Notes under the pieces: generated by a model
Database searches by the model: none
Told to the model about the DNA's origin: nothing
The model's input: the letters and a program-made list of their open reading frames with translations, nothing else
Shown: positions 1-64,000 of the stretch, in pieces
How the letters are laid out: every line of letters starts with the position of its first letter
How positions within the stretch are numbered: the first letter of the stretch is position 1
NCBI GenBank assembly: GCA_000091205.1
Contig: AP006498.2
Origin: Cyanidioschyzon merolae
Lineage: Eukaryota
Reading direction: 5' to 3' (one strand)
Length of the DNA stretch: 64,000 nt
Made by a program: the position numbers and the translations under genes

Positions 1-1
1 G

Positions 2-1528
2 GCGAAACTTCATGCGGAGCTTGCCCAGGCGCAGAGACTCTGGGATCAGTGGGCTGCGCTCCATGCGCAGCTCCAAGGCGATGCGGGAATAACCGTGTGC
101 CAGGGCAGCCTCGAGCAACGCCGCACGGCTCTGCACGAACAAGTGAAAGACCTCAAACGAGTGTTGCAAGAGCTTCAGCTCCAGGAGCAGAGCACAGTTG
201 CCAGCATACGCCACTTGGACCGGATGCTGCATTCGGAGCAACCTCCGGTGGCATCCAGCGCAGCAGATTGCGATGGAGCAGCAAAGCCGCAGCAAACACA
301 TTCGAAGACTTTCTGCGCCCTGTGTCTCCAACCAGTAGATGCTGCGTCGTATGCTGATCGTTTACAGGCCCTACAGACGGACCGCCAGCGTCTGGCAAGT
401 GCGCTGGATGACCTCCGCGCACAGCGGCACGACAAGGACGCGGAAATCCAGATCATGGAGCGCGAACTCAGAGACACAGAAGCGGCATTCATGGAGCGGC
501 ATGCATTGGAGCAACGCCTCGATGCAGTGGTGGCGTTGCGCCCCACACCCGAGCATTTGCATGAGCTTTCGCAAGCGAGCGATCGTTGCAGCATGGAGGC
601 CGCACTTGTTATGCGCACGCTCGATACGAATCGCCAGCTTCTAGCCGAATATGAACAGCATCTGCTGCAGCAGCAAGAGCTGCGTTTGCACCAGGAACAA
701 CAGCGCGCGCGTTACGACCGAGCCCTTCGAGCGTTGGACTGGACTCAACAGCAGCGACAGCGTCTACTCCAACCGATAGCTGCTGCGATCCTAGAGGCAA
801 CTGCGCACGTCGCGTCGCTACAGTCCACGTTAAACGAAGCGGTAGCGCATGAACGCACGCTTGTGGATACTGCGGATCGTCTGGAATTCCTTGCGCGCGC
901 ATTTCATCGCGGTGGCATACCGAGCCAGTTACTGGATCAGAGCCTGCAAGTCATCGAGACGCTTTGTGGTCATTACCTACGACATCTGAGCGATGATACG
1001 CTTTTACTGCGAATACGTCGTCGCCGACAAGCGCAGCGTCCTCGGGAGCGGGAGCTTACCAAGGCTACCACGCGCGCAGAGAACGCACTCGAAGTACTTG
1101 TCTGGCAAGTCTACTGTCGAGACGCGCGCACAGGCACGTTCCGGGAACGAGAACTAGGCCTGCTCAGCGGCGGTCAGTTGCGACGAGTCAGTATTGCACT
1201 TTCCTTGGCCTTTGCCGAGTACATCTGTCATCAGCTGGGATATCGTAGTAATCTGCTGGTCTTGGACGAGGCTCTTCAACAGCTTGATCAAGAGGGTGCC
1301 CGTCGCTTAGCGTCACTACTGCCGCAGCTGCAACGTGAGACGGTGCTGGTTATTGCCCACGAGAATGCCAGCTTTCTCGTGGACATCGCGGATGCGCATG
1401 ATGTTGTGGAGCGTGCATCAGGGCGCAGCACGGTGCACTGTGATACCGGGTTTTTAGAGACAGAGCTCGCAGGCGACTCGTTTTCAGGGCGTTCAGAGCT
1501 CGTCCCGCAAGCGCAGGTCCGACGCTGA
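2..1528 (+). CDS. SMC/Rad50/SbcC-family ATPase, C-terminal half (coiled coil, then the ABC signature head). The frame is open to the 5' window edge, so the gene is 5'-partial.
   Basis: ABC signature LSGGQ, immediately followed by Walker B/D-loop LLVLDEALQQLD and the H-loop region VLVIAHEN. There is a long heptad-like coiled coil upstream, with a CxxC (CALC) motif that may be a zinc hook. Frame 2 has no stop back to nt 2. Confidence 0.55.
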   Translation, partial: AKLHAELAQAQRLWDQWAALHAQLQGDAGITVCQGSLEQRRTALHEQVKDLKRVLQELQLQEQSTVASIRHLDRMLHSEQPPVASSAADCDGAAKPQQTHSKTFCALCLQPVDAASYADRLQALQTDRQRLASALDDLRAQRHDKDAEIQIMERELRDTEAAFMERHALEQRLDAVVALRPTPEHLHELSQASDRCSMEAALVMRTLDTNRQLLAEYEQHLLQQQELRLHQEQQRARYDRALRALDWTQQQRQRLLQPIAAAILEATAHVASLQSTLNEAVAHERTLVDTADRLEFLARAFHRGGIPSQLLDQSLQVIETLCGHYLRHLSDDTLLLRIRRRRQAQRPRERELTKATTRAENALEVLVWQVYCRDARTGTFRERELGLLSGGQLRRVSIALSLAFAEYICHQLGYRSNLLVLDEALQQLDQEGARRLASLLPQLQRETVLVIAHENASFLVDIADAHDVVERASGRSTVHCDTGFLETELAGDSFSGRSELVPQAQVRR

Positions 1529-4080
1529 GGTGCTCGCAGTCGTGCGCGTTTGACTTTTGTACCGCTGTATTCAGTGCAGTGGACTCTGGAAGTTATACAT
1601 GATCACACCCATTGTGTTTTTATTTGTTTTGCTCGGTAGGTATTCAAGAAAACCGACGTATGCTTTCATGATGGAGAAAGGTTGCAGAATGACTTGATGC
1701 CGACTCTGTTAGTTTAGCGAAGAACGACGGTATCTGTACGAGCCGGCCACTTACGTGCCAGCCGGCGGATCATCCACACTGCTTCTTGGCGCCATCAAAA
1801 GTGCCTTGCACCCAGAACGGCGCTTTGTTTCTGCGAGAATGCCTTTTCATCAGTCCAACGCATTCTATTTGGCCCTTAAGGAATCCGACCAAAGAAACCG
1901 TATAGTATGTGCGGTTTCCATACCATCGATACGAACAGCGATCAGCAGACACTGATGGACAAGGAGAAACACAAGCTTCTAGGCGAGACCGTCGCGCAGG
2001 GACCCATGCACTGTTGTTTTGTGCGAAAACGCGACCGATAATGACAGGAGCGACGGACGCTCGTCTCACTCGATGAGCGTACGTTCGGGAGAACTGGCAG
2101 ATCTGTGTGTGAGTGCTCAAAGGGCTATAGTGCGCTGTTCGGGGCTCATGCCGCGTTAGCCGCTAGCTCTCCGAAAAATCAGACGTACTGGTCACCTAGA
2201 GACGTTTCGGATCGCGAACCTCTCATATCCCTATTATTCTTGTTCTCTGCTCTGGATGGAATATGGAGTTCCAGTTCGTCTTTACGTACGAATTTCGAAT
2301 CGAAAAATGCGTGTCTTCGTGAATTCCGCCGGAGGCGGCGGGGAGAAGCGCCCTCCTTCTTCTCCATTTGGAAAGCGAATATTTTCACAAATTGCCCCAT
2401 AAGCGTGCCCTGCTTTGCAGTGCGTCTCAATTCGAGCTCCAAACTCTCCTAAGTGCAAGTTTTGCTGCGCGCGCGACATCGAACTCGTTGCTTACGGTAA
2501 TAAAAGTATACATACGCATGCCTGCTTGTCGAAAGCAAACCCGCATCCCGGAGTGGCCTCTTCGATGCATCAACCTCGCGTCATCCATCAAGAACGCTTA
2601 CACTTGTCTGCCGCGGGATACCGGCATACGTTTGCGTACGCGCATCCGCGATACCAGCTTCGCGGTTTTAGAGAGCTCTATTGTCGCATCCGTCGTTTCT
2701 CAGTGTAGCATCTCTCCCAGTACAAAGACGATGCGCTGCAGCCTACCATATCATTGTCCGTTAGGGCGTTGTGCAAGAGCACAGCGGAGCTAAGCGGAGT
2801 TTCCGGGTAGAGTCGCGGGCACGCAGCGCGATGCAATGCAAACATATGCACTGGCAAACGCTGTCGTTAGCGACATCGCAGCCGTCGCAGGAGCCACCGT
2901 ATTCATCAGCGGTGCTGCAAAACCCGGGTCATGAAGCATGTACTGAGTCTGTAGCCGGCGTCGAGCGCCGCTCTCGCTGAGACGCGAGCTACGGCAGGGA
3001 AACCTTCCGGCAATGTATCGAATACGGTTCTGAAACGGAGTTGCATGAAACCGAAACATCTTGTCCCAGTAAACCTCCACTGCAGCGCGTGCAAGAACGA
3101 ATAGCGGGCTCTATTTAGGGCTTTCCGCCGGACAACTGGTGCTGCAGCTTGTCCAAGAAAACTGCTGCTCCGGTTGTATCAGGTCGCCACGGCTGGCGGC
3201 AAAGCGTTCGTGCTGAGTGCCACCCTCTGAGCCGGTGCTGCCCATGCGAAAACCCTCGAAGACACTGTTCAGCGTTCTTGAGACCCTTGGAAACAGCCTC
3301 ATCTAACTGGCACGAGCGCAGAGAAGCATCGTCGCGCCGCAGCACTTCTACGTGCTGTGCAGGCTGGCTTGAACGCCAAAACCACAGCACGACCCTATTT
3401 CCAATATTCCAGCAGACATACATAAAACAGACCAAAAATTCCAATGCTCTTCGAATACGTACACCACGCTATGTGAATTTCGCGACTACTCATCATCCAG
3501 TAAAACAACAAGCATAAGCTGTACGTTCTCGCCCTGTCAATAGAGCTGGCGTCTGCAGCTGCTGGTGTGTCCCCAGATACCACGCCTGTCCCAGTGCGCT
3601 TGCATTTGCCCTCGACACCCTTCACTGCCACTCTAAGATCCAACCCGAAACAAATAATATCCTTTCTACAACGTTTGTTCAACCTCTTATCGAGAAAACG
3701 GCTCAAATACTCGACAAACAACGTTTACGCACGCGACTAAACTGACTTTCCTTAACGGTTACCGCAAGGCGCCTGCACCAACACCCGTCGACGCCTGTCT
3801 CTTGTCATTCTATATTCGGTTCTTGTGGCAAGCGAGCACCAAACGCGTTCCTCGAGCGCACTGAAGCGAGTACGATTGCTTTCCCGAGGCAACCAGAGCC
3901 TCAGTTAATAACCACAAGCACACTCCAGACTCGAAGCGCTTTTCAGTACCCGAGTTGCGTGGCGAGCGACCGGCTTCGAGCGCTGTGCAGGCGCTTTTTC
4001 GAGCGGAACGCAGAGCACTGCTGCCGTGAATGCACCGAGCATCGAGGCCGTTGTCTGAATCGCGCTGTCCTTCACCGGCA

Positions 4081-4524
4081 ATGGCACGAAGTACTTCGGA
4101 CCGTTCCGCACACACAGCGGGAAGTGCAGCCTTCCCCAGCACGGTAACGTCGACACCCGCGTCCACCTCGACGTCGATGTCGTGGAGCGGGCACAGCAGC
4201 CAGGTCGCGAACCGAGCGGACCTGTCGGGTGTAGCGTATGCGGACTTGCTGGAGCAACAGAATCAGGATCGAATTCAGGCGCTTTCCGGCAAAGTGGGAG
4301 CTATGAAAGAGTTGGCTATCCAAATCAACGAGGAGGTTATCACCCAAAACCGTTTTCTGGACCAGGATCTCAGCGACTCGATGGGACGTACTGTGGAGCA
4401 ACTGCGCAACTCAATGCGAAAACTAGAACAACTGGTACGGTCTGGTAGTTCTTACGCACTCTGTTACGGGGTTCTGGGTATTGTTGGGGTTCTTTTTCTG
4501 TTACACTGGTTGTTTCCGCGCTGA
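4081..4524 (+). CDS. Bet1/SFT1-like Qc-SNARE. An alternative upstream ATG lies at 4030.
   Basis: The C-terminal SNARE heptad region (KELAIQINEEVITQNRFLDQDLSDSMGRTVEQLRNSMRKLEQLV) is directly followed by a single C-terminal transmembrane helix (YALCYGVLGIVGVLFLLHWLF). The size is about 147 aa. Confidence 0.55.
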   Translation: MARSTSDRSAHTAGSAAFPSTVTSTPASTSTSMSWSGHSSQVANRADLSGVAYADLLEQQNQDRIQALSGKVGAMKELAIQINEEVITQNRFLDQDLSDSMGRTVEQLRNSMRKLEQLVRSGSSYALCYGVLGIVGVLFLLHWLFPR

Positions 4525-4755
4525 TTCCAAACGCATACTTGTGCACAGTCCAGGTGTTGCACTCAAGTCGTCAATGAAGCCGAGCATACGAGTCGTACAG
4601 CGCGCGAAGACACCTTGCCGCTGTCTACATGGCAGCTCGGGGTTCGCGGTCGCGAGCGGAAAAACAACAACAACAACAACATCGATCACGATGACGTCGA
4701 GAGGGTGTACCCCAGGTACGTGCTGCCGATGCCGGCAATGCGACCATTCGCCGCT

Positions 4756-7572
4756 CTACAAGGCTTTTTGCGCTGAGCCCGTTACGCGATCGCGGCGGTG
4801 CACAAGAACGAGACCCTCGAGCACTGGCGCATAACAGGCCCACTCGTCGCTGGCGAGTTCAGCGCGCTCACCGACTCCGATGAGGACCGGTGTGGTGTGC
4901 GTCTGGAAGCCCGTGATGCCTCGCGGACGACCCGCCTGACCGACAGTATCTACCGCCTGGCCAACACGAACGAGAACAGGCACTGGTTGTTGCGTGTCAG
5001 CGTCCAGAGTAACGAGAAATCGTGGACGAGCAGCTAGTGCTAATGCGTAGAGGAACCAGTGATGGCGGCCAAGAAGCGTTTCCCGCAGGGACCCGGCACC
5101 AAGGCAGAGCACCAGTACGGTCAACAGACCTGCAGCTGCAACCGCATCCACGACAGTGGCATCCGCGGAGAACGGCGCAAAGGTCAAGAGTCCGCGTCCC
5201 GCGTGCGTTAACCCCTGAGCGAGGCGCACCATGAACAGCATACTCGGATCCTCGGCGTAAAAAGCAGACAGCTCCCGCAGCAGACCAGCTACTCGAGCTT
5301 GGTTGGTGCCGGCCGCTGTGAAGCCCATGGCTAAAATAGCACCAGCGGCTATTTCCGAGTCCCCGTCGTGACTCAATTTGCTGAGTATGTCGACCACTTC
5401 AAGGCGCGGATCAGAAACGAACGCAAGCCCCAGTGCGAGCGGCACCACCCGTCGTTGAGTATCGGAGCCGAGCTGCAACATTCGATCAAAAAGACGGAGC
5501 AGCATTTGCTGCATGAGACGTTCACCAGAAGCGTTTGCTGCTGCGGCTAGCGGCATCAACTCATTTTCCCAACTGAGGAAACGCTGTAAGGCTAGCACGT
5601 CGCCGGTGCCGTAGAAAGCGCAACATTCTAGCAATTGACTAACAAATGGGGCCTGCACACCCATGGCATGCAGCGCATCCAGTACAGGTTGCATAGCGAG
5701 GCCGCGACGGTGCAGGTAGAGCAGCCCCAGTGCAAGAGGGAATAAGCGGTTCAGGGAATGGCGAAAGATAGCTTCATTCTGGGCGTCGTTACCGGTTCCA
5801 CCCGATGACGGTGCGCTCGCTGCGGGCCCGCCATTTGTCGCGTTCGATGGCGCCTCTGCCTCTTGGTTGGTGCTCGTGCTTGTTGCAGTTTCTTGACTTG
5901 CCTCTGGGTTGGATGCGGAGTGCTCTGCGGCTGCGCCCGGAACGGTATCGTTGTTCGGATCAGACACCGGACCTACCAACTCCATTCGTTCAGGGGCATC
6001 GAGCTCGGTCGTTCTCGGCTCGGGGCCAGCGGCGTCAGTAGTGTTTGATTCCCTGGGCACATCTACGCAACGATCCTGTATTGCCTGAATAAGCGTAGAC
6101 GCCAAGTCCGCGTTCGCTGACGACACAAATATTAGCCCGACGGCGAGCGCTGTAACCGCCGCGACATCAACAGGGCTGCTAACATCCACCAATATGGGGG
6201 CCAGCAGCTCCATCAAATCCACGCGCTGTGTACCTGCGTACGCGAAGCCGAGTCCCAGGATCGCCGCCAACCGTTCGTTGTTGTTCTCGGACTCGATATG
6301 CTCTGCGAGCAGCGCTAGAGCAGCGTCGCACTCGTCTGGGACGCGACCACCGCTGAGGAGTCCAATCGCGAGGAGTGCTCCGGCCCGAACGAATTCTTCT
6401 GGTGAATACAGGTATTTGTCAATTTCAGCGAGGCCTCCGTCGACGTCGTAGAGGAATATCATTCCCAGGGAGGCAGTTGCTGAGAGCATACCCTGGGCTC
6501 GGTTCCGAAAAATCCAATTACGACGCTCGTCATCGGAGGGATTGGTGAGAAACTTGTCCGATCCAAAGCCCGCGTTCACGAAACCGTTCACAAAAGCAGC
6601 AGCGAGATTTTCTCGTGCAGAATCGACATGAACAGTGCCGATCAAAGTGCTCAGCCGCCTCCCTGATTCCACCAGATGCGACTTGTAAATATCCTCCGGG
6701 GTTTTCGCCTCGAGGATTTCGAGATCTTGCGCCACTGCCCGATAGTGTTTCGACCAGTCTCTTGGTGTTTGCATGAGCTCTATCTGAGTTCGCATTGGGC
6801 CGGGTGGGACTCGGTCCACAGGTACCAGCGAGGGATCGCCAAGCATCTTCGCTACCCGGTACGCGTTCGAGAAGCGATTGGCTCGAAGATAGAGGTTCAG
6901 TGCCCATCGCAGAGCGTTCTCATTCTCGGGTTCTGGTAGGTAGACTGCACACGAGGTCAGGTACTGGCACACCCGGTCTTCGCTGAGTCGATCGTTCAGC
7001 GTGAGTTGCCCAAGTCGATCGAGTTCACCGATCTCGAGGCAAAAGTCGCATGCGTCGACTTCTGCGCGTTTCTCCACGAGGTAGGTTAGAATTTCACTGA
7101 TCAAAGGATTCAGTTCCTTTCGCTCCACTTTCCCGGCTTCGAGTGCCTCCCCAATTTCCCCAACGAGAGAGCGCACGTATTCTTGCCCCCAGTAGCCCAC
7201 AGGCAGACTCGAGTCGCCACGTAGTCGGAATAGCAAGCACTCGAAGGTGCCGGCCTCCGCCATGGTCATTGCCAACACTGAGAGCAAGTTATAGAAAAAC
7301 GAACCATTTGGTTCATCTTGAGCCTGTTTTTTCAAGCGACCATAGTGAGGCCGCAGAAACTTCAGCGGCTTTGGTACAGAAGTCAGCGACGACGTGGCAG
7401 TGCGAATGATGTCACCGAGAGCACTGAGCGCAGCCGGACGCGTCGTTGTATCAAGCACCCGATCCACCAGAAGATCCAATCGGTCTTTTAGTTCTGCGTC
7501 TTCGGGAGACAGGTCTAGCGTTTCATCCGTAGTTCCGTTCATCGGACCTTGTGTACTGAGAAACCAAAGCAC
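4756..7572 (-). CDS. RPN1: 26S proteasome regulatory subunit RPN1 (PSMD2)
   Basis: 938-aa uninterrupted ORF. It has multiple proteasome/cyclosome (PC) repeats (LLAIGLLSGG, AILGLGFAYAGT, ALGLAFVSDP, AILAMGF) and an Rpn1-like N-terminus (EDAELKDRLDLLVDRV). A low-complexity S/T/A/N-rich insertion sits in the middle. Confidence 0.85.
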   Translation of the reverse strand: MLWFLSTQGPMNGTTDETLDLSPEDAELKDRLDLLVDRVLDTTTRPAALSALGDIIRTATSSLTSVPKPLKFLRPHYGRLKKQAQDEPNGSFFYNLLSVLAMTMAEAGTFECLLFRLRGDSSLPVGYWGQEYVRSLVGEIGEALEAGKVERKELNPLISEILTYLVEKRAEVDACDFCLEIGELDRLGQLTLNDRLSEDRVCQYLTSCAVYLPEPENENALRWALNLYLRANRFSNAYRVAKMLGDPSLVPVDRVPPGPMRTQIELMQTPRDWSKHYRAVAQDLEILEAKTPEDIYKSHLVESGRRLSTLIGTVHVDSARENLAAAFVNGFVNAGFGSDKFLTNPSDDERRNWIFRNRAQGMLSATASLGMIFLYDVDGGLAEIDKYLYSPEEFVRAGALLAIGLLSGGRVPDECDAALALLAEHIESENNNERLAAILGLGFAYAGTQRVDLMELLAPILVDVSSPVDVAAVTALAVGLIFVSSANADLASTLIQAIQDRCVDVPRESNTTDAAGPEPRTTELDAPERMELVGPVSDPNNDTVPGAAAEHSASNPEASQETATSTSTNQEAEAPSNATNGGPAASAPSSGGTGNDAQNEAIFRHSLNRLFPLALGLLYLHRRGLAMQPVLDALHAMGVQAPFVSQLLECCAFYGTGDVLALQRFLSWENELMPLAAAANASGERLMQQMLLRLFDRMLQLGSDTQRRVVPLALGLAFVSDPRLEVVDILSKLSHDGDSEIAAGAILAMGFTAAGTNQARVAGLLRELSAFYAEDPSMLFMVRLAQGLTHAGRGLLTFAPFSADATVVDAVAAAGLLTVLVLCLGAGSLRETLLGRHHWFLYALALAARPRFLVTLDADTQQPVPVLVRVGQAVDTVGQAGRPRGITGFQTHTTPVLIGVGERAELASDEWACYAPVLEGLVLVHRRDRVTGSAQKAL

Positions 7573-9683
7573 GTTCTATAAACAGAGAATGTGTAGCAGT
7601 GTTTCGGCCGGTTCAGCGGAACGGACGCTCATCGCGCTGTCGCCGCTGTCGATTTCGCGGCGATGATGAAGATGGCAATGATGTTGATGATGATGGCAGT
7701 GATGATGGCAATGATGATGTTAATGAACGATGTCGCGCATGTGGATGCTGTGGATACTGTGGACGGATGCTCTGATTTACGCATATTCGAGCAAAATAGC
7801 TTTGGTTTGCTTTCGTAGCTCGGATGTACACGCGAAAGTTTGGGATGCCTCCAAGTACGATCAACATTACCATTTTTCGGGCATTTTCAAGGACGGATTC
7901 CCTCGCCTCTCATCTATGTTTGACTTAAAAAACGCTCGTCTGATCTCTGCCTCTAGTTCCGTAATTAGCATTAGAAAGGTGCTGATGCCAGCGTCCTAGT
8001 CAAGAGTTTTGCGTAAGTTCGTTGACAACGCATTGGATGCACAAGCAGATGTTGCTACCTGCGCCTCGCTTGCTATTTTCATCTGGTTCGTGTAGAGCCT
8101 CGGTGCGTGAGTCGCAGGGGCGACACTTGCTTGCGCACTGGCGTTCCCCCATGCCTACCACAACTCATCCGTCTTCGAGAGCCGCACTGTGGAGCGAAAA
8201 AGGCTCGCTTCTTCGTTTGGTACATTCCCTTGATGGATGCAGAAGGCGCCGCTCCATACCTACTCTGTTTCCGCACCCGATGCTGTAGCGTACGATCACA
8301 AGCTTCGCGTGGGTGATCCCATCTGCTAATACGTTATTCAATGCGTACGTAAGCGAACGCTGCTCCATTCGATAAAGGATTCGTGGAACGTGACCTTGCG
8401 CGTCATGGAACAATTACAGAAGTACAATTCACCTTGCAGAACAAGTCAAGACGTTTCGACTGCCTGAGGCCCCCATCATGGAAAGCGGTAGTGAATTCTC
8501 AAACAGAACGGTTGAGTCGATGACTGAAGCTCGAGTCCGAAACGCCTTTTCCGTGCCAACAGAAAAGGCGGGAGCTTCTTGGTGCGCATCCCATTACCGG
8601 TTTCATGCTGCATTCGATTGTCGTATCGTCGTTAGCAACGAATCGAGGAAAATTCTGGTTCCGAACGGAATCCGTCATTGCTGAGCGTGAGAGGTTGGAC
8701 GAACATGCGTGACAAGTGTAAGCGCAGGTTGGCAAGAAAAGATGTCGAGTATTTATTCTCATCAATCCATCGGCTGGACTTGTTGCGCCTATGATTTGCC
8801 TTGAAACAGAGAGATCAAAAATCTAAAGAAAGCATCTTTTCAGGATGCTGCCCACAAGGAAACGAGAAGAAGGGACGCTCTTGCGCATAAATTGAATATT
8901 TATGTCGGTTAGAACACGGACCCTGGTTCGATGGCTTCGTGAATCACTGTGAATCTCGTGACGAAACGATCTCCAGCGGTAAAAAGTCGAAAAAGCCATC
9001 CCGAAAGGACTGCCCAGAATCTTTAATCTACGCTTGAATCCCTAAGCTGTCGTTGCTGCACCAGAAATGCCGACACTGCGCATCTACAAACAAGTTAGGC
9101 AATGTTCGAAAGGTAGGAACGTGTCCAGTATTTCAGGTGTCCGGTTTCAGTCATGCACAGGTGTGGCGCGTGCGCAAACGGTACCGAAATTGCGGGAAAC
9201 CGCTCTCGAGCGTATGAATGCGATCCAGTCATTTTCTGGTTGGCGTTCTACAGCACCAGATGAGCGGGTTCGGTGCATCATATTCTGCCTCTGCAAGACA
9301 GAGCGCACCTCTTCTTCAGCTCCCGTGACGTTGCAAAATCAACAGGTTCTGGAAGGTTTCAGAGCATAAAGTTTGAATCGGAAGCTCGTCGATCACGCCC
9401 TGGGGCACTTACGTGTAGGTATCCCATGGAATGGCCGTTCAAGGTTTCTTCGAAGCGTCAGCCGCGATCAGTGTGTGCAGAACGCGTTTACAAGGCAACG
9501 CAGGTGATTGATGGGAGCAGCACCTATTCATCTCCGCGCATACTCATTGGAAGAAGTGCATGGATGTGTACCCCAATGGCTCCATCTCGAGGCTATGTCT
9601 AACATGCCAAAACTGCTCATCCAACCGCCAGAATAAACTTGGGCATGATGGTGCGCCCTGGCACTGCATGCTGGAAGATAGAT

Positions 9684-11303
9684 TTATTCGAATAGTCTTT
9701 GGAGATATCGAGCATGGAGTGTTGCCGGCATTTCGCCGAGCGCTGTCAATAATGCGCTGGTTATCACGGCCGGTACACCGATGCCCGGAAACGAATTCTC
9801 ACCTGCCAGTGCAAGTCCAGCAGGTAAATCATGGCGAATCCAGGGAAGTAGCGGCTTGGCACCATAGGTGCCGCGGTAGCGCCGTAAATACTGCTCATGG
9901 GTCAACGGTGTCCCGATGAGTTTCATTCGGATCGAGTCAGGGTCTGCACAGCCCGGCACTGCCCGAGCAATTGCATCCAGCAACACCTGACCTCTGGCAA
10001 GTTTCTGTGCTCGATAGCGCTCGCGATCAAGGTTCTCCCAGAGCTCGTACGGCTCCGTTGCTGGCGTATACGCGTGGAGTGTATGCTCACCAGATCGCGA
10101 AAGCGACGGATCCAGCACTGATGGAATCGAAATGGCGACGACATTCTGAGGCTCCGTCAGCCTCTCCCAGTTATCCACAACAATATAGTGACAATTGTAG
10201 CCGTCGTGCTCTGGCGGCTGGCTGCCCCGAATGTAGTCGGTGAAATGTGTGGATGCGCTTTCCGGGTCCAGCGCCTTGAAGACCAAGTGCGCGTGTAGGA
10301 AGCTTGGAAGAGGCTCGGCATTGGCCTGGAAAGATCCATCCTGCAGCAAGCGCGCTGTGTCCCAGAGACTTATGCAGCTGACCACTCGACGCGATGCCTT
10401 GATTCGGCGACCGTCGACTAGCGTCACTCCGACGACTCGCTGTGAGGCGTTCTCTGTCCAAAATGACTGCACTGGCGAGCTCGTGTACACTTTGCCGCCG
10501 CGTTTCTCCAGAGCATCCTTCAAGGCCTGCGCTAGCGCCGCAACACCTCCAAGGGGATACTCTAGGTAAGCATCCTCTCCGTAGAAGGAACGGAACATGA
10601 AGGCCATTTCGGCAGTCGGCGTTCCATCAGAGGGTAATCCACTCAACAAAAAACACAGCAGGTCCATCCAGCCGCGCAGAAATGCGTCCCGAACACCAAC
10701 TTGATCCAGCACTCGTGAAAATGGTGCAGACATGAGCCGGAAATGTGCTGCATGACGCAAGGCGCGCGGCAGATGAGGTGTCACCGTTCGCCAGATACCC
10801 AGGTCTCGTCGAAGTGCAACAGGTGGGATACTTACAGCCGCCTCCGCGAGCGGTTTCATAAAACGCTGTAGTTCAGCAAACTGTGCGGCGGCGTCTCGAC
10901 CGCGAAGCTCTCGTAGCGTATGGCTGAAGTCTTTCGCACCGACTGCTGAGTTGAAGCGACCCTCGGGGACTAGGACGCCCCAGGTGTTGTAGCGCGCCAC
11001 CGGGAGCTTGATCCCCAAGAGGCGCAGCAACTGAGCTAGTGGATCGGAGGAGTCTCGCCCGCTTAAAGATCCTCCAGCAAAGAGCGATGGCCCCGTATCG
11101 AAGTAATAGGGACCTTTCGAGAAACCGTGTGCAGCGCCGCCAACGCGCTCATGGGCCTCTAAGAGACACACTGAGTGACCCTGGTCCGCGAGTAGCGCAC
11201 CCGTTGCAAGTCCCGCCAGGCCACCGCCTACGATGACATAGTCAGCCCATTGAAACGCCCAGACACCACCATTTCGACGTCGTACCCGTTGTGCGCGTTG
11301 CAT
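9684..11303 (-). CDS. FAD-dependent oxidoreductase of the phytoene desaturase family, carotenoid isomerase (CRTISO)-like
   Basis: N-terminal dinucleotide-binding motif VIVGGGLAGLATGALLADQGHSVCLLEAHERVGG. A following FDTGPSLFAG motif. A C-terminal GENSFPGIGVPAVITSA motif typical of CrtI/CRTISO-type enzymes. Confidence 0.6.
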   Translation of the reverse strand: MQRAQRVRRRNGGVWAFQWADYVIVGGGLAGLATGALLADQGHSVCLLEAHERVGGAAHGFSKGPYYFDTGPSLFAGGSLSGRDSSDPLAQLLRLLGIKLPVARYNTWGVLVPEGRFNSAVGAKDFSHTLRELRGRDAAAQFAELQRFMKPLAEAAVSIPPVALRRDLGIWRTVTPHLPRALRHAAHFRLMSAPFSRVLDQVGVRDAFLRGWMDLLCFLLSGLPSDGTPTAEMAFMFRSFYGEDAYLEYPLGGVAALAQALKDALEKRGGKVYTSSPVQSFWTENASQRVVGVTLVDGRRIKASRRVVSCISLWDTARLLQDGSFQANAEPLPSFLHAHLVFKALDPESASTHFTDYIRGSQPPEHDGYNCHYIVVDNWERLTEPQNVVAISIPSVLDPSLSRSGEHTLHAYTPATEPYELWENLDRERYRAQKLARGQVLLDAIARAVPGCADPDSIRMKLIGTPLTHEQYLRRYRGTYGAKPLLPWIRHDLPAGLALAGENSFPGIGVPAVITSALLTALGEMPATLHARYLQRLFE

Positions 11304-12439
11304 GGAGTCCGTTCACACCCAGCGCTGGGTAGCTTAAGTCAACGAAGATTTGAATCACCTTTGCTGCGTGTATTCGAATGCTTATTCACAATGTACAGCT
11401 GGACGTTGAGATCATGATGGTATGCACTGTATCGATCATCGACGAATTGCCGCTAGGATGTATTCTCTGGTAAATAGTGAAAGGAGGTCTACATTCTGCT
11501 TCGGGTCAGGCATACAATAGTACTCAGATGGTTGAGTAACACAGAAAGAATCACGTAGATACGCTCCGTGCCGAAAACCGATTTGCTCGAAGCGCGCCTG
11601 CGGTTAATGGTATAAAAATGATCCGTTCATCATATTACGGAAAGCAAAAGCAACGATCCTAGCAACTACCAGTGTCTCTATTTCTCAATAGCTTGTTCGC
11701 GTTGTCCTGAAAACACTGGTATACAATCGCATAAAAAGTCCTGGTTCACAAACGGCAATCTTCCGCCGAAATCTCAACGACAGCGTCCTTGGAAAGTCAA
11801 TATCGATATGAAGCACAGAGACGACGATTTGTTTTTTCAGTTAATGAGAGCTTCTTCAGACGAAACGGCCGGAGTGCGGATGGGTAGTCGCGGAGCGTGG
11901 CGTCCGTTGTATGCGCTATCGAACTCTTAGAGAACGAGTATATCATCATCGGTCTAGCTGTAGTGGAATCATTTAGCGGCCTCCAATTCGCGTATACAGA
12001 AGGCTCATACAACAGCGTTGACTTCGTCGAATCAATAAAGGTGTTGTCTCTGACGTCTGGCCACGACCTTCTACTAGACAACGTGGTAGTTCACATTTCC
12101 CCTTGCGTCGAGCTTTTGACGATTCTAATTAGGTAGAGCTGCTTTTGACTCCTCCGTTCTCTCCGCGTTTCAACTGCATCGCAGGAATGTCTTCTATCGT
12201 GAAACGAAATGATCGCTCTAGTGGGCCAATCGATGATGCGTTCAGCACACAGTGAAACACCCGGGCACATGACGTTGTTCTTCCGCCAGTCCTTCATCCT
12301 CCGGGAAGGTCCTCGCTTAAGGGTATCAAGCAGCGCGTTCATTTTTTGAAGAAACTAAAAATCCCAGGGATGAGCTGGGGTTTACTCATCAGAAGATCGA
12401 GATGGAGAAAAGCCAGCGAAGCGCTCCGGCGATAGAAGA

Positions 12440-12812
12440 GCACGGGGAGCTGATCGAGCAGCAAATGGCACAGACGGCACAAGTTCGAGGACTACTTGCA
12501 TTGGTGGGTTCAACAACGGCAAGAAACGCATGGAGTTTGTGAACCGAGACTTTAACGCCGCTATCGATATCAGGAGATGTGCGGTGCTGGAGACGAGACC
12601 TCCAGAATAGACAAGAGTGAACTTTGTTGGACAGCCTCCAAAAATTGAACTATATGAGAAATAATTGGAACCAGTAGCTCGTGGCCGGTCGAAAATGGCT
12701 GGGAGGCGTCTGCACATCAGCTGGAGACGCTGTGTCTAGGGCGCGGTTTCTCGCCAATACTGTGCACGGCCAACGGCGACGTTCGACTTCTGAGGCGAGT
12801 TTGGTAGTGGTG
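12440..12812 (+). mobile_element. Solo 3'-terminal fragment (fragment D) of a TnpB/Fanzor-like element. It carries the RuvC-III motif, a C-terminal tail, and the conserved post-stop non-coding tail.
   Basis: It translates to GKKRMEFVNRDFNAAIDIRRCAVLETRPPE...AGRRLHISWRRCV*. The DNA is homologous to the 3' ends of copies A, B and C, including about 80 nt after the stop (gacgttcgacttctgaggcgagtttggtagtggtgg). Confidence 0.5.
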
Positions 12813-12817
12813 GTATT

Positions 12818-14614
12818 ATGTGGTGTTTCGTGACTGGACGGTGTGCTCCACTTTGGGGGGTTAACACAAACAGCACTTCGGTGACAGCTCGGTCTCGATG
12901 GAGGACGGCTGTCTGCGGCGGCCAGCAGCAGAGGTGCACAAGACGCACAAAGCTGGCATCGAGGCGTCCCTGCCGGGCTAGCGCTAGTGACCCGAACTTC
13001 TGGCGAGACGTGGCGCGCTCAGTGTCCGAGCAGGGCGAGCTGGCGACTTCGCGAGCTCCTGTGCGTCGAGAGCGACCTCCTCCGCAATGGGTGGCGCCGC
13101 CGCCCGGCTTTGAACTCGATACGAGCGGCGAAAGCAGTTCGACTTGGGCTTCATGGCGCGCGGCGGCAGAGGCAGCGCAAGCCGAGCAAGAGGCGGTGCA
13201 AGAGCGGCTTGAGCGTGGCGAACCTGTGCGTGATATGACCGCTGAACGAAACTTCTGGCGGAGCGCAGCGGCTGAACTAGGCGCACCGTTGGACCCCGGC
13301 AGAACGGCAGCCGAGCTACGCACTGCAGCAGGCGGGTTGGCGGAGCGTCCTTCGGAGCATAATCGCAGCGAAGAGATTGGGAGCATCGATTCGAACATTC
13401 CTGAATCGGATGAGGAGTGGGACCCCGACACCTCCTGGATGCAAATGTATGCGTCAGACGCTGTTGAATTCGTTTCGGGAACCGAATCTGCTGATGATAA
13501 TCTTCAAGGGACACTTTGGGGCGCCGCTCTGGGATCCGAGCAAGCAGCACGCGAACGTTCATCCACATCCTTGCAGTCGTTATCCGCAGAATGGGACACG
13601 AAGGAGCGCATTCCTGATTCCGGGGCAGAAGCTGCAGACGAGGAGGAAACCTTGGAGCCGCGCGATCCGAAGAAGGAGACAGCATTCTGGCGGGGTGCGG
13701 CCCAGGAGCTGCTTGGGGCATCCACGGGAGCTACGTCGGATGCGTTCGCGACTCGCTCGACCACGTCGCACAGCGCAGACGGGAGTGCCACGCAGGACTC
13801 CGAAGAGGAAACCTGGGAGCCGCGCGATCCGAAGAAGGAGACAGCATTCTGGCGGGGTGCGGCCCAGGAGCTGCTTGGGGCATCCACGGGAGCTACGTCG
13901 GATGCGTTCGCGACTCGCTCGACCACGTCGCACAGCGCAGACGGGAGTGCCACGCAGGACTCCGAAGAGGAAACCTGGGAGCCGCGCGATCCGAAGAAGG
14001 AGACAGCATTCTGGCGGGGTGCGGCCCAGGAGCTGCTTGGGGCATCCACGGGAGCTACGTCGGATGCGTTCGCGACTCGCTCGACCACGTCGCACAGCGC
14101 AGACGGGAGTGCCACGCAGGACTCCGAAGAGGAAACCTGGGAGCCGCGCGATCCGAAGAAGGAGACAGCATTCTGGCGGGGTGCGGCTCAAGACATCATC
14201 GAGAGCCTTCCGACACAAATCGAACTCGGTGTGGATGCACAGTCAAGCGCCAGCACTCCCGCCGTTCCCGATGCGCATGCCGGAACTGGTGATCCCGACG
14301 TTACAGCCGAAGAGCCCGTAGGCCCAGCTGAAGCCTGGGCTGCCTGGCGTGCCGCCCGAGCTTCTTCTAAGAACGTGTCCGCTTTACCCGCTCCTGTGGC
14401 TGAGACGCACCCAGAACCTCTTTCTGAAACAGAGATCTGGATTCAGTGGCGAGAACAGCAAAGAAAAACCTGGGCAGGAGCCCTCAACGACCTGAACCGT
14501 AACCGTCCGCGAGAACAGCAAGTTGCGCGACCCGAGAAAAGCACCGTTGATCGCTGGCGCCATGTTGCCGCAGAACTATCACAAGACAGCCCACAAAGCG
14601 AGGAGAACTCATAA
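12818..14614 (+). CDS. Hypothetical acidic, Trp-motif repeat protein containing a perfect 159-bp (53-aa) tandem repeat
   Basis: 598-aa ORF. A recurring xFWRxAAxEL motif occurs at least 8 times (NFWRDVARSV, NFWRSAAAEL, TAFWRGAAQELLG x4, EAWAAWRAARA, EIWIQWREQQRK). The block EETWEPRDPKKETAFWRGAAQELLGASTGATSDAFATRSTTSHSADGSATQDS is repeated about 3.5 times at 100% nucleotide identity. The large antisense and alternative-frame ORFs here are by-products of the repeat. Confidence 0.4.
   Translation: MWCFVTGRCAPLWGVNTNSTSVTARSRWRTAVCGGQQQRCTRRTKLASRRPCRASASDPNFWRDVARSVSEQGELATSRAPVRRERPPPQWVAPPPGFELDTSGESSSTWASWRAAAEAAQAEQEAVQERLERGEPVRDMTAERNFWRSAAAELGAPLDPGRTAAELRTAAGGLAERPSEHNRSEEIGSIDSNIPESDEEWDPDTSWMQMYASDAVEFVSGTESADDNLQGTLWGAALGSEQAARERSSTSLQSLSAEWDTKERIPDSGAEAADEEETLEPRDPKKETAFWRGAAQELLGASTGATSDAFATRSTTSHSADGSATQDSEEETWEPRDPKKETAFWRGAAQELLGASTGATSDAFATRSTTSHSADGSATQDSEEETWEPRDPKKETAFWRGAAQELLGASTGATSDAFATRSTTSHSADGSATQDSEEETWEPRDPKKETAFWRGAAQDIIESLPTQIELGVDAQSSASTPAVPDAHAGTGDPDVTAEEPVGPAEAWAAWRAARASSKNVSALPAPVAETHPEPLSETEIWIQWREQQRKTWAGALNDLNRNRPREQQVARPEKSTVDRWRHVAAELSQDSPQSEENS
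13640..14190 (+). repeat. Tandem repeat, 159-bp unit x about 3.5, perfect copies, inside the coding region of the 12818-14614 ORF
   Basis: The unit beginning aaacctgggagccgcgcgatccgaagaaggagacagcattctggcggggtgcggcccaggagctgcttgg recurs at about 13651, 13810, 13969 and 14128. Confidence 0.85.
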
Positions 14615-14932
14615 GCAACTTGCAACTGGGAATCTTTACGTATCGAGGCCGCTGAACAAGTCCTACCGAGGGCATCCATCCCTCACGAGCAGCGCTGTGC
14701 GGATCACGCACTCCCCGCGATCACGCATGGCACGCATCGAGGGCTGCCCGCATCGCCACTGCCGCGCGTGCTGCGTGTTGCACCGAACGCGCATGGCACG
14801 TCGTTTCCGTGCGTAGCCGGGCGCTGTGAACTCCAATGTCCATGATTGCCTCTGATGATTACGATCTTCAGATAAGGATGCGTGTTGGCCGCCATCGGAG
14901 GCATTCGACTCCCGTGGAAAGACCAGAATTTT

Positions 14933-17900
14933 TTAGCTCCACTGTGAGAAACGTTCCAGCGCTTCGGTTAACTGCGCGATTTCCTGCTCATAGCGATTCA
15001 GGTTTTGCACGGTGCGCTCTCGAACGGATTCCGGTACGCGTTCATCATAGTTTTGAAGTTGTTCCCTAAAACGCTGTGCGCTTCGCTCAGCTTCAGCGAG
15101 CTTCGCCTGCGCTTTCGCCTTTTCGACTTGCACATCAACAAGACCGGCAAGATGCAGGTAAATACAGATCTGGGGAGTGACCAACTGCACACCGCATTGT
15201 TTCACTTCGGACGGCGGGTCTGCTTGCACGTTAACAGTGCCACAGAGCGCCAGCGTCCGTACAAGTGGAGCGCAGACCGCATCACCGCCGACAATCCATA
15301 CCTGCGGGCGAGCAGTCTTCTTCACTTGGTACAGAGTCCGAAGCGAACGGATGCCGCGAACAATGAGCATCGCCTGCTGGACGAGCTCCTCAGCGGCCTC
15401 GTCGCGGGAGCCGCCTTCCGGATACGACGCAGTCATGATCGAGGGCGCTCTTTTCGGTAAAGGCAGACGCTGGTACAGTTCCTCGGTAACGAATGGCATC
15501 ATGGGGTGCAGGAGGCGAAGGCCCTGGTCGAGACACTCCAGCAGTACTCGGCGCGCCACCGAGGCGTCACTGGTTGCCGTCGCATCCGCGGGCGCATCCT
15601 CGGCGCCGTACACTCGCGGCTTGATTGCTTCTAGATACACGTCACACAGTTCGTAGAGCCAGAAATGATGCAGTGCCTGAACTGCTTCAGCAAACTCGTA
15701 GCTGGAGAGCGCTTGATGGCATTGCATTGCACAGTGCGCAAGACGCGAGAGAATCCATCGATCCTCGAGTGCTAGCGCGGCATCCTTGTAGACAAGTGCT
15801 TCCGCTCCGCTGTCATCGGAGGCATTCGGCAGTTGTCGATGCGCAGGCTGGCCGGCCATGTCCTTGTCCGCGACATGTAACAGGCCGAGGGCAAATCGCA
15901 CGGCATTCCATAGCTTGTTGCAGAAATGACGATACGCAACAACTCGTGCAACATCAAGGTTGATATCGCGGCCTTGCAACGTATACGCAAGCAGTCCAAA
16001 TCGAAGCGCGTCCGTTCCACACTCGGGTATTCCCTGTTCACCGTACTCAAGCCGCTGCATCTTGCGCGCCTTCTCGACCTCGCGTGGATCCAGATTTCCA
16101 CTGAGTAACTTTGCGTGCAGCTGCTCCAGCGTAGCGCCCTCGATGACCTCAAGCGGGTCGATAACATTTCCCAACGATTTCGACATTTTGCGGCCGTACT
16201 TGTCCCGTACAAGGGCGTGCAGGTAAACTGTAGAAAAGGGTAGCTTACCAGTGAGCTCTAAGCCCAGCATCACCATTCGCGCCACCCAGAAAAACAGGAT
16301 ATCGTGACCGGTCTCCAGAAGCGTCGTCGGGTAAAACGCGTGCATTTCCCTGTTGACAGGTGAGGTATCCGGCCAACCGAATACCGAGAACGGAAACAAT
16401 CCCGATGAGAACCAGGTATCGAGGACGTCCTCGTCCTGCTCTAGCGACTCCCGATAGGCAGGTGGAGCTCTCTGACGAGCCTCTTCGACGTTACGCGCAA
16501 CAATCCACTCCTCGGCACCAGTGTCAACGTTTGTATACCGCCAAGCGGGAATACGATGGCCCCACCATAGTTGGCGCGAAACACACCAGTCATGGATGTT
16601 TTCCAACCAGCGATTCCAAGTAGCGCGGTGGAATTCCGGCAGGATTGTGAGCTGTCCCTCGTCGGCAGCTCGAACCGCTTCGCGTGCCATGTGGTCGCAT
16701 TTCACCCACCACTGCGGTTTGAGCATCGGCTCGATAATGTCGTGTGTACGTGAACAGAGCGCGAGTCGCATAGCGTGGCTCTCTTTTCCGCGCAGATACC
16801 CTCGTTCAGCGAGCGCCCGCTCGACCTGAACGCGGGCCTCATAGCGCATCAGGCCAGAAAACGCTCCAGCGTGCTCGTTGAGGTGACCTTCGTCATCAAA
16901 AATAACGATGAACGGTAATCCGTGGCGCAGACCGCACTCGTAATCGTTCGGATCATGCGCTGGAGTGACCTTCACACATCCAGTTCCGAAGCTCATATCC
17001 ACGAGCTGTGCGTCCGCAATGACCCGCAGCTCGCGATCGGGAAGAAACGGATGCACCAGCTGGGCGCCAACGAGGTCTCGGTATCGTGGATCCTCCGGAT
17101 GAACGGCAACGGCAACGTCGCCCAACATGGTCTCCAGTCGAGTGGTGGCTACCACCAGCTCATGGATACCGCCCGGTACAGGTTCCTTCAACGGGTACGC
17201 AAACCGGGTCAAGACCCCTACCTCTACCTCGCCATCATGGCCGGGCACTCGCAGCAGCTCTCGGCCCGGAATATCCACGTATTCTACTTCGATATCACTG
17301 AGCGCTGTTCGCAGTCGGCAGCACCAGTTCACAAGTCGGGTTCCTCGGTAGATGAGACCACGCTCGTACAGACGAACAAACGCCTCCACTACAGCCTTTG
17401 ACAATTGTTCGTTCATGGTGAACTGTTCACGGCTCCAGTCGACTGAGACGCCTAAGCGACGGAGCTGATCGCAGATCCGGCCTCCGTATTCCTCTTTGTA
17501 GGCCCAGACGTAGCGCACAAAGTCGTCGCGCCCCAGATCGTGTCGGGTCAGGTTGCGCTCTCGCATGAGTTTTCTTTCGACAACTGTTTGAGTGGCAATA
17601 CCAGCATGGTCTGTTCCCGGAACCCAAAGCGCAACGTGGCCTCTCATTCGATGCCAGCGGGTCAAGCAATCCTGGATCGCACACATCAGGGTGTGCCCCA
17701 GGTGCAGTGTTCCAGTGACATTTGGCGGAGGCATGACCATGACGAAGCGTCTGCTAGGGTCTGGCTCGGAAAGCGCTTGCTCCGTCTGCGCGGTAAAGAA
17801 TCCTTGTGCTTCCCACCAGTCGTACCAGGCGGCCTCTACGGATCGCGGGTAATATGCCGGGGACATGGGTTTCTTGAGAAGCGTTTTGTAGGCGCCCTTT

Positions 17901-18229
17901 GGTGTATGGTCGATGTATTCGGGTGGCAACTGCTTCGATGAAGAGCCAGTATCATCATTGTCGTTGGTGGTACTCGCTGAACTCTTGTTTGCTCGCGCCC
18001 CAGTTGCCGCCTGAGTCGCACTCGCAGCGCCCAGGTTCGCTTCAGCAATCACTGAGCGTGCTTGTGCTTTCAACGCTTTCTGCTCGGCTTTTTCTAACAG
18101 TTTCGCCAGCTTCTTCTGTTTCGCCTTGGGGAGTAGTGCCCGTTCCTCAGCAGTCATCGCTCTATACTGCTCTAGCGTGACATCTTGGCCAGTGGCAGCG
18201 GCGCTCTCTCCGGTCGCGTCGAGCGTCAT
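14933..18229 (-). CDS. VARS: Valyl-tRNA synthetase (class I aaRS), eukaryotic type with a Lys-rich N-terminal extension
   Basis: 1098-aa uninterrupted ORF. HIGH motif PPNVTGTLHLGHT. KMSKS motif KMSKSLGN. The anticodon-binding and C-terminal coiled-coil regions are conserved. The N-terminal KAKQKKLAKLLEKAEQKALKAQAR extension is typical of eukaryotic ValRS. Confidence 0.9.
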   Translation of the reverse strand: MTLDATGESAAATGQDVTLEQYRAMTAEERALLPKAKQKKLAKLLEKAEQKALKAQARSVIAEANLGAASATQAATGARANKSSASTTNDNDDTGSSSKQLPPEYIDHTPKGAYKTLLKKPMSPAYYPRSVEAAWYDWWEAQGFFTAQTEQALSEPDPSRRFVMVMPPPNVTGTLHLGHTLMCAIQDCLTRWHRMRGHVALWVPGTDHAGIATQTVVERKLMRERNLTRHDLGRDDFVRYVWAYKEEYGGRICDQLRRLGVSVDWSREQFTMNEQLSKAVVEAFVRLYERGLIYRGTRLVNWCCRLRTALSDIEVEYVDIPGRELLRVPGHDGEVEVGVLTRFAYPLKEPVPGGIHELVVATTRLETMLGDVAVAVHPEDPRYRDLVGAQLVHPFLPDRELRVIADAQLVDMSFGTGCVKVTPAHDPNDYECGLRHGLPFIVIFDDEGHLNEHAGAFSGLMRYEARVQVERALAERGYLRGKESHAMRLALCSRTHDIIEPMLKPQWWVKCDHMAREAVRAADEGQLTILPEFHRATWNRWLENIHDWCVSRQLWWGHRIPAWRYTNVDTGAEEWIVARNVEEARQRAPPAYRESLEQDEDVLDTWFSSGLFPFSVFGWPDTSPVNREMHAFYPTTLLETGHDILFFWVARMVMLGLELTGKLPFSTVYLHALVRDKYGRKMSKSLGNVIDPLEVIEGATLEQLHAKLLSGNLDPREVEKARKMQRLEYGEQGIPECGTDALRFGLLAYTLQGRDINLDVARVVAYRHFCNKLWNAVRFALGLLHVADKDMAGQPAHRQLPNASDDSGAEALVYKDAALALEDRWILSRLAHCAMQCHQALSSYEFAEAVQALHHFWLYELCDVYLEAIKPRVYGAEDAPADATATSDASVARRVLLECLDQGLRLLHPMMPFVTEELYQRLPLPKRAPSIMTASYPEGGSRDEAAEELVQQAMLIVRGIRSLRTLYQVKKTARPQVWIVGGDAVCAPLVRTLALCGTVNVQADPPSEVKQCGVQLVTPQICIYLHLAGLVDVQVEKAKAQAKLAEAERSAQRFREQLQNYDERVPESVRERTVQNLNRYEQEIAQLTEALERFSQWS

Positions 18230-19043
18230 GCGCAGTTTTCCGCTATTGAAACCCCGGAGTACGCTTTAGACGAAACAGGCTTGAGAAATTGAGTTTCCAC
18301 TCGCAATGCGTACAGCGCAGTCCAGATCAGGCTTTCCTACTGGGCAGCTGCCTGGCACTATACATGCAGCAGGAAGCTATGCCAAAAACGTTCTATGAGG
18401 CTACTTTCCGCGCTGGCGCGGTGTCGAGGCGGTGTCCAGCTGTCCGTAATATTCCTAGTTGTACTGTTTTCATCGGAGCCGCTGCTTGGCCTGAGCCACG
18501 CTAATGTCAGAAAAATCGTACACCGACTATTCACTATGTTCCTAACTTTCATATTTTCCAGCTTTTTCGGAGTTGAAGACTATCAACATTCCAAGTGCAG
18601 CATCCAAGACTTGCCCACTCAAGCGTCGTTTCGGGTTTTCGGTCGTCTTTTCCGAGTGGTTGCCTCGAAGCTTCGCCGCTAGTATTCAAGACAACACCGG
18701 AATCAAGTTGATCCGCCATGCCCACGGTCAAGGTTTCTTAGAATTACAGGACCCATAACCCAATATATACATGCATGCTTCCAATTCTCTCCTTTTCTAA
18801 CGTGCAGCATGCTCAAAGCACGCGTTCTCCGAGTTTTCGATCTTTCTTTCTCAAGTTGAACGGTGAAGACACCAACTCGTGTCGCTTGATGTATAAGCGA
18901 AATGAATCGACATTGTCCCTTGACGCTCTGTTCACAAGCACATCCAAAAAGTTAATTCAAATTATTTTCTCAAACAATCAATTCCGTTCGAAAGAAACAT
19001 CCTTCTTCCGACGTGGGTATCGACGTAATCGCATTCCACAAAA

Positions 19044-19843
19044 GTATGATTTCTCACATGGGATTTGCTCCCAGAGGCTCACGTCTCTTCTCTGGGGATC
19101 GAGCAGGTTCTTGGACTCGGACTTGAGCCATCGCAGCGATCGCTTCCTGCGGGGCGTGTATCACCGTTTTGCCCGATGAGAGTGTAGACGCAACGAAATT
19201 TCTCGGCGTGTGTTTGAGCCTCGATTCTCTGCAAGGTAATAGGTTCATCAAGGAAAAGCTGACGTTTCACATATCCTCGATCCAATAGAGCCGCCTGCGT
19301 TTGGGCGTGCAACGGACAATGTACTCGCCGAGCGCATCGCCCAGAAGAGGCGGATGCTCGTATGGTACTGCACCGAGCACCAAGACGGGGGCGCGCATCA
19401 AGCGATGCCTTCTGCACTCGTCCAGAGCATGAACCAAGCGATGAAGCAGGCGTCAACGCGCCATAGAGCAGCCTTCCGCGGCGGCGAGTTGATGCACGTG
19501 CTTGAAAACATGACCGAAGTGATGTGCCACCGCCGTAAAGGGTGTACCGAGGTTGCGCGCGAAGGAGATCCGAATGGTAAGCGGAGCTTAGATGATACCC
19601 TGCGCCTTTTGCATGGAAAGCGTTGACGAAGCCTGAACCAGCGTAGCAGGCACGATCTTGGTGCCATCAACATCTGTCGAGTGATGGTGACGAAGCTGGA
19701 GGAGCAGGCGAGACCAGTGGATTCTACGTGGGAAACGAGTTAGAAAAAACCCTGCAAATGCTATTGTGGATAATGGGTTACAGAGAGCGAAACTTTAGAA
19801 TGTACGCCCTTGCTGGATGGCCCGTTCCATTTGATGCTGACAT
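19044..19843 (+). repeat. Dispersed ~0.8-kb repeat, copy 1. It is about 99% identical to 32907-33700.
   Basis: By-eye alignment. Homology starts at atgatttctcacatgggatttgctccc and ends at ggcccgt(t/a)ccatttgatgc. Only about 8 substitutions or indels were seen. Both copies are in the same orientation. No TIR or TSD is evident. Confidence 0.8.
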
Positions 19844-22295
19844 AGGTGTAAGCTGGGGCGCGCGCTCCATCACGCCTCGCGTGCTTCCCGCTCGACGTGA
19901 CGGCATCGTTAGTGCTGGACTTGTTCTTCAAGTCTTGAGTACCGTATGCGCTTCAGTCGCTGCATTAGTGGAACAGTGCGGTTCTTTCCGCTAATCTGAA
20001 ACTGCTACGTATGCGGTCCCAGTTTGACGACTTGTTCCCGAGGTATGAGCGGAACCCTCGTCATGCACGTAACTCGATTCGAATTATCAAAAGTTTTGGA
20101 ATTTCTTTTCGACAAATCCGAAAAGGGTCATCGTATTGACACCATATAAAATGCTACGTGTTTCCATTGTGAAAGCGGCGGTCTGGGCTCCATCTTGTTC
20201 GTATCCTTTCACACTGTCACCGGCAGCTGCTGCCGATTGGCGCTCTCTAGAAAAGGCGGCCGTCGTGGCAGCAGGGTAGAGCACACTTGTGTCGTCGGCA
20301 AGGCTGGTTGCACCGGTTCCCGATTATGAGGAATTTGGCGCCGTCCATCATCCGTAGGTAATCTCCTGAATGCGTCCCAGGAAATCCGCGGGAGCGGCAC
20401 CCGCGGGAACGCATTCGGTTCTCGCACCAGAATCCCGAGGTCATCGCTGCATACAAGGATCGCACAAAATGGTAATGACGCACTGATTTTTCGGTCTTCA
20501 CCTGCTGCTTTTCTGTGGACCGGCTCTTAAGCGCGCCGTGGAGATTTTTCACGAGAAAAGAGGGCAACCCTGCGTCGTGCATGGCATCCGGGGCTGACTT
20601 TTGTCCTTGGTGGAAGGCATTTTTAAACATTCTCGCTATCGCTACTCGCAGGGTGTAACGATAGAAGGCTTGCGTGTTGCAGCTTTACTGTCGGACTCGA
20701 TTTCTCCCAGAGCCTCGTTCGAAACGAGATATTGTGCTCGGTGCCCGCAGGCGATGCGGAAAAAGGGCCTCACTGGGCACTTGCACTGGCACGCTTCCCA
20801 GCAGGGCGCAACGCTCGGCATTGTACGAGCACCGGTATTTAGGATCGGTCACAACAGAGGTTGCTGCGATGTCTCGCAAGTGACCTGAACACCATAGTGC
20901 CTCGCCTTTTCTCTAGGTTGGCTACAGAAGAAGAATGACTCGCTAAGATCATCGAGCAGCTGCCAGCCCAAAGGTTACCCTACGATCTGTTGCCTGCTTA
21001 CATTGCCTATGATCAGCGAATACGAAGAATTGAGTTTTCGGGGCTCGTCGCAGCTCTCGGTCCCGCATTCTCATGCATGGGCCTGGATCAGCAGCTCTTC
21101 AGATGAATGGATCGCGACGCGGTCGCGTCCTCTACCAGAAATCAGGCAATACTGATCGATCAGCGGACCCCAGCGAGCGCTCTGTGGATCGGTTAGTCAG
21201 ACAGACTCACTGGTCGATTGTGTCGCGCGATGCTGCTCGCGATTCGTGCGGGTCATCACGCATCGCGAGTGCGTGCAGCTCCATGAAAGGCGAACTCTCC
21301 GCCAGGCTTCTAGAATGTATATAGAAACAGAACGCCCGTCTAACCGCTATCGTGACCAGGGTGTATTCCAGATCTCACCACGTAGAGGTGCTCTGACATT
21401 TGGTACGCCATGTACATGACATGCATTGAAAACTACCGTATTGCAACTTGCCAGCTACCTGTGCAAAGCTGTATGTGTATCCGTTGATCGCACTGGCACG
21501 AGGTATCCGACCTCGTCCGTATCGACGACACGCCAATGCTGCCGATCTTCAGCAAAGGGACGACAGCTCCTCCATAGACGCTTCCGGGTCTCATGGTACC
21601 TATCACCTCAAACTTGCACGCAGCAGACACCATATCTAGCGGTACGTCGCGCCCTGAGTCTATAACGGGTCCCAGTGCTTTTGTCATGCTGTGTCGATGA
21701 GTTTATCCAATGCCCCCAGACGCGCGAATATGATTACAGAACATAATATAGCGCACAGTCTCTCCAAACACGATTACGTACGCGGACACACACACACATA
21801 GAAGATTCACCAACTCCTGCGCATCGTGCCTGTCGTGAATATAGAGCCTACACAAATCCAGAGTGGCTGCATCCCTCGTGGGCGATGGAGACGCCTGCAG
21901 CGTCGCCTGCCTATGCTTCTACAGAAAAACGAGACAATCCTGTCCCAGGTGCGGCACGCGCGATCCCGACGGGATCGCAGCGCTCCGTGCCTCGCGAACC
22001 CTTGACTGCAGCAGCAGCAGCAGCAGGTGGCTGGCAGAGCGGGACATGCGCACGGACGCCGTCCATGCGTGAGCTCCCGACGGCGCGCGCTCCTCGGATC
22101 GCTCGGATCCGCAAGCGGCATGTGTGCTGCACCTGAGGCAGGCACGCAGATTGCCTGCCGTTTTGGGATTGCAGCTCGAGGTTTGTCGCTTAGCAGCACG
22201 ACGAACCGCAAGTCTTATCGTTGTGCACTATAGTACACAGCTAGAAACTTTAGCTTCAGGAGTAGTACTGGTGTTGAGTAGTTAAGGCACTGGCA

Positions 22296-23117
22296 ATGGT
22301 TTTTGTGAACGTCAACGCCGCGTCACTGCAAACAGGTCGCTTTCTGGGTCGCGCCCTGCATCGTCGCCGCTTTTGCGAAGCGCGATCGCGCTCACCGCTC
22401 GGAACGCTTATGGTAATGCCGCCTGTTTCGAGGCGGGCGTTTTTAGCTGCTTTTGCTGCTGGCGTTACTGGGATTGTCTTGGCACGGGCTTCACCGAGCT
22501 GGGCTGACGGTGCTGTCTCGCGGGCAACTCGAGAACGCGCCCGTGGCCAGTACGGTCCACGGGTGCTTGCGACGCAGGCTATTATAGACAGGATAGAGCA
22601 GGCGGCGAACGCTGGGAACCTGGAACTCGTCGCGGCTCTGACTGCAAACCCGAAGAAAATATCAAAAAAGGAACGGAAAGAACTGGAGTCTCTGGACGGT
22701 TTTGGGGCGCTCTACGCGGAGCGGAACGCGTTCTTGCTTCTGAAAGGTGCAGTTCGGGGCGACCGAGTACGAGAGCCTGAGATGGATCGTGTTGTTGATC
22801 GGCTTTTCGCCACTGCAGACGAGATCTACCAGGCAGCGCGGATTGGAAACCGGGATAAGGTGATCCGAAGCGCGAGGAACTTGCCGCTCTACTTGAACTC
22901 TGTGATAACGGTTGCAGAAGTGAACCCTCGCGGCCCGGACGCTGCTCCAGGACAGGCATTCAGCAGCGATTTCGACTGGAGACGTGGTCGGGTTGCGATG
23001 CACTTAGAGGAGTCCGCCGCCAAGGGCTCGTCTGAGATGGCAGCGCAACCGGTGGTGTCGAAACCGTCTGCGCCTGCGCCTGCGCCTGCGCCAGAAGTAT
23101 CCGCCGTCGGATCATGA
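22296..23117 (+). CDS. Hypothetical protein with a twin-arginine (Tat)-type signal after an N-terminal transit-like region; putative thylakoid-lumen/organellar protein
   Basis: SRRAFLAAFAAGVTGIVLARASPSWA matches the consensus S/T-R-R-x-F-L followed by a hydrophobic core and an AxA cleavage site. It is preceded by a basic, S/R-rich presequence. The mature part is predicted helical. The C-terminus is (AP)n. Confidence 0.4.
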   Translation: MVFVNVNAASLQTGRFLGRALHRRRFCEARSRSPLGTLMVMPPVSRRAFLAAFAAGVTGIVLARASPSWADGAVSRATRERARGQYGPRVLATQAIIDRIEQAANAGNLELVAALTANPKKISKKERKELESLDGFGALYAERNAFLLLKGAVRGDRVREPEMDRVVDRLFATADEIYQAARIGNRDKVIRSARNLPLYLNSVITVAEVNPRGPDAAPGQAFSSDFDWRRGRVAMHLEESAAKGSSEMAAQPVVSKPSAPAPAPAPEVSAVGS

Positions 23118-23771
23118 GCACCAGGGGTAGCGCATACACAACAGAAGAGCGCGTTTGACAGGTTCGCGGTTTCAACTGGAGTGAAACGTTAGCATAAATA
23201 ATTCATCGCTGTTGGAAAGCTCTCTGTGTTGGGGTTTATATATCCCATCAGTTTCAGGACGAATCGCGCTCTAAAGCGAATGATTCCAGACGTTGCATGC
23301 TCCTCAAGTGAACTTGTCATCAAAACTCGAGGCTTGCATCGAGCACAATGCTTGTCTCTTTTGTAGAAACACACACTGAAGCGTCGAAGAGCGCACGCTT
23401 CATCGTCACCAGAAAAACCGGTACTATCAGGCGTCGCGAACGCAAACTTCCCGTCCGTTCCAAACTGGTCTGCACCACCGTTCGAGGATTCCAGAGCATC
23501 GCGCCTTCAGCCCTGCGAAGAGTTCATGACTTGCGACCCGCATCACATCCTGGACGGGTACAATGGGCCTCCATTCGAGAAACCCTCCACATCGATTCGA
23601 AACATCAGGGCTTGTGTGTGCGCCATATTACAACCTGTTCCTTCTCTTGATCTGCATGTCCATGCTTTTGGGTGTCCGTGCAACGCTCGCCGGCTGCCGC
23701 CGTAATGCTATCCAGATTCACAAACAAAACTATGTAAATCAAACCAAAATCTCCAACCAAAGCGCGGATGC

Positions 23772-24737
23772 TCATCTCACGTATGCCAGGGCCTCAGTCG
23801 CACTGTGCGCGCCTGAATGCTGCAGCAGCGGCAGCAGCCGTTGCCCGGCAAAGTCGGAAACGAGACACTCCACGAAGAGTGGCCGGTTCGTCGGAGGCAT
23901 CTGTTGTGCATCCTGATCAGAAGAAACCCTAGTAGACTGTGGACGCAACTGCTTCAAATACTGGACCGTGCGCGCAAAGTCCGCTGCGCCCCCATCCGGT
24001 AAATCATCACGATCGACGCTTGTGAGAACAACGTCGTCAATATCCCAACTCGCAACCTCTGCAGCCACATTCATGGGCTCCTCAGGATCTGGTGGTCCTG
24101 GTCGAGCTGCAGTTTTCACAGCACAGAATCGGCATCCTCGAGTGCAAGTATCTCCGAGCAGCACGATGGTAGCGGCGGCGTGCTCCCCGTTCCAACATTC
24201 CCCAATATTGGGGCATTGGGCCTCCTCGCAAACTGTGGACAGTTTTCTCGCTCGGAGACTCTCCCGCAGACGAAGAAAGCGTGAGTCCGGACGGAGTGCT
24301 GCAACAGCAGGCACTCGAAACCATTCTGGGCGATTCGCTGGTTGTGGCGCTCCCACCCGAGGGTACGCGGTACCACCACTGTCCGCGTGTGCAGGAGAGC
24401 GCTCGCATGGCGTGGCACGCGCTACTGGCACAGTACGCCGCTTCAAGCCCCGATTTGGTGCAGTCCGGCTTGGCTGTGGCAGGGCATTACGAAAGCGGGA
24501 AGACACGAACCATGTGGATTTCGAAGCTGTCGCTGTGCGATATCGCCAGGTTTGGGCGAGAAAGCCGAGGCACGCCTCTCGAGGCTCTGCGTTCAACGTT
24601 CCGCTCAGCGCTACCTGGGCAGACTGACGGTCGGGGTCGACTCGAACCACGTTCGATGGTGCTTCTATCTGCAAACGTGCCGCTTCGACGCAACCAGACC
24701 TAAGCGGTAGCGGCTCGTCGGGCGAGGTGCCCACCAC
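23772..24737 (-). CDS. LIAS: Lipoyl synthase (radical SAM), N-terminal two-thirds intact. The ORF ends prematurely; see findings.
   Basis: PEWFRVP, the auxiliary-cluster motif [13 protein letters not shown], and the radical-SAM motif [23 protein letters not shown] is conserved. The ORF stops at ...ALAYVR* about 120 aa before the expected C-terminus. Confidence 0.7.
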
Positions 24738-25012
24738 GACACCCCCAAGTCTTTGACCTCGCTGGTACGAGCGGCTCGAGCCGGTTCAACTGTTCGCCCC
24801 CTAGAGCCCAGACGCCACTAACAGTTCGGCTCCTGGTGGTAAAAGATTGCTTGACTTTGCTGAGCCCCGAACAGCACTGTATCTCCCAACAGCGCAGTAG
24901 ATAGCTCGCATAAGAACGGGTATGTGTCGTTGGAGCGCAAGTGCGTCCAAGGTTTCATTTGGTGTCCGGTTCGCCATCGTCGCACCTGCGCTGCAGTACT
25001 CTGGCGCTTGCA

Positions 25013-25245
25013 GTGCATTTGAAAACGGTACATTGAGCATTGGAGTTGCCCTAGATCAGTGCACTCTTGGGCACAGAGCAGGGACACGCTTCGACTGCGG
25101 CTCGTGTTCCATGTGGATGCAGCGCATTTGAAAACGGTACATTGAACACTGGAGTTGCCCTAGATCAGTGCACTCTTGGGCACAGAGCAGGGACACGCTT
25201 CGACTGCGGCTCGTGTTCCATGTGGATGCAGTGCATTTGAAAACG
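25013..25245 (+). repeat. Tandem repeat, 111-bp unit x about 2.1, intergenic (upstream of the lipoyl synthase gene)
   Basis: The unit gcatttgaaaacggtacattga(g/a)ca(t/c)tggagttgccctagatcagtgcactcttgggcacagagcagggacacgcttcgactgcggctcgtgttccatgtggatgcag starts at 25013 and 25124. A truncated third start is at 25235. Confidence 0.85.
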
Positions 25246-26034
25246 TTTCCAATGTATTCTCGAGCGGCGGAGCTCGTCGTGTTGGGATCGTTCCCAACGG
25301 CTCGGGGCTCGATGCAGTCGTTGGAAAGCGTGACGTTCGTGCACGCGTCCGCACCGAAACTGAAAATAGGGATGACCTAAACGAAAATTGACGCTCTCTC
25401 ATGTAATCCAAATTCGGAGCTGAATTCAAAGACCAGAACCGAATGCTTCTGAACCAGCAGCTACAGGGCATTGGAGGAAACGCACATTCGAGCGACGCAC
25501 AAGAACCCCGGACACAACCCCGTTCGCCGCGATCCACGTATGATCCGTACCCCAGTTCGAACGGATGCCCTATGTGGTACGGCAACGCCGTTCTGTCTCC
25601 GTGACGCAACTGTACCGAAGGTAAAGACGCTATTGCGGATGACTAGGGCAGGCATTAGGTGTGCGATAGAACGCATGAAACGACCAGAAAATCCGAGAAG
25701 AAGTTTCGGTAATGTGACTTGGGAGTAGGGTGTTTGATGGATACTTCAAAGCGCACTGAAAAACAAATAAAAAAGAAAGAAAAGAAAAAGCGCACAGTCG
25801 GAGAACGCTGGCCTAAGTAAACGTCTTGTCAATGAAAAAAGAATCCCGCTCGGTGAGCGCATCAGGGAGATCGGGCAGTCAACTGACAAGACGCGCATGT
25901 CGCCGTTGAAGAGAAAAGCGATCCTGATCAGGTGCGTGTTCTACCGGAACAAGTTGGATTTCCGTTGGAGTTTTACAAAAAAGCAGTTTTTCATTTCATT
26001 TGTGCTTCAAACCTCAAACAAGTCTAGTCCAGAG

Positions 26035-28370
26035 TTTTTTCGCAGTATATAACAAAAGCGTTCGAAGAGCGTTCTTTTTCGAAAAAATAAAAAGGAAAGC
26101 TATGAAAAGCAAGTCGACGATCCTGGAAGCCCAGTTTCGCCGGCTGCCAGAAAAAAAACAGAAAAACAGTGCCAAGTCCAGAAGAAAAGGAAGAGAAGAA
26201 GAACCGAAAGGGGGATACCCTACGTCGAAGGCCGCAAGAAAGGCAACTGCACGACGAGAAGGCGGTGAAAGCCTTTCTTCTTGGACATATCAAGGATCCC
26301 TGCAGGGAAAAGTTGCGAGACGCTATCGGAAAACTTGTCGACTCGTACTCCAAGAGTATTGTCAAGGCGTCGTCAGGACCGATGCATTTGGCCAGGGAGA
26401 CGTATCGCGACGTGACGCACATGGAAACAGTCGAGATGCCGGACGAGTCGTTCGACATGACCCTTATTCGATACCTGATGCTTGGTACAGAAAAAGCGCA
26501 GAAGGAAAATGAGCTTGTGCATGCCCTCAACGAAAACTTCGCGGAATTCTGCTTCGAGGGTACCAGAGACGGGGGTGACTCGGATATTTACGACTATGGG
26601 GCGATGAAGTACCTCACGAATCTGAAGAACCGTTTGACAACGAACCTCGAACGTTTCATGACACGCGCAGTGTTTGCACTCTACCCGGGCCAATCTCGCA
26701 ATGGAAAATGGACGATTATCAGTGGCATCACGAGAGATCGCAAGCGTGAAGATGAGGTCGAATTTGTCGATAAGAAGGCATCTAATGAGAGCACAAATGA
26801 AGCTTCTGTAATCCGTGCGGTTATACAAGAGCACCGCGCAGTTTTGGGCTGGCGAATCCAGCAGACAAGCTATCAGAGTTGAAAAAAGATACGGAGACAT
26901 ACTATCGCCTCATCCTGCGCGATTTCGTGTTTTTGGATCGAGAATTCGAACGCAAGGCGGAGATGAAGCTGAGCGAGGAAAAAATGAAGAGTGGGAGAGA
27001 CGGAAGGCTTTCCTAATGGGGAAGCGCTTCAACATGGTTCCAGTGTGCAACATCAAGTCACATTTTGTGACTATCGACTCCAGCGTCCTTCATGGCATCA
27101 TGAGGGAGATCAGTCCGGAGTTCAATGTTAGCAGGGAGGACTTCAACGGTGAAAACCGGGAGACGTACTGGAAGAATATCTTCGACTTCAAGCGTCTCAA
27201 AGCCAGCAAGCAAAAGGTATTCACTGAGATGATCGAAACCAATGGAGTAGACATGTGTATACACTATCGGCGGTTGAAGAGAGATCGTCCAGTCCTGCCC
27301 TCAGCGAAGCATGAAGATGAGAAGGGGGCGGATCCTGCGACGCAGGAAGTGCAGGATAACGACTTCGTCGCTGGCGCGGACTCCGGAAACACAAATATCA
27401 TAACCATCGCAGCACCGAAGCTTGCGGAAGATGGTGCTGACGGCAACTTACGTCAGAAAGACATGCGTCCTTTAAGGTTCTCGAGAGCGAGATACTATTG
27501 AGAATCTGGAATCATGAATGCGAGGAAGAAAACTGAGAAGTGGAATTCAGGAATGAAGGATCACCTGGAAGCTTTGAGCGAGGTGACGAGCCGAGGAGCA
27601 GACTTTGAAGCTTTTCGGGAGTTCATGGATGTTCGCGTTGCTCATTGGGATGCGCTGTAGGAGGAGTATACAAAGCCCCGGTCGCCTCGTTTGCGAATGA
27701 ATTCGTATTGTGGGAAGCAGCGGGCGTTCGCGAATTTTTCAATGAGTTGAGTGCCCTGAAGGAGGATGAAAATCAGAGGCTCGTAGTAGCGTACGGAGCA
27801 GGGCACTGGAAGACCCAAAAAGGGTGTACACCAGCTCCAACGACGAGAGCGTACAAGGAGTGCGCAAGGCGTCTCGTTACGATACCTGTAGATGAGTTCC
27901 GGACATCGTATACACACCATGAACTGGGTTGTACACTTCAGAGGGTGGAGATGGAAAAGTGCCAGCGGAGCCCCGAGGCTATAAAAAAGTACGGACCGCT
28001 CACAGAAGAGCAAATGGAAAGGAGAGCGAATGTTCGAGGGCCTGCTTGCATCAGTAAGTACAACCAGTGATGGTAAGAACCGGAAAGAGTTTGTGAACCG
28101 AGACTTTAACGCCGCTATGAATATAAGGAGATGTGCGGTGCTGGAGAACAGACCTCCAGAGTAGACAAGAGGGTATCTTGTTGGACAATCACTCAAGGTG
28201 GAACCATATGAGAAAAAGATGGAAGCAGTAGTAGGTGGCCGGTCCAAAAAGACTGGGAGGCGTCTGCACCTCGGTTGGAGACGTCTTGTCTAGGGCGGCT
28301 CGGTCGCCACTACTGTACACCGCTGCCGTCGTTCGACTTAGAACGGCGTTTGTTGTTGGTGTGTGTGTAA
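26035..28370 (+). mobile_element. TnpB/Fanzor-like (OMEGA-family RuvC nuclease) transposon relic, copy A
   Basis: The left boundary is defined by where homology to copy B begins (ttttttcgcagtata). The right boundary is where homology to copies B, C and D stops, just after gttggtgtgtgtg. It contains RuvC-I-like GADSGNTNIITIAAP, RuvC-II-like IPVDEFRTSYTHHELGC...C, and RuvC-III NRDFNAAMNIRRCAVLE. Confidence 0.6.
26102..28291 (+). pseudogene. Fanzor/TnpB-like nuclease gene of copy A, disrupted
   Basis: A K/R-rich NLS-like N-terminus comes first (MKSKS...KSRRKGREEE). The reading frame then changes at least 4 times (for example a +/-2 indel in the run gaggaaaaaatgaag). There are two in-frame stops relative to copy B (YY*ESG versus YYLESG, and DAL*EEY versus DALREEY). 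Confidence 0.6.
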
Positions 28371-28417
28371 TCGGTTGTTTGAAAGGCACAGCAGTCGCTG
28401 AGCACTGCTGGAATCCG

Positions 28418-30298
28418 ATGGGGTTTGCTGCAACGCCAGTTGCACGAGTGCTTTCTGTAAAAAAGCCGAGCTCGACGACGGCGAGACCGCGAAGCGTTTG
28501 GACGCCGTCGTTTAGGACACGGAAGAAAAGACTCGCGCCTCTTGTGGCAACGAACTCGCGCAAGACCAGCGCGGGGACGGGTATTCCGCCAGCATCGGGT
28601 CCACGGCCGAGGCAAGTATGGGAAGCACTATCGGCACGGGAGGCTGCGTTCTTGGCGGTCGAGTGTTCTCTGACTCAGGGTCATGATGTCGCCGAAGACG
28701 TGGACGGCAGTGATGCGCTCGACGGGAGGCCAAGCCAAGGGAGCGGCGGCGTTGGAGGCGCTCTCAGTAACAGGTACCTTCTGACGCAGCTAGCGCTTTG
28801 GAGCGAAAAGCACAAGCCCAGTCGCGTAGAATACGCACTGGCGAAGATTATCGCTTTTAATGCAGTTCGACAACGGGCGCTCTTTGACTATGTGCTGCAG
28901 ACCAACATCGTTCGCGATCGGAGCGCCATCGACCAAGAGCCGCACCGCATCAAGTCGGAGGGCATGCACCTATCAATAGCGCAACGTGCACTACTGCACA
29001 CGGCCCTGGCACAGTACGCTTTCATGGAACGTGTTCCCGTCTACACGATTGTTTTTAGTACAGTGGAGATAGCGAAGACTTATTTTGGGCAACGCTTCGC
29101 TGCATTCGCCAATGCAATTTTGCGCAATCTAGTTCGGTACGGAGAGAAGTACGCTGCCGACTTGGAAAGCCGCCGTCCAGCATCCTACATCGTGCGGCCG
29201 CTTCCGTTTCCCGCCGACGCCCTCGATGTGCGCTACTCCTATCCCGCAGTGTTTGCGAGCCGAGTTTTTGGCCAGCTTTTGAATCGGAAACGCCTGGTGG
29301 CCTTCCTGGAGGCCGGAAACATGACCCCGCAAACTTTTCTGCGCGTTCCCCGCCAGCATGCCCAGCATGAAGATTTGAAAATGGCCATTGAAAGGCGCTT
29401 ATTGGTCCCTTGGTCGGACCAAGATTCAACGGAAACAGTGAGTAGACCGTGGATCATTTACCGCGTCGACTTGCAGTGCGCTGGAGAAGATCCAGGTGCG
29501 GCCTTACCGCTCACATTGCCGAGCGCAAATGGTACGGGCTGGGCAGATGATCCGGCCAATGTCCTCACGAGAAGCCTTTTTCAAAGACTGCTGCAGCACT
29601 TTATAGCTCAAAACGTAACACAAGCAGAGCATACGTTTCTTCTCTGCGAACAGTTACGCCAACGCTGGGACAAGGAAAGACGGATCGCGCGGGTCCTGGA
29701 CCTCTGCACCGCACCTGGAGGCAAGCTTACAGCAGTTTTTGAGTACCTGCAGTATAGCGACCTCGGCGACGCGCAGACTGAATACATAGGCATTGATCTG
29801 AGCGATCAACGCATTCATATGGTCCACGAGAATGTCGACAAGACGCCGGGTATGCGCGAAAGTCGCGTTTTTGTCGGCGTTGCCCGTGGCGAGTCCTTTG
29901 TTGATTGCAGAGCGGGCAACATCTTGCGCAGTGAAGACGAGCGCGCTGTCAGTCCGTGTTTCGACCTTGTGATCGCGGACGTACCGTGTACGAATTCGGG
30001 GGTCTTGAATCGGCGACCTGAAGCCCGTTGGAGACTCGACGAGCAGCATTTTGCGTCTTCGGTACCACGCTTGGTTTCGCTCCAGGCGAGTCTTTTGAAT
30101 CGGGCGTGCCTTCTATCTCGCTCTGCGGTGTTCTACATGACTTGCTCAGTTTTGCATGCGGAAGGACGCGATCTTGTGCGGTCAGTTCTCGAAAATCACC
30201 GTGACTTTGAACTTGTTTGGGATCACCTGACCTACACGGATGCCGCTGGACGGGATGGAGGCTATGCAGCCATGCTTTGGCGACGCCCGTCTCATTGA
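28418..30298 (+). CDS. NOL1/NOP2/Sun-family RNA m5C methyltransferase with an N-terminal NusB-like domain (RsmB-like, probably organellar)
   Basis: SAM-binding motif LDLCTAPGGKLT. Catalytic motif DLVIADVPCTNSGVLNRRPEARW. NusB-like FANAILRNLVRY. The long ORF from 28235 overlaps the Fanzor-A 3' tail in another frame, so the first downstream ATG (28418) was taken as the start. Confidence 0.75.
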   Translation: MGFAATPVARVLSVKKPSSTTARPRSVWTPSFRTRKKRLAPLVATNSRKTSAGTGIPPASGPRPRQVWEALSAREAAFLAVECSLTQGHDVAEDVDGSDALDGRPSQGSGGVGGALSNRYLLTQLALWSEKHKPSRVEYALAKIIAFNAVRQRALFDYVLQTNIVRDRSAIDQEPHRIKSEGMHLSIAQRALLHTALAQYAFMERVPVYTIVFSTVEIAKTYFGQRFAAFANAILRNLVRYGEKYAADLESRRPASYIVRPLPFPADALDVRYSYPAVFASRVFGQLLNRKRLVAFLEAGNMTPQTFLRVPRQHAQHEDLKMAIERRLLVPWSDQDSTETVSRPWIIYRVDLQCAGEDPGAALPLTLPSANGTGWADDPANVLTRSLFQRLLQHFIAQNVTQAEHTFLLCEQLRQRWDKERRIARVLDLCTAPGGKLTAVFEYLQYSDLGDAQTEYIGIDLSDQRIHMVHENVDKTPGMRESRVFVGVARGESFVDCRAGNILRSEDERAVSPCFDLVIADVPCTNSGVLNRRPEARWRLDEQHFASSVPRLVSLQASLLNRACLLSRSAVFYMTCSVLHAEGRDLVRSVLENHRDFELVWDHLTYTDAAGRDGGYAAMLWRRPSH

Positions 30299-31353
30299 AA
30301 TCGCTGCTGGCGCGTTATTCAGCGAGCGGCGCTTTGGGGGTTGAGATGTTTAGGGCTTTGCTTTCACCGCAAACTTAGGTGTTAGGATTTCCTTTAGGAA
30401 CATTTCGTGCGTGATGCTTTAGAGTATGAGTTCTAAAACGTCTCTGTGTTCCTCTCTGGATGCAGTTGGTTTGGGCTTTTTCCGAACTGCGCGACTTCCA
30501 TGGCGTCGTATCTGGAAATGGAGCTCCAGCGCTTCATTCCGGAAATCATTCTGGTTTACTCGAGCGCAGCGAAAGCTTACGTCAGAGTTAAGCCTTTCGA
30601 GCTACACCGTGCACCAAGGCCCGCTACTTATCGCATTCGGAAGGTATTCACGTCGTCGCCGCGTGGTATGCCTCTGAATACAAAAAAGAAGCATGGCTTC
30701 CTTGGCGAACTCGGTATATCGTTTCAGTAAATGCTCGTTTTGCGTCCAGAGCACTGTATCGAGTTAATAAAAACAGCCTGGAGGTTTCGGTGCTGCACGA
30801 GTTGCCGACTGGTGAGGATCGTATTGGCGTATCGCCACCTGCTCGAAAAAGATTGACTTTATTCATCGATCATATATGCCTCTTAGGCGATATCTACCAA
30901 GCACCCGATGCAGGACAGTTGCCACGCCATATTGTCTCCATTCGTGGCATGCTTTTTTCGTTCCAGGTAAATCAGCAAACGTGATGGGTCGCAATATTTC
31001 TTATGAGCGTCCCTGTAACATTTGGAGCAGCGCATGTTTCCGAGGTGCTATGGCGAGGCGTTCTGCGCCTTGTGCTTTGCTTCCTGCGCGTCACGTGTTG
31101 GAAAGCGCGGGCTCCGCATTAAGACCTGTGGCGCCCATCGTGAACGCTGCAGGCTGCGTACGATCACGGCATTTTCCCTGGCCGCTCGCCATGGAATGCG
31201 TGCCTAAAAAGCGAACGAATAACGTCCAGAAATATCCAGAAATCTCTATGAATGAGCACACTGCATTCTTTTCTTACACAGATTCGCATACTGCACGCAT
31301 GGCGATACGATTTAGGGCATAACTAGCTCCGGCACGCTGTCTAAGCAACTGTT

Positions 31354-31908
31354 TTATAAACTGAAGAAACCCATGCCGTTACATTCGCGGCAAGGCCGCC
31401 CAAGCCCAGTGCCTTGGCACGGATAGCACGGTACCTCGTCGCCCAGGAAACCTTTCATTTTGCAGGAGCCGTTGCACATGAGACAAACGCTCCGGCGCTT
31501 ACCGTGGCAGGCACCACACTGGATCACTGGCCCGTACTGTTTCCGAAGCTGGCGACGCAATCTTTGTCGAAGAGTCGCTGCCGCTGGATCCGCGGCCGAA
31601 TTCACTAGAAACCGAATTGCTTCGCGAACTTCCTCTGGTGACAGGTACCCAGGTTCTTTGGATGCATCTCGACCGAAACCTTTTGCGGCCTGCATCCGCA
31701 ACAGCGGCCTCGCGCGGCTGAAGCGCACGCCACAGGCTCCTTGTAGTCTGCTCCGTTGCATGCGCCCAGCGGTGCTGCAGTATCTGCTTTGTAGACATGT
31801 GCATACGGGCTCCATGAACTGAAGAACAACCGAACAGCGGAATGTGGAGCCCAGCCTCGGAGAAGGTTCCATGTTTGGATGATAAACAAAAAGCTCCTGT
31901 GTTGACAT
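31354..31908 (-). CDS. DnaJ-type zinc-finger domain protein (BSD2/LQY1/PSA2-like small organellar zinc-finger protein). The ORF extends upstream to 32043.
   Basis: C-terminal four-fold CxxCxGxG repeat: CGACHGKR, CLMCNGSC, CYPCQGTG, CRECNGMG. The N-terminus is S/R-rich and resembles a transit peptide. Confidence 0.5.
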   Translation of the reverse strand: MSTQELFVYHPNMEPSPRLGSTFRCSVVLQFMEPVCTCLQSRYCSTAGRMQRSRLQGACGVRFSRARPLLRMQAAKGFGRDASKEPGYLSPEEVREAIRFLVNSAADPAAATLRQRLRRQLRKQYGPVIQCGACHGKRRSVCLMCNGSCKMKGFLGDEVPCYPCQGTGLGRPCRECNGMGFFSL

Positions 31909-32906
31909 TTTGGCGCACGAGTGATACCTGGGAATGAATCGACCCAGGTGGCTTCGAACGAGTTTCCTCTGGTCCGAAGAACCGTTCTCTAGTTTCTCAC
32001 GTGCCACAGTATCAGTCTTCAAGGAAAGTTTCGATTCAATCAAGGGGGCAAAGCGGCCTGGGATGCGTACTCCCGTAAAACGAGAAAAACAAGGTAGTCG
32101 CTCAGTTCTGTCTAGCAGGGAACGGAACGTTAAATCTATGCTCCTTTCGAGTAGAAGACTTTTGAGACGCGTCCCCTCCGTCCGCTACGTATAAGCGCTG
32201 AAAACTGGTATCGGACGTCCGTCGCGTACAGCCGATACGCAGGGACGCCTCTGGTTCCGGGCCTCTTGTTTTTAGGTAATCGACACCCAGAACGCGTTTC
32301 ACTTCCAGTGAGGTCCAATGCCAAAGACCCCGCGCCTTCCAACGGTACCCAAGTTTCACGAGCAACCTCGAAAGCGACACCCGTTCACAGCAACGATGGC
32401 GTGGCTGCGAACCGGCGGCGGTTTTTGGCAGAAGTAGCAGCTGCTGCTACTGCCGTCGCAGCTACCGAAAAAGCGTTCTGGGTGGCAAGCGACAATCGCG
32501 CTCTGCAGTGCACGGAGCTTCCAACACTAGAGCGCCTCTCGTCGTTGGCGAGTTTGCGTACTTCCAGCTGCCCGGTTCGCAAGTTGCAGCAGCAGAAGCA
32601 GTGACGTCAGCAAGCAACGCTAGGCGTGTCTGTGTCCAATGCGGCGAGCAGCGCCTGCTCGCAAGGCACCAGCACTTGTCGAGCGGAATACTCCAAAGGC
32701 GACGATAGAATGTGCTCGAAACAGGGAACACTGGGATGCTGGTTCTGTTCCTGCATGGAGATTTTCCAAACCTTATTTCAGGTCTAGAGCCTTGACATTC
32801 GAAGTGCAGCAGCAACAACGGCTTACGGATTCACACCTAGTCGTTGGATTATCTGTCATGATATCTGTATGGATATAAATGGAATGGCATTCGGCAGCAG
32901 CATGAT

Positions 32907-33700
32907 TTCTCACATGGGATTTGCTCCCAGAGGCTCACGTCTCTTCTCTGGGGATCGAGCAGGTTCTTGGACTCGGACTTGAGCCATCGCAGCGATCGTT
33001 TCCTGCGGGGGCGTGTATCACCGTTTTGCCCGATGAGAGTGTAGACGCAACGAAATTTCTCGGCGTGTGTTTGAGCCTCGATTCTCTGCAAGGTAATAGG
33101 TTCATCAAGGAAAAGCTGACGTTTCACAGATCCTCGATCCAATAGAGCCGCCTGCGTTTGGGCGTGCAACGGACAATGTACTCGCCGAGCGTATCGCCCA
33201 GAAGAGGCGGATGCTCGTATGGTACTGCACCGAGCACCAAGACGGGGGCGCGCATCAAGCGATGCCTTCTGCACTCGTCCAGAGCATGAACCAAGCGATG
33301 AAGCAGGCGTCAACGCGCCATAGAGCAGCCTTCCGCGGCGGCGAGTTGATGCACGTGCTTGAAAACATGACCGAAGTGATGTGCCACCGCCGTAGAGGGT
33401 GTACCGAGGTTGCGCGCGAAGGAGATCCGAATGGTAAGCGGAGCTTAGATGATACCCTGCGCCTTTTGCATGGAAAGCGTTGACGAAACCTGAGCCAGCG
33501 TAGCAGGCACGATCTTGGTGCCATCAACATCTGTCGAGTGATGGTGACGAAGCTGGAGGAGCAGGCGAGACCAGTGGATTCTACGTGGGAAACGAGTTAG
33601 AAAAAACCCTGCAAATGCTATTGTGGATAATGGGTTACAGAGAGCGAAACTTTAGAATGTACGCCCTTGCTGGATGGCCCGTACCATTTGATGCCGTCTT
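32907..33700 (+). repeat. Dispersed ~0.8-kb repeat, copy 2 (about 99% identical to 19044-19843)
   Basis: See copy 1. Identical spurious ORFs appear in both copies (19079-19456/32849-33313 on the minus strand and 19354-19626/33211-33483 on the plus strand). Confidence 0.8.
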
Positions 33701-33872
33701 CGATGTATGATCAGCACAAGGATTCGCAGCGTTTGCAAAATCGAATTCGATTCAATAAAGTCTTTTCTTTATCCGTCTCGATTACGGGCTCTTCACCAGT
33801 CGACCGGAACAAGTCGAGAACCTCAGTTTTCAAGAAAGTTGCCCTCACTTGCGCCCACGAATGCTGATTTAA

Positions 33873-34970
33873 ATGAGTTTCATTCGACTGACCACACGAG
33901 GGTCAGGCGCACAGCCTGCTGAACGCCTCGGTGCTGGGGTCACCATGGCTGCTACGGTTCACTGGCCCGTCACTCGTCTTGGCCTGCACCGGTGCCAAAG
34001 AGACAACCACGCTGTCTACGATGTGGCGCTGCCGCTGGGAACGGTTACCGCGCTCGTCGAAGATGAACCTGGCCTACACGCTCGGACGTTCCTAAGTGTT
34101 TTTATCGCAGAGGGACTAGCGCACGAACACAGCCTGGGTTTGGTGCCGGGTGCACTCGTTGAAGGGGTGCCAGCGAGCCCGGTGGCGGGCCCTTCATCCA
34201 GCGCAGCAGCGAGCGCTTCCTCTGCGGCACCTGAAGCGGACTTGCGAATAGCCTGGCGGTACGCGAATAAAGTCGGGTCCGCTAGCAAGAGAAGAGCAGA
34301 GCGTGCCCGCCTCGATCTGTCGCTCCAAGTTAACCCGCGAGAGCTTTTGCGAAGTTCGGCTGCGCTTCGATTGTACCAATCGCTGGAAGGGGCCCTGGAG
34401 TTCGCTGCAGCCCCTGCATCACAGCAGTGCCGACGACTGGCGCTACAGTCACCGCACCACTGGGTTTGCTCGCAAATGATAGGGGGTCTCAGTGAAGAGA
34501 CGGCGTTGAGTCGCCTTTGGCGGTTCCTATATATCCTCCGACAGCGATGCCGCAAGTCTATGACGGTTGCGGTTATGACGCTGTCCCGTCAGTGGGCCTT
34601 GAATCCATCGTTGCTCCACCTGCTAGACGCTGTGATCGATGTCAATACGTTCGGAGGCAAGGGAGTTGCTGAGCTCGGGCTTGGCGCTTTCGATGGCCTC
34701 ATTCATCCGTTGAAAATGGCTGTGGTGCCGTCGTCGTTGAAACCGATGACTCCGTTCATTGTCGATGACCAGGAGAAATCACCGCTTGAAGTTGATTTGC
34801 TCGTGTTCAGGCGAACACGGCGCGAACTAGTGGTCGAGCCTGCTCACGAGGCACCTGACTTGTCGATTCCGGGCACACGACCATCACATTCCAAAGCGAA
34901 GCAGATAGATGGAGTCGCTGATACATTGAAACAAATGCAGGATGCTGACGCTTTCGCAACGGATTGGTAA
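33873..34970 (+). CDS. Hypothetical protein (365-aa ORF with no recognisable domain)
   Basis: ORF length only. The composition is Ala/Leu-rich, so the frame could also be a GC-driven artefact. Confidence 0.25.
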   Translation: MSFIRLTTRGSGAQPAERLGAGVTMAATVHWPVTRLGLHRCQRDNHAVYDVALPLGTVTALVEDEPGLHARTFLSVFIAEGLAHEHSLGLVPGALVEGVPASPVAGPSSSAAASASSAAPEADLRIAWRYANKVGSASKRRAERARLDLSLQVNPRELLRSSAALRLYQSLEGALEFAAAPASQQCRRLALQSPHHWVCSQMIGGLSEETALSRLWRFLYILRQRCRKSMTVAVMTLSRQWALNPSLLHLLDAVIDVNTFGGKGVAELGLGAFDGLIHPLKMAVVPSSLKPMTPFIVDDQEKSPLEVDLLVFRRTRRELVVEPAHEAPDLSIPGTRPSHSKAKQIDGVADTLKQMQDADAFATDW

Positions 34971-36222
34971 TCTCAAGATCCTGTAGAACGCTGGCGTTTC
35001 TCCAGCGCTGAGCCGAGCATTCCCAGATGCAAAACCGCGATACCTCGATCGGTAAAGGTGGCGCGCGTGGCCAGGCATCAGCGTTGGGCCAGATGGACGG
35101 CGGAAGCGTTCGTACATCTGTCCTCATCGGCTAGGCTGTGAGCGCATTTGAGCGAATCATGGAGGTTGTTTCCAGTGTCAGTATCTAGCGTACGCGAGCG
35201 CCGAGAGAACCGATGCTTCGTTCACTGTCTGGTGCTGAAAACTGTCGTGAACGCTTTTCGCTGCGTTGTGGTTCTTCATGCTTGTTGCTCATGTCATGGT
35301 TTTGACCAGATAAAAGGTCGGTATAGCGGTCGCCGCCGCCGCCGCCGCCGCCTCTGCAGCTGCTCGCGCCGCACTGGGGCTCTGTTCAGTGACACCGGCC
35401 CCGAGTAATTTACAGACGACGCAGCCGGCTTGCTGGATATCACCGAGCATATGAAATTCGGCGTCGTTCGTGCCTCTGTAGCCGTACTGGGATACCCTGA
35501 TCGTCGCTGGCCATAACATCATGCTATCCGTCGATGCACTCAGCCAGTGAGTGAACCTGGCATGTGCATATCCCGCACCAGCGTCTCCGAAGAGACTTTC
35601 TTGAATCTCGAACGGAGGAACTCTAAATCATGGCACGTGCGCATGGACACGTCACAGCTCGAGACGCATTTGGATGCATGTGCGTGCGTCCGTGCATGCG
35701 TGCGTGTATCGACAGATGGGTGCGAGTGCGCTTCTCGGATCTGATGCATGCACGCTGTGGGGCAGAGGATAGCGCGCCCGGGGGCACTTGTTTCATAGTA
35801 CGATCCCACAGTCTAAAACATCCGTGCTGGGATGCAAATTGGCAACTGTCTGGCGTAGTGCGCGGTACTGGCAGTTTGCGGAATGTCTTGCTCGCGGCAC
35901 CTGTCGCTGGATGCTGCATTAGCGGTCGGGTTGGGTAACAAGACACATACAGTGTACCGAGAGAGCTGTCCTGATCTCGATGAGATGGATGCTCCTCTGA
36001 GAACAAGGTGCAGGCCAGATATTCCACTTGAGAGTCATACCCGACAAGTTTGCTGCGCTCCACTGTCCTCGATTCATCTTCGTCCGGAAACCGGATTCAT
36101 GTCAGATATTCCAATAGCAAAGCATATCGAACGAGTTTACTGCTCATTTACGCATAGCTGATTTTATGATAGGGCCATTCCGCGTTGCTTTTCCGGACCA
36201 ACCATGGGTGGAGCTGCCAAGC

Positions 36223-39051
36223 TTACTGTGGGCGCTGTCGATTGCTTTCCGTCACCATGGAGGCTATTTTTTGCAACCATTTTTGACTTTGTGCCAACTT
36301 CCCGGTAGATAAATGGAGGCGGAAGCGCCAGTAATGATTCGGATTCGCGGGCACGTTAATCTGTTCCTCTGAAGCGACTGGTCGACGCAACTTAGCGTCC
36401 ATACCCAGCAAGTCTTGAAGCGGAAAAATCGCCAGAATGCTCGGTGCGTGCAAATGATCGCGGATCATCCATTCCACGGTTTCTGGGGTACACTCTGAGG
36501 GCGCTTCGTCTTCTCGCTTCATAACATTCTTCCAAAAGCGTTGACGCTTCTCCGAGGGGATCTCCTCCCACCAACCGCGCAGCGTGCTTGTATCATGTGA
36601 GCCTGGGGTCGCCACGGTCAAATACGGGTACTTTGAGCAGTCTCCAAACTCAGCGTTTTCTGGCATTCGCTGCACCCGTAATCCGATGATACAGAGGCTT
36701 CCGAGCACTTCGAAAACGCAGGATGGGAGCATTCCAAGGTCTTCGCCGCATACCAGCATATCGCTGGCCGCTTTCAACATCGGAAGTTTCTCCATGGCCT
36801 TGTCACGCCACAGCACCTCCTGTCGCCGGAAAAAGTAGTCATCATAGAGTTGTCGCAGTTTGTGTTGCCAATCGCCGTTCAATTCCCAGTACGTGGGCGC
36901 ACGCCAAAACTCTATACGCGGATGGAAGGCATCGTCGGGCTCGTCTAAGTCTCGGAGCAGAATTACATTGTTCACAAACCGGAAAAGCTCCAGTTTCAAG
37001 TATTCCGCGTCGATTCCTGACTGAGCGCAGAACTTGCTCACTTCCTCCTCTTTCGCGAAAAATGCTTCCAATCTGGCCTCGGTGCTGTATTTCGGTCGGA
37101 AACGATAGCGATTGTACCACGGTTCAAAGAAGAAGTCACGAACAAAGCTCCACTTCTGATCTCCGAATACACGACGAAGTTGCGTCTCGCTAATATACGG
37201 TTCGCAGAGGCGTTCGATATCCCAGATACCGCGACTCTCTAGTTCACTACGCCGGATAGGATTTACCGGTCGAAAACGGCCACTAAGACCCGACATTGCC
37301 TCGCCAGGAATTTCCCAGATGCGAAAGAAACCGAGAATGTGGTCGATGCGATAGGCGTGGAAGACTTTTTCCATGGATCTCAAGCGGCCTCGCCACCAAC
37401 GGTATCCATCAAGGGCCATACGCTCCCAGTTGTAGGTGGGAAATCCCCAGTTCTGGCCAAACTCGGCAAACTGATCCGGAGGTGCCCCAGTCTGGCGATC
37501 CAAGTAGAACTGATCTTGATTCATCCAAGCATCAACGCTGAAGCGATGCACGCCGATTGGGAGGTCGCCTTTCAGGATTACCCGATGCTTGGCGGCGTAG
37601 GCGCCCACACGGGCTAGTTGTCGATACAGATGGAACTGGATGTAGTAATGCAGCGCAAGCTCGTCGAAGAAGAACGTATCTGGTGACGCGAGTCCCTCAA
37701 GATCTGCCACCGTAACTCGGCGACGAGCGCCCCACTGATCAAAATTTGCGGTTCCGTTCACTTTGGCCAGAAATCGGCTCGCTGCGTATGGCACTAACCA
37801 TTCTTGATTTTCGTTGAAGAATTTCAGGAAAGCAGGGTCTCGAAGAATGCGCTGCTTATCATTGGCATACATACGTCGCAAAATCGCCATCTTTGTATTC
37901 ATGACGGCCTCGTAGTCGATGGCCTCAAGCTGGTTCAATCGAGTGCGCGCCTCCTTAATTTCCCTACTGATTTCACTGGGTGGGTTGAGCTCGTCTAAAT
38001 TCAGGTATAACGGGTGCAAAGCGTGCACCGAGAGGCAAGAGTAGGGATAGCTATCTCTCCAAGTGCCTGTCACTGATGTATCGTTGAGCGGGAGCAGCTG
38101 AATCAGTGACATCTTCATTTGCACAGCGAGATCGATCATTTGTTCAAGGTCCAGCAGCTCGCCTACTCCGCATGAGTTTTCGCTTAGGATCGAAAACACT
38201 GGGATTGCGAAACCTGCGAATCGAGCGCTCTTCTCGGGGTCATCTATCGCTCTATAGTCCGTGTAATGCACGGATACATCTTTCGGTGGTATCCTTAGAT
38301 GCCGCTGATCATCTTTAGAGCTCGCAGTGGTGGAGCCATTCGCGCTGTTGCGAACGAAGAGCTCGTACTTAAGCATCTGTTCCTGGTTGCGATCCGGAAG
38401 AAGCTCATCTAACGGCATGACCAAGCTCCACAATGGAAAGCGATCCGCCGATAGGCGCTGTTCGATGCTTTTTTCGGTCCCGTCTTCAACAATCTTGCGA
38501 ATGTTTGATGCGGCGGCGGTGGCGGCGTCAGACCTGTCAACAAAGAAACGAATGTAGACCTCTTCCGAAGGGCAAACCCGAACCTGCAGTGTCTGAAAAA
38601 GGAGCAAGTCGCGCCCGCTCCCTGGTGCGGGGCCTCTCTTCGATTTTCCATCCGTCGCGTCGTTCTGCGACGCTGCGGCAACATGGCGACCGTAGATCAC
38701 GTCACGAAACGCAGTGGTATGGAACACCTCCTCCTCAACGTTCGGCTCCTGTCGAAACGGGCCATCATCACATACGAGTACCTGCACATCTTTAGGCAAG
38801 ATCAACGTTCTTGGCTTTCCACGTTCCCATGAGATCTTCCCTGTTGTACCGTCTTTCACGAAGTAGCGGTATTGCAGCGTTGTTCCCATAGCGAAGTCGT
38901 CAAGCTCGATCTCCCACGCTGTCGGGGTGTACCGCAACTTTTTCGAACCATCTGCCCTATGATTTCCAAGCTGATCTCCAGATCCACTAATAAAGACATC
39001 TTGGCCCGGCACAGAAGCGAACTGAACTCGAAAAATAAGCTTCATATTCAA
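36223..39051 (-). CDS. DPE2: 4-alpha-glucanotransferase (GH77 disproportionating enzyme) of DPE2 type, with two N-terminal CBM20 starch-binding modules
   Basis: 942-aa uninterrupted ORF. CBM20-like N-terminus (KLIFRVQFASVPGQDVFISGSGDQLGNH...KLRYTPTAWEIELD), plus a second CBM20. GH77 blocks: GFAIPVFSI, YSCLSVHALHPLYLNLDEL, KGDLPIGVHRFSVDAW, GQNWGFPTYNW, YRIDHILGFFRIWEIP, LVCGEDLGMLP, TPGSHDTSTLRGWWEE. Confidence 0.85.
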   Translation of the reverse strand: MNMKLIFRVQFASVPGQDVFISGSGDQLGNHRADGSKKLRYTPTAWEIELDDFAMGTTLQYRYFVKDGTTGKISWERGKPRTLILPKDVQVLVCDDGPFRQEPNVEEEVFHTTAFRDVIYGRHVAAASQNDATDGKSKRGPAPGSGRDLLLFQTLQVRVCPSEEVYIRFFVDRSDAATAAASNIRKIVEDGTEKSIEQRLSADRFPLWSLVMPLDELLPDRNQEQMLKYELFVRNSANGSTTASSKDDQRHLRIPPKDVSVHYTDYRAIDDPEKSARFAGFAIPVFSILSENSCGVGELLDLEQMIDLAVQMKMSLIQLLPLNDTSVTGTWRDSYPYSCLSVHALHPLYLNLDELNPPSEISREIKEARTRLNQLEAIDYEAVMNTKMAILRRMYANDKQRILRDPAFLKFFNENQEWLVPYAASRFLAKVNGTANFDQWGARRRVTVADLEGLASPDTFFFDELALHYYIQFHLYRQLARVGAYAAKHRVILKGDLPIGVHRFSVDAWMNQDQFYLDRQTGAPPDQFAEFGQNWGFPTYNWERMALDGYRWWRGRLRSMEKVFHAYRIDHILGFFRIWEIPGEAMSGLSGRFRPVNPIRRSELESRGIWDIERLCEPYISETQLRRVFGDQKWSFVRDFFFEPWYNRYRFRPKYSTEARLEAFFAKEEEVSKFCAQSGIDAEYLKLELFRFVNNVILLRDLDEPDDAFHPRIEFWRAPTYWELNGDWQHKLRQLYDDYFFRRQEVLWRDKAMEKLPMLKAASDMLVCGEDLGMLPSCVFEVLGSLCIIGLRVQRMPENAEFGDCSKYPYLTVATPGSHDTSTLRGWWEEIPSEKRQRFWKNVMKREDEAPSECTPETVEWMIRDHLHAPSILAIFPLQDLLGMDAKLRRPVASEEQINVPANPNHYWRFRLHLSTGKLAQSQKWLQKIASMVTESNRQRPQ

Positions 39052-40134
39052 GGTGTCTGAGTCTGAGTTGGCTAATAGCGCACACCTGCATATGCACCTG
39101 TTGCACGATGCGCCATCGCGCTCGCCATCGCGCTCGCCATCGCCATTTGATCTAATCTCGCCGTTTCACTGGTGCCGGAATCGATCGGATCCACACAGCG
39201 TCTTGCCAGGTGATGCGTGCGCAGGCGGACACCTGGCAGACGCTTGATGAACGGCACTGCGTTTACGGCCTGACGAACGCTTTTGTTGCGGATCCCGTCG
39301 ATGGATGCTGAGTCCTGGGCTGGCGGAATCAGCGTGTACCTCAAGGAAGCTGTTTCGTCCATATAAACGAGCGACTGCGTTCGCTGGTGCCACATCTCGT
39401 TCAGCTGCTTGATCAAGGCGGTCGAAGGTTATAGAGGCAAACCAGACGACGGTACTCAAGTATCAGGCATACGCCGCCTCTTGCAAAGCGTTGCCCGTTC
39501 TATACATGGAGCTGATGATGCTTCAACACCCAGTACCCCCTGTTTCGTGAATGAGGCCTTTCGTACGGCCTAAAATGCTCTACTGGGTTACATCAATGGC
39601 GAAGGGTTTGGTGCAAGAAGTCTATTGTGCCAATAGTGCAGGGCGGAGTTGCAACAATATGCGGACTCGTTGGCGCACTAAATTGTGGCATCTCATGCAA
39701 TATGCTGCTGCCTCAATTCCGGACAGCGACGGCCGCGCGGACTCTTTGGATTTTCTTAAAACCCATCGCAAAAGTACCATGTATGTGAGACATGAGAATC
39801 GTTAAGTCATGTCCAAAACAGGGCCTACGGAGCGATTTCGCGCGCTATCGGCATTGTGAACCATGAAGCGACACTCGGCATTCGATGGTGTTTTTACGGT
39901 TTCAAATCGATGCTTCGAACTGTCTCCAAGCAGCGGAAGCTTGCTTGTTGTAGAAAATCGACGCACATAGCTGGACTCTCGTCCAAACCATTTGTCTGCA
40001 GTACTGAATCCTTGCTCCATACCAGATTCACGTTTCGAACGAACGCATCAACCAACATCGATGCATCAAACCGAGTTTGCAAAGCGAGCACAGAAGCACT
40101 GGGACAAAAGCGCAGTGCGCCGCTATCGAAAAAA

Positions 40135-40135
40135 G

Positions 40136-40166
<31 letters not shown>

Positions 40167-40168
40167 GA
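40135..40168 (+). repeat. (GCC)n microsatellite. A second (GCC)n occurs at about 35325-35350. (CAG)n occurs at about 22005-22026, and (ACA)n at about 4663-4681.
   Basis: gccgccgccgccgccgccgccgccgcgaccgc. These were seen directly in the sequence. Confidence 0.8.
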
Positions 40169-42511
40169 CCGCTGCAGCAGAAGATGGGATAGACGTGCAA
40201 GCGTCTTTCGGGACGTTGCCCTTTGTTCCTCGTGGCGAAGAGCGGTACAGTGCTGGCGAAGCGTGGAAGTGTCTGCTTGAGTAACGAGGTCTCTCTTCTG
40301 TAATGAGAAGCCCTTGAGCACCTAGGGAAAACTGTTTGGTCCCACGGTTCTTATACCAAAACGCCGACGAGGTTTCCCGTCTACCATGGAGCGCCTTGTA
40401 GCCTCAGAGCAAGCACCGTTATGTGCACGGGATCAGGCACCGGATCCGTGCAGCGAAGACTTGATCTGGCTAGGATAACTGTACCGCATCGTTGCGTCTC
40501 CAATTGCCACGGAATCGGTTTCAGAATAGGGGAACTAGTTTCACTGGGCTCTGCACACGGTGCCCTGTGCTGCTTCGGTCGAGTGAGGTCACGGGTAGAC
40601 TCAGAACGGCGCACCGGAAGTGATGAGCTACGAGTTATTGGTAAAGGCGGTTAGCTCCGTCCCTTTGTCTGGAATGAACCCTCCAGAGTCAGGATGTTGT
40701 AGCCATGCCGCAAACCTCTGTTGGAGCTGGGCTGATCCGTGCGTCTTCTTTGGCTCTGATCGGCGCACTCGTAAGTCTATCTCAGGAATAGCGCACGAAG
40801 CATACGAGCAGCAAACTCTGCGAAGCGTCAGCGACGATATACGCAGTTGGCAGTGGGACCGTGTCTCCGTGGGAGTGCAACCATGCAGCGCGAGTGCAGA
40901 CAATCACTGTTTCGATTCATCTTTTGTGGTATCAGGTCAAGGAATCTAAGCTGAATCCTGCCGGACGTGCGATTCCTGGCGGCAACCAGCAGAGAATTCA
41001 CTGTTCCTCAACGGGCGCTTCTACGTTTCACCTGCATTAAACCAGTCTCGCTGTCAGGCCTAGTTGTTCAATCAGCCCAGCGTCGTTTAAATGTGTCGAG
41101 CTTATCTCAGACGCATGCAGCGTCGCTGGACGCGCCGGCGCTACCGTTGCCGCGGTCATGATATCGAGTCAGAAGGTATCTGCAGTGACTTGATGGGCCA
41201 CGGCTCGAGGCGTTGATTGTCGAACTCGAAGATAGGACGCTTACTGCGCCTGGGCCCCGGCGCCTCGTACAGGTAAAACTTTAGGTAGACCTGCATGCTT
41301 GAAATAACCTCTTGGGAACCTACAACCTGCAGGGCGAATTCTGAGCGCTATCCGCGCTTCTGAACCGTCTTTGAAGAGCTGTGCGTCACGCGAGCTGTGC
41401 GGGCATCGCCTCGACCTCCATCGACATGGGCATGTGGAGCACTGGCCCGTGGAGCACGTTCGATTCGCACACCTTTGCGCTTAGAAAGTAAGCTAGTCTC
41501 TCGCATGTAAAAGTCTTCGTCAATTCCGCTTACTGTAGTAGCATGGAAAAGAGCCTCTTCATTGCTCTTCCTGTGCACATCTGTTGTTTGAGTTCCAGCG
41601 ACGACTTTCTCAAATGCCCTCACTCCTCCTCAGAGGAGACAACGATGCAAAGATGGAGTTTCGGACAAGAACGTTCTCCGCTGTGGCCAGCACCCTACCT
41701 GCGCTGAGAATAACTTCATCTGCATTGTAATTCTCTACTTGGTGATACGTCTTCCTCGCATGATCACGCCATGCGCTCGCTGATTAGGTGATTTTCCGGG
41801 ACCATCGTGCGTCAACTTCCGAGCATCCGAAAGGTTCTGCGGAGGTCCGTCGACCCTCAAGCTTCGCAAAACGCAGTTGCCTGCCAGCATTCACGTTGTC
41901 AGATGTGTACGGCACGTGCCGGGCATCTACGCAGTCCCACTTTGATTACATGAATCGCTCGGGTGCAGCGCTGCTTCTCTTTGGTTTGTGGCGAAATCTG
42001 TGCTCTCATTTTTAGCAACAAAAGGATTCCAAGCCAAGTACCTGTCCGGTGCTATGGCAGAGGCGGCCATACTCGCGAGTGCACAGCTCGGGACATCGCA
42101 GCGGCGTTATCGTCGCTACTACAGCTATTTATCGCGTCAGGTCAATCATGCTGCTAATGATCATGTTGGTCAGCGGCATCGCCAATAGCGCATGAGTATG
42201 GGCGAATGAAAGATCGTCCAACGTTCGTAGCGCGTTTGCCGTACACGCCAGAGCATCGCACATGGGACCTCAGGAGACGTAAAACCCGAGAGGTAACCCA
42301 GAGCCGAGCGGGCTCGATTGTGCAGGCACATCGGACACATTGTAGATCACTTGTCCAACAAGGGAATCATCCTGAGCGCTGCTGACAGAGCCTGCCGGTA
42401 TCCACGCCATCTCGTGCTCCAGGTGGAGCACACGACGCCGCTCGCGTGCTCGCGCTTCCTTCCGACCAGCGATCTTGGTCGAATCTCGGAAGATGCTCCT
42501 CTTGGGATTCA

Positions 42512-44320
42512 CTAAAATACACGCTCGCCAGTCCCAAACGCGTTGTACACCACTGTGCCAAGCAGATAGAAGAAAATTGCCGTGTAAAATACAATGGACC
42601 AGGTTCCAGCCGTCACGTCGAGGATCCATCCGGTGAGCGCCACACCTACGATCCCAGGTACAGTGGCCAGCGTATTGCTCATGCCGAGCAGGATCCCCGC
42701 ATACTGCGGCCCAATATCGCCATGGTTACTGTAGATTCCCGACTGCGAGAACGATGCCAGTCCAAGCGCAGCAGCCATGTAGATGACAGCGCTGTACGGA
42801 TCCTGAGTCGATGACACGAGCGCTAGGAACGAGGCTGGTCCCAAGAAACCGATCGTCTGCATCATTTTGCGCACGGCGGTTGTTGTGAATTTCCTCGTGC
42901 TCAGCAGATAGTCAGCAATCCACCCGCTTACGTTGGCTCCGACAAACATCGTCAGCCATGGCAGAATACTGAAGAACGCTGATGCATTCAGGTCAAAACC
43001 AAGTGCCTGATTAAAGTAGGTAGGAAGCCACGCCAAAAGCAAAAAATATCCCCAGGTACAGCAAAAGTGGCCGATCATAATTGCCCAGGTAGCCGGATGA
43101 CTCAACAATAACTTCCAAGGAACGCGAGCCCGAGCGGGTACAGTTGTTGGAACCGTCTCTTTGTTTCGGCGACGTCCGAGCTGTTTCCGAAGATACTCTA
43201 ACTCCTGTGGATCGATGATCTTACTTTCCTTCGGTGATGATCCACTGGTAAAGCGTTCCCACAAAAAATACCAGACAAATCCGAGTGCCCCGAACACGTA
43301 GAAGACACTCTGCCAACCAAGGTTTCGCATCAACAGCGGGCAGAGCAGCAGCCCGATCACACTTCCCATGTACATGCCGCTGTAAATGAGACTGAGCGCT
43401 CGAGAGCGCTCCTGATTCGGAACCCAGCGCGATACGAGGTTATTCATCGCCGGCATGGCGACACCCTCACCGACGCCGAGCAGCGCTCTGGCGCCCAGCA
43501 GGATCGGTAAGCTGGACCTTGCCGCCATGGGCGTCACAAAGGTCATGAGACTCCAAGAGACGACCCCAAATGCAAGCACACTGCGCCCGCCGTAGCGATC
43601 GGCGAGGTATCCTCCTGGCAACTGAGTCAGTAGATAGCCCCAGAAAAAGGCCGACTGGATAATGCCAACAGTGGTTGATGACCAACCGAACTCGTGTCGC
43701 ATAGGCAGGATCGCGACAGATAGGTTGATTCGATCGATGTTGTTGATCAGAAACGCAAGAAAGCAGAGCACAACAATGCGCAGGCGCTCAGGAAAGCGCC
43801 TTTTCTGTACAAACTGGAGCCAAGAGGCCATCGAGTTTGCGGACGCTTCCTGCTCCGGGGCGTGTTGTCCCACATGGTTGTTCCCAGCGTTGTCGCCAGA
43901 GGCACTGTCTATCTCCACAGAAATGTCCTGATCAGACTCTGCCTCGCGATGCATAGAAACACGACTGCGGAACCTACGGAAACCAGATGCTCGCCAGTAG
44001 CGTGAACTAGGTGCGTACGAAGGTGATCGCTGTCTCCTGTCAATCAAGTGCGTTCCTCCTGGATGCCCGCCACTCTTATCCCAGAAACGTAACCTCGCAT
44101 CCCCAAAGAAACCCGATCGACGACAATGCAGGCCAGAACCCTGGAGAAGCCTAGCACTACTCTGCAAATGTTGCGTTTGCGAACGAAACAGCGCAGTGCA
44201 CTTTGCCAAAGGCACCAGCTTTTGTCCACGCCAGCAGTATGATTTTCCAGGGAAAGTAGCTCTTCCAGAAACTGTAGTGCTAGAAGCAAAGCCTGCTTCT
44301 AGTCGTGATTGTCGTAGCAT
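42512..44320 (-). CDS. MFS transporter, SLC17/anion:cation symporter family (plant PHT4/ANTR-like phosphate/anion transporter), with an N-terminal extension
   Basis: About 12 predicted transmembrane helices. Family blocks LCFLAFLINNIDRINLSVAILPM, GIIQSAFFWGYLLTQLPGGYLADRYGGRSVL and LGVGEGVAMPAMNNLVSRWVP. The ~170-aa N-terminal region is S/R-rich and resembles a transit peptide, so the real start may be an internal ATG. Confidence 0.8.
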   Translation of the reverse strand: MLRQSRLEAGFASSTTVSGRATFPGKSYCWRGQKLVPLAKCTALFRSQTQHLQSSARLLQGSGLHCRRSGFFGDARLRFWDKSGGHPGGTHLIDRRQRSPSYAPSSRYWRASGFRRFRSRVSMHREAESDQDISVEIDSASGDNAGNNHVGQHAPEQEASANSMASWLQFVQKRRFPERLRIVVLCFLAFLINNIDRINLSVAILPMRHEFGWSSTTVGIIQSAFFWGYLLTQLPGGYLADRYGGRSVLAFGVVSWSLMTFVTPMAARSSLPILLGARALLGVGEGVAMPAMNNLVSRWVPNQERSRALSLIYSGMYMGSVIGLLLCPLLMRNLGWQSVFYVFGALGFVWYFLWERFTSGSSPKESKIIDPQELEYLRKQLGRRRNKETVPTTVPARARVPWKLLLSHPATWAIMIGHFCCTWGYFLLLAWLPTYFNQALGFDLNASAFFSILPWLTMFVGANVSGWIADYLLSTRKFTTTAVRKMMQTIGFLGPASFLALVSSTQDPYSAVIYMAAALGLASFSQSGIYSNHGDIGPQYAGILLGMSNTLATVPGIVGVALTGWILDVTAGTWSIVFYTAIFFYLLGTVVYNAFGTGERVF

Positions 44321-44953
44321 TCACTGGTCGTACGAGGAGTCGAACAGAACACCCGGAAGCTTTTGCACCCAGACGGTGACGCCGCTCTAGCGGCATCCGT
44401 GAATCGGCGCTAGCGCTACCGACGATTCTCTATCACTGACTTGTGGATGAGCAAGCCGCCTCCCTAGCTTGGCCACAGTGCTTTGAAGAGGGGTTAACCG
44501 TCGCTCCGACACCAGAGGATTAACAGAGTAACCGTCCAGTTTCCAGCGTTCGTCAGATAGGTAGATACTGAGTTTGGCAGTCTGCACGCTTCCCGTTGCG
44601 AGCGTTTTCGCTCCCTTGCAGAACTCGGCAAGAGGAAGTTGCGGAGCGCTTTTTACTGCGAGCTTTTGCGGTAGCTGCACGACGTTTACCTCTGGGAGGG
44701 TTGCAAGTACAGGAACAGCCTCCTATATTTGGGCAAGGTTCCCGAGCGGCGTTGCGAACGGCTCGCGGTTACGGGCCAGTTTGCAGATAGTAGAACGAGG
44801 CGCGCTGCGGTGACCAAGCGCAACCGCGTTTAGTAGCCCGTGTTTGCCTGTCCAGGAGAAGGTGGCGTGCGTTTCACTTCGCGAGAGGACCAACGCAACT
44901 TGGTACGAAGGATCTAGTCAGGAACCTTGTAAAAGTTCAGGGGCGTCAATCAG

Positions 44954-46414
44954 GTGCGCTCTGTATCAAGGTGTATGCATTCCTGTATACAGCGCATGAT
45001 GCCGCGATACGATTTCACGGAAGCGGCAGCGGGGCTCCCGCGCTGGCTGCTCCTGCCTCACAGGGCAAGGCGCAGTGCAGGTAAGGCCCTTGGTGCGCGA
45101 ACTAGCAAGTATGCCTGCACTAGGAGAAGCCTGGAGAGCGTTTTTGATAGTGCGCACGCTCCTGACGCTGCAATGGGCGACGCTGGTGGCGACAGCGCCA
45201 CCAGCGCTAGTAACTGCTACGCTTCGGCGCCAGGAATGCGCCGCGTTCGCGCCAGCTGTTTCGTGCTGGACAAGATCGACACGCTACGGCCTCGAAGTGC
45301 TGTGGCTATTGCCGCACTGCTTTGCCCTATGAGAATGTTTGCCGGGGCGGTTTCAAGGAATGCAGGACGTATCGCGGGCGGGAATGGCTGTACGCCCGCC
45401 AGAGGTTTGGAGTCTGCAGCCTTCGAAGGCTTGCCCCAGGAAGGGTCGAATGCGGCGCACGACGTTTCTCTTGACGGGCACACCTGCTCCTCCCAGATCA
45501 GTGGTAGAAATGCGAATGGGCGTGCTAGACTCGAGCGTGTTGGTCGAACGCCGCGCGGTGGCATCCTGGATTTGTTGCGATCTGAGACAGTTCGTCTACA
45601 TGACTGGAAAGCATGGACTCTGCCTTGCAAGCAGCGACAATATGGACCGCGCCCGTTGTCGAGACTAGCCCGAGCGATGACTTCACATGGCGGGTCATCG
45701 CAACCGGAAATTCGAACAGGTGCTGTTGAGGCGAACACCTGCTGGAGCTGCAACGCACCTCGCACGTTACCTGGTGAATCCGATCCAGCATCTGTTCCCA
45801 TGAAAGCGTTTTTTTGTGAGCATTGCGGTCGGATCCAACCGAAACCACCAGTTGATGTGGATTTCTTTACTCTATTCGGTCTTCCGAGACGCTTTTTTCT
45901 CGACGAACAGCTTCTAGAGTCCCGTTTCCGTGAATGGCAGCGGCGCTTGCATCCCGACAGATTCAACGCGGAGCTTCGCAGGCAACAGGGATTTCATTCG
46001 AGCGCCGCCGACCCTCAGGCACACTATGCTGAACAGGCGTCGGCGCTCGTGAACGCCGCACACGACACGCTCAAGTCGCCACCGGCGCGCGCGCTGTACT
46101 TGCTCGCAGAGCACGGAATAAACTTTGAGTCTGATAGCGAGGACGCTTCCGATCAACGGGACATGGATCCGGAATTCCTGGAGGAGATGCTTGCCCTTCG
46201 TGAAGAGCTTGACAGGGCCGAGCAGGGGCACTACGATTTCGAAGCGCTTCGTGCACGTATTGAGGGTTCGCAAACTCGACTCTGTCAGGAGCTGGATGAA
46301 GCTTTTGCCAGTAGTGCGCGGAACGAGGAGGGTGCGCTCCGGCGTTGCCGGGACCTTACGGCTCGCCTGCAATTTTATCATCGTATAGCGAGGGCATTGC
46401 AGGAACGTCTGTGA
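44954..46414 (+). CDS. HSCB: HscB/Jac1-type J-domain Fe-S cluster co-chaperone. The likely true start is the ATG at 45677 or nearby; the upstream part of the ORF is a probable presequence or artefact.
   Basis: A zinc-binding CWSCN...CEHCGRIQ tetracysteine. J-domain FFTLFGLPRRFFLDEQLLESRFREWQRRLHPDRF, containing the HPD motif. The C-terminal helical HscB domain (ALYLLAEHGINFE...RCRDLTARLQFYHRIARAL). Confidence 0.7.
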   Translation: MRSVSRCMHSCIQRMMPRYDFTEAAAGLPRWLLLPHRARRSAGKALGARTSKYACTRRSLESVFDSAHAPDAAMGDAGGDSATSASNCYASAPGMRRVRASCFVLDKIDTLRPRSAVAIAALLCPMRMFAGAVSRNAGRIAGGNGCTPARGLESAAFEGLPQEGSNAAHDVSLDGHTCSSQISGRNANGRARLERVGRTPRGGILDLLRSETVRLHDWKAWTLPCKQRQYGPRPLSRLARAMTSHGGSSQPEIRTGAVEANTCWSCNAPRTLPGESDPASVPMKAFFCEHCGRIQPKPPVDVDFFTLFGLPRRFFLDEQLLESRFREWQRRLHPDRFNAELRRQQGFHSSAADPQAHYAEQASALVNAAHDTLKSPPARALYLLAEHGINFESDSEDASDQRDMDPEFLEEMLALREELDRAEQGHYDFEALRARIEGSQTRLCQELDEAFASSARNEEGALRRCRDLTARLQFYHRIARALQERL

Positions 46415-48549
46415 TACTTCTCGAACAGAGCTTGGTTGTGTCACCTTCGATTTTGCAGTGAACACTGCGAGAAATCTGCACAATTGATGTGACTTTTCAG
46501 CATTGTCTTGAGAGATGGTGATGCTCCTGTGACTTTGGAGCGTACGAGCAACCCGGGAGGAACGGTGCGCACCGGATTATTCGCGATGCCGAGCAAAGTT
46601 TTCTTGGATGGCTGAACGGAGAGAACGTTGGGAATCGCAGATCATTTCACGATTTTCCAGACGGCAGCGTCCATCGCTCTCCGAAACGTGCAGCAACTCA
46701 CGACAAGTTGTCCTCGGAGTAACGCATTCCTGGGTGGTGCTGTCGAGTACAGAGTCGGTGGACACTGCCCGCAGCTGTTATGTTGGCGGGGGCGCTGCAT
46801 GGTTTGGCATATAGTAACGCATACGACTGGATCGGTTTCGCAGGATGCCTGGGACCACGAATTCCTTCCTTCAGAGTGAACGTCGCACGAAAATGAACAT
46901 ACGCTATCAAGCCGGTGCCGCTTGTGCACGGATTGGCATATTTGGATTGCGAGTTCCTGGTCTAAGCAGCCTGCGGACAGGCAGCTTAGGCGATGCTAGG
47001 TGGCATTCAGTCCTTGAGGGAGCTCGCTGCAGTCTCAGCAGGGATTGCTCTGGAAGGGAAACACGTTTCCGTCTTCCGATACTGACGACAGTAGCTGCCA
47101 TCCCTGCATGCTGTATCGTTGCTCCTGGGAGCATGGATATTGTATTCGATTTTTATGGACAGTTTCGTGTCTTCGGCTCCTTGTCCAAGTGCGCGTTCGC
47201 TTTGTACGGCATGTGTATTTTCAGAAGCATTTCACATGGATCAGGCCTCGTCTCAGCACATAGCAGTCGTATCCGAGCTGACTCGATTAGTAGGGTGCAA
47301 AGACTGGGCCATGCATAGATGCCATCCAAGAAACAGCCACCACTTTCGTAACTAAAGACATCATCCGAGGACAAAACGAATGACCAACACGACGTGGAGC
47401 TCGTTTTCGCGCTTGATCCAGGTCTTGACCATGTCGCACGATGTGCACGACTCTCGCAATCTGACGAGTACTCGACGTTGTTTCTGAAACTCGCTATTCA
47501 TAGACACCATTTCATTTCCCACGGGCGCAGTCGAGAATCGAGCGCCATTGTCGGCCTACAAGCAGATCGAGATGAAAGGAACCATGGCCGGGCAGCTGCG
47601 ACGCGGGAAAGTATCCTGTCGCAGAGCAGTCGCGACATCGGACGAGGCAATACGAGGACTGCGTATACGCTCTCAATAGTCGTCGCCGTAACCTGCGCCC
47701 TGGTGCGTCAGAAGCGGCAATAAATGGTTGCGTCGCTCACGGAGCCCCAGTAATAGACAACGTTTTGGAGGGAAGTCCTGTTGTCGAACCAGCTGCGGCG
47801 GCCGCAGAGGAACTGCAGCACCCTTTGGGGGTTCGTTGCGTTTCTTTGACCAGAGGTTGAAACCTCGTTGTCCTTCCTTGGAGTGCTTCTGGCCCATACC
47901 GGAGTCCAGAAATTTTTAGATTTTTTTACGACACACAGCGTCGAAAGCGTGAAACTGAACAAAGAACGCAGTGGAAGCGAACGCTGCCGCAAAGCCCTGT
48001 GCACAACGCATCCGCGCAACAGAAAATCGTTGCATCGAACGGCTGCAAATGTTCGCCGCGCACGCACCGGCGAGATTGCGCACGTGCGCGCAAAAGCAGC
48101 TGTAAGAACCTAGACATAACGTACATGGTATCCGACGCCGCATGCAGTGCTGCACGCTTCGCGTGCGAGCACCGCGGAAGCGTGCGCAGCGATACGGCGC
48201 GATGGATCCCATGTGCATTATGTCAGTGGCACAAAAAAGTCCTACGCCCAAGGGGCTATAGACGTGCCCGCACTCGCTGACGCCTCCACACCTTTTTTCA
48301 CCGGCCGACTGCTATCGGTCCCAGCTTCTCCTTGTGGACGTCGAGCGTCAGAGGCTGCCCAACAACGTTGAATCGCGTCAACTCTTTGGGTCTCGTGTTC
48401 AGCACTGCACATCTCTTGATGTTGGTGGCAGCCCTCAAGTCTGGATTCACAAACTCCATGCGTTTCTTGCTGCTGCTTGTCATCACCAATGCAAGGAGTC
48501 TGTAAACTCACGGCCTCTAGGCATGTACGGTCCCGTCATCTTCCGGTGG

Positions 48550-48760
48550 GGTAAACAATTTTTCTCGTCTGTCTCCCCTCCTGTTATTTTTCGTAACCTG
48601 CTGCCCTTCGCTCCTTGGTTGGCGAGAAGAGGAGATTTTCTTTTTTCCTGCCAGCCAGCGACACCGGGCCTCCAGGATCCTCGATTTGCATATCGATCAC
48701 TCTGCCCTGGAATGTATATTTTTGTACGAACATACTTTGAATGCATCTGCTATAGGCCGC
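48550..48760 (-). mobile_element. Short 5'-end fragment (fragment E) of the TnpB/Fanzor-like element family
   Basis: gcgacaccgggcctccaggatcctcgatttgc matches the copy-B 5' coding region ccgaccctggacctccaggatcgtggacttgc. The translated RGSWRPGVAGWQEKRKSPL resembles the N-terminal HDPGGPGSAVAKKKTKDG of copy B. Confidence 0.3.
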
Positions 48761-51124
48761 GAAAAAGCATTTGATGACACGCATCCAGAAATGGAACACA
48801 ATTGACATTAAAGCCTACAGGTAACCCACAGCCATCTAACACTGACATAGCAACAACAGACCAACTGGAACGCCGCGATCGATATGAACCACAGGCACGA
48901 GGTTTTGTATACCAATCGGTGTATCTTCCTGAAGACGAAATATTCGGCGCGTGTAGGGATGTTCGCAGTAAGGGCCTCGCTGTATGTACGATTGAACCTG
49001 AGGCGAGCGGGAATGTCATAATCTGTTTCAGCTGCCGTCGAAGCCTTTGGCTGCCTCAGTTTCGCTCGTAGAGAAGACTTGCAAAAAAGCACCCACTTTG
49101 TCGAATCATTGAAGATATTTCCCCTGGCATCTGGCGGTGACTTTCTTCATGACAACATGGAATTTCACCGTTCACCTTGCCTTCGAGGTTCTGTTGATTC
49201 TGTCGAGCTGTAGAACTGTTTCTTATTCCTTCGTAGTCTGTGTCGTTGAACCGCATCGAGGAAATTTTTTATCGCTACAAGTAATCATTGGTCCACTGGA
49301 TGAATTGTTGAAGCTTTCACCATGGAGACAACGGAACGAATATTGTTTTTTCTTCCGCAAGTCCTGCTTTCTTCGGGGAGGTCCTTACGTAATGGAATCT
49401 TGAGATGTGGTCATTTTCGAAAATACGATGCCCTAGGGAAAGTTTTGGGAAAACAAGTCGGGTATCCTGCAGGGCCGTTCATAGCCGGGTTCAATAAATA
49501 AAACGAAAAATACTCTTCCCGCCGACCATCGAGGGAAGAAGAGCACAAAACGAAGAAGATGAAGAAGAGAGAGACAGCCAGGACAAGGTGTCTGCCCGGC
49601 TGGACGATGACGAAACTTTAGTGTCACAGAGGGCAAGAGTTTGAGGACGCCTAGCATTTCTATGTTCGAGAAGCGGCGAGAGTCGCATGGAGTTTGCGGT
49701 CCGAACTTCAACGACCTCGTGGATATCAGACGACGCATGGTGCAGAAGAGGATACCCGACGAGCTGAGGTGATCTAACATTGTGGCGCAGCCTCTCAAGC
49801 CCGATTTCTGGTGGGATAATCAGAACCGAGACCAGACAGATGGTCAGGAAAGGCAGAGAGGCGTCCATGAGTGGATGTATGTAAATACTCTATGTTCTTA
49901 GAGGATTTGTTTAGGAGATCATATGGACTAGAAAAATAGAACACTCGCCTTGATCCCGTGTTGATTTTGTACGGAATTTTTGGTAAAAGTGCAGCCTCTC
50001 TTCAGGCCTCCTGCAGGAACAGATCCTGTACAGGGTGACCTGAAACCACGTGTGGTGGAGGTCAGGAACCGTCAAGCTGTCAATGTACAGAACTGGAAGC
50101 AATCCGGGCGCACTATGAACTTGTTTGGCAAGAATAAGCGCTGCTGCCTGGGCTGAGGATATATATGAGAAGGAAAAATTTTGCAGTCGAAACTGAGAAT
50201 TTATAGAACTTTCGTCAGTTCGGAAGCAACAGCTGTAAACGTACCCACCATAAAATGCACTTTTCCTCAATGATGCTTCGTTTCAAGTAGCCACATACGC
50301 TGACTTCTTCATCCATACGAAGGATACACATAGGCACCAGAAAGAACGCTTCAGAATACGCGGATCCGCAAGGTCGTGCCTATGATTCGTAGATCATATT
50401 GTGCACGCTTGCGGATTTCGAACTATTTTGACAGCAATCTTGGCTCATGCAGTATGGCCATGTTAAGAAAGTATTCACGGTATACTCTCATGGAAGACGC
50501 TCATTTTTACATATAGACAGGCTACTCGGTCTCCTGTATCTGCATCTGGTCGGTAAGCAGGTCACGGCTTCTAGGGTTCATCGTAAAGAGAACCTGCGGA
50601 CATCAGGAACCGCCCTGTCAAAGCAACGCCAGTACCAAAAGAATCTCACAAAGTGCTCAGAGAGGACATGGCAATGGGTTCCTCGCAACATGCAAACACC
50701 CTACCGTGTATACTTGCGATGGCGCGAAGTCGACTTGGGCCCGCAAGCGCTCGATGCTCGCGGTCGCCACGCTGCGCAAGCGCGGATCCGTGAGAACCCT
50801 GGCGGGTGGGATAGGCAAACCGGGTCCTGTGCCAAAATGACCGAATGTGTGTACTTCCAGGAGCAAAACGGGAACGGTACAGTATTTGGTAGAAATGTTC
50901 CGTAGCGTCAGCGAGCATCAACGTGTCTGGTATATTCCATATTGTCCAAAAATGAAAAGAGCAACCGGCAATAGCACGGCGGTACAAGACGCTGGAAGAA
51001 TCGGTTTTGGCGGGAAATCAGTAGGTCGTAGCCGAGATCCTTGCGCAGCTGCTGCCGCCAAGGCGCTGTACACCCTCATGTGTGTATACGACTGCTAGGC
51101 TCTCGAACGATTTCTCGAAACGAC

Positions 51125-54034
51125 ATGGCACATTCCACGGACAGTTTTGCCTCAAGCAGCCCGCGAGACGACAGGGGTGAGGATCCAGCAGGTGACAACG
51201 TGCCGCTCTCGAGTGTGCCAGCGACCCCTGCGGGAGCAACACCGCGCCCTCCGTTTGCTGAACGTGGTATGTTTTCGCCGCCCTCATCCCGTGGTGCCTT
51301 GAGTCCAGACCCGTCAGAGCAGACAGGCGTCTCTCAGTTTGGCCAGGCGCGATACGGAAGGGCTGTAGGCGGGAGCGCCTCGTTCGCAGCGGAGGGTGAG
51401 CCAGGAATCGGAGCGCGGTCGGGCTCGAGCTGCCCGCCAACCTCACCGCACTTCCAACGGTTCAGCACTGTTGGACGCCGGGAACTGAGCCGTTCCTTTT
51501 TGGGGCTTCCACTCACGCCGCGGAGCAGCGCGACCGGCTCTCCGAACATTGATCGTGGCCTGGGCTCTCAAACAGTCGGCGGCGGCGCCGATCCAACGCG
51601 CACTACAAGCACTGACTCCATTCCTGTGCGGGTTCTCTGGGGAACAGACTTATCTGTGGAAGAGGTTTACGCGAAGTTGTTGAGCTTCTTAAAGGGATTC
51701 CATCCGCTGCGATTATCGGATGAAAATAGCCTTTCGAGAGGCGACGACTCCTCGACAACAGCGACCCCAGCGCCGCTCTACTTGAAGCTCCTGGAGGAGC
51801 TCCACGAAACTGATTCCCACACGCTTAACGTCAGCATGAAACACGTCCAAGAATATGATGCAGTCTTGCACGAAAAACTTGTACGGTACCCGTCTGACAT
51901 GATCAGCCTCTTTGATATGGCAGCAAACCAAATATACCAGCAAATGTTCATGAGCGATAGCAGTGGAGTGATCGGACACATTCAGGTCAGAGTTTACGAC
52001 ATTGGCTCTGCACAATCCGTGCGCCAGCTTGAGCCGTGCCATCTGGACTCTCTTGTCGCGATTCGGGGAATGGTAGTACGGACGAGCAGCCTCATTCCCG
52101 ATCTGGCGGATGCATTCTACCGCTGCATGAACTGTCTACACACAACGGTGGTCCCTATTCGACACGGGCGCGTCCAAGAACCGAGTGCATGTTCTCGTTG
52201 TGGCCTGAAATCTTCCTATCAGTTGATTCATAACCGATGCTGCTTTACGGACAAGCAGGTCATTCGTCTCCAGGAGTCACCAGAGAGCGTACCGCAAGGG
52301 GAGACACCTGCATCAATTTCACTTGTGCTGTACGAGGATATGGTGGACACCATGAAACCCGGCGATCGCGTGGAAGTCACGGGAATATATCGAGCTATGC
52401 CTGTGCGGGTTCATCCACGGATGCGGAACGTACGGTCTGTCTTCCGCACATACCTGGATGTGGTGCATGTGAAGCACACGGATGCTCGGCGCGTCATGGA
52501 CGTACCAGAACCCGGTGACGTCGATGCTCTGCCGCTCGCAGAAGAAGTCGCCGGTACGACATCGACCGCAATGGTCCCGCTAATCGACCTGGGCGGTGCA
52601 GGTTCTGCTCAAATGCCCGCCGAACCGCGTGAAGTTGCAGCAGATGCACTGGAGCCGGCGCCGCTGTCGGATGCACCGTTGCGCGGGATGCGCGACTGGG
52701 AGCCTCGAATTCGTGAACTTGCCCGTGATCCCCGTGTGTATGAGCGTCTAGCCGCGTCTATAGCGCCATCCATTTGGGGTATGGACGACGTGAAGAAAGG
52801 GGTCCTGTGCCAATTGCTTGGCGGGACACGGAAAGACTTTGTCGCTGCTGGAGGAACCCGTTTCCGCTCTGAAATTAACGTGCTGATCGTAGGCGATCCT
52901 GGAGTCTCCAAATCGCAGCTACTCTCCTTCGTACACCGCATCTCACCTCGAGGAATCTATACGTCTGGACGGGGGAGCTCGGCGGTTGGTCTCACTGCCT
53001 ATGTGACCAAAGATCCCGAAACGCACGATACCGTTTTAGAATCTGGTGCTCTAGTCCTTTCTGACCGCGGAATTTGCTGCATTGACGAGTTTGACAAGAT
53101 GAGCGAGCAGTCCCGCACAATTTTACATGAGGCAATGGAGCAGCAGACAATATCGATCGCCAAAGCCGGCATCATCGCCACCTTGAATGCCCGAACTTCG
53201 GTACTTGCAGCAGCGAATCCAATTGACTCGTGCTACAATCCACGCTTGTCAGTGATCGAAAACATTCAGATGCCGCCAACGCTCCTCTCTCGCTTTGATC
53301 TCGTCTATCTAGTGCTCGATAAGCCATCCGCAGACGATGATCGGCGCCTCGCGCGCCACATTGTCTCCCTCTTTAGCGAGCATGAGGAGAGCGCAGCAGG
53401 GAACGCGTTTCATGCTTCGGAAGATTTGCCCCTGGTGGAATTGCCGTTGCTGGCGGCCTACATCTCATATGCACGCGAGAATGTCCATCCCGTCTTGTCG
53501 GATGATGCAAGTGATACGCTGATATCGGGCTACATGGAGATGCGGCGGATGGGCGCTGCGTATGCCGCCCACGGGATTCCCAAGACCATTACAGCGACGC
53601 CGCGGCAGCTTGAGTCGCTGATCCGTCTCTCCGAGGCGCACGCGAAAGTTCGCTTATCGCCCGTTGTCGAGAGAGCCGATGTCGAAGAGGCTCTCCGTCT
53701 AGTACGGATCGCCACCCAGCAGGCTGCCACAGATCCGCTGACTGGTCGCATCGATTTGGATCTGCTGCAGACGGGGCATAGCGCGGCATGGCGTCAACGC
53801 GTCAACGAACTTGCGCGGGCAATCTGGAATATTCTTCAGGAACGTGAGTCCTCTATCGTGCTTCGCAAGCAGGCGATTCTCCATCTCCTTCGGCAACAAG
53901 CCGCTCAGGTGGGTACTACCTCTGCGGACGAGACCGTGCGTGAAGATGAGTTCGAGGAGGCTCTTCATCTGCTGCAGAACGAACAAAAGATACGGCTTGT
54001 CCAGCACGGGTCCGCTGTTGCACGTTGCTTCTGA
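51125..54034 (+). CDS. MCM4: DNA replication licensing factor MCM4
   Basis: The ORF is open from 51041, and the first ATG is at 51125. The N-terminal domain is Ser/Thr-Pro-rich (CDK/DDK sites), as in MCM4. C4 zinc finger CMNC...CSRC. Walker A GDPGVSKSQLL, Walker B CIDEFDKM, the arginine finger SRFDLVYL, and the IDEFDKM...AMEQQTISIAKAGI MCM box. Confidence 0.8.
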   Translation: MAHSTDSFASSSPRDDRGEDPAGDNVPLSSVPATPAGATPRPPFAERGMFSPPSSRGALSPDPSEQTGVSQFGQARYGRAVGGSASFAAEGEPGIGARSGSSCPPTSPHFQRFSTVGRRELSRSFLGLPLTPRSSATGSPNIDRGLGSQTVGGGADPTRTTSTDSIPVRVLWGTDLSVEEVYAKLLSFLKGFHPLRLSDENSLSRGDDSSTTATPAPLYLKLLEELHETDSHTLNVSMKHVQEYDAVLHEKLVRYPSDMISLFDMAANQIYQQMFMSDSSGVIGHIQVRVYDIGSAQSVRQLEPCHLDSLVAIRGMVVRTSSLIPDLADAFYRCMNCLHTTVVPIRHGRVQEPSACSRCGLKSSYQLIHNRCCFTDKQVIRLQESPESVPQGETPASISLVLYEDMVDTMKPGDRVEVTGIYRAMPVRVHPRMRNVRSVFRTYLDVVHVKHTDARRVMDVPEPGDVDALPLAEEVAGTTSTAMVPLIDLGGAGSAQMPAEPREVAADALEPAPLSDAPLRGMRDWEPRIRELARDPRVYERLAASIAPSIWGMDDVKKGVLCQLLGGTRKDFVAAGGTRFRSEINVLIVGDPGVSKSQLLSFVHRISPRGIYTSGRGSSAVGLTAYVTKDPETHDTVLESGALVLSDRGICCIDEFDKMSEQSRTILHEAMEQQTISIAKAGIIATLNARTSVLAAANPIDSCYNPRLSVIENIQMPPTLLSRFDLVYLVLDKPSADDDRRLARHIVSLFSEHEESAAGNAFHASEDLPLVELPLLAAYISYARENVHPVLSDDASDTLISGYMEMRRMGAAYAAHGIPKTITATPRQLESLIRLSEAHAKVRLSPVVERADVEEALRLVRIATQQAATDPLTGRIDLDLLQTGHSAAWRQRVNELARAIWNILQERESSIVLRKQAILHLLRQQAAQVGTTSADETVREDEFEEALHLLQNEQKIRLVQHGSAVARCF

Positions 54035-54211
54035 TTTTTTGTGCACTGGAAGCATCCTGGAATACTTCATAAAGTCTCCGAGTATAATAAATCTCTGTCT
54101 CTGTAATTTGCGTGCGGGAAAAATGCACACACACCAACAACGCCGCTCTGAAGTCGAACGACGTCGGGCGTGTACAGTAGTAGCGGTGAACGCGCTCTAG
54201 GCTAGACATCC

Positions 54212-56777
54212 TCAACTGACGTGCAGACGCCTCCCAGTCTTTTTGGACCGGCCACCCACTACTGCCTCTATTATTTTCTCATATAGTTCGACTTTGAGAG
54301 GTTGTCCAACAAAGTCCTCTCGTGTCAGCTCTGGAGTCCTCGTCTCCAGCACCGCACATCTCCTGATATTGATAGCGGCATTAAAGTCTCGGTTCACAAA
54401 ATCGATACGTTTCTTGCCATCACTGGTTGTACATGCTGATGCAACTAGTCCTCGAACTTTCGCTCTCCTTTTCATTTGCTCTTCCGTCAGTGGTCCATAC
54501 TTTATTATATCTTCAGGGCTCCTCTAGCACTTTTGCATCTCCACTCTCTGAAGTGTACAACCCAGCTCATGGTGTGTATACGATGTTCGAAACTCATCTA
54601 CAGGTATTGTAACAAAACGCTGTGCACACACTCCTTGTACGTTCTTGTCGTTGGAGCTGGCGTAGTCCCTTTTTGTATCTTCCAGCGCCCTGCTCCGTAC
54701 GCTACCACGAGCCTTCGAGTCTTGTCCTCTTTGAGCGCACTCAAATGATTGAAAAGGTTGGAAAACGCCCGCTGCTTCCCACCGTATCGATTCATACGCA
54801 AACGAGCCCATCGGGGCTTGGTATACTCCTCCCGCAGCGCATCCCAATGAGCAACGCGATCATCCATGAATTTCCGAAAAGCCTGAAAGTCCGCTCCTCG
54901 GCTAGTCACCTCGCTCAAAGCTTCCAGGTGATCCTTTCTTCCTGCATTCCATGTTTCGATTTTCTTCCTCGCATTCATGGTTCCTGATTCCAGGTAGTAC
55001 TTCGCTCTCGAGAATCTCAAAAGACGCATGTCTTTCTGACGTAAGTTACCGTCAGTGCCATCTTCAGCACGCTTCGGTGCTGCGATGGTGATGATATTCG
55101 TATTCCCAGGGTCCACGCCAACGACAAGGTCGTTATCCTGCACTTTCTGCATCTCAAGACCCGCCTCCTTCTTTTCTTCATCCTTCACCGCGCCAATGAC
55201 GAGGTCGTGATCCTGCACCTCCTGCATCGCAGGACCCGCCTCCTTCTTTTCTTCATCCTTCACCGCGCCAATGACGAGGTCGTTATCCTGCACCTCCTGC
55301 ATCGCAGGACCCGCCTCCTTCTTTTCTTCATCCTTCACCGCGCCAATGACGAGGTCGTTATCCTGCACCTCCTGCATCGCAGGACCCGCCTTCTTCTTTT
55401 CTTCATCCTTCACCGCCCTAACGACAAAGTCTTCATCCTCCATCTCCTCCGTCTCAGGAACCGCCTCCTTTTCATCGTCATCCTTCGCCGCGTCAACCAT
55501 AAAGTCGTTATCCTGCAGTTTCTGCGTCGCAGCATCCGCCTCTTTGTTTTCTGCATCCTTCGTCACGGGCGCAGCCGAGTGAGGGACTGGCCGATCTTTC
55601 TTCAACCGCCGGTAGTGTACGCATAAGGCTACTCCATCGGTTTTGATCAACCCAGTGAATACCTTTTGTTCGCTGACTTTGACAGGTTTGAAATCGAAGA
55701 TACTCCTCCAGTACGTCACCCGGTTCTCGCCGGTGAAATCCTCCGTGCTAACTTTGAACTCCGGACTGATCTCCTCCATGATGCCATAAAGGACGCTGGG
55801 GTCGATACTAACAAAATGTGACTTGATGTTGCACAACGGAACGACGTTGAAGCGCTTCCCCTTTAGGACAGCCTTCCTTTTCTCCCACTCTAAATTTTCC
55901 CTCTTCAGCCTCATCTCCGCTTTGCGTTCGAGTTCTCGGTCCAGAAACACGAAATACAGCAGAATAAGGCGATAGCATCTTTCCTTATCTTTTTTTCAAC
56001 TCTGATATCTTGTCTGCTGGATTCGCCAGCCCCAAGATTGCACGGTGCGCTTCTATAACCGCACGGATGACGGAATCCTCATTTGTGCTCCTGCGTGAGG
56101 CCTTCTTGTTGACAAATTCGACCTCATCTTCACGCTTGCGATCTTTCGTGATGCCATTGATAATCGCCCATATCCCCTTGCAAAAGATGCCCGGATACAG
56201 CGCAAACACGGCACGTCTCATGAAACGTTCGAGGTCCACTGTCAAATGGTTCTGCAGATTCGTGAGATGCTTCATCGCTCCGCATGTGTAGATATCCCGG
56301 TCACCCTTGTTTCGAGTGCCCTCGAAACTGTAAAAGGGTTGTTTCTCGTGGAAGGCATGTACTAGCTCATTTTCCTTTTGCGTTTCATCTGTACCAAGCA
56401 TCAGGTGATGAGTAAAGACTTATCGAAAAACCCGTCAGGGTACCTCGACCGTTTCCATGTGCGTAACTTCGTGGTACATCTCCCTCGCCAAATGCATTAG
56501 TCCTGACGACGCCTTGACAATACTCTTGGAGTACGAGCCGACACGTTTTTCGATAATGTCTCGCAACTTTCCCCTGTAGGGATCCTTGATATATCCAAGA
56601 AGACAGGTTTTCACCACAACCTCGTAGTGCGGTCGTCTTTCTTGCCGCCTTCTACGTAGGGCCTCCCATTTTTGCTTCTTTTTCTCTTCCTTTTCTTATG
56701 AACTCGGCACCGTCTTTTGTTTTTTTTTTAGCAACCGCCGACCCTGGACCTCCAGGATCGTGGACTTGCTTTTTCAT
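54212..56777 (-). pseudogene. Fanzor/TnpB-like nuclease gene of copy B, disrupted
   Basis: Relative to copy A there are in-frame stops (MGGPT*; VEVP*RVFR*), a +1 insertion in a poly-A tract (ttgaaaaaaagata versus ttgaaaaaagata in A), and frame changes near 54540 and 54480. It also contains an expanded 75-bp (25-aa) tandem repeat (DNDLVIGAVKDEEKKEAGPAMQEVQ x about 4.5) that is absent from copy A. Confidence 0.6.
55130..55470 (-). repeat. Tandem repeat, 75-bp unit x about 4.5, inside the copy-B Fanzor-like ORF
   Basis: The unit gccaatgacgaggtcgttatcctgcacctcctgcatcgcaggacccgcctccttcttttcttcatccttcaccgc is repeated on the plus strand. Copy A has a single unit at the same position. Confidence 0.8.
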
Positions 56778-57678
56778 ACCTTTCCTTTTTAGTTTTTTTT
56801 TTTGAGAAAGAACCCTCTTTGAAGCTTTCTGTTGTATACTGCGAAAAAACACTCCTGTATTTTTATTTGAGGGCTGCAACATGACTGAGATGAAACCATA
56901 TATTTTGTTACGATTGCAATGCAAATACAAGTTATATGTTAGAACAACACGCCAAGGAATCCTGAGGATCACATTCCCCTTCAACGGCGACAAGTGCGTC
57001 GCGTCCGTTGACTACCCGACCTCCCAGAGGCGCTCACCGAGCGCGATGCGTGCACCGCGCGAGACGCTACACAGATCGATGAAGGACACGTGTCCGACGC
57101 CACGATGGCGCCTCGACGCTCTTTACACAAATGTCGCAACTGTATCGTATCGCCAACACCGCCGCTGCACGGGATGCGCGCATTTGCGCTCGCGCATCGG
57201 GGCAGCTGCAGGCTGCCCCAAGGGGCGTGCTGCTGCGACTCTTTGGAACCGAACTTTGGCATTATGATGCATCGTATTCGTTTTTACACAATAATAGGAC
57301 ATGATTGTTCCATTTCAAGTCCAGGGCCATTAGTGCATCTTGGTTGGTGTCCCATGTGTACTATTTAGGACAGGATCTCACCAGTAGCAGATCGAAACAA
57401 ACTTTTGGATGATTGGTCCATGTGCATAAATGTCCATTACATTCTATATTGATCCGTATAGAACAGGTTCAAGTGCTCGCATGCATCTCGAGAGCAGAAC
57501 CGGCTGCACGCGTTGCGCAACGTGCGTTTCCAACGTTGCGCGCGCAACGCACGTGGCTGCAGTCATTGAAAACGGCTAGTTTTGCGATCGTTCGTTGCGT
57601 GATCTGAAGCCGGCGATTTCCTTCTTTGGACACGCTTTTGGGCGAGCTTCCCGAGCTGTACGAAGACAAGATTCACCG

Positions 57679-59994
57679 ATGAAAGGAGGCTTGAGGCGGA
57701 GTAGTCTCAGGCGGGTACTCTGGCTGCGTGTTTTGGTCGTTTGTTTGTGGTTCTCGGCCCGTATTCGGGTTTTGGTTGGCGCAGGGGCACCGGCTTATCC
57801 CGTGCGATGGAGCTGGATAGGTGGAGAAACTAGTGTCAACAATTATGGGAAGTATGGTACGCTGAACGTGGCGTCCTCGAATAACGTCCCAGGCGGTCGC
57901 CACTACTCCTCGACCTGGGTTGGAAGCCCCGGCGTTCTGTACCTTTTTGGTGGCTTTGGATACGCGAACTCCTCTGGAGGTTATCTTAACGATCTGTGGA
58001 GGCTGAACGTTACCTCGCTCGAGTGGGCATGGATCGGAGGATCTCTGGACATTTATGTGCCTGGAAACTATGGTACACTTGGAGTCGGAAGCGCCCTCAA
58101 TATTCCGGGCGCAAGGGAGGCCAGTGCATTCTGGCGTGCAGACGAGGAGCATTTCTGGTTGTTTGGAGGCTACGGATTGGATGGAAATGGTAATATCGGT
58201 TGCCTTAACGACATGTGGCAGTACGACACAGTTAGTGGAAACTGGACCTGGGTAGACGGCAACGATACAATCAATGCCTTACCCACGTACGGGCCAATGG
58301 GTTCCTACGATCCCTCTTACAACCCTGGGGCTCGCTTAAAGGCAGCGTTCTGGCTGGGTGCAGATGGAAACTTCTGGTTGTTTGGAGGTGAGAATTGCTA
58401 TTCGTACCTGTTTTCAGACCTTTGGTGCTTCAACAGATCCTTATCACTGTGGGCATATATGGGTGGGTCACAATCGGTAAACCAGCCTGGCAATTACAGT
58501 GAACCTGATATTGCCAATAGATCGAATGCTCCCGGAGCTCGCCAGGGTGCAATTACATGGACGGATTCAAAAGCCAATCTGTGGATGTTTGGTGGGTTTG
58601 GTTATGGAAACGGTTCGGAATCTTATCCAGGATTTTTGAATGATCTTTGGTTTTATAACATTAGTACGTCCATATGGACGTTTGTCGCAGGCAATACCAC
58701 GATCTCGATCCCTGGATCGTATATCATATTTGGCAATACCGATGCTGCAAGCTATCCTGGATCCCGCGAGTCTGGAGTTGGCTTCATTGACGCTTCAGGA
58801 AATCTACAGCTTTTTGGTGGTGAAGGGTACGGGAACAGTAGTAGCGAAAGCGGCGATCTGAACGATCTTTGGTTGTTTAACGTGGAGCAGCGCCAGTGGG
58901 CTTGGATCAATGGTAGCGCAGTCATTAATGCCCCCGCTGATTATGGAATGTTTAGGACTTTCAGTCCCAGCGTCGTTCCCGGTGCTCGGTATGGATCTGC
59001 TCTCTGGAATACAACTGAAAGCGGCATGATACTGTTCGGAGGATTCGGATACTCGAACACAAGTGAAGGAAAGGGAGAGCTCAATGATATATTCATGCTC
59101 AGCGAATCAATGATTACCCCTTCCCCGACACCGACACCGACGCCGACACCGACGCCGACACCAACCTCAACCTCAACGCCTACAGCGACACCGACTGCGT
59201 CGGCGACTCCATCACTCTCAGCGACACCGTCCACAACAGCGAATGTCACGAAAATTCCTATAAATGGCGGCACCACGATCTGCTTCCCGGAGGATGCCAC
59301 TGTGCTGATCGATCGTCTGGGCAGTATTCGGCCGATGAGTGAGTTGCGCTCGGGTATGAGTGTGATTGGGGCCGATAGAAGTGGACAGCTGCTAGAGGAT
59401 ACTATACTTGGATGGTTGCACAAAGAGCCTGGCGCAACCGCGGAGGTCCTACTTATTAAGACGTTATCAGGGAAGCAGTTGCGCTTGACTAGGCAGCATT
59501 TAGTGTACCGTATGCACGCAAGCATGAGAGTCCGGGGTTTTGGGATGATCCCTTTTTCAGATCTTTTACGTCACCAGCAGACAAGACGTCAGAGGCCCGA
59601 GCTGGAGAGCCTCGCCCTCGAGGCAGTTTTTGCAGAACATATACGCATAGGCGACGCCCTTCTCGATGCCGCTGCCCATAGAGCGGACCCTGTCGTCGCG
59701 ATCGACACTTATGTAACGCGTGAGGGAGTCTATGCGCCACTAACGCGTTCCGGACGCCTCGTGGTTGATGGTCTACTCGTAAGCTGCTACGGCACGTACG
59801 CCTCGCACGAGGTCGCCCACGCTGTGCTATGGCCTGCGCGGGTAGATGTGCTGCGCACCATGTGGGGTTCAGCGCTCGGTTCAGACAGTACAGCGTCTAT
59901 CATGCCGTACGCGGAAAGGCTCTACCGCATATACGCAAGTGCAGCGCAAATATTGGGGAAGGCTCGCGTGATTGTTGTAGGTGCTGCCTGCTGA
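57679..59994 (+). CDS. Secreted Kelch-repeat (galactose-oxidase-type beta-propeller) protein with a Thr/Pro-rich linker and a C-terminal Hedgehog-type Hint/Hog autoprocessing domain
   Basis: A signal-peptide-like N-terminus (LRRVLWLRVLVVCLWFSA). Six or more Kelch blades, each with an LNDLW-type motif. A PTPTPTPTPTPTPTSTSTPTATPTASATP linker. The Hint N-block starts with Cys: CFPEDATVLIDRLGSIRPMSELRSGMSVIGAD. The C-block is APLTRSGRLVVDGLLVSCYG...HEVAHAVLWPAR, which resembles the Hh/Hog TxxH...SCYA...WAHxAFAP pattern. Confidence 0.7.
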   Translation: MKGGLRRSSLRRVLWLRVLVVCLWFSARIRVLVGAGAPAYPVRWSWIGGETSVNNYGKYGTLNVASSNNVPGGRHYSSTWVGSPGVLYLFGGFGYANSSGGYLNDLWRLNVTSLEWAWIGGSLDIYVPGNYGTLGVGSALNIPGAREASAFWRADEEHFWLFGGYGLDGNGNIGCLNDMWQYDTVSGNWTWVDGNDTINALPTYGPMGSYDPSYNPGARLKAAFWLGADGNFWLFGGENCYSYLFSDLWCFNRSLSLWAYMGGSQSVNQPGNYSEPDIANRSNAPGARQGAITWTDSKANLWMFGGFGYGNGSESYPGFLNDLWFYNISTSIWTFVAGNTTISIPGSYIIFGNTDAASYPGSRESGVGFIDASGNLQLFGGEGYGNSSSESGDLNDLWLFNVEQRQWAWINGSAVINAPADYGMFRTFSPSVVPGARYGSALWNTTESGMILFGGFGYSNTSEGKGELNDIFMLSESMITPSPTPTPTPTPTPTPTSTSTPTATPTASATPSLSATPSTTANVTKIPINGGTTICFPEDATVLIDRLGSIRPMSELRSGMSVIGADRSGQLLEDTILGWLHKEPGATAEVLLIKTLSGKQLRLTRQHLVYRMHASMRVRGFGMIPFSDLLRHQQTRRQRPELESLALEAVFAEHIRIGDALLDAAAHRADPVVAIDTYVTREGVYAPLTRSGRLVVDGLLVSCYGTYASHEVAHAVLWPARVDVLRTMWGSALGSDSTASIMPYAERLYRIYASAAQILGKARVIVVGAAC
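59105..59225 (+). repeat. Imperfect (CCGACA/CCGACG)n-type coding microsatellite encoding the PT linker of the Kelch-Hog protein
   Basis: ccgacaccgacaccgacgccgacaccgacgccgacaccaacctcaacctcaacgcc. Confidence 0.7.
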
Positions 59995-60632
59995 GCATCC
60001 AGTCTGACGTAGAGTACAGGCGCAACTAGCATACGGGATACAACATAAGCTGCGAGGCCTACCTGCTGAGGTTCTTATCAAAGCGATGGTAATAATGTAT
60101 GGTTCACTGCGTAAAAGCCTTCGACAACATACTGCTAAGCACGTGGATCACGGAGGCGGCATGAGTCCTGCACCTGAATATGGGAAGCCGGATCTATATA
60201 TGAGCGCATTCGAAGAAACCGGTGAAGAAAATAATCTGAGAACAAGATTGGGTTGTGCATATATTGGTTGATGATCATAGCAGCACATGCAGGGCACATG
60301 AGAATTCGCGATCCGTGAGTCAAGTACATTGAAGCTTGGAGATGTGGTTGATTGTGCCAGGGCGCAAACGACTCCTCTAGACCGTTTCCGCAGTCGTGGA
60401 TGTTAGCGGTCAGCTCTGTTGCTTGACACTTGGAGCTGTGGCGTAAACGCATTCAGGAACTGATTCATGGAAAGAGATGAACCTTAGCAGTAAACCACAC
60501 TTTCTCAAAACGCAAAATATCATCCACAGTGATACATGATCCAGAATTGGCGCAGACGGCAGAGAAGCAGAAATGGATTACAGTGGCACAATTTTACTCC
60601 TTCTGCACTGGAAAGCATGACGTCGAAAAGTT

Positions 60633-62900
60633 GCACCCACAGCCAAACGCCGTTCTAAAGCGGAACGACGTCGGCATAGTGCAGTAGCGGCGACCGGTCC
60701 GCCCTAGACGAAACGTCTCCAACTGAAGTGCAGACGCCTCCCAGTCTTTTTGGACCGGACACCTATTACTGCTTCCAATTGTTTCTCATATAGTTCGACT
60801 TTGAGAGGTTCTCTTAGAGAGTTCTCTTTTGTCCATTCTGGAGGACTTTTCTCTAGTACCGCACATCTACTTTTATTGATAGCGGCGTTAAAGTCTCGGT
60901 TCAAAAACTCTTTCCGGTTCTTGCCGTTGGTGGTACTTATGCAAGTAGCCCTCGAACTATCGCTTTCCTTTCCGTTTGCTCTTCTGTCAGCGGTCTGTAG
61001 TTTTCACATCCTCAGGGCTCCACTGGCACTTTTCAATCTCCATTCTCTGAAGTGTACAACCCAGTTCATGGTGTGTATACGATGTTCGGAACTCATCTAC
61101 AGGTATCGTAACGAAACGCCTTGCGCACCCCTTGTACACCCTAGTCGTTGGAGCTGGTGTACACCCTTTTTGGGTCTTCCAGCGCCATGCTCCGTATGCT
61201 AATACGAGCCACTGACGTTCATTCTCCTTCAAGGCGCTCAACTGATTGAAGAAATTCGCAAATGCATGCTGCCTCCCACCGCGTAGATTCATTTGCAAAC
61301 GAGTCTACCGTGGCTTTGAGTATTCCTTGCACAGCGCATCCCAGTGTGCAACGCGAACTTCTTTGAATATCCAAAAAACTAGAGAGTCCGCTCTTGGGCA
61401 TGTCACCTCGCTCAAAGTTTCCGGGTTATCCTTAACTGTTGCACTCCACGGGTCGATGTCCATCCTCGCACTCAATCTCCCGGATTCCCGATACCATCTC
61501 GCTCTCGAGAACACCAACAAAAACAGGTCTTTCTGAGGCATGTTGCCGTCAGTACCACCTTCCGCACGCCTGGGAGCAGCGATGCTGATGATATTCGTAT
61601 TCAAGGGGTTAAGGCCGCAGAGAAAGACGATTTCGTGGGCATCATACGTTCCATCGCCCGTCTTCTTGTGTACGCGCTTCGGCAAGTGAGATAACGAAGA
61701 CGGGATAGGACGACGTGCCTTCAACCCCTGAGAGTGTAGGTTTATGTATACCACATCGTAATCGATGGCCCCCGTGAGTACCTTCCTTTGGCCGGTTTGG
61801 GACGCTTGAAATCGAAGATATTCTACCAGGGTGTCCCGGTCTTCGCCGGTGATCTCTTTGTAGTTTACATCGAGCTCTGGACCGATCTATTTCGTGAAGG
61901 CGTAAAGGACTCTAGAGTCGATATTCACAGAATATGAATTGAACTCGCATAACTGAACCACAATGAATCGCATCTGGAGAAGGCCTTCAATGTCGGTACT
62001 CCCACCCGTCATTTTTTCTGCACTCTGCTCCATGTCGGCCTTGCGTGCGTGTTCTCTGTCCGAAAAAATGAGGTGTGGCAAGATGAGGGAGTAAATTCTC
62101 TCTTCGTCTTCTTTGATCATATCTGACAGTTTTCACTTGGGATGACATGACCCAAGACCGAACGATGTTTTAGAATAGTGGCGCGGATAACGAAAGCAAG
62201 ATTCTTTCTCCTGTTTGATGTCCTCTTGTCGACGATTCTGATCTCCTGTTCATGCTGGCGATCGCTCTTCTTGCAATCGATGATTGCCAGTATCCCTTTG
62301 CGAAACGGGCCCGGGTACAGCGCAAAGACGACGCGTTTCATGAAACAATCGAGGTTTACGATCTTATGGTTCCTCACTTTCGTAAGGCACCTCATTGCCC
62401 TGTATTCGAAAAATGTCGGCGTCACCCCCTCGTTCAGCATCGCTGACGAGGTATTTGGCGTAATTTTTGAGGAAGGCATGCACTCGCTCATTTATCCCCG
62501 ATGTTTTCCCATTAAAAACAATCAGGTGGTTGATGTAAGTCTATTGTGAAAAATCTTCCGGAAACATCACCTTCGCGGTGTGCGTCACGTCCCGATGCAG
62601 CTCGCTCTCCAAACGCCGCAGTCTTCAAGAAAAGTTAAAAATATACATGGCGTACGAACCGACACTGTTTCTGATAACGTCTCGCAACATTGAGTGGTAA
62701 GGATCATTGATATGTAGGAAAAGATAGGATTCCACCACCATCTCGTCGTACAGACGTCACTATTGAAGCCTTCAATGTAAGACCTCCCCATGTTGCATCT
62801 TCTTTTTTTCCTGATCCTCTTCGATCGGCACTAAGTCACGTTTCATTCTGAAATACACAATACCGGCCACCCCAAACCCACTCCCCCAATTACATTAGTC
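60633..62900 (-). mobile_element. TnpB/Fanzor-like transposon relic, copy C (most degenerate). The 5' boundary is approximate.
   Basis: RuvC-III NRDFNAAINKSRCAVLE. The zinc-finger/RuvC-II block VDEFRTSYTHHELGCTLQRMEIEKC. A RuvC-I remnant GLNPLNTNIISIAAP, in which the Asp is lost. An N-terminal remnant RAVFALYPGPFRKG. The 3' tail is conserved (gtcgttccgctttagaacggcgtttggctgtgggtg). There are many frame breaks. Confidence 0.5.
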
Positions 62901-64000
62901 TAATTTTTTAGGAGAAAAACTCATTGAAGACCTCTACTTTGAGCAGCGAAAATCAGCTGAGAACATTTACTTGAAGATTGAAACGCCATTGAAGCCAAAA
63001 CTATATTTTGCTACGACCCGATCGCAAAATAAAAGTGGCCGCGATGGATAAAACAGTCGCTCCAGAAGAGGTCATTAGCAGGTTTCTCTTGATCGGCGAG
63101 AAGCACGTGGTGTGATGTGACGGCCAAATTTCAGGATAAGTCATTAACAGGTGCGCGACGAAGAGAATGCAAAAAAATTACCCACAAAGGGGATAGCAAG
63201 CACTATCGCAAACTACAGTAAACTTCAATAGGAAGAGGTTTTTACGTTTGCTCCAACAGTCATCTATTAGGCGGGAGGTCTCCGAGCCGCGAGATTCTAC
63301 CAGATAGTGCCCCGTCTAGAACTTCAGTGGCAGGTGATGTGTCGCTCCTTTCCATCTCGTCCGAAACGAATTTTTTGGGACTAGGAGGGGCTATGCTGCG
63401 TCTGGGCCCCAACTTGGATGCAGTGAACACGTACTACACCGCTTCGCACTCCCACAGGCAGAGGGTCTGCAACAACAGCTTGGAGGCTCGCAACAAAATA
63501 AATCTCTGTCATTCCATGTTGTATGAACCAAGCCACTTCCAACGAGCACAGTGGTATGCAAAAGCTGCTCTGTAACCAGAGGATATCCGCAACGGAGATA
63601 CAAACGATAGAGCGGGTGCTTACGGCAGGCATTGGCGCCGAATAAAAAGCCTGACTAGATCAATAAAGCCGAGATTAAGTAAATACAACGGAAGCTGAAG
63701 TAACTATTCAGCGGAACGGTTGATTTCCTGAAACGATTATCGATCCGGAGGTCACGGCCGTCTGGGCAGTGTAGAGGTTCTGTAAAAACCAAAAACAAAA
63801 AAGCTGGAGGTAAAACAGTAATGATCATGGAATGCCAGATGGAGATATAACAGATGCGTACGCGCTCAGATCGTACCGCCGAAGACGGATCAGTAATGAA
63901 TCTTGAGAGATAGAAGTCATAATCACATATGCATTGGCACTGGGATCATCGCGTTAATGGGGAAGTGCGTGAAGTGCGTGGGTTGGAGGTAAATGGGGGG

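What the first reader, a model, noticed from the sequence alone, without database searches (positions are those of the whole stretch)
23400..24737. Lipoyl synthase gene with a pristine N-terminal two-thirds but a broken C-terminal third
Residues 1-321 match lipoyl synthase cleanly, including both Fe-S cysteine motifs. The ORF then ends at …ALAYVR* (stop at 23772), where homologues continue for about 120 more residues. Immediately downstream, only out-of-frame degenerate remnants are visible, for example …ALMFRIDVEGFSNGGPLYPSRM* in another frame, which resembles the …GFRYVASGPMVRSSY C-terminus. The last ~60 residues before the stop are already divergent: they carry a 16-aa insertion and a shortened SGLDVFAHNIETVEEL-equivalent. 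The stop overlaps a GTGAGA sequence that could be a 5' splice donor. The possibilities are a young pseudogene (with a functional paralog elsewhere), small introns in the 3' part of an otherwise intron-poor gene, or assembly errors.
Basis: partly seen in the sequence, partly recalled or inferred. Interest (0 to 1): 0.5.

Follow-up and report, generated by a model that had tools for sequence, protein, structure and literature searches.

The report
Truncated duplicate of lipoyl synthase gene

Summary
The window is the terminal 64 kb of Cyanidioschyzon merolae 10D chromosome 16. Five ORFs match annotated 10D proteins exactly, and a telomere unit lies at 63992-64000.

**What is there.** The 321-aa ORF (23772-24737, minus strand) is real. 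Only codons 1-275 of the 431-codon lipoyl synthase are present, at 24668-23844. At least 726 nt of 5' flank are also duplicated. Homology to the intact gene (BAM82271.1, chromosome 17) stops abruptly at 23845-23840. Nothing matching residues 276-431 or the parent's 3' flank occurs anywhere in the 64 kb.

**Why it is not an assembly error.** Five metagenome contigs reproduce the same junction.

**Why it is dead.**
- The start codon is ATA in every copy that covers it.
- Y212, H230 and, in 10D, T165 are replaced; each is invariant in 112 of 112 homologues.
- The C-terminal RSSY motif is missing.

- The intron reading fails.
- The "degenerate C-terminal remnants" do not align.
- The "insertion" is also present in the functional gene.

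GenBank already annotates a 100-aa piece of the ORF as "similar to lipoic acid synthase" (BAM81930.1).

The only mildly interesting point is that the two copies share polymorphisms in blocks. That suggests gene conversion between them, or chimeric assemblies.

The parts
23844..24668 (-). LipA-derived coding segment. It holds codons 1-275 of the 431-codon lipoyl synthase gene, with the start codon mutated to ATA (24668-24666). Both Fe-S cysteine motifs are present.
   Evidence: tblastn with the intact protein P0001 matches residues 1-275 at 95.6% identity. The nucleotide alignment is 97% identical. ATA replaces ATG in all 5 truncated copies that cover the site.
24669..25394 (-). Duplicated 5' flank (leader and promoter region) shared with the intact chromosome-17 locus. 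The upstream limit is unresolved, because the longest intact-locus contig ends here.
   Evidence: blastn of L011 and L012 against the window: L012 1-273 matches 25394-25118, and L012 160-1458 matches 25122-23823.
25009..25245 (.). 109-bp tandem repeat, 2.2 copies, lying inside the duplicated 5' flank. Copy number differs between the two loci.
   Evidence: Tandem Repeats Finder; window self-blast; L012 lacks one unit.
23840..23845 (-). Breakpoint of the duplication. The window reads GCCGG-G-CAAC where the intact gene reads GCCGG-CAAC, that is, one extra G followed by 4 nt that may be microhomology. Beyond this point the sequences are unrelated.
   Evidence: Pairwise and multiple alignments. The junction is identical in all six truncated copies.
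23772..23843 (-). Read-through tail of the ORF: 23 codons ([23 protein letters not shown]) plus TGA, translated from non-LipA DNA.
   Evidence: The family alignment shows no correspondence with the family sequence after DFAG.
23772..24737 (-). It is a mechanical ORF that starts at a GTG, 23 codons upstream of the former start codon.
   Evidence: the ORF listing. This exact sequence is not in the protein collection.
23772..24074 (-). CDS annotated in GenBank as BAM81930.1 / XP_005537966.1, 'similar to lipoic acid synthase', 100 aa, starting at the first remaining in-frame ATG. It contains neither Fe-S motif.
   Evidence: Exact-sequence look-up.
23118..23839 (.). Unique spacer between the breakpoint and the stop codon of CMP346C. 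It shows no similarity to the intact LipA gene or its flanks, and none to the rest of the window.
   Evidence: blastn with word size 7; BLASTP of the alleged remnant peptide.
22296..23117 (+). Neighbouring gene CMP346C (BAM81929.1), convergent with the LipA fragment. It anchors the window to C. merolae 10D chromosome 16.
   Evidence: Exact look-up. The neighbour is conserved in the environmental contigs.
25843..28365 (.). Copy of an interspersed repeat, with a sharp left edge at 25843, lying 449 nt beyond the last demonstrated LipA-flank homology. It may be relevant to how the duplicate arose.
   Evidence: Window self-blast: 80-84% identity to 54126-57047 and 60634-61595. Edge alignment. Nozaki 2007 describes 253 copies of a 3.2-kb interspersed element (PMC1955436); equating the two is my inference.

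Best explanation
The locus is a non-processed, DNA-level, 3'-truncated duplicate of the C. merolae lipoyl synthase gene.

**What was copied.** A segment of at least 1.55 kb was copied from the ancestral locus on chromosome 17. It comprises at least 726 nt of 5' flank, including a 109-bp tandem repeat, plus the first 825 nt of the CDS. It now lies on chromosome 16, about 39 kb from the right telomere, between CMP346C and an interspersed repeat.

**Where it ends.** The copy ends after codon 275, at a junction with one extra G and a possible 4-nt microhomology (CAAC). The frame then runs 23 codons into unrelated DNA before reaching a stop.

**Why it cannot make lipoyl synthase.**
- It lacks 156 C-terminal residues. 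That is half of the radical-SAM barrel and includes the RSSY motif, whose serine is the fourth ligand of the auxiliary [4Fe-4S] cluster.
- Its ATG is now ATA.
- It carries substitutions at family-invariant residues: Y212D, H230D and, in 10D, T165A. M169V changes a further, near-invariant residue (109 of 112 homologues).

**Shown here:** the homology limits, the absence of the 3' part, the intact paralogue, the presence of the fragment in wild populations, and the lesions.

**Inferred:**
- the direction of the duplication, from synteny;
- a DNA-mediated mechanism, because the promoter flank is retained and there is no 3' end or poly(A);
- loss of function.

**Unresolved:** whether the copy was truncated when it formed or later by deletion.
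For: **Identity of the window**
- Exact matches to BAM81929-BAM81933, all on a 908,485-bp record, which is the length of chromosome 16.
- Telomere unit AATGGGGGG at 63992-64000.

**Truncation**
- tblastn with the intact protein covers residues 1-275 only, and nothing credible matches 276-431 anywhere in the 64 kb.
- blastn of the intact 3' third plus 3.4 kb and 10.9 kb of downstream flank finds nothing.
- TIGR00510 scores 153.9 bits over model positions 14-144 of 302, against a cut-off of 310. The intact protein P0131 scores 373 bits.

**Intact paralogue in the same strain**
- P0131 = BAM82271.1, on the 1,232,258-bp chromosome 17.

**The intact locus is ancestral**
- The order LipA, then a GT2 gene on the opposite strand, then Zip is shared with the contig of a related species, L003.

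**Not an artefact**
- Five metagenome contigs (L004, L005, L006, L015, L017; L016 is L004 again) share the junction and the ORF tail.

**Lesions**
- ATG to ATA, H230D and K261N are fixed in all truncated copies; Y212D is present in 5 of 6.
- T165, Y212 and H230 are invariant in 112 of 112 homologues.
- The RSSY serine is a cluster ligand (PMC12246082).
- The six fixed differences are one in the 5' leader and five in the CDS. Three of the five are non-synonymous, or four of six if near-fixed Y212D is counted.
- Across 967 columns, 30 sites are polymorphic among 6 truncated copies and 20 among 8 intact copies.
Against: - The reading frame is still open across all 275 codons in every copy, with no frameshift or stop.
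- The 5' flank, which may hold the promoter, is retained.
- GenBank annotates a 100-aa CDS here.

Transcription, or even a short product, therefore cannot be excluded. At only 0.6-3% divergence, an open frame is expected by chance and says little either way.

- I did not have 10D chromosome-17 DNA, only the protein. All DNA comparisons use environmental or Logan contigs of close relatives.
- The upstream boundary of the duplication is not defined.
Confidence: 0.9

Rival explanations
1. The gene is intact but interrupted by one or more spliceosomal introns. The donor would be GTGAGA at 23780-23775 or a GC donor at the break, and the C-terminal exons would lie downstream.
For: GTGAGA lies next to the stop codon. 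The sequence at the break, GG|GCAACG, loosely resembles a GC-type donor.
Against: - No sequence in the 64 kb encodes residues 276-431, on either strand, even at E <= 10 and against a 96%-identical query.
- The next gene, CMP346C, begins 727 nt downstream on the opposite strand.
- The intact paralogue has no intron at this position in genomic contigs.
- Only 0.5% of C. merolae genes contain introns.
- The start codon is lost.
Confidence: 0.01
2. The break is an assembly or scaffolding error in the reference sequence, such as a chimeric join or a collapsed repeat.
For: The segment is a 97% duplicate of another locus and lies in a repeat-rich distal region. Metagenome assemblers often break contigs inside it.
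Against: - Five metagenome contigs (L004, L005, L006, L015, L017) cross the junction with identical sequence and the same flanking genes. They come from at least four samples, and L015 belongs to a 57.7-kb contig.
- The reference is a finished telomere-to-telomere sequence.
- The truncated copies carry fixed differences of their own.
Confidence: 0.01
3. The fragment is retained because it does something. It could encode a short protein (the annotated 100-aa CDS, or a product from a non-ATG start carrying the auxiliary-cluster domain), or a regulatory or antisense RNA acting on the real LipA.
For: - It is annotated as a CDS.
- The ORF and its tail are conserved in all six population copies.
- The 5' flank is retained.
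- Its sequence is kept close to that of the parent gene.
Against: - Conservation at this low divergence is expected without any selection.
- The fixed changes hit the start codon and invariant residues.
- The 100-aa product contains neither Fe-S motif and has no complete domain.
- The truncated copies are more polymorphic than the intact ones.
Confidence: 0.06
4. A full-length second copy was first made on chromosome 16 and later lost its 3' third through a deletion or rearrangement. The alternative is that it was truncated at birth.
For: Nothing argues against this directly. The region holds several repeats that could mediate rearrangement.
Against: - No trace of the 3' third or of the parent's downstream flank remains on the far side of the break.
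- The junction looks like a simple end-joining or template-switch scar: one extra G plus CAAC.

This rival differs from the best explanation only in history, not in what the locus is now.
Confidence: 0.2

Closest known systems
C. merolae 10D lipoyl synthase, 'probable lipoic acid synthase, mitochondrial precursor' (BAM82271.1 / XP_005538307.1, chromosome 17)
   Same: - It is the parent gene.
- 262 of the first 275 residues are identical (13 differences).
- It has the same N-terminal extension and the same 19-residue lineage-specific insertion.
- Its 5' flank is about 97% identical in intact-locus contigs of close relatives.
   Different: - It is full length, 431 aa, with an ATG start and the RSSY motif.
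- It has all the invariant residues.
- It passes TIGR00510 at 373 bits.
- Its neighbours are different: GT2, a fatty-acid desaturase and Zip.
GenBank CDS BAM81930.1 / XP_005537966.1, 'similar to lipoic acid synthase' (C. merolae 10D, chromosome 16)
   Same: It is this very locus. The 100-aa product equals window 23772-24074 on the minus strand.
   Different: The annotation records only the part after the first surviving ATG and treats it as a protein-coding gene. As far as the name shows, it does not record that the locus is a 3'-truncated duplicate with 198 further LipA codons and a mutated start codon upstream.
Duplicated (non-processed) gene-fragment pseudogenes in distal chromosome regions, as catalogued in yeasts (PMC2876123; seen only in a search listing)
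   Same: - A DNA-level partial copy of a functional gene, with its flanking non-coding DNA.
- It lies in the distal part of a chromosome arm, among repeats.
- It carries disabling lesions.
   Different: - It occurs in one of the most streamlined free-living eukaryotic genomes: 4,775 genes and 0.7% transposons.
- It lies outside the subtelomeric homology element (up to 20 kb) described for end 16R.
Gene/pseudogene pairs that exchange sequence by interlocus gene conversion (for example human CYP21A2/CYP21A1P; from my own knowledge, not checked here)
   Same: There are 15 polymorphisms shared between the paralogues in blocks, against 6 fixed differences. One 'intact' contig (L011) carries the T165A/M169V haplotype of the truncated copy.
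   Different: All of this evidence comes from short-read metagenome assemblies, which can themselves be chimeric between 97%-identical paralogues. It has not been demonstrated in a single clone.

Membership tests
Lipoyl synthase (LipA/LIAS; TIGR00510, radical SAM) | N-terminal CX4CX5C motif that binds the auxiliary [4Fe-4S] cluster | tested here: met
   [12 protein letters not shown] is present in the ORF.
Lipoyl synthase (LipA/LIAS; TIGR00510, radical SAM) | CX3CX2C radical-SAM cluster motif | tested here: met
   CTRGCRFC is present. Pfam Radical_SAM matches, but only profile positions 3-65 of 166.
Lipoyl synthase (LipA/LIAS; TIGR00510, radical SAM) | C-terminal RSSY motif, whose serine is the fourth ligand of the auxiliary cluster and whose arginine contacts the substrate | tested here: not met
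   The motif lies in the missing residues 276-431 (VRSSY in P0131). It is not encoded anywhere in the window. Its role is taken from PMC12246082.
Lipoyl synthase (LipA/LIAS; TIGR00510, radical SAM) | Full-length match above the curated family cut-off | tested here: not met
   TIGR00510 scores 153.9 bits against a cut-off of 310.25, covering model positions 14-144 of 302. The intact paralogue scores 373 bits.
Lipoyl synthase (LipA/LIAS; TIGR00510, radical SAM) | Family-invariant core residues (T165, Y212 and H230 in P0131 numbering) | tested here: not met
   The window copy has A, D and D. Each position is invariant in 112 of 112 homologues.
Duplicated (non-processed) pseudogene or gene fragment | High similarity to a functional parent gene in the same genome | tested here: met
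   BAM82271.1 is on chromosome 17 of the same strain. 262 of 275 residues are identical, and DNA identity to intact-locus contigs is about 97%.
Duplicated (non-processed) pseudogene or gene fragment | Copy includes non-coding flank and shows no sign of retroposition (no poly(A); not 5'-truncated) | tested here: met
   At least 726 nt of 5' flank, including a tandem repeat, are co-duplicated. It is the 3' end that is missing. Because the parent gene has no introns, intron retention cannot be used as a test.
Duplicated (non-processed) pseudogene or gene fragment | Disabling lesions | tested here: met
   Loss of 156 codons, ATG changed to ATA, and replacement of invariant residues.
Duplicated (non-processed) pseudogene or gene fragment | Relaxed selective constraint relative to the parent | tested here: inconclusive
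   Three of the 5 fixed CDS differences are non-synonymous (4 of 6 with near-fixed Y212D). Polymorphic sites number 30 among 6 truncated copies and 20 among 8 intact copies. The numbers are small and confounded by exchange between the copies.
Duplicated (non-processed) pseudogene or gene fragment | No functional product (not translated or not required) | not testable with these tools
   No expression data were available. The locus is annotated as a CDS in GenBank.
Intron-containing gene (spliceosomal) | Downstream exons that complete the reading frame | tested here: not met
   No match to residues 276-431 anywhere in the 64 kb.

The most novel reading that the evidence does not exclude
The truncated chromosome-16 copy and the functional chromosome-17 gene may actively exchange sequence by interlocus gene conversion in wild Cyanidioschyzon populations. 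The evidence is 15 polymorphisms shared in blocks against 6 fixed differences.

Under this reading, the pseudogene occasionally donates damaging alleles to the essential gene, for example T165A/M169V at invariant or near-invariant positions, as seen in the 'intact' contig L011. That would be a natural read-out of ectopic homologous recombination in an alga usually regarded as clonal and genomically minimal.
Probability: 0.3. Interest if true: 0.35.

Novelty: already known. Interest (0 to 1): 0.12.

Why it matters
It matters little. The analysis settles that the 'broken' lipoyl synthase is a gene fragment, not an unusual split or intron-bearing gene.

C. merolae is not missing lipoyl synthase, because the intact gene is on chromosome 17.

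There are three practical consequences:
- The GenBank entry BAM81930.1 ('similar to lipoic acid synthase', 100 aa) would be better labelled as a pseudogene fragment.
- Read mapping and metagenome assembly across LipA in Cyanidioschyzon will be confounded by this 97% duplicate. Many environmental contigs break inside it.
- The gene/pseudogene pair could serve as a small natural marker for ectopic recombination in this model alga.

Tried and rejected
1. **Searching for the missing C-terminus in the window.**
   - Queries were E. coli LipA, the 96%-identical intact protein, and the intact gene's DNA with its flanks.
   - Only chance-level hits appeared. One was a hit at 5308-5487, in a large ORF I did not identify; another at 52706-53017 was likewise unidentified.
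It gave no alignment.
3. **Fetching the 10D chromosome-17 locus by exact protein look-up.** P0131 is not on record in the contig index. I used environmental and Logan contigs of close relatives instead.
4. **Defining the upstream end of the duplication.**
   - I fetched more intact-locus contigs (P0124, P0129, P0125, P0128). The longest, L012, gives only 613 nt upstream of the ATG and is homologous to the window right up to its end.
   - The boundary therefore lies at or beyond 25394 and remains open.
5. **Testing whether the upstream neighbour in a related species (EF1-gamma in L003) left a fragment here.** It did not.
6. **Checking whether the LipA fragment is part of the adjacent interspersed repeat.**
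   - The repeat edge is sharp at 25843.
   - Other copies of the repeat carry no LipA sequence.
7. **RNA genes.** There are no tRNA or Rfam matches in the window.
8. **Bacterial promoter and terminator scan.** It is uninformative for a eukaryote.
9. **Literature searches.** Searches for the locus tags and for C. merolae pseudogenes found nothing specific.
Full report
**1. The observation**

The minus strand of the window carries a 321-aa ORF at 23772-24737. It ends ...ALAYVR, followed by TGA at 23774-23772.
- It contains the two cysteine motifs of lipoyl synthase, [12 protein letters not shown] and CTRGCRFC.
- It aligns with E. coli LipA residues 37-175 at E = 5.7e-29.

Several details in the finding are not, as set out below.

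**2. Where the window comes from**

- The neighbouring ORF 22296-23117 (+) is identical to C. merolae 10D protein CMP346C (BAM81929.1).
- Four more ORFs in the window are identical to BAM81930-BAM81933, all on a 908,485-bp record. That is the published length of chromosome 16 (PMC1955436).
- The last nine bases of the window are AATGGGGGG, the C. merolae telomere unit.

The window is therefore the terminal 64 kb of the right arm of chromosome 16. The LipA-like ORF lies about 39 kb from the telomere, among ordinary housekeeping genes. Those genes include a class-I tRNA synthetase, an RsmB/NOP2-type methyltransferase, ELP4 and a 4-alpha-glucanotransferase.

**3. What the ORF is homologous to, and where homology stops**

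The best database hit is a 431-aa lipoyl synthase, P0001, at 96% identity. Its 90% cluster contains the annotated C. merolae 10D enzyme BAM82271.1, 'probable lipoic acid synthase, mitochondrial precursor'. That protein is on a 1,232,258-bp record, which matches chromosome 17.

- tblastn of the intact protein against the window matches residues 1-275 only, at 24668-23844. Nothing credible matches residues 276-431 anywhere in the 64 kb, on either strand.
- At the DNA level, intact-locus contigs align at about 97% identity from at least 25394 down to 23845. These are Logan contigs L001 and L002 and JGI contigs L011 and L012. The aligned stretch includes at least 726 nt of 5' flank with a 109-bp tandem repeat at 25009-25245.
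- Homology ends abruptly after the DFAG codons. The intact gene reads GCCGG-CAAC-ACTGATG...; the window reads GCCGG-G-CAAC-GGCTGCT....
- A word-7 blastn of the intact 3' third, plus 3.4 kb and 10.9 kb of its downstream flank, finds nothing in the window.
- The 727 nt between the break and the stop of CMP346C match nothing in the intact loci.

The last 23 residues of the ORF are therefore translated from unrelated DNA. They are not a degenerate version of the SGLDV... segment.

**4.

- The '16-aa insertion' is a 19-residue insertion at positions 245-263. It is a gap in more than 90% of 112 homologues but is present in the intact, functional C. merolae gene, so it is a lineage feature and not decay.
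- The alleged out-of-frame remnant (...ALMFRIDVEGFSNGGPLYPSRM) gives no BLASTP alignment to the true 156-residue C-terminus even at E <= 100.
- GTGAGA (23780-23775) lies next to the stop codon and does not overlap it.
- On the curated lipA model TIGR00510 the ORF covers positions 14-144 of 302 and scores 153.9 bits against a cut-off of 310. The intact protein scores 373 bits. Less than half of the conserved core survives, although 275 of 431 residues is about two-thirds of the protein's length.

**5. Not an assembly error, and not introns**

Metagenome contigs are collinear with the window at 98-99% identity.
- They are L004 (the same contig as L016), L005, L006, L015 (part of a 57.7-kb contig) and L017, and together come from at least four samples.
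- They carry exactly the same junction, the same 23-codon tail and the same stop.
- Two samples each also yield a separate contig of the intact locus: L013 and L014 (the contig also held as L007). Both copies therefore coexist in wild populations.

The intron idea fails on three counts.
- The intact gene is a single continuous ORF in genomic contigs of up to 32 kb that cross the break position.
- Only 0.5% of C. merolae genes have introns.
- There are no downstream exons.

**6. Direction and mechanism**

At the intact locus, LipA is followed by a family-2 glycosyltransferase gene on the opposite strand, then a fatty-acid desaturase and a Zip transporter. The order LipA / GT2 / Zip recurs in the contig of a related species, L003, whose LipA is 66% identical. 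The chromosome-17 locus is therefore ancestral, and the chromosome-16 copy is derived. This is an inference from synteny.

Retention of 5' non-coding flank, together with loss of the 3' end, is the opposite of what a processed retrocopy looks like. That argues for a DNA-level partial duplication. The junction, one extra G plus a possible 4-nt microhomology, fits end joining or template switching; this too is inference.

A copy of an interspersed repeat begins sharply at 25843, 449 nt beyond the last demonstrated homology. It may be one of the 253 copies of a 3.2-kb element described by Nozaki et al.. Whether it played a part could not be tested, because no intact-locus contig extends far enough upstream.

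**7. Is it dead?**

Across 967 aligned columns there are six fixed differences between truncated and intact copies: 24693, 24666, 24508, 23981, 23904 and 23886.
- 24666 converts the start codon ATG to ATA in every truncated copy that covers it.
- 23981 gives H230D.
- 23886 gives K261N.
- Y212D (24035) is present in 5 of 6 truncated copies.

Compared with its own chromosome-17 paralogue, the 10D copy has 13 amino-acid differences in 275 residues, including T165A and M169V. In an alignment of 112 homologues, T165, Y212 and H230 are invariant and M169 is present in 109.

The missing part contains the RSSY motif. Its serine is the fourth ligand of the auxiliary [4Fe-4S] cluster, and its arginine contacts the substrate (PMC12246082).

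The frame is still open in all copies, but at this low divergence that is expected by chance. I conclude with about 0.9 confidence that this is a non-functional gene fragment.

**8. Already annotated**

The first remaining in-frame ATG gives a 100-aa ORF at 23772-24074. It is exactly GenBank BAM81930.1 / XP_005537966.1, 'similar to lipoic acid synthase'. The locus is thus already in the public annotation. As far as its name shows, it is labelled as a short CDS rather than a truncated duplicate. Full-text searches for the likely locus tags and for C. merolae pseudogenes found nothing further.

**9. The one mildly unusual point**

Fifteen polymorphic sites are shared between truncated and intact copies, in contiguous blocks. 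This compares with six fixed differences.
- The haplotype T86/C88/E115 of the 10D fragment occurs in 'intact' environmental contig L012 (P0125). P0123 carries T86/C88 but not E115.
- T165A/M169V occurs in 'intact' contig L011.

A duplication captures a single haplotype, so shared polymorphism implies later exchange between the loci, that is, gene conversion. The alternative is chimeric short-read assembly of 97%-identical paralogues. The many contigs that break inside the duplicated segment show that assemblers do struggle here, so I give the conversion reading about 0.3.

**10. Verdict**

This is an ordinary, already-annotated, 3'-truncated duplicate pseudogene of lipoyl synthase, with the functional parent on another chromosome. 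The intron and assembly-error options, and the claimed C-terminal remnants, are not supported. Interest is low.

Noticed in passing
window 63992-64000: The window ends exactly on one AATGGGGGG telomere unit, so it is the terminal 64 kb of C. merolae chromosome 16, end 16R. Nozaki 2007 reports that 16R shares a subtelomeric homology element 'H' with end 3L.
   Followed up: partly
window 19027-19837 and 32883-33694: An 812-bp direct repeat at 98.3% identity brackets a 13-kb block. The block contains CMP346C, the LipA fragment, an interspersed repeat, the RNA methyltransferase gene (BAM81931) and BAM81932. The repeat is also present in the environmental contigs L004, L015, L016 and L017. Its nature is unknown, and it gave no tRNA or Rfam match.
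   Followed up: partly
window 25843-28365; 54126-57047 (inverted); 60634-61602 (inverted); 12370-12767: Several copies of one interspersed repeat family, 77-84% identical to one another, with no Pfam match in their ORFs. They are probably the 253-copy, 3.2-kb element with a WSV486-like truncated ORF described for this genome. That equation is my inference and was not tested.
   Followed up: partly
window 21018-21085: A 68-nt stretch present in the 10D reference is absent from all four environmental contigs that cross it (L004, L005, L015, L017). The alignments overlap by 7 nt at the junction. It is an indel polymorphism in an intergenic region.
   Followed up: no
window 13639-14187 and 55113-55562: Two tandem repeat arrays: 162-bp units at over 99% identity inside the 598-aa ORF 12818-14614, and 75-bp units at 82-87% identity inside a copy of the interspersed repeat.
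   Followed up: no
window 22296-23117 (+), CMP346C: This 'hypothetical protein' has a borderline Pfam match to the photosystem II Psb31 family: 24.7 bits against a cut-off of 25, over residues 73-112. The precomputed tables flag the same family as faint.
   Followed up: no
L011 (JGI 3300053660, intact LipA locus), gene 470-1765: This full-length 431-aa LipA contig carries T165A and M169V, at positions that are invariant or nearly invariant in the family. It also carries the HPDDDG variant seen in the truncated copy L005. The cause is either pseudogene-to-gene conversion or a chimeric assembly.
   Followed up: partly
L007-L010, L013, L014 (intact locus) and L005, L006, L017 (truncated locus): Many metagenome contigs begin or end inside the duplicated 1.5-kb segment or at its 109-bp tandem repeat. 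This shows that the duplicate systematically fragments short-read assemblies of the LipA locus in Cyanidioschyzon populations.
   Followed up: yes

Follow-up and report, generated by a model that had tools for sequence, protein, structure and literature searches.

Decayed copies of CMe-1A, a Fanzor1-encoding repeat, in a 64-kb window of the Cyanidioschyzon merolae genome

The window analysed here, by which we mean the whole 64-kb stretch of DNA, comes from the red alga Cyanidioschyzon merolae, and five of its open reading frames (ORFs) agree exactly with C. merolae 10D proteins in the series CMP341–351 (BAM81926–81935). Between unrelated genes, and in both orientations, it contains three multi-kilobase copies of one repeat, named A, B, and C, together with a 3′ fragment, D, and an internally deleted derivative, E. 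The copies match one another with a blastn E value of 0, far above chance expectation for a repeat family, and their extents were refined by blastn against the published 3169-bp consensus of the element CMe-1A.

Copy A (25869–28328, plus strand) corresponds to consensus positions 671–3145, with 86% identity over 2479 bp. It is a pseudogene made up of the Fanzor1-bearing part of CMe-1A without the 5′ TE-N2_CMe module, an inverted fragment of which (25557–25729, minus strand; consensus 84–254, 76% over 173 bp, E = 3e-30) lies a short way upstream. Copy B (54170–57005, minus strand), likewise a pseudogene devoid of the 5′ module, aligns with consensus 687–3137 at 82–88% identity, and the mutual similarity of A and B spans 54126–57047. 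Copy C (60683–63681, minus strand) covers consensus 108–3128 with 73% identity over 3055 bp and keeps most of the TE-N2_CMe module; it is the oldest and most decayed of the copies. Copy D (12370–12783, plus strand) is a 5′-truncated 3′ fragment (consensus 2737–3153; 82% over 418 bp, E = 1e-117) that retains RuvC-III, with the motif NRDFNAA at 12542, and the non-coding 3′ tail. In copy E (48276–48805, minus strand), two consensus pieces with 75% and 72% identity in blastn are joined: a 5′ piece comprising the leader and the ORF start (consensus 800–968 at 48805–48636) and a 3′ piece (consensus 2857–3084 at 48500–48276). The tblastn match of this copy covers amino acids 653–731 with 51% identity (E = 7e-17). 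Elsewhere in the window, a weak tblastn match at 49704–49811 (E = 0.004) has a stop codon and shows only a vague NFNxxxxIRR resemblance.

The four copies covered by the lesion count, A to D, are all pseudogenised, with frameshifting indels and in-frame stops numbering, respectively, 6 and 3 in A, 9 and 3 in B, 14 and 9 in C, and 1 and 2 in D, and no copy in the window is able to encode a working protein. A preliminary description of this DNA, made from the sequence alone, had rightly taken the host for an intron-poor eukaryote, an alga or a protist, here the alga C. merolae 10D, and had counted five insertions. The three multi-kilobase copies and D stand, with A, B, and D placed to within about 50–190 bp; the piece near 48.6 kb, read at the time as a 5′ end, is the internally deleted copy, and copy C extends about 800 bp further 5′. 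The frameshifts and stops that it had noted are present in copies A to D, and the "four lesions" attributed to copy B fall short of the 9 indels and 3 stops found.

A 75-bp tandem repeat of 5.9 units lies inside copy B (55116–55561, minus strand), as detected by Tandem Repeats Finder and by blastn self-matches. It is translated into 25-residue repeats within the linker that immediately precedes RuvC-I, where the published CMe-1A consensus has a single 75-bp unit. The equivalent segment of P0001, a close relative with a 752-residue ORF, is also expanded and is modelled as disordered (pLDDT < 50).

The CMe-1A consensus, taken from the supplement of PMC3627910, aligns to copies A to E with 72–88% identity, and a consensus protein built from A, B, and C with frames corrected shows 86% identity to published CMe-1 (617 of 717 residues, no gaps). 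The Fanzor1 family CMe-1 and the element CMe-1A were described from the C. merolae genome by Bao and Jurka (2013, Mobile DNA 4:12, PMC3627910), who reported a 3169-bp consensus encoding a 734-residue protein, about 150 copies with ~80% identity to the consensus, some ORFs that are still intact, no terminal inverted repeats (TIRs), a 5′ 635-bp region corresponding to TE-N2_CMe, and a TSD that was not determined. Earlier, a novel 3.2-kb interspersed repetitive element present in 253 copies, amounting to about 5% of the C. merolae genome and transcribed, had been found by Nozaki et al. (2007, PMC1955436), and for its ORF a protein of white spot syndrome virus was the first relative reported. The window repeats are the CMe-1A of the 2013 study and the repeat of the 2007 one. 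Their identity of 73–88% to the CMe-1A consensus counts against a distinct family, and the family is not new, since it was catalogued in the C. merolae genome in 2013; the earlier suggestion of a "previously uncatalogued family" is wrong, the 3.2-kb repeat itself having been known since 2007. Being the same element in the same genome, the window copies show nothing different in kind, and what is particular to them is the 75-bp repeat expansion of copy B, the missing TE-N2_CMe module of copies A and B, and the deleted copy E.

Downstream of the ORF, the element carries a non-coding 3′ tail, which in copy A occupies approximately positions 28255–28345 on the plus strand. It is composed, in this order, of the stop codon, a mini-hairpin (GGCG..CGCC), a CACTACTGTACAC box that is nearly invariant, a terminal hairpin formed by CGTCGTTCGA and TCGAACGGCG, and a GT-rich run, into which the stem of the terminal hairpin can be extended by G-U pairs. 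Across 45 copies the tail is 80–99% conserved, as highly as the ORF, and conservation drops sharply after ..GGCGTT. The 3′ hairpin folds at −8 kcal/mol or better in 86% of 58 distinct tails, and its stability exceeds that of shuffled sequence only modestly (DNA-fold z about −1). Covariation of the two 3′ hairpins in a fixed register was not significant (81.9% of cells paired vs 82.1% in shuffles), partly because the hairpin register of one subfamily is shifted by 3 nt; sliding the hairpin partners by +3 gave 70% paired. RNAalifold found almost no consensus structure among 45 3′ ends, and an Rfam search of the tail returned no match. The tail is a candidate for either an omegaRNA scaffold or the right end of the element.

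Since CMe-1A has neither a transposase of its own nor terminal inverted repeats, it must be moved by something else, possibly through the 3′ hairpin and not through inverted repeats. An explanation that concerns how the element moves, and not what it is, holds that it was mobilised via this hairpin by a rolling-circle enzyme of the Helitron/Helitron2 type or a single-strand enzyme of the IS200/IS605 type, or was retroposed by resident non-LTR elements, instead of being cut and pasted by a DDE transposase; we consider this possible and somewhat doubtful. The absence of TIRs (PMC3627910) and the conserved 3′ end, with its terminal hairpin and GT-rich run in most copies, are in line with such a route, as is the TE-N2_CMe module, in which a GT-rich tail comes after a strong hairpin (z = −3.6) at the 3′ end, and Helitron2 elements with end hairpins are known to carry other Fanzor1 genes. 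The 5′ end of the consensus, however, does not fold (−1.3 kcal/mol, z = +1.05), so that the 5′ hairpin required of a Helitron2 is lacking, and asymmetric terminal inverted repeats were not established, none being convincing by eye. For the consensus, a non-autonomous Helitron2 element was rejected on these grounds, despite the 3′ hairpin. The 26 non-LTR retroelements of C. merolae (PMC1955436), the T-rich 5′ flanks, and the combination of common 3′ ends with heterogeneous or truncated 5′ ends (copies A and B begin at consensus 671–687, copy D at 2737) also speak for mobilisation via the hairpin or retroposition; against retroposition, no TSDs were found, none being convincing among 12 full-length metagenomic copies. 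In addition, no RepHel, Y1, or RT gene is linked to the element here, and the non-significant covariation of the hairpins weighs on the same side. In 5 of 10 distinct copies a "TGAT" precedes the 5′ end at a distance of 7–10 nt, possibly as a target motif or as a sign that the element reaches slightly further 5′.

It is very improbable that the repeats arose by segmental duplication of a gene of host or viral origin and not by insertion of a mobile element. The missing TSDs, also not determined in PMC3627910, the absence of terminal inverted repeats and of a transposase, and the viral protein that was the first reported relative of the ORF (PMC1955436) are all compatible with duplication, yet different copies have unrelated flanks but common element ends, which are sharp on the 3′ side. 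Moreover, contigs from hot-spring metagenomes contain more than 408 related stretches, set in many distinct flanks, published counts reach 150–253 copies in the 16.5-Mb C. merolae genome (PMC3627910, PMC1955436), and the window itself holds copies in both orientations between unrelated genes, including the truncated D and the internally deleted E.

The protein encoded by the mobile element displays the three RuvC motifs in the order I-II-III. RuvC-I reads VVGVDPGNTNIITIA in copy B, GADSGNTN in copy A, and GLNPLNTN in copy C, where the catalytic Asp is replaced by Asn; RuvC-II, PVDEFRTSYTHHELGC, is common to copies A, B, and C, and RuvC-III, NRDFNAA, to copies A, B, C, and D. The motifs start at 27367, 27882, and 28096 in copy A (plus strand) and are positioned at 55125, 54607, and 54394 in copy B (minus strand), and in these two copies the putative catalytic D/E/D set is complete. 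The corresponding residues D484, E656, and D725 of P0001 (D431, E603, and D672 in CMe-1 numbering) are invariant across 46 relatives. In a sequence alignment they pair with chain positions 777, 935, and 1000 of PDB 8GKH, which, after subtraction of a 394-residue tag offset, are the Mg-coordinating residues D383, E541, and D606 of SpuFz1.

Of the Fanzor1 motif defined in 2013, D-X(125,275)-[TS]-[TS]-X-X-[C4 zinc finger]-X(5,50)-RD (Bao and Jurka 2013, PMC3627910), CMe-1 shows the spacing, 175 between D431 and T606-S607, and R671-D672, with HH..C..C instead of four Cys. The zinc finger appears degenerate: His610, His611, Cys615, and Cys625 are the only ligand candidates in the consensus, in place of a canonical C4 set, and this segment of the P0001 model is of lower confidence (pLDDT 53–66). 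The N-terminus of the family consensus is basic, KKRKT..KTKKQKREARRQRLQERR, and constitutes a candidate nuclear localisation signal. The RuvC-I, II, and III motifs quoted in the preliminary description are present as written in the copies, as is the K/R-rich N-terminus in the consensus, and its HH...C...C segment exists in the non-canonical form just described.

One-step searches do not detect the relationship. A Pfam scan of single ORF fragments gave no match; with the frame-corrected protein, only a sub-threshold match to PF07282 over 11 residues was obtained (E = 0.37, 11.4 bits for a cut-off of 26.3), and phmmer with the consensus against the PDB returned only noise (IcmQ, angiogenin). It is thus through profiles, intermediate sequences, and structure that the protein is assigned to Fanzor1. 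A 3-sequence profile matched only SpuFz1 (8GKH) in the PDB, with E = 1.7e-9, and a 46-sequence profile matched only PpFz1 (4.8e-26), SpuFz1 (2.1e-20), and GtFz1 (3.2e-16), the alignment to SpuFz1 being nearly full length. A search of the family reaches 4522 clusters (50% identity) at E ≤ 1e-3, which makes it a large one, and 18 of the 46 relatives match PF07282 (Cas12f1-like TNB), the best with E = 2e-8. An AlphaFold (AF2) model was made for P0001 (pLDDT 79.5, pTM 0.77), and the top seven structures retrieved with it from the PDB by Foldseek are all Fanzor1, a fold of REC/WED/RuvC/NUC architecture (E 1.6e-15 to 1.6e-12), with a target-normalised TM of up to 0.70, reached with SpuFz1, followed by Cas12f and CasPhi at E > 0.01. 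Profiles, intermediate sequences, and the predicted structure together place CMe-1 in Fanzor1, the eukaryotic homologues of TnpB. Among the checks proposed at the outset, the direct Pfam search is not significant on its own, while the profiles of the family, which match Fanzor1 structures only and align D/E/D with SpuFz1, and the structure prediction, run on P0001, uphold the view of the copies as relics of the TnpB/Fanzor kind in which the split-RuvC motifs are correctly ordered. That the repeat belongs to a different transposase family, or encodes no nuclease and resembles RuvC in its D/E/D by chance, would fit the non-significant Pfam and phmmer searches with the frame-corrected protein and the lone ORF fragments that match nothing, and is nonetheless refuted, as a next to negligible prospect, by profiles that match Fanzor1 structures only (down to 5e-26) and a fold search that gives Fanzor1 only, then weakly Cas12f and CasPhi, with the pairing of the invariant acidic residues with SpuFz1 catalytic residues and the published Fanzor1 classification (PMC3627910) in agreement.

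Experimental structures are available for SpuFz1 from Spizellomyces punctatus (PDB 8GKH and 9CEU–9CEZ; Saito et al. 2023, PMC10432273) and for PpFz1 and GtFz1 (PDB 9CF0 and 9CER; Xu et al. 2024, PMC11423790). CMe-1 resembles SpuFz1 in the near-full-length profile alignment (E = 2e-20), in the fold match, and in the aligned RuvC D/E/D, whereas sequence identity is only 12–15%. Inverted repeats of 30 nt occur in SpuFz1 elements but are absent from CMe-1A; the zinc finger of SpuFz1 is CxxC...CxxxxC and that of CMe-1 only HH..C..C; RuvC-I contains DPN in SpuFz1 and DPG in CMe-1; and the omegaRNA and activity of SpuFz1 have been demonstrated, while those of CMe-1 are predicted. With TnpB (IS200/IS605, IS607, e.g. 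ISDra2) and Cas12f, CMe-1 shares a split RuvC with a TNB/zinc-ribbon insertion, and its RuvC-III gives weak PF07282 matches, from E = 0.37 for the window consensus to 2e-8 in relatives; the relationship is remote, Cas12f and CasPhi being the next-best structural matches. CMe-1 differs from them in its much larger N-terminal REC region, its basic N-terminus, and its eukaryotic host. No Y1 or serine recombinase ORF of the kind expected for an adjacent TnpA occurs within or beside the window copies, and with PF07282 below the gathering threshold CMe-1 was not assigned to prokaryotic TnpB proper, the homology being at the superfamily level only. A distant homologue, P0041, adjoins a DDE_3 (Tc1/mariner) transposase; transposons of the Tc1/mariner type are known to capture Fanzor1 genes (PMC3627910), and the arrangement agrees with this.

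Very probably, all five segments are defunct copies of CMe-1A, a repeat of ~3.2 kb whose single ORF encodes the Fanzor1 protein CMe-1. By analogy with characterised Fanzor1 enzymes, intact CMe-1 would be a REC/WED/RuvC effector that binds an omegaRNA made from the 3′ end of the element, takes its guide from the DNA flanking the element, and cuts matching DNA beside a short target-adjacent motif by means of RuvC D431/E603/D672. Such RNA guidance, with an omegaRNA lying within the conserved ~75–100-nt 3′ tail, may be accompanied by nuclear import via the basic N-terminus and by some role in the maintenance or spread of the element; no characterisation of an omegaRNA or nuclease activity of CMe-1 was found in the literature searched. 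More tentatively, and with less expectation than for the identity of the repeat, the 75–100-nt tail might be the omegaRNA scaffold of a thermo-acidophile Fanzor1, and near-intact members in natural Cyanidioschyzon populations, such as P0001, might be active RNA-guided nucleases.

As a discovery, the locus adds little, the repeat having been known since the C. merolae genome papers and recognised as Fanzor1 since 2013. It has value as a calibration, in that a split-RuvC nuclease was recognised from raw sequence although the standard Pfam scan misses it (E = 0.37). C. merolae grows in hot and very acidic conditions, and the practical interest of CMe-1 lies in its being a Fanzor1 from such a habitat: if the tail is an omegaRNA and P0001-like members are active, it would provide a heat- and acid-adapted Fanzor. 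For the organism, CMe-1A is a family without terminal inverted repeats or a transposase that stands at 150–250 copies in a genome ranking among the most compact of any eukaryote.

The repeat family is real and does not result from chance. Comparison of the copy B region with the window by blastn yielded three long, mutually alignable copies and one 3′ fragment (E-values of 0 to 1e-74), and a fifth, degenerate copy was located at ~48.3–48.8 kb by tblastn with the frame-corrected consensus protein. The RuvC motifs GVDPGNTNIITIA, PVDEFRTSYTHHELGC, and NRDFNAAxNI are present in the window ORF lists at the positions quoted in the preliminary description, whose observation of a repeat family therefore holds. 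The 3169-bp consensus of the published element CMe-1A was taken from the supplement of Bao and Jurka 2013 (PMC3627910) and aligned to the window: copy A (25869–28328, + strand) covers consensus positions 671–3145 with 86% identity, copy B (54170–57005, − strand) positions 687–3137 with 82–88% identity, copy C (60683–63681, − strand) positions 108–3128 with 73% identity, and the 3′ fragment D (12370–12783, + strand) positions 2737–3153 with 82% identity. Copy E (48276–48805, − strand) joins positions 800–968 to 2857–3084; an internal deletion of ~1.9 kb has thus fused the 5′ leader and start-codon region to the last ~230 bp of the element, an arrangement that recalls the "ghost" elements, devoid of an ORF, reported for the Fanzor1 protein SpuFz1. 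A weak tblastn match to the RuvC-III region at 49704–49811 (+ strand; E = 0.004, 42% identity, NFNDLVDIRRRMV.., interrupted by a stop in frame) may be noise or a sixth relic of great age.

The host sequence is that of Cyanidioschyzon merolae 10D: five window ORFs, read from the first ATG, are exactly equal to annotated proteins of this strain, among them valine-tRNA ligase BAM81928, phytoene-dehydrogenase-like BAM81926, CMP343C, CMP351C, and a phosphate cotransporter; all five map to one record of 908,485 bp. Other genes encode RPN1, an MCM protein, a DPE2-type glucanotransferase with a CBM20, an RsmB-like methyltransferase, and a Hint/Kelch protein, a content that fits an intron-poor red alga. 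The mechanically called 687-aa ORF of the RsmB/NusB-like gene (28235–30298, + strand) begins at a GTG within the 3′ tail of copy A, and the true gene start must therefore lie further downstream. Only ~35 bp separate the end of copy D from the start codon of CMP343C.

The family had been presented as previously uncatalogued, which is wrong, because the CMe-1A Fanzor1 family is already catalogued in this genome. C. merolae carries one Fanzor1 family, CMe-1, whose element CMe-1A is present in ~150 copies, each ~80% identical to a ~3-kb consensus; it lacks terminal inverted repeats (TIRs), its target-site duplication (TSD) is given as not determined, and a distinct repeat, TE-N2_CMe, matches its 5′ 635 bp with 95% identity (PMC3627910). 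The consensus protein rebuilt from copies A, B, and C is 86% identical, without gaps, to the 734-aa CMe-1 protein. A "novel interspersed repetitive element" of 3.2 kb was described earlier in 253 copies amounting to ~5% of the genome; it is transcribed, and its truncated ORF is weakly related to WSV486 of white spot syndrome virus (Nozaki et al. 2007, PMC1955436), a virus also listed with a Fanzor1 by Bao and Jurka (PMC3627910). The 2007 repeat and CMe-1A are taken to be the same family. Copies A and B both lack the TE-N2_CMe module, and the Fanzor-bearing part therefore circulates without it too; an inverted TE-N2_CMe fragment lies just 5′ of copy A (25557–25729, − strand; consensus 84–254, 76% identity).

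The family connects firmly to Fanzor1 through its relatives. The proposed one-step Pfam test matched only the domain PF07282 (Cas12f1-like TNB), at an E-value of 0.37 over 11 residues of RuvC-III, which is not decisive, and phmmer with the consensus protein against PDB sequences returned only noise. Word-indexed searching recovered 41 clusters, almost entirely from JGI metagenomes of the hot-spring type, along with two intact distant homologues with 28–30% identity, P0040 and P0041; the latter matches PF07282 at 4.8e-4 and adjoins a DDE_3 Tc1/mariner transposase. A three-sequence profile had a single match in the PDB, SpuFz1 (8GKH, 1.7e-9). An exhaustive profile search gave 4522 clusters at 50% identity (E ≤ 1e-3), and a 46-sequence profile matched exactly three PDB proteins, all Fanzor1: PpFz1 (4.8e-26), SpuFz1 (2.1e-20, nearly full length), and GtFz1 (3.2e-16). 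PF07282 was matched by 18 of these 46 relatives, with a best E-value of 2e-8. The AlphaFold2 model of P0001, a near-intact metagenomic relative with a 752-aa ORF, has a pLDDT of 79.5 and a pTM of 0.77; Fanzor1 structures take the first seven places in its Foldseek comparison with the PDB (E-values of 1.6e-15 to 1.6e-12; TM of 0.70 with SpuFz1), followed by weak matches to Cas12f and CasPhi. The TnpB/Fanzor interpretation is thus supported by profiles that match only Fanzor1 in the PDB and by the top structural matches. Many of the proteins P0001–P0041, and loci L001 and L002, have a weak precomputed match to Pfam PF26935 (DUF8286), which, if real, is probably a Fanzor1 domain still labelled as of unknown function in Pfam.

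Thirteen columns are invariant over the 46 relatives, including the RuvC-I Asp, the RuvC-II Glu, and the RuvC-III Arg-Asp. In the HMM alignment, the predicted catalytic D/E/D residues (D431, E603, and D672 of CMe-1) fall, as had been proposed, on RuvC catalytic positions: residues 777, 935, and 1000 of the MBP-tagged 8GKH chain, or, after subtraction of the 394-residue tag offset, D383, E541, and D606 of SpuFz1, which coordinate two Mg ions (Saito et al. 2023). The Fanzor1 motif defined in 2013 contains a C4 zinc finger; the corresponding segment of CMe-1 is noncanonical, with only His610, His611, Cys615, and Cys625 as candidate ligands. In copy B, a 75-bp tandem repeat just upstream of RuvC-I extends to 5.9 units (55116–55561, − strand), each encoding 25 aa (..AGPAMQEVQDNDLVIGAVKDEEKKE..) of the linker. 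The published consensus has one unit and P0001 ~3–4 (residues ~375–470), where the expanded repeat is disordered in the AlphaFold2 model; the segment is apparently a Fanzor1 linker that varies in length.

Homology predicts that CMe-1, where intact, would act like SpuFz1 as an RuvC endonuclease guided by an omegaRNA. In 45–58 distinct copies, the ~75 nt that follow the stop codon match the ORF in conservation, which stops abruptly after ..GGCGTT. Read from the stop codon, this tail comprises a GGCG/CGCC mini-hairpin, then an almost invariant CACTACTGTACAC box, a terminal hairpin CGTCGTTCGA-loop-TCGAACGGCG, with other sequences or a shifted register in some subfamilies, and a GT-rich run able to lengthen the stem by G-U pairs. 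Folded with RNA parameters, 86% of tails reach −8 kcal/mol or lower (mean −13.5 kcal/mol versus −8.9 in upstream control windows; median z −1.9). Because a formal covariation test of the tail hairpins was not significant, the fold z is only about −1 with DNA parameters, and an Rfam search of the tail returned no match, we infer, rather than report as a result, that the tail is a candidate omegaRNA. The 3′ ends in the window (28320–28350; 54150–54180, −; 60660–60700, −; 12770–12800) were considered with 58 tails from related loci: in most copies the GT-rich run (TTGTTGGTGTG, GTGGTGGTG, or TTTGGTG) follows the terminal hairpin and pairs, mostly by G-U, with sequence upstream of it, extending the stem to 14–16 bp (RNA parameters). 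This run may belong to the element, or it may be a preferred target or a guide region.

No TIRs were found in the element, no TSDs in full-length metagenomic copies, and no hairpin at the consensus 5′ end. At the 5′ junctions of full-length copies (L006, L007, L014, L033, L047, L057, L079, and others), most copies are T-rich over the 10–15 nt that precede the published 5′ end, and among ten distinct copies five have TGAT 7–10 nt before this end. The published consensus may lack a few bases, or these features may reflect a target or TAM-like preference. The 3′ end of TE-N2_CMe (CMe-1A consensus ~545–640) combines a strong hairpin, CTTTCCCCC...GGGGGAAAG (−11.5 kcal/mol, z = −3.6; none of 200 shuffles reached this stability), with a downstream GT-rich tail, and occurs in the window only degraded, in copy C. 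This hairpin plus GT-rich tail architecture, shared with the CMe-1A 3′ end, suggests that both elements are recognized by common machinery.

Relative to the published CMe-1 ORF, copy A has accumulated six frameshifting indels and three stops, copy B nine and three, copy C fourteen and nine, with loss of the RuvC-I Asp, and copy D one and two. Some intact copies are stated to exist (Bao and Jurka 2013, PMC3627910). JGI metagenome contigs of up to 162 kb, which also bear Cyanidioschyzon-like genes, contain more than 408 related stretches; the CMe-1A family is therefore present in environmental Cyanidioschyzon genomes. The environmental copies (loci L004–L082; contigs Ga0078972, Ga0080006, Ga0123519, Ga0207433, and JGI24721J...) show 79–88% protein identity, and the majority are likewise decayed. 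Few long ORFs, of 722–752, 600, and 569 aa, are left in the 79 loci, and the family is therefore mostly dead beyond strain 10D as well.

Follow-up and report, generated by a model that had tools for sequence, protein, structure and literature searches.

A repeated element and its nuclease gene

The window, a 64-kb stretch of DNA analysed as a whole, contains four copies of one repeated element. By blastn within the window, copies A, B and C and fragment D have a common 3' end. Their locations, together with the open reading frame (ORF) of copy A, are as follows.

25843–28367, + strand: copy A (blastn)
57047–54124, − strand: copy B (blastn)
about 62820–60632, − strand: copy C (blastn)
12370–12794, + strand: fragment D, a 5'-truncated 3' piece of about 425 nt (blastn), whose terminal module extends to 12811
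26102–28293, + strand: decayed ORF of copy A assigned to Fanzor1, from ATG 26102 to TAG 28291–28293 (three-frame translation)

Between the start of the shared core and the right end the element has a single long ORF, and no transposase, Rep or reverse transcriptase (RT) gene was found inside it. Three-frame translation shows frameshifts and in-frame stops in the ORF of copy A, and by the same method all four window copies are pseudogenes. The RuvC motifs GADSGNTN, IPVDEFRTS and NRDFNAAMNI are still legible in copy A. A set of 71 non-identical 3' ends was drawn from the window and at least 80 metagenome loci, with identities between copies of 70–87% over the 3' end. The metagenome contigs belong to JGI samples (Ga0078972, Ga0080006, Ga0207433, Ga0123519, Ga0209012, JGI24721J* and JGI20133J14441), and the copies on record number several hundred. 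No intact copy is present among those sampled from these two sources; each copy examined is a pseudogene. The majority consensus of 72 copies has an intact ORF again, with the D/E/D catalytic residues present. Its RuvC motifs (GADPGNTN, VDEFRTS and NRDFNAAINI) align with IDPNKRD, LDEYKTS and NRDMLS of SpuFz1, and CxxC pairs are not evident in this consensus protein.

Searches of Pfam and PDB with single sequences and with a shallow family profile gave nothing useful; the link to Fanzor1 needed a deeper profile. The family profile found 1393 relatives, and comparison of the window family profile with a broader profile of 77 of them by hhalign gave a probability of 100% (E=2e-106). This broader profile matched three solved Fanzor1 structures in PDB, 9cf0 (PpFz1, E=1.4e-20), 8gkh (SpuFz1, E=1.7e-13) and 9cer (GtFz1, E=6.9e-7). 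Pfam PF07282 (TNB / zinc-ribbon) is matched by 44 of the 77 relatives, with a best E of 5.4e-6; the window family itself matches it at E=2.5 and over 11 residues only. An AlphaFold2 model with the shallow family alignment as input has a mean pLDDT of 38.7, a quality too low to support a search by fold. On the profile evidence the nuclease gene is a Fanzor1 gene. The host is a eukaryote, judging from the neighbouring ORF at 51041–54034, which encodes MCM4 and has eukaryotic best matches (51–55% identity). A PI3/PI4-kinase gene adjoins a related copy.

The conserved tail and its hairpins

The preliminary description of this DNA had noted that nucleotide conservation continues beyond the stop codon in all four 3' ends, and this is seen both in the alignment of A to D and in the 71 copies. 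It had also placed the right end of the element at an abrupt common endpoint. Identity between A, B, C and D does break off at nearly one alignment column, to within a few bases. The tail proves shorter than the approximately 80 nt first proposed, with a measured length of about 68–70 nt, to about position 28362 in copy A. Two motifs quoted for it, ctactgtacac and gtcgttcgactt, are exact in A and B, but C and D differ from them by 1–3 bases.

In the 71 3' ends, the majority-base frequency is 0.85–0.9 over the last 150 coding nt and 0.68–0.89 per 10-nt block at positions 28290–28349. It falls to 0.57 at positions 28350–28359, and from 28360 on it is at most 0.35, which is background. Conservation past the stop codon is in itself unsurprising, since the tail sits within a repeated element. 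The mean conservation of the tail is approximately 0.84, not above that of third codon positions (0.838). What is above chance is the pattern, in which near-invariant blocks (0.92–1.0) alternate with variable positions that co-vary.

The coding strand carries the tail, whose end coincides with the right end of the element. Past this point the flanks are unrelated between copies; the first 20 flank positions show no base preference in 51 copies, and the flanks of A to D have no match elsewhere. The parts of the module in copy A, and the corresponding modules of the other window copies, are listed below.

28257–28287, + strand: H1, in which GAGGCGUCU (28257–28265) pairs with AGACGUCUU (28279–28287), within the last 12 codons
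28291–28312, + strand: H2, UAG (stop) plus GGCGGC pairing with GUCGCC plus (A) plus CUA (folds, covariance model)
28309–28319, + strand: near-invariant motif ACUACUGUACA, majority frequency 0.87–0.94 per position in 72 copies
28317–28362, + strand: H3, the long hairpin at the terminus, with a median stem of 18 bp in the copies (folds, covariation)
28363–28385, + strand: flank that adjoins the right end of copy A, without similarity to other copies; putative guide if the tail encodes an ωRNA
54126–54235, − strand: H1-H2-H3 module of copy B (covariance model 89.8 bits, full length), with stop TAG at 54199–54197 and right end at about 54126
60634–60742, − strand: H1-H2-H3 module of copy C (covariance model 104.9 bits), with stop TAG at 60706–60704 and right end at about 60634
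12701–12811, + strand: H1-H2-H3 module of fragment D (covariance model 59.6 bits), with stop TAG at 12737–12739

The stem proposed earlier, gcgtct...agacg(t/c), is present as described and forms the core of the 9-bp helix H1, but it shows no significant covariation. About 85% of the cells in the H1 alignment are paired, the variation consists almost only of one-sided wobble, and the ratio of G·U to A·C is 142:16. A competing AGACG/CGTCT hairpin is conserved as well as H1. This alternative, which lies over the stop codon, was rejected, as covariation is absent. Pairing in H1 cannot be separated from coding constraint. An RNA that overlaps the 3' end of the ORF had also been proposed; synonymous sites show no clear excess conservation in the last 45 codons. 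Support for structure comes from H2 and H3, neither of which had been described. In loci L042 and L029 the similarity to the family is lost partway through H1, and at L074 the tail has diverged.

H2 has a core of 6 bp, lengthened by 3 nt in which the stop codon is paired (6–9 bp in all). Its outer GGCG/CGCC pairs are 91–100% conserved and the inner pair alternates between GC, CG and AU. H2 is a candidate equivalent of stem loop 1 (SL1) of Fanzor ωRNAs. Between H2 and H3 lies a single-stranded and nearly invariant stretch, ACUACUGUAC, in which ACUGUAC is the predicted unpaired linker. The last 900 nt of the element hold no complementary partner for this linker. Similarity between copies stops with the 3' arm of H3, which thus marks the right end of the element, and H3 is a candidate equivalent of SL2. 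The inner H3 hairpin plus TTTGTTGTTG has a terminator-like score in copy A; only TTT follows the inner stem in the family consensus. The covariance model found 88 tails. No tRNA match was found. There is also no Rfam match, which carries little weight as Rfam may hold no Fanzor ωRNA family.

Covariation and a consensus fold had been put forward as a check on the structure. The arms of H3 do co-vary, and H1 has no significant covariation. Covariation is weak on a plain MAFFT alignment. On the covariance-model alignment, 82.7% of cells are paired compared with 40–56% when the partners are slid. Pairs that change on both sides number 27, compared with 17.6±1.9 in shuffles (0/500), and cells with changes on both sides number 134 compared with 54.5; these strong counts come from an alignment fitted to the model and are thus biased towards structure. 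On the MAFFT alignment, which is not structure-fitted, the corresponding numbers are 12 and 7.9 pairs (4/500), with a covariation score short of significance. RNAalifold on this alignment returned only the four invariant GGCG/CGCC pairs, because two subfamilies are shifted against each other in H3, and the covariance model and alignment-free tests were used for that reason. Several of the compensated differences split the two subfamilies, and few events may lie behind them.

The alignment-free comparison shows that H3 folds with its own arms at -22.2 kcal/mol and with chimeric arms at -18.9 kcal/mol, a gain of 3.3 kcal/mol that was reached in 0/2000 permutations. Tail, flank and coding sequence have folding z-scores of -1.77, -0.28 and +0.36, respectively. 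G·U and A·C occur in H3 at a ratio of 239:41. The sense strand is more stable than the antisense strand by 6.0 kcal/mol, in 94% of copies, and 3.4 kcal/mol of this advantage is beyond the effect of base composition (p=2e-10). These results support the presence of selected secondary structure with a sense-strand signature in the tail.

The left end, fragments and comparison with known element types

A candidate left end can be placed at the start of the sequence that is common to all subfamilies.

25843–25860, + strand: candidate left end, with ..ATCC directly before the CGCTCGGTGAGCGC palindrome at which the shared core starts

Upstream of 25843 the copies split into at least four unrelated sequence classes, and walking further upstream repeatedly met further segments in common, truncation points and repeats that are unrelated. 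At the place where a TAM would be expected, ATCG, ATTG or ATCA lies directly before the shared core in 4 of 5 upstream classes, which represent only about five independent junctions. Changes in the core-start palindrome are uncompensated. A search for terminal inverted repeats of the element gave none that convince, and target-site duplications are absent: the mean length of the longest shared word is 4.5 nt compared with 4.1±0.4 in shuffled sequence, and none reaches 8 nt. The tail is carried by 76 of 101 fragments. The 5' starts of the fragments fall at points all along the element, and among fragments not at a locus edge few are without the 3' end.

Three isolated tails (L011, L016 and L059) were considered as ORF-less "ghost" elements of the kind present in S. 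punctatus, and this was rejected. Homology between L059 and L011 extends over about 1.35 kb and takes in a host gene, with 82% identity, and L016, which is cut by the contig start, has the same upstream sequence. The three therefore appear to represent one old locus rather than three independent elements.

Three known element types were compared and rejected. An IS200/IS605-type element would have a Y1 (HUH) TnpA, which is absent, and the core-start palindrome changes without compensation. For a Helitron the CTRR terminus is missing, with no CTRR/T pattern at the last element bases and first flank bases of 51 copies, and the 12 nt that follow the inner hairpin belong to the outer stem of H3, which co-varies. 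Copying of the non-LTR retroposon kind would account for 5' truncation, but there are no duplications, no RT, and no A-rich, microsatellite or other repeat tail was found at the 3' end.

Interpretation of the tail

The tail forms the right end of a Fanzor1-only transposon family as a conserved, structured module and most likely encodes an ωRNA scaffold; we put the probability of this reading at about 0.6. An ωRNA scaffold is the best reading because the layout is that of the ωRNAs of SpuFz1 and PpFz1. The SpuFz1 locus and its ωRNA are described in Saito et al. 2023 (PMC10432273; structures 8GKH and 9CEU-9CEZ). Fz1 ωRNAs are 75–150 nt in length and have an SL1 of 7 bp, and in those of SpuFz1 and PpFz1 only one further stem loop (SL2) precedes the guide (PMC11423790). 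When folded, the SpuFz1 and PpFz1 ωRNA sequences given in these sources show a leader, SL1, linker, SL2 and guide, in the same order and with the same spacing as in the tail. The comparison with published Fanzor scaffolds that had been suggested earlier thus yields a match in size and two-hairpin layout, as far as the scaffolds are set out there (PMC10432273, PMC11423790).

The window family and SpuFz1 are alike in several respects. Both are single-ORF Fanzor1 elements in many copies, with two stem loops of which the second closes at the scaffold end, and with a variable flank straight after the right end; the protein families are related at the profile level (E=1.7e-13). They differ in that the SpuFz1 element has 30-nt inverted repeats, whereas none were found in the window family, and in that H3 of the window family is about 18 bp and GC-rich while H2 takes in the stop codon. 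Spizellomyces punctatus has 19 full-length genes, whereas the sampled copies of the window family are all pseudogenes and no independent ORF-less elements are confirmed for it. PpFz1 of Parasitella parasitica (9CF0-9CF3, PMC11423790) is the top-scoring solved relative (E=1.4e-20), and its minimal ωRNA of 75 nt likewise consists of SL1, one more stem and a guide (PMC11423790). Its SL2 is only 4 bp, compared with about 18 bp in H3, and there is no sequence similarity between its ωRNA and the tail. The SL1 loop motif UUGUCG/UUAUCG of the SpuFz1 and PpFz1 sequences listed in the sources is absent in the window family. PpFz1 also has an FRI domain, which binds cyclophilin (PMC11423790).

The ωRNA (reRNA) of IS200/IS605 TnpB, e.g., that of ISDra2, offers a further parallel. 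There the scaffold shares sequence with both the 3' end of the nuclease gene and the right end of the transposon, and it ends at the element boundary with the flank as the guide, a role that is putative in the window family. IS200/IS605 elements are also generally known to be without a target-site duplication (PMC10711439). Unlike the window family, this is a prokaryotic system, and its elements carry a Y1 TnpA and a hairpin at either end, neither of which was found here. The TnpB ωRNA overlaps its ORF extensively, whereas the window family has no clear synonymous-constraint sign of such an overlap.

By analogy with SpuFz1 and PpFz1, the RNA would be made from the coding strand, either from a start of its own or by cutting from the 3' end of the mRNA, and it would begin near the stop codon. 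H2 would fold as an SL1-like hairpin bound by the RuvC/TNB surface of the nuclease. A short single-stranded linker would follow, and then H3 as an SL2-like hairpin that closes at the last base of the element. The RNA would run approximately 15–20 nt into the flank, which would serve as the guide for TAM-dependent DNA cleavage. Transcription, processing, protein binding, the flank as guide and any present-day activity are steps that we infer only. On the SpuFz1 precedent, such an ωRNA would depend on H2 and tolerate a shortened H3. Any ωRNA in the window would be a relic, since all four window copies are pseudogenes. The H3 hairpin may double as the right-end recognition signal of the element, a role that suits the data no less well than an ωRNA scaffold and is compatible with it.

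A fairly unlikely alternative is that the tail is a cis-acting right-end signal only, i.e., a terminal hairpin of a single-stranded DNA or RNA intermediate that is read by a mobilising enzyme, with no guide RNA role. The position of H3 at the extreme end of the element is what would be expected of a transposase or replication signal, and a strand-specific structure that tolerates G·T would also suit a hairpin of single-stranded top-strand DNA. The retention of the 3' end in heavily 5'-truncated copies and the absence of both target-site duplications and terminal inverted repeats are also consistent with such a signal. However, it leaves H2 and the invariant linker unexplained, though their order and spacing match known Fz1 ωRNAs. 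The element is also without a transposase, Rep or RT gene, the palindrome at the candidate left end decays uncompensated, and the 3' terminus is not CTRR. A right-end signal does not in any case exclude an ωRNA, because right end and scaffold overlap in IS200/605 and SpuFz1.

It is very unlikely that the tail merely belongs to the 3' UTR of the Fanzor mRNA as an ordinary element with a role in 3'-end formation, stability or translation termination, for instance as a stop-codon hairpin with a second hairpin and a U-rich stretch behind it. Its location on the same strand, its beginning at the stop codon, the pairing of the stop codon in H2 and the terminator-like score in copy A would fit such an element, but hairpin-plus-U terminators are not the rule in a eukaryotic host and no more than TTT follows the inner stem in the consensus of the family. 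The outer H3 stem spans that stretch to the last element base and co-varies, and an isolated tail persists without the ORF at one old locus. The least probable reading is a functionless tail, conserved through recent amplification of the repeat and with hairpins inherited from one ancestral palindrome: the copies are 70–87% identical over the 3' end and all dead, mean conservation equals that of third codon positions and covariation is marginal on the unfitted alignment, but neutral decay predicts own arms no better than chimeric ones and equal G·U and A·C, against the observed 3.3 kcal/mol (0/2000) and 239:41, and the preference for the sense strand is larger than base composition accounts for and conservation is bimodal, with 0.92–1.0 blocks beside co-varying positions.

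An ωRNA scaffold in this place is an expected feature of a known system and not a new one. If the tail does encode one, the window family would add one more Fanzor1 lineage in which the scaffold can be read straight from genome copies, and it would provide a compact scaffold candidate of about 70 nt together with a consensus protein that can be rebuilt. This would be of use in cataloguing Fanzor diversity; the general picture would be unchanged, as position, size and layout are those to be expected from the work on SpuFz1 and PpFz1.

Of greater interest is the bias towards 5' truncation without target-site duplications, which is not the legacy of a cut-and-paste transposon. The movement of Fanzor1-only elements is poorly understood. 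A speculative and rather improbable proposal is that the right end serves as the anchor of a copying process, which would start at the tail hairpin, go leftwards and often stop early or switch template. Possible routes are one-ended replication of a rolling-circle-like kind, or the repair of Fanzor-made breaks through strand invasion. Such copying would explain why the 3' module is kept in nearly every fragment while the 5' ends are scattered, why target-site duplications and inverted repeats are absent, and why at least four unrelated 5' classes are joined to the same core. If this were true, the tail would be both the scaffold of a guide RNA and the origin of copying.

The Fanzor1 family and its decayed copies

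The window holds copies A, B and C of a Fanzor1 transposon gene, a 3' fragment (D) and an older fragment (E). A to D were delimited by blastn and their shared 3' end.

Fanzor1 copies in the window
25843–28367, + strand: copy A
57047–54124, - strand: copy B
~62820–60632, - strand: copy C
12370–12794, + strand: fragment D, a 425-nt 3' piece
48276–48468, - strand: fragment E, diverged, last ~190 nt of the Fanzor ORF

Frameshifts and in-frame stops interrupt all window copies, which are dead; VGVDPGNTNIITIAAP, IPVDEFRTSYTHH and NRDFNAAINIRRCA are readable protein motifs. Fragment E is 67% identical to copy A, and no conserved tail (the sequence between the nuclease stop codon and the right end of the element) is recognisable any more at 48276–48468 (- strand). 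Copy B has an internal tandem array, expanded to six copies of a 75-nt unit, at 55113–55562 (- strand); the unit codes for 25 acidic/lysine-rich residues (..DNDLVIGAVKDEEKKEAGPAMQEVQ..) just ahead of RuvC-I, and its copy number among family members is 1 to ~6. Upstream of copy A is a ~109-nt tandem duplication (25009–25245), seen as a 128-nt self-match with 96.9% identity (25009–25136 vs 25118–25245).

A search with the protein reconstructed from the window copies gave 276 relatives, which are without exception unnamed proteins from metagenomes. Of these, 19 were aligned, and this alignment as query gave 80 related loci, among the matches listed, on JGI metagenome contigs. No intact copy is present in the window or in these 80 loci; a consensus taken by majority over 72 copies is an ORF without interruption and has the catalytic D/E/D. 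Pfam and PDB, searched directly, gave no match for the reconstructed protein or for a shallow family profile. Among 1.84 billion representatives, a profile search detected 1393 relatives, many of them 600–700 residues long, and a profile of 77 of them matches the solved Fanzor1 chains of Parasitella parasitica (E = 1.4e-20), Spizellomyces punctatus (E = 1.7e-13) and Guillardia theta (E = 6.9e-7), the alignments covering the DPG, DEFRT and NRD-NAA motifs. Pfam PF07282 is matched by 44 of the 77, and the window family matches the 77-relative profile with a probability of 100% and E = 2e-106. Structure prediction of the family protein gave no usable model, the alignment being too shallow. A precomputed Pfam match, PF26935.1, is recorded on several family members (P0013, P0015–P0017, P0020 and others); the Pfam search made here did not return it.

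The adjoining gene at 51041–54034 (+ strand) is a eukaryotic MCM4, at most ~55% identical to those of named eukaryotes among the matches listed (Balamuthia, plants, fungi, red algae). Host ORFs in the window are long and uninterrupted. ORF length and MCM4 identity suggest an intron-poor host genome in a lineage of which no near relative has been sequenced.

Extent and folding of the 3' tail

In the four-way alignment of A to D, identity continues beyond the TAG and ends at one column, as the preliminary description had observed. Multiple alignment of 71 non-identical 3' ends confirmed conservation beyond the stop codon. The majority-base frequency is 0.85–0.9 in the last 150 coding bases, 0.68–0.89 per 10-nt block at 28290–28349, 0.57 at 28350–28359 and at most 0.35 from 28360 on. 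With the stop codon of copy A at 28291–28293, the tail is therefore ~68–70 nt long and not ~80 nt as first described. The flanks past the right end show no similarity between copies and no base preference. On average the tail is as conserved (~0.84) as third codon positions are (0.838), and its conservation is bimodal, co-varying positions adjoining invariant blocks.

Helices were derived from folds of single copies and from a covariance model for which 19 copies were used.

Helices at the tail of copy A
28257–28265 with 28279–28287, + strand: H1, in the last codons, including the stem first proposed
28291–28312, + strand: H2, 6-bp GGCGGN/NNCGCC hairpin with extension UAG:CUA
28317–28362, + strand: H3, long terminal hairpin, median 18 bp

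The UAG pairs with CUA in H2, and thus the stop codon belongs to the stem. H2 is followed by ACUACUGUAC, which is nearly invariant, and the 3' arm of H3 is the last conserved sequence of the element. The covariance model matches 88 tails in 574 kb, four of them in the window.

In the model-fitted alignment, which is biased towards its own structure, 82.7% of cells are paired, compared with 40–56% with slid partners; two-sided changes are found in 27 of 37 pairs vs 17.6±1.9 in shuffles (0/500) and in 134 cells vs 54.5. An unfitted MAFFT alignment gives a marginal signal (12 vs 7.9 pairs, 4/500) and a covariation score that is not significant. Relative to dinucleotide shuffles, the tails fold more stably, with a mean z of -1.77; the flanks have -0.28 and coding sequence +0.36. 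In an alignment-free comparison, joined 5' and 3' arms of the same copy give -22.2 kcal/mol and arms of different copies -18.9, an advantage reached in 0 of 2000 permutations. An advantage of this kind would not arise by neutral decay of an ancestral palindrome. G·U pairs outnumber A·C pairs by 239:41 in H3 and 142:16 in H1. The sense strand is more stable than the antisense by 6.0 kcal/mol, in 94% of copies, and by 3.4 kcal/mol (p = 2e-10) beyond base composition. Judged from sequence, the tail is a right-end module of the Fanzor1 element, with two hairpins whose structure is strand-specific and under selection.

In H1, variation is nearly confined to wobble changes on one side, and a competing hairpin is kept equally well; the stem gcgtct...agacg(t/c) is not supported as a scaffold stem. 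A guide RNA overlapping the 3' end of the ORF had also been proposed; third-position conservation in the last 45 codons is not clearly raised, and such an overlap is thus not demonstrated.

Left side and mode of spread

The core start is shared by the copies, at 25843 in copy A (25843–25860; ..ATCC, then CGCTCGGTGAGCGC), and is at the same point in L001–L078 (numbered related loci). At least four unrelated sequence classes lie upstream. Just before the core, the sequence is ATCG, ATTG or ATCA in four of the five classes; in one, the ATCG is part of a separate repeat, which may point to a TAM-like target motif. One class is an independent ~290-nt repeat (25557–25845) that abuts copy A and ends ..TGTCAATGAAAAAAGAATC; it is found by itself in ~20 fetched loci, in one orientation or the other.

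The tail is kept in 76 of 101 element fragments (window, including 12370–12811 and 60632–62820, and L002–L081), and 5' starts of tail-bearing fragments are scattered along the full length of the element. Away from locus edges, fragments without the 3' end are few, and several of them carry diverged or partial tails still found by the covariance model. This 5'-truncation bias, unlike the traces of a cut-and-paste element, is the basis for a reading in which copying is anchored at the right end, which is considered unlikely. No target-site duplications were found around the copies, nor any convincing inverted repeats. A Helitron terminus was rejected, the terminal sequence not being Helitron-like.

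Isolated H1-H2-H3 tails without an ORF
L011, 1233–1342
L016, 369–481
L059, 1786–1884

These tails adjoin a host short-chain-dehydrogenase-like gene, and a full element begins immediately downstream. Homology between L059 and L011 extends over ~1.35 kb, with 82% identity, and L016, which the contig start truncates, has upstream sequence in common with both; the three are therefore read as one old locus, and independent 'ghost' elements were rejected. In a sub-lineage (L039, L040, L049, L080) the C-terminal half of the gene is partly duplicated and inverted head-to-head, with reference coordinates 2300–2910 inverted, then 2163–3302 (in L040, 21–628 on the - strand and 664–1803 on the + strand). 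L056 has a shorter inverted piece.

Comparison with known ωRNAs

The S. punctatus RNA is 88–90 nt long, with a 75-nt scaffold and a variable extension of 14–15 nt; its source is the ~80 nt that separate the Fanzor stop codon from the 3' inverted repeat (PMC10432273). Fanzor1 ωRNAs (OMEGA guide RNAs) are 75–150 nt long, with an SL1 that always has 7 bp; in SpuFz1 and PpFz1 a single further stem lies between SL1 and the guide (PMC11423790). When folded, the published SpuFz1 and PpFz1 sequences show a leader, SL1, a ~6 nt linker, SL2 ending the scaffold, and the guide. The tail folds as 3 nt, H2, a 5-nt linker and H3 ending at the right end. It has no sequence similarity to these two ωRNAs and no match in Rfam.

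A tail serving purely as a right-end recognition or copying signal is a less likely reading; the signal as such is compatible with an ωRNA. That the tail, which starts at the stop codon, is an ordinary 3' UTR element is improbable, and a tail without any function, given the own-arm advantage, slightly more so. By position, size and layout the tail is most likely an ωRNA scaffold (probability roughly 0.6). The interpretation first proposed is partly supported, in the kind of element and in the region, with H2 and H3 instead of H1 as the candidate scaffold stems.

Follow-up and report, generated by a model that had tools for sequence, protein, structure and literature searches.

A probable element H Kelch+Hog gene at chromosome end 16R of Cyanidioschyzon merolae and its predicted Hedgehog-type autoprocessing domain

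The open reading frame described here is very probably the Kelch+Hog (K+Hog or K+H) gene of element H at chromosome end 16R and a member of the published Cyanidiales family of Kelch-stalk proteins; that its product belongs to this family is practically certain. The gene is real but not new: “hedgehog protein” is the name it has carried in the annotation from the C. merolae genome papers onward. The sequence-only reading, which described the fusion itself, missed this context: the architecture is that of an annotated and published Cyanidiales gene family.

In this family, as described in the available text of two sources (Cho 2023 Nat Commun; Plant Cell 2026 koag148), a Kelch propeller with a Thr/Pro/Ala (T/P/A) stalk is joined to one of two modules, Hint/Hog or trefoil. 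Cyanidioschyzon has 11 K+H fusions with a T/P/A linker, and Cyanidiococcus has 3; the family is subtelomeric, and subtelomeric families turn over fast (available text of Cho et al. 2023 Nat Commun). Both family traits are found in the query, whose Kelch part is joined to Hint via a Thr/Pro/Ala-rich linker and whose gene occupies a subtelomeric site in a Cyanidioschyzon genome. It shares with the published members the order of signal, Kelch, T/P/A linker, and Hint, as well as subtelomeric position and organism, and nothing sets it apart from them. The full-length K+Hint homologues P0001, P0002, and P0015 have the same architecture and 49 to 55% identity to the query, which is also the range for the Cyanidiococcus and metagenomic K+H proteins.

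The Kelch+trefoil (K+T or K+TFF) proteins of Cyanidiales, such as Cyanidiococcus CCYA04G1438 (P0040; 60% identity to the query over residues 14 to 478), have the signal, Kelch propeller, and T/P-rich stalk in common with the query and are likewise subtelomeric (available text of Cho 2023), but their C-terminal module consists of trefoil domains instead of Hog. According to the available text of Plant Cell 2026 (koag148), which gives family-level data, K+Hog genes are expressed mostly in the haploid phase, whereas expression of the K+TFF family falls mostly in the diploid phase, when cells are walled. The same text records the detection of RNA and protein for K+Hog family members and calls the function of cyanidialean Hog proteins unknown. 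No biochemical report of their cleavage or lipidation was found in the literature, and the available text of Nozaki 2007, Cho 2023, and Plant Cell 2026 makes no mention of a per-residue analysis of the active site or of analyses of fold and selection.

The window, i.e., the whole 64-kb stretch of DNA that was analyzed, forms the right end (16R) of C. merolae 10D chromosome 16 (908,485 bp), of which it is the last 64 kb. This address follows from a neighboring ORF at 33873-34967, an exact match to CYME_CMP351C of C. merolae 10D, together with the terminal telomere unit and the CMe-1A repeats typical of this genome (Table 1). The telomere repeat occurs in the window only once, at its very end, and the tandem two-unit form AATGGGGGGAATGGG has no match within it. 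Such a single terminal unit agrees with the remark in the available text of Nozaki 2007, where the repeat is defined, that at most 2.5 units were sequenceable at any C. merolae chromosome end. Between the K+Hog stop codon and the window's end lie 4,006 bp. Element H, with its “hedgehog protein” gene, sits at chromosome ends 3L and 16R (available text of Nozaki 2007), and the ORF is very probably the “H” gene of that element at 16R, a link that rests on position.

Table 1. Positions of the K+Hog gene, its parts, and flanking features in the window
Feature	Position	Strand	Basis
Fanzor1 CMe-1A copy, ~3-kb interspersed element, upstream flank	54124..56691	-	blastn self-match, translation, TRF
Kelch+Hog (K+H) single-exon complete CDS	57679..59994	+	771 aa + stop; ORF list, translation, homologues
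Putative cleavable signal peptide, residues 1-35, basic and hydrophobic, ...VLWLRVLVVCLWFSARIRVLVGAGA/PAYP	57679..57783	+	Hydropathy, model, homologues
Six-bladed Kelch beta-propeller, residues 42-476, 14 N-glycosylation sequons	57802..59106	+	Pfam, motifs, model, Foldseek
Thr/Pro/Ser/Ala-rich linker, residues 477-534, predicted disordered, ends in Ile534	59107..59280	+	Composition, pLDDT ~30, repeat
Hint core of Hog domain, residues 535-705	59281..59793	+	PF01079, alignments, active-site table, fold match
Catalytic Cys535 (C1) codon	59281-59283	+	
His581 codon (position 46)	59419-59421	+	
Thr604 codon (TxxH)	59488-59490	+	
His607 codon (TxxH)	59497-59499	+	
Cys703 codon (SCY, C143)	59785-59787	+	
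SRR/ARR-like helix-loop-helix tail, residues 706-771, HEVAHAVLWPARV... then IMPYAERLYRIY..., conserved end ...GAAC	59794..59991	+	PF01079, alignment, model
Decayed Fanzor1 CMe-1A copy, between gene and telomere	60632..62820	-	Same orientation as upstream copy; blastn
Telomere repeat AATGGGGGG, one unit	63992..64000	+	Sequence; last 9 bases of window

The mechanical ORF spans 57595..59994 (+), with its first ATG at 57679. It is uninterrupted, as the sequence-only reading had stated, and its translation contains every motif string quoted there. The product consists of a hydrophobic N terminus, six Kelch blades, a Thr/Pro/Ser/Ala linker, the Hint module, and a helical tail of ~66 aa. The N-terminal segment is a putative cleavable signal peptide. 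Its Kyte-Doolittle maxima fall at residues 13 to 20, and the predicted structure has a helix at residues 8 to 31. The N termini of the homologues are hydrophobic but not conserved and end in A/G-A followed by T/P-P right before the first WxWxGG strand.

The Kelch propeller contains exactly six blades, each with all four signatures: W-x-W-x-x-G (residues 44, 116, 189, 258, 333, and 407), PG-x-R (residues 71, 143, 216, 285, 360, and 434), [LM]FGG (residues 89, 161, 234, 303, 378, and 452), and [NS]D[LMI][WF] (residues 104, 177, 246, 321, 395, and 469). The earlier count of “six or more” is thereby made precise; five blades had been listed, and the sixth is ELNDIFMLS. Pfam models PF24681 (97.8 versus a cut-off of 50) and Kelch_4 (57.3 versus 21.6) exceed their thresholds, as do Kelch_3 and Kelch_6, so that the Pfam check proposed for Kelch and Hint comes out positive on both counts (PF01079 is treated below). 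The propeller is modeled with pLDDT >90, and Foldseek retrieves the six-bladed Kelch proteins LZTR1, KLHDC2/3, and KEAP1 (E ~1e-15). There are 14 N-x-S/T sequons in the propeller, compared with 5.7 +/- 2.1 in shuffled sequences, none of 5000 of which reached 14. Secretory routing is suggested by this enrichment in the cargo together with the hydrophobic N terminus.

Secreted multi-Kelch proteins of bacteria (metagenome proteins from Bacteroidota, Holophagales, and Planctomycetota; many with T9SS sorting domains) are 35 to 42% identical to the query across the propeller and have the same ~72-aa blade consensus, WTWxxG...YGTxG...NxPGAR...WLFGG...LNDLW. They differ in lacking Hint, in usually having at least two propellers, and in carrying bacterial sorting and Ig-like domains. 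NanM (sialate mutarotase) and galactose oxidase appear as pipeline names on homologues. The query scores below the respective cut-offs (PF24996 NANM, 29.1 versus 45; NF010730, 36 versus 416; TIGR03547, 35 versus 256), and the resemblance is that of a generic Kelch repeat; an enzymatic role for the Kelch part was rejected on these scores.

The linker (residues 476 to 534) consists of 34% Thr, 22% Pro, 14% Ser, and 8.5% Ala, which bears out its earlier description as PT-rich and fits the T/P/A linker in the available text of Cho 2023. A (CCGACN)n microsatellite at 59125-59195, found in a tandem repeat search, accounts for part of its coding sequence.

The C-terminal module begins at Cys535 in TTI/CFPEDATV, after an Ile, where the sequence-only reading had placed its start, and contains LTRQHLVY and VSCYG. 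The Pfam Hint profile PF01079 (cut-off, 29.7 bits) matches the whole protein with an E value of 2.4e-34 and 119.2 bits and the domain alone with 124 bits, over profile positions 11 to 208 of 213; no other model of the Hint clan matches the domain at E<=10. Its best sequence match in PDB is SHH (E 1.7e-10). Foldseek superimposes the predicted fold on Drosophila Hh-C (6TYY/1AT0) with a TM score of 0.89 and an rmsd of 2.3 Å (E 2-4e-12). The predicted structure is that of a Hedgehog-type Hint fold, interrupted by a low-confidence Arg/Gln-rich insert at residues 616 to 644 and followed by an SRR-like helix-loop-helix. The HhN signaling domain (PF01085) has no match in the query, whose N-terminal part is Kelch, making it a non-Hh Hog protein and not a bona fide Hedgehog; the available text of Plant Cell 2026 concludes likewise.

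Animal Hh-C (PDB 1AT0, 6TYY, and 7E2I) has in common with the query PF01079, the fold, C1, TxxH, the SCY cysteine, the His/Asp general base, and the AH..L.P.R and Y...LY blocks of a predicted SRR-like helix-loop-helix. The identity is only ~25 to 30%. The cargo in animals is HhN instead of a Kelch propeller with a mucin-like stalk. Further differences in the query include Ile instead of Gly at position -1, MPY instead of HWY, an Arg/Gln-rich insert of ~30 residues after TxxH, and a conserved C-terminal ...AAC. The combination of a lineage-specific secreted cargo with Hog is also found in the non-Hh Hogs of red macroalgae, mosses, and dinoflagellates, in the choanoflagellate Hoglet, and in the nematode warthog and groundhog proteins (Burglin 2008), and the query shares it, with a signal peptide that is putative. 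A secretory context has been proposed for Hog proteins generally, and a Kelch cargo is not mentioned among them (Burglin 2008). Hogs of red algae and mosses have Ser, Thr, or Asp in place of the motif-J cysteine (Burglin 2008); the cyanidialean proteins keep this cysteine (Cys703).

Judged by alignment, the query carries the full Hh-type active site, made up of Cys535, Thr604, His607, Cys703, and, where Hh has Asp46, His581. The columns of Cys535, Thr604, and His607 are invariant in alignment A1 and invariant or at least 90% conserved in A4. A survey of 123 retrieved Hog domains, with the query and the typed Drosophila reference left out, shows C1 in 109/109, T69 in 122/123, H72 in 123/123, and C143 in 107/123 of the domains covering each position; the query has all four. 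A role of C143 as the second catalytic cysteine has been described (PMC12054796). His581 occupies the general-base position 46 (Asp303 of Drosophila Hh), where its equivalent is found in 9 of the 9 cyanidialean sequences intact there, while the fragment P0127 has Tyr. Engineered D303H retains structure and cholesterylation activity and accepts a wider sterol range (PMC9163320; PMC12054796). His is found at position 46 in 40/123 retrieved Hog domains, a frequency biased upward because candidates were picked by words shared with His-containing queries. These domains include annotated animal DHH and Hh proteins, and His581 was accordingly dropped as an unusual feature.

The residue at position -1 is Ile534 in the query, Val or Lys in its cyanidialean relatives, and Gly in 102 of the 103 other Hog domains; the GCF junction of Hog domains is thus not found in the query. 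Inteins accept many different residues at this position. Gly at -1 is a conserved Hh habit rather than a chemical requirement, and a beta-branched residue there may slow thioester formation.

The tail of 66 residues conforms to the predicted ~70-aa region analogous to a sterol-recognition region and aligns with the SRR blocks of Hh. The PF01079 match reaches profile position 207-208 of 213. Among 74 Hog domains, AH..L.P.R and Y...LY stand out as conserved blocks, and H187, P192, R194, Y217, and L221 (Hog numbering) are invariant or nearly so with Hh. The Hog model places helices at positions 183 to 203 and 215 to 243 with low confidence (pLDDT about 50 to 75); helix 2 has a hydrophobic moment of 0.47. 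The SRR motif HWY, whose His touches cholesterol in simulations (PMC9163320), is replaced by MPY.

The sequence-only reading had inferred that the Kelch cargo would be released or lipid-modified. In the mechanism proposed here, the N-terminal signal would route the precursor to the ER, where the propeller would be N-glycosylated and the stalk O-glycosylated. Cys535 would then attack the Ile534 carbonyl in an N-to-S acyl shift assisted by Thr604 and His607, with a branched thioester at Cys703 as a possible intermediate. The SRR-like helices would position a nucleophile, most likely the 3-beta-OH of a membrane sterol, and His581 would activate it to resolve the thioester. The Hog fragment would be discarded, and the Kelch-plus-stalk cargo would remain on the outside of the plasma membrane, tied to the lipid by an ester bond. 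Judging from the conserved residues and the modeled fold, self-cleavage between Ile534 and Cys535 is likely. A sterol as the adduct on the cargo is a tentative proposal, with somewhat less than an even chance by the sequence evidence; it is less certain than cleavage because of the Ile at -1 and the change of HWY to MPY.

Sterol synthesis via the cycloartenol route is predicted for C. merolae (PMC2817430). Hog might esterify the Kelch-plus-mucin-stalk cargo to such an endogenous sterol, giving the wall-less haploid cell a sterol-anchored coat that is variable (subtelomeric and multi-copy), with trefoil as the anchor in the walled diploid; as a whole, this scenario is speculative and rather doubtful. 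If true, it would reveal a natural “His46” Hog enzyme active in a thermo-acidophile. If it occurs, such protein sterylation would to our knowledge be the first demonstrated in a non-animal, here an alga amenable to genetics. The Kelch+Hog protein offers a test case for whether non-animal Hog domains attach lipid and which one: C. merolae has homologous-recombination genetics and only about 17 Hog genes, and the residues for experiments are defined (Ile534/Cys535, His581, Thr604/His607, and Cys703), with Ile at -1 and MPY for HWY as the features likeliest to alter the chemistry.

Alternatively, Hog might cleave but with water or a small non-lipid nucleophile as the acceptor of the cargo, leaving a Kelch glycoprotein that is soluble or matrix-held and reducing Hog to a self-removing pro-domain. 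This possibility is rather unlikely. In its favor, the thioester chemistry is the same until the last step (PMC9163320), the HWY motif is changed to MPY, the tail is modeled with low confidence, and the adduct of non-Hh Hogs is generally unknown, hence the term “ARR” (Burglin 2008). The possibility is opposed by the competent His at the general-base position throughout the intact cyanidialean sequences, the two SRR helices with blocks shared with sterylating Hedgehogs, and the amphipathic helix 2; in Hh, the SRR elements and the general base are needed for the lipid-transfer step only (PMC9163320; PMC12054796).

A catalytically silent Hint module, with the protein working at full length, e.g., in a structural or adhesive role at the surface, would fit the replacement of Gly at -1 throughout the cyanidialean clade. 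It is nevertheless improbable, as all five active-site positions are kept across paralogues and species that are only ~50% identical overall, the high-confidence predicted fold matches active Hh-C, and the coding sequence is constrained. Compared with a natural metagenomic relative, the coding part is 99.2% identical and the downstream DNA 96.0% (Fisher p = 3.5e-7), a divergence 5-fold below that of the flanking DNA, which indicates that the coding sequence is under purifying selection. The same comparison makes it very improbable that the gene is a decaying or silent subtelomeric duplicate without present function, despite its position 4 kb from the telomere between two decayed Fanzor1 CMe-1A copies and the rapid turnover of subtelomeric families (available text of Cho 2023): the ORF of 771 codons is unbroken and retains every motif, and family members are seen as RNA and protein (available text of Plant Cell 2026).

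A reading as an intein, a bacterial intein-like (BIL) domain, or a Pretoxin-HINT module, acting by splicing or by freeing a C-terminal payload, is virtually excluded: inteins and BIL domains share the fold but rank lower in the fold search (best intein, E 2e-8, about four orders of magnitude behind Hh-C), the intein_Nterm model TIGR01445 gives a weak sub-threshold match (16.5 versus 24.5 bits), the Pfam intein, PT-HINT, Hint_2, and Vint models (PF14890, PF07591, PF13403, and PF14623) do not match at E<=10, no C-extein or toxin follows the SRR-like tail in which the protein ends 66 residues past the Hint core, and residues 535 to 771 contain no Asn, with Ser702 before Cys703 where class-1 inteins have the terminal Asn. 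The Hog assignment of the sequence-only reading, which named a better fit to intein or Pretoxin-HINT as grounds for abandoning it, thus holds, the nearest sequences and folds being Sonic and Drosophila Hh-C.

The two flanking elements are assigned to Fanzor1 CMe-1A on the basis of self-blastn, Bao & Jurka 2013, and the available text of Nozaki 2007; Pfam gave no match for the upstream copy, and neither Pfam nor PDB phmmer gave any for the downstream ORF fragments, in which TnpB/Fanzor motifs had been suspected. The upstream copy contains a 450-aa ORF with a GVDPG RuvC-I-like motif and a tandem array of 5.9 units of 75 bp at 55116-55561 (TRF). The downstream copy is 66 to 78% identical to 54124-56691 and 72% identical to 26180-28361 (blastn), and its ORF fragments contain VDEFRTS...C and RDFNAAINK.

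The gene occupies one open frame on the plus strand (57595..59994 in the mechanical ORF list), whose first ATG, at 57679, is the start proposed by the sequence-only reading and opens 771 codons plus a stop; the list contains no ORF of comparable kind on the other strand of the locus. All the motif strings quoted in that reading are found in the translation of 57679-59994. A motif scan shows four signatures, WxWxxG, PGxR, LFGG, and NDLW, common to all six Kelch blades, and a tandem-repeat search shows that part of the linker is encoded by a (CCGACN)n microsatellite. The propeller contains 14 sequons (5.7 ± 2.1 expected). Asparagine is absent from the 237 residues of the Hog module (Hint core plus tail; 59281-59991, residues 535-771), compared with 39 of 441 in the propeller, so that the catalytic module has no N-glycosylation sites. 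This absence is specific to this copy; homologues carry a few Asn residues there.

Features of the Kelch-Hog protein and of the repeats in the window (residue numbers refer to the protein, other positions to the window)
Feature	Position	Orientation	Remarks
N-terminus	residues 1-35		basic, then hydrophobic
Kelch propeller	residues 42-476 (57802-59106)		six blades, ~72 residues each
Linker	residues 477-534		Thr 34%, Pro 22%, Ser 14%, Ala 8.5%
C-terminal module	starts at Cys535		junction TTI/C535FPEDATV
Hh-C C1	Cys535		alignment
Hh-C D46	His581		alignment
Hh-C T69 / H72	Thr604 / His607		alignment
Hh-C C143	Cys703		alignment
CMe-1A copy	54124-56691	(-)	upstream of the gene; self-blastn
CMe-1A copy	60632-62820	(-), same as 54124-56691	downstream of the gene
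CMe-1A copy	25843-28367	inverted	
CMe-1A fragment	12370-12794		
Tandem array	55116-55561		75 bp, 5.9 copies, 86% matches; inside upstream CMe-1A copy

The Pfam Hint family PF01079 matches residues 533-751 with 119 bits (cut-off, 29.7), covering profile positions 11-207 of 213, and several Kelch families also exceed their thresholds; the proposed union of Kelch and Hedgehog-type Hint domains is confirmed as an observation and supported as an interpretation. When the C-terminal 244 residues are scanned alone at E ≤ 10, PF01079 (124 bits) is the sole Hint-clan match, none of the intein, PT-HINT, Hint_2, and Vint models matching, and the NCBIfam intein N-terminal model scores under its cut-off for the protein. 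Sonic hedgehog (1.7e-10) and Drosophila Hedgehog head the PDB sequence matches. In the AlphaFold model of the whole protein, the propeller has pLDDT >90, the linker is disordered, and the Hint core is well modelled; a fold search finds the propeller to resemble the six-bladed Kelch domains of LZTR1, KLHDC2/3, and KEAP1. The Hog domain, modelled separately from 74 sequences, is closest to Drosophila Hh-C (6TYY and 1AT0; E, 2-4e-12; TM, 0.89; rmsd, 2.3 Å), with the first inteins and BIL domains at E ~2e-8. Profiles and fold therefore both place the module with the Hedgehog-type Hint, as had been claimed, and not with inteins or Pretoxin-HINT.

In the published descriptions of Hh-C (PMC12054796, PMC9163320), C1, D46, T69, H72, and C143 make up the active site, and a helix-loop-helix that recognises sterol comes after them. 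The module was aligned with cyanidialean homologues and with Drosophila and human Hh-C, the latter two sequences agreeing with the PDB-match alignments. The position of D46 is His in 9 of 10 cyanidialean homologues and Tyr in the remaining one, a fragment. In a set of 123 retrieved Hog domains, from which the query and the Drosophila reference were left out and in which the mode of collection favoured His, this position is Asp in 82 and His in 40, the latter group including annotated fish Hedgehogs and Desert hedgehog of snake and frog. Hh-C engineered to carry D303H retains both its structure and its ability to cholesterylate, with a broader sterol range (PMC9163320), and autoprocesses in cells (PMC12054796); His581 is thus compatible with lipid transfer.

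The tail is modelled as two helices, and its AH..L.P.R and Y...LY positions, in common with Hh, are invariant or nearly so in the alignments. In contrast to Hh, however, the sterol-recognition 'HWY' is replaced by 'MPY', and position -1, just ahead of the catalytic Cys, is occupied by Ile in this protein and by Val or Lys in relatives, whereas Gly stands there in 102 of 103 other sequences. The cyanidialean proteins retain the motif-J cysteine, unlike the red-algal and moss Hog domains, from which it is usually absent (Burglin 2008). Every complete cyanidialean Hog among the homologues (P0001, P0002, P0015, and P0121-P0126), like the protein studied here (Cys771, 59989-59991), ends in a Cys after a small hydrophobic stretch (...VVGAAC, ...VAAAC, ...IAAAC, ...IAVAC, or ...ISAAC) that animal Hh-C proteins lack. 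This Cys belongs to the fragment that cleavage would discard.

A putative signal peptide would direct the precursor into the ER, and the propeller sequons and the mucin-like stalk are in keeping with a cargo that is glycosylated and extracellular. A thioester would then form between Cys535 and Ile534, and Cys703 might take over as a branched intermediate, a role described for the C143-type cysteine (PMC12054796). The nucleophile, delivered by His581 and the SRR-like helices, would most plausibly be a sterol of the membrane; synthesis of sterols via the cycloartenol route is predicted for C. merolae (PMC2817430). The Kelch-stalk product would stay at the cell surface by a lipid anchor, with loss of the Hog fragment. 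The main rival is cleavage of the precursor without lipidation, which shares the reaction at Cys535 and differs in its outcome; the altered 'MPY' speaks for this rival, the conserved tail positions against it. A silent Hint is unlikely in a module that aligns with C1, T69, H72, and C143 of Hh-C, and an intein-type reaction is unlikely in one that finds Hh-C ahead of any intein.

A dead duplicate is likewise improbable. A hot-spring metagenome contig (L001; JGI metagenome 3300050355, 4356 bp), collinear with window 59143-63489, differs from the window at 7 of 852 coding sites and at 139 of 3495 downstream sites (Fisher p = 3.5e-7), a comparison that indicates constraint on the coding sequence of the Hog part. 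Of the four amino-acid differences, three lie within the poorly modelled insert 616-644. This contig and two others (L002 and L003) are 96-99% identical to window 59125-63489, decayed Fanzor copy included, and natural C. merolae-like populations therefore have this subtelomeric arrangement too.

The nearest full-length relatives, two Cyanidiococcus yangmingshanensis proteins and one metagenome protein (49-55% identity), all have the Kelch+PF01079 architecture. The family has been described before, so that the gene is a member of a known family and its detection a correct rediscovery. Nozaki 2007 counts 'hedgehog protein' (H) genes among subtelomeric gene contents and reports element H only at 3L and 16R. 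According to Cho 2023, the commonest duplicated subtelomeric genes of Cyanidiales join Kelch to trefoil or Hint via a Thr/Pro/Ala-rich linker, and Kelch+Hint copies, of which Cyanidioschyzon has 11 and Cyanidiococcus three, are absent from Cyanidium. A Plant Cell 2026 paper reclassifies these proteins as non-Hh Hog, gives 17 C. merolae Hog genes, and finds that most of them are expressed chiefly in the haploid phase, which lacks a wall, and the trefoil paralogues chiefly in the diploid phase. The remaining value of the protein is that of a well-defined substrate with which sterylation of proteins in non-animals could be tested.

The telomere unit AATGGGGGG, unique to C. merolae according to Nozaki 2007, forms the final nine bases of the window (63992-64000), its sole occurrence there, and thus marks a true chromosome end (16R). 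A short GTGCGTGAAGTGCGTGGG duplication lies just before it. The ORF at 33873-34967 is identical to CYME_CMP351C of C. merolae 10D; together with the telomere unit and the CMe-1A copies, this identifies the window as the last 64 kb at the right end of chromosome 16. The stop codon of the gene lies 4,006 bp from this end.

Over residues 14-478, the Kelch part shares 60% identity with a Kelch+trefoil protein of Cyanidiococcus, exceeding the full-length identity to the Kelch+Hint proteins of the same species, so that one scaffold carries alternative C-terminal modules. This shared scaffold and the published phase-biased expression suggest that the module may set the anchoring of the propeller, by lipid to the membrane in wall-less cells or by trefoil to wall glycans in walled ones. 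Outside Cyanidiales, the propeller is nearest to bacterial secreted multi-Kelch proteins (35-42% identity over the whole domain) from Bacteroidota, with T9SS tails, Holophagales, Planctomycetota, and Burkholderiales; eukaryotic Kelch structures reach only ~15-18% identity. These similarities, from a database dominated by prokaryotic metagenomes, hint at a possible bacterial origin of the Kelch cargo domain.

The 2-3-kb dispersed repeat of the window is the Fanzor1 (eukaryotic TnpB-like) element CMe-1A, known from C. merolae (Bao & Jurka 2013) and listed by Nozaki 2007 as the '253-copy WSV486-like repeat'. Its four copies or fragments are 65-84% identical to one another and all look decayed; their ORFs contain the motifs GVDPG, VDEFRTS..C, and RDFNAAINK. 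Two copies bracket the Kelch-Hog gene as direct repeats, which could drive its duplication between chromosome ends. The 75-bp array encodes 25-aa acidic repeats (AVKDEEKKEAGPAMQEVQDNDLVIG) of a 450-aa ORF (54598-55950, minus strand) and explains the pronounced GC/AT-skew excursions at 54-56 kb, those at 26-28 kb being due to the inverted copy.
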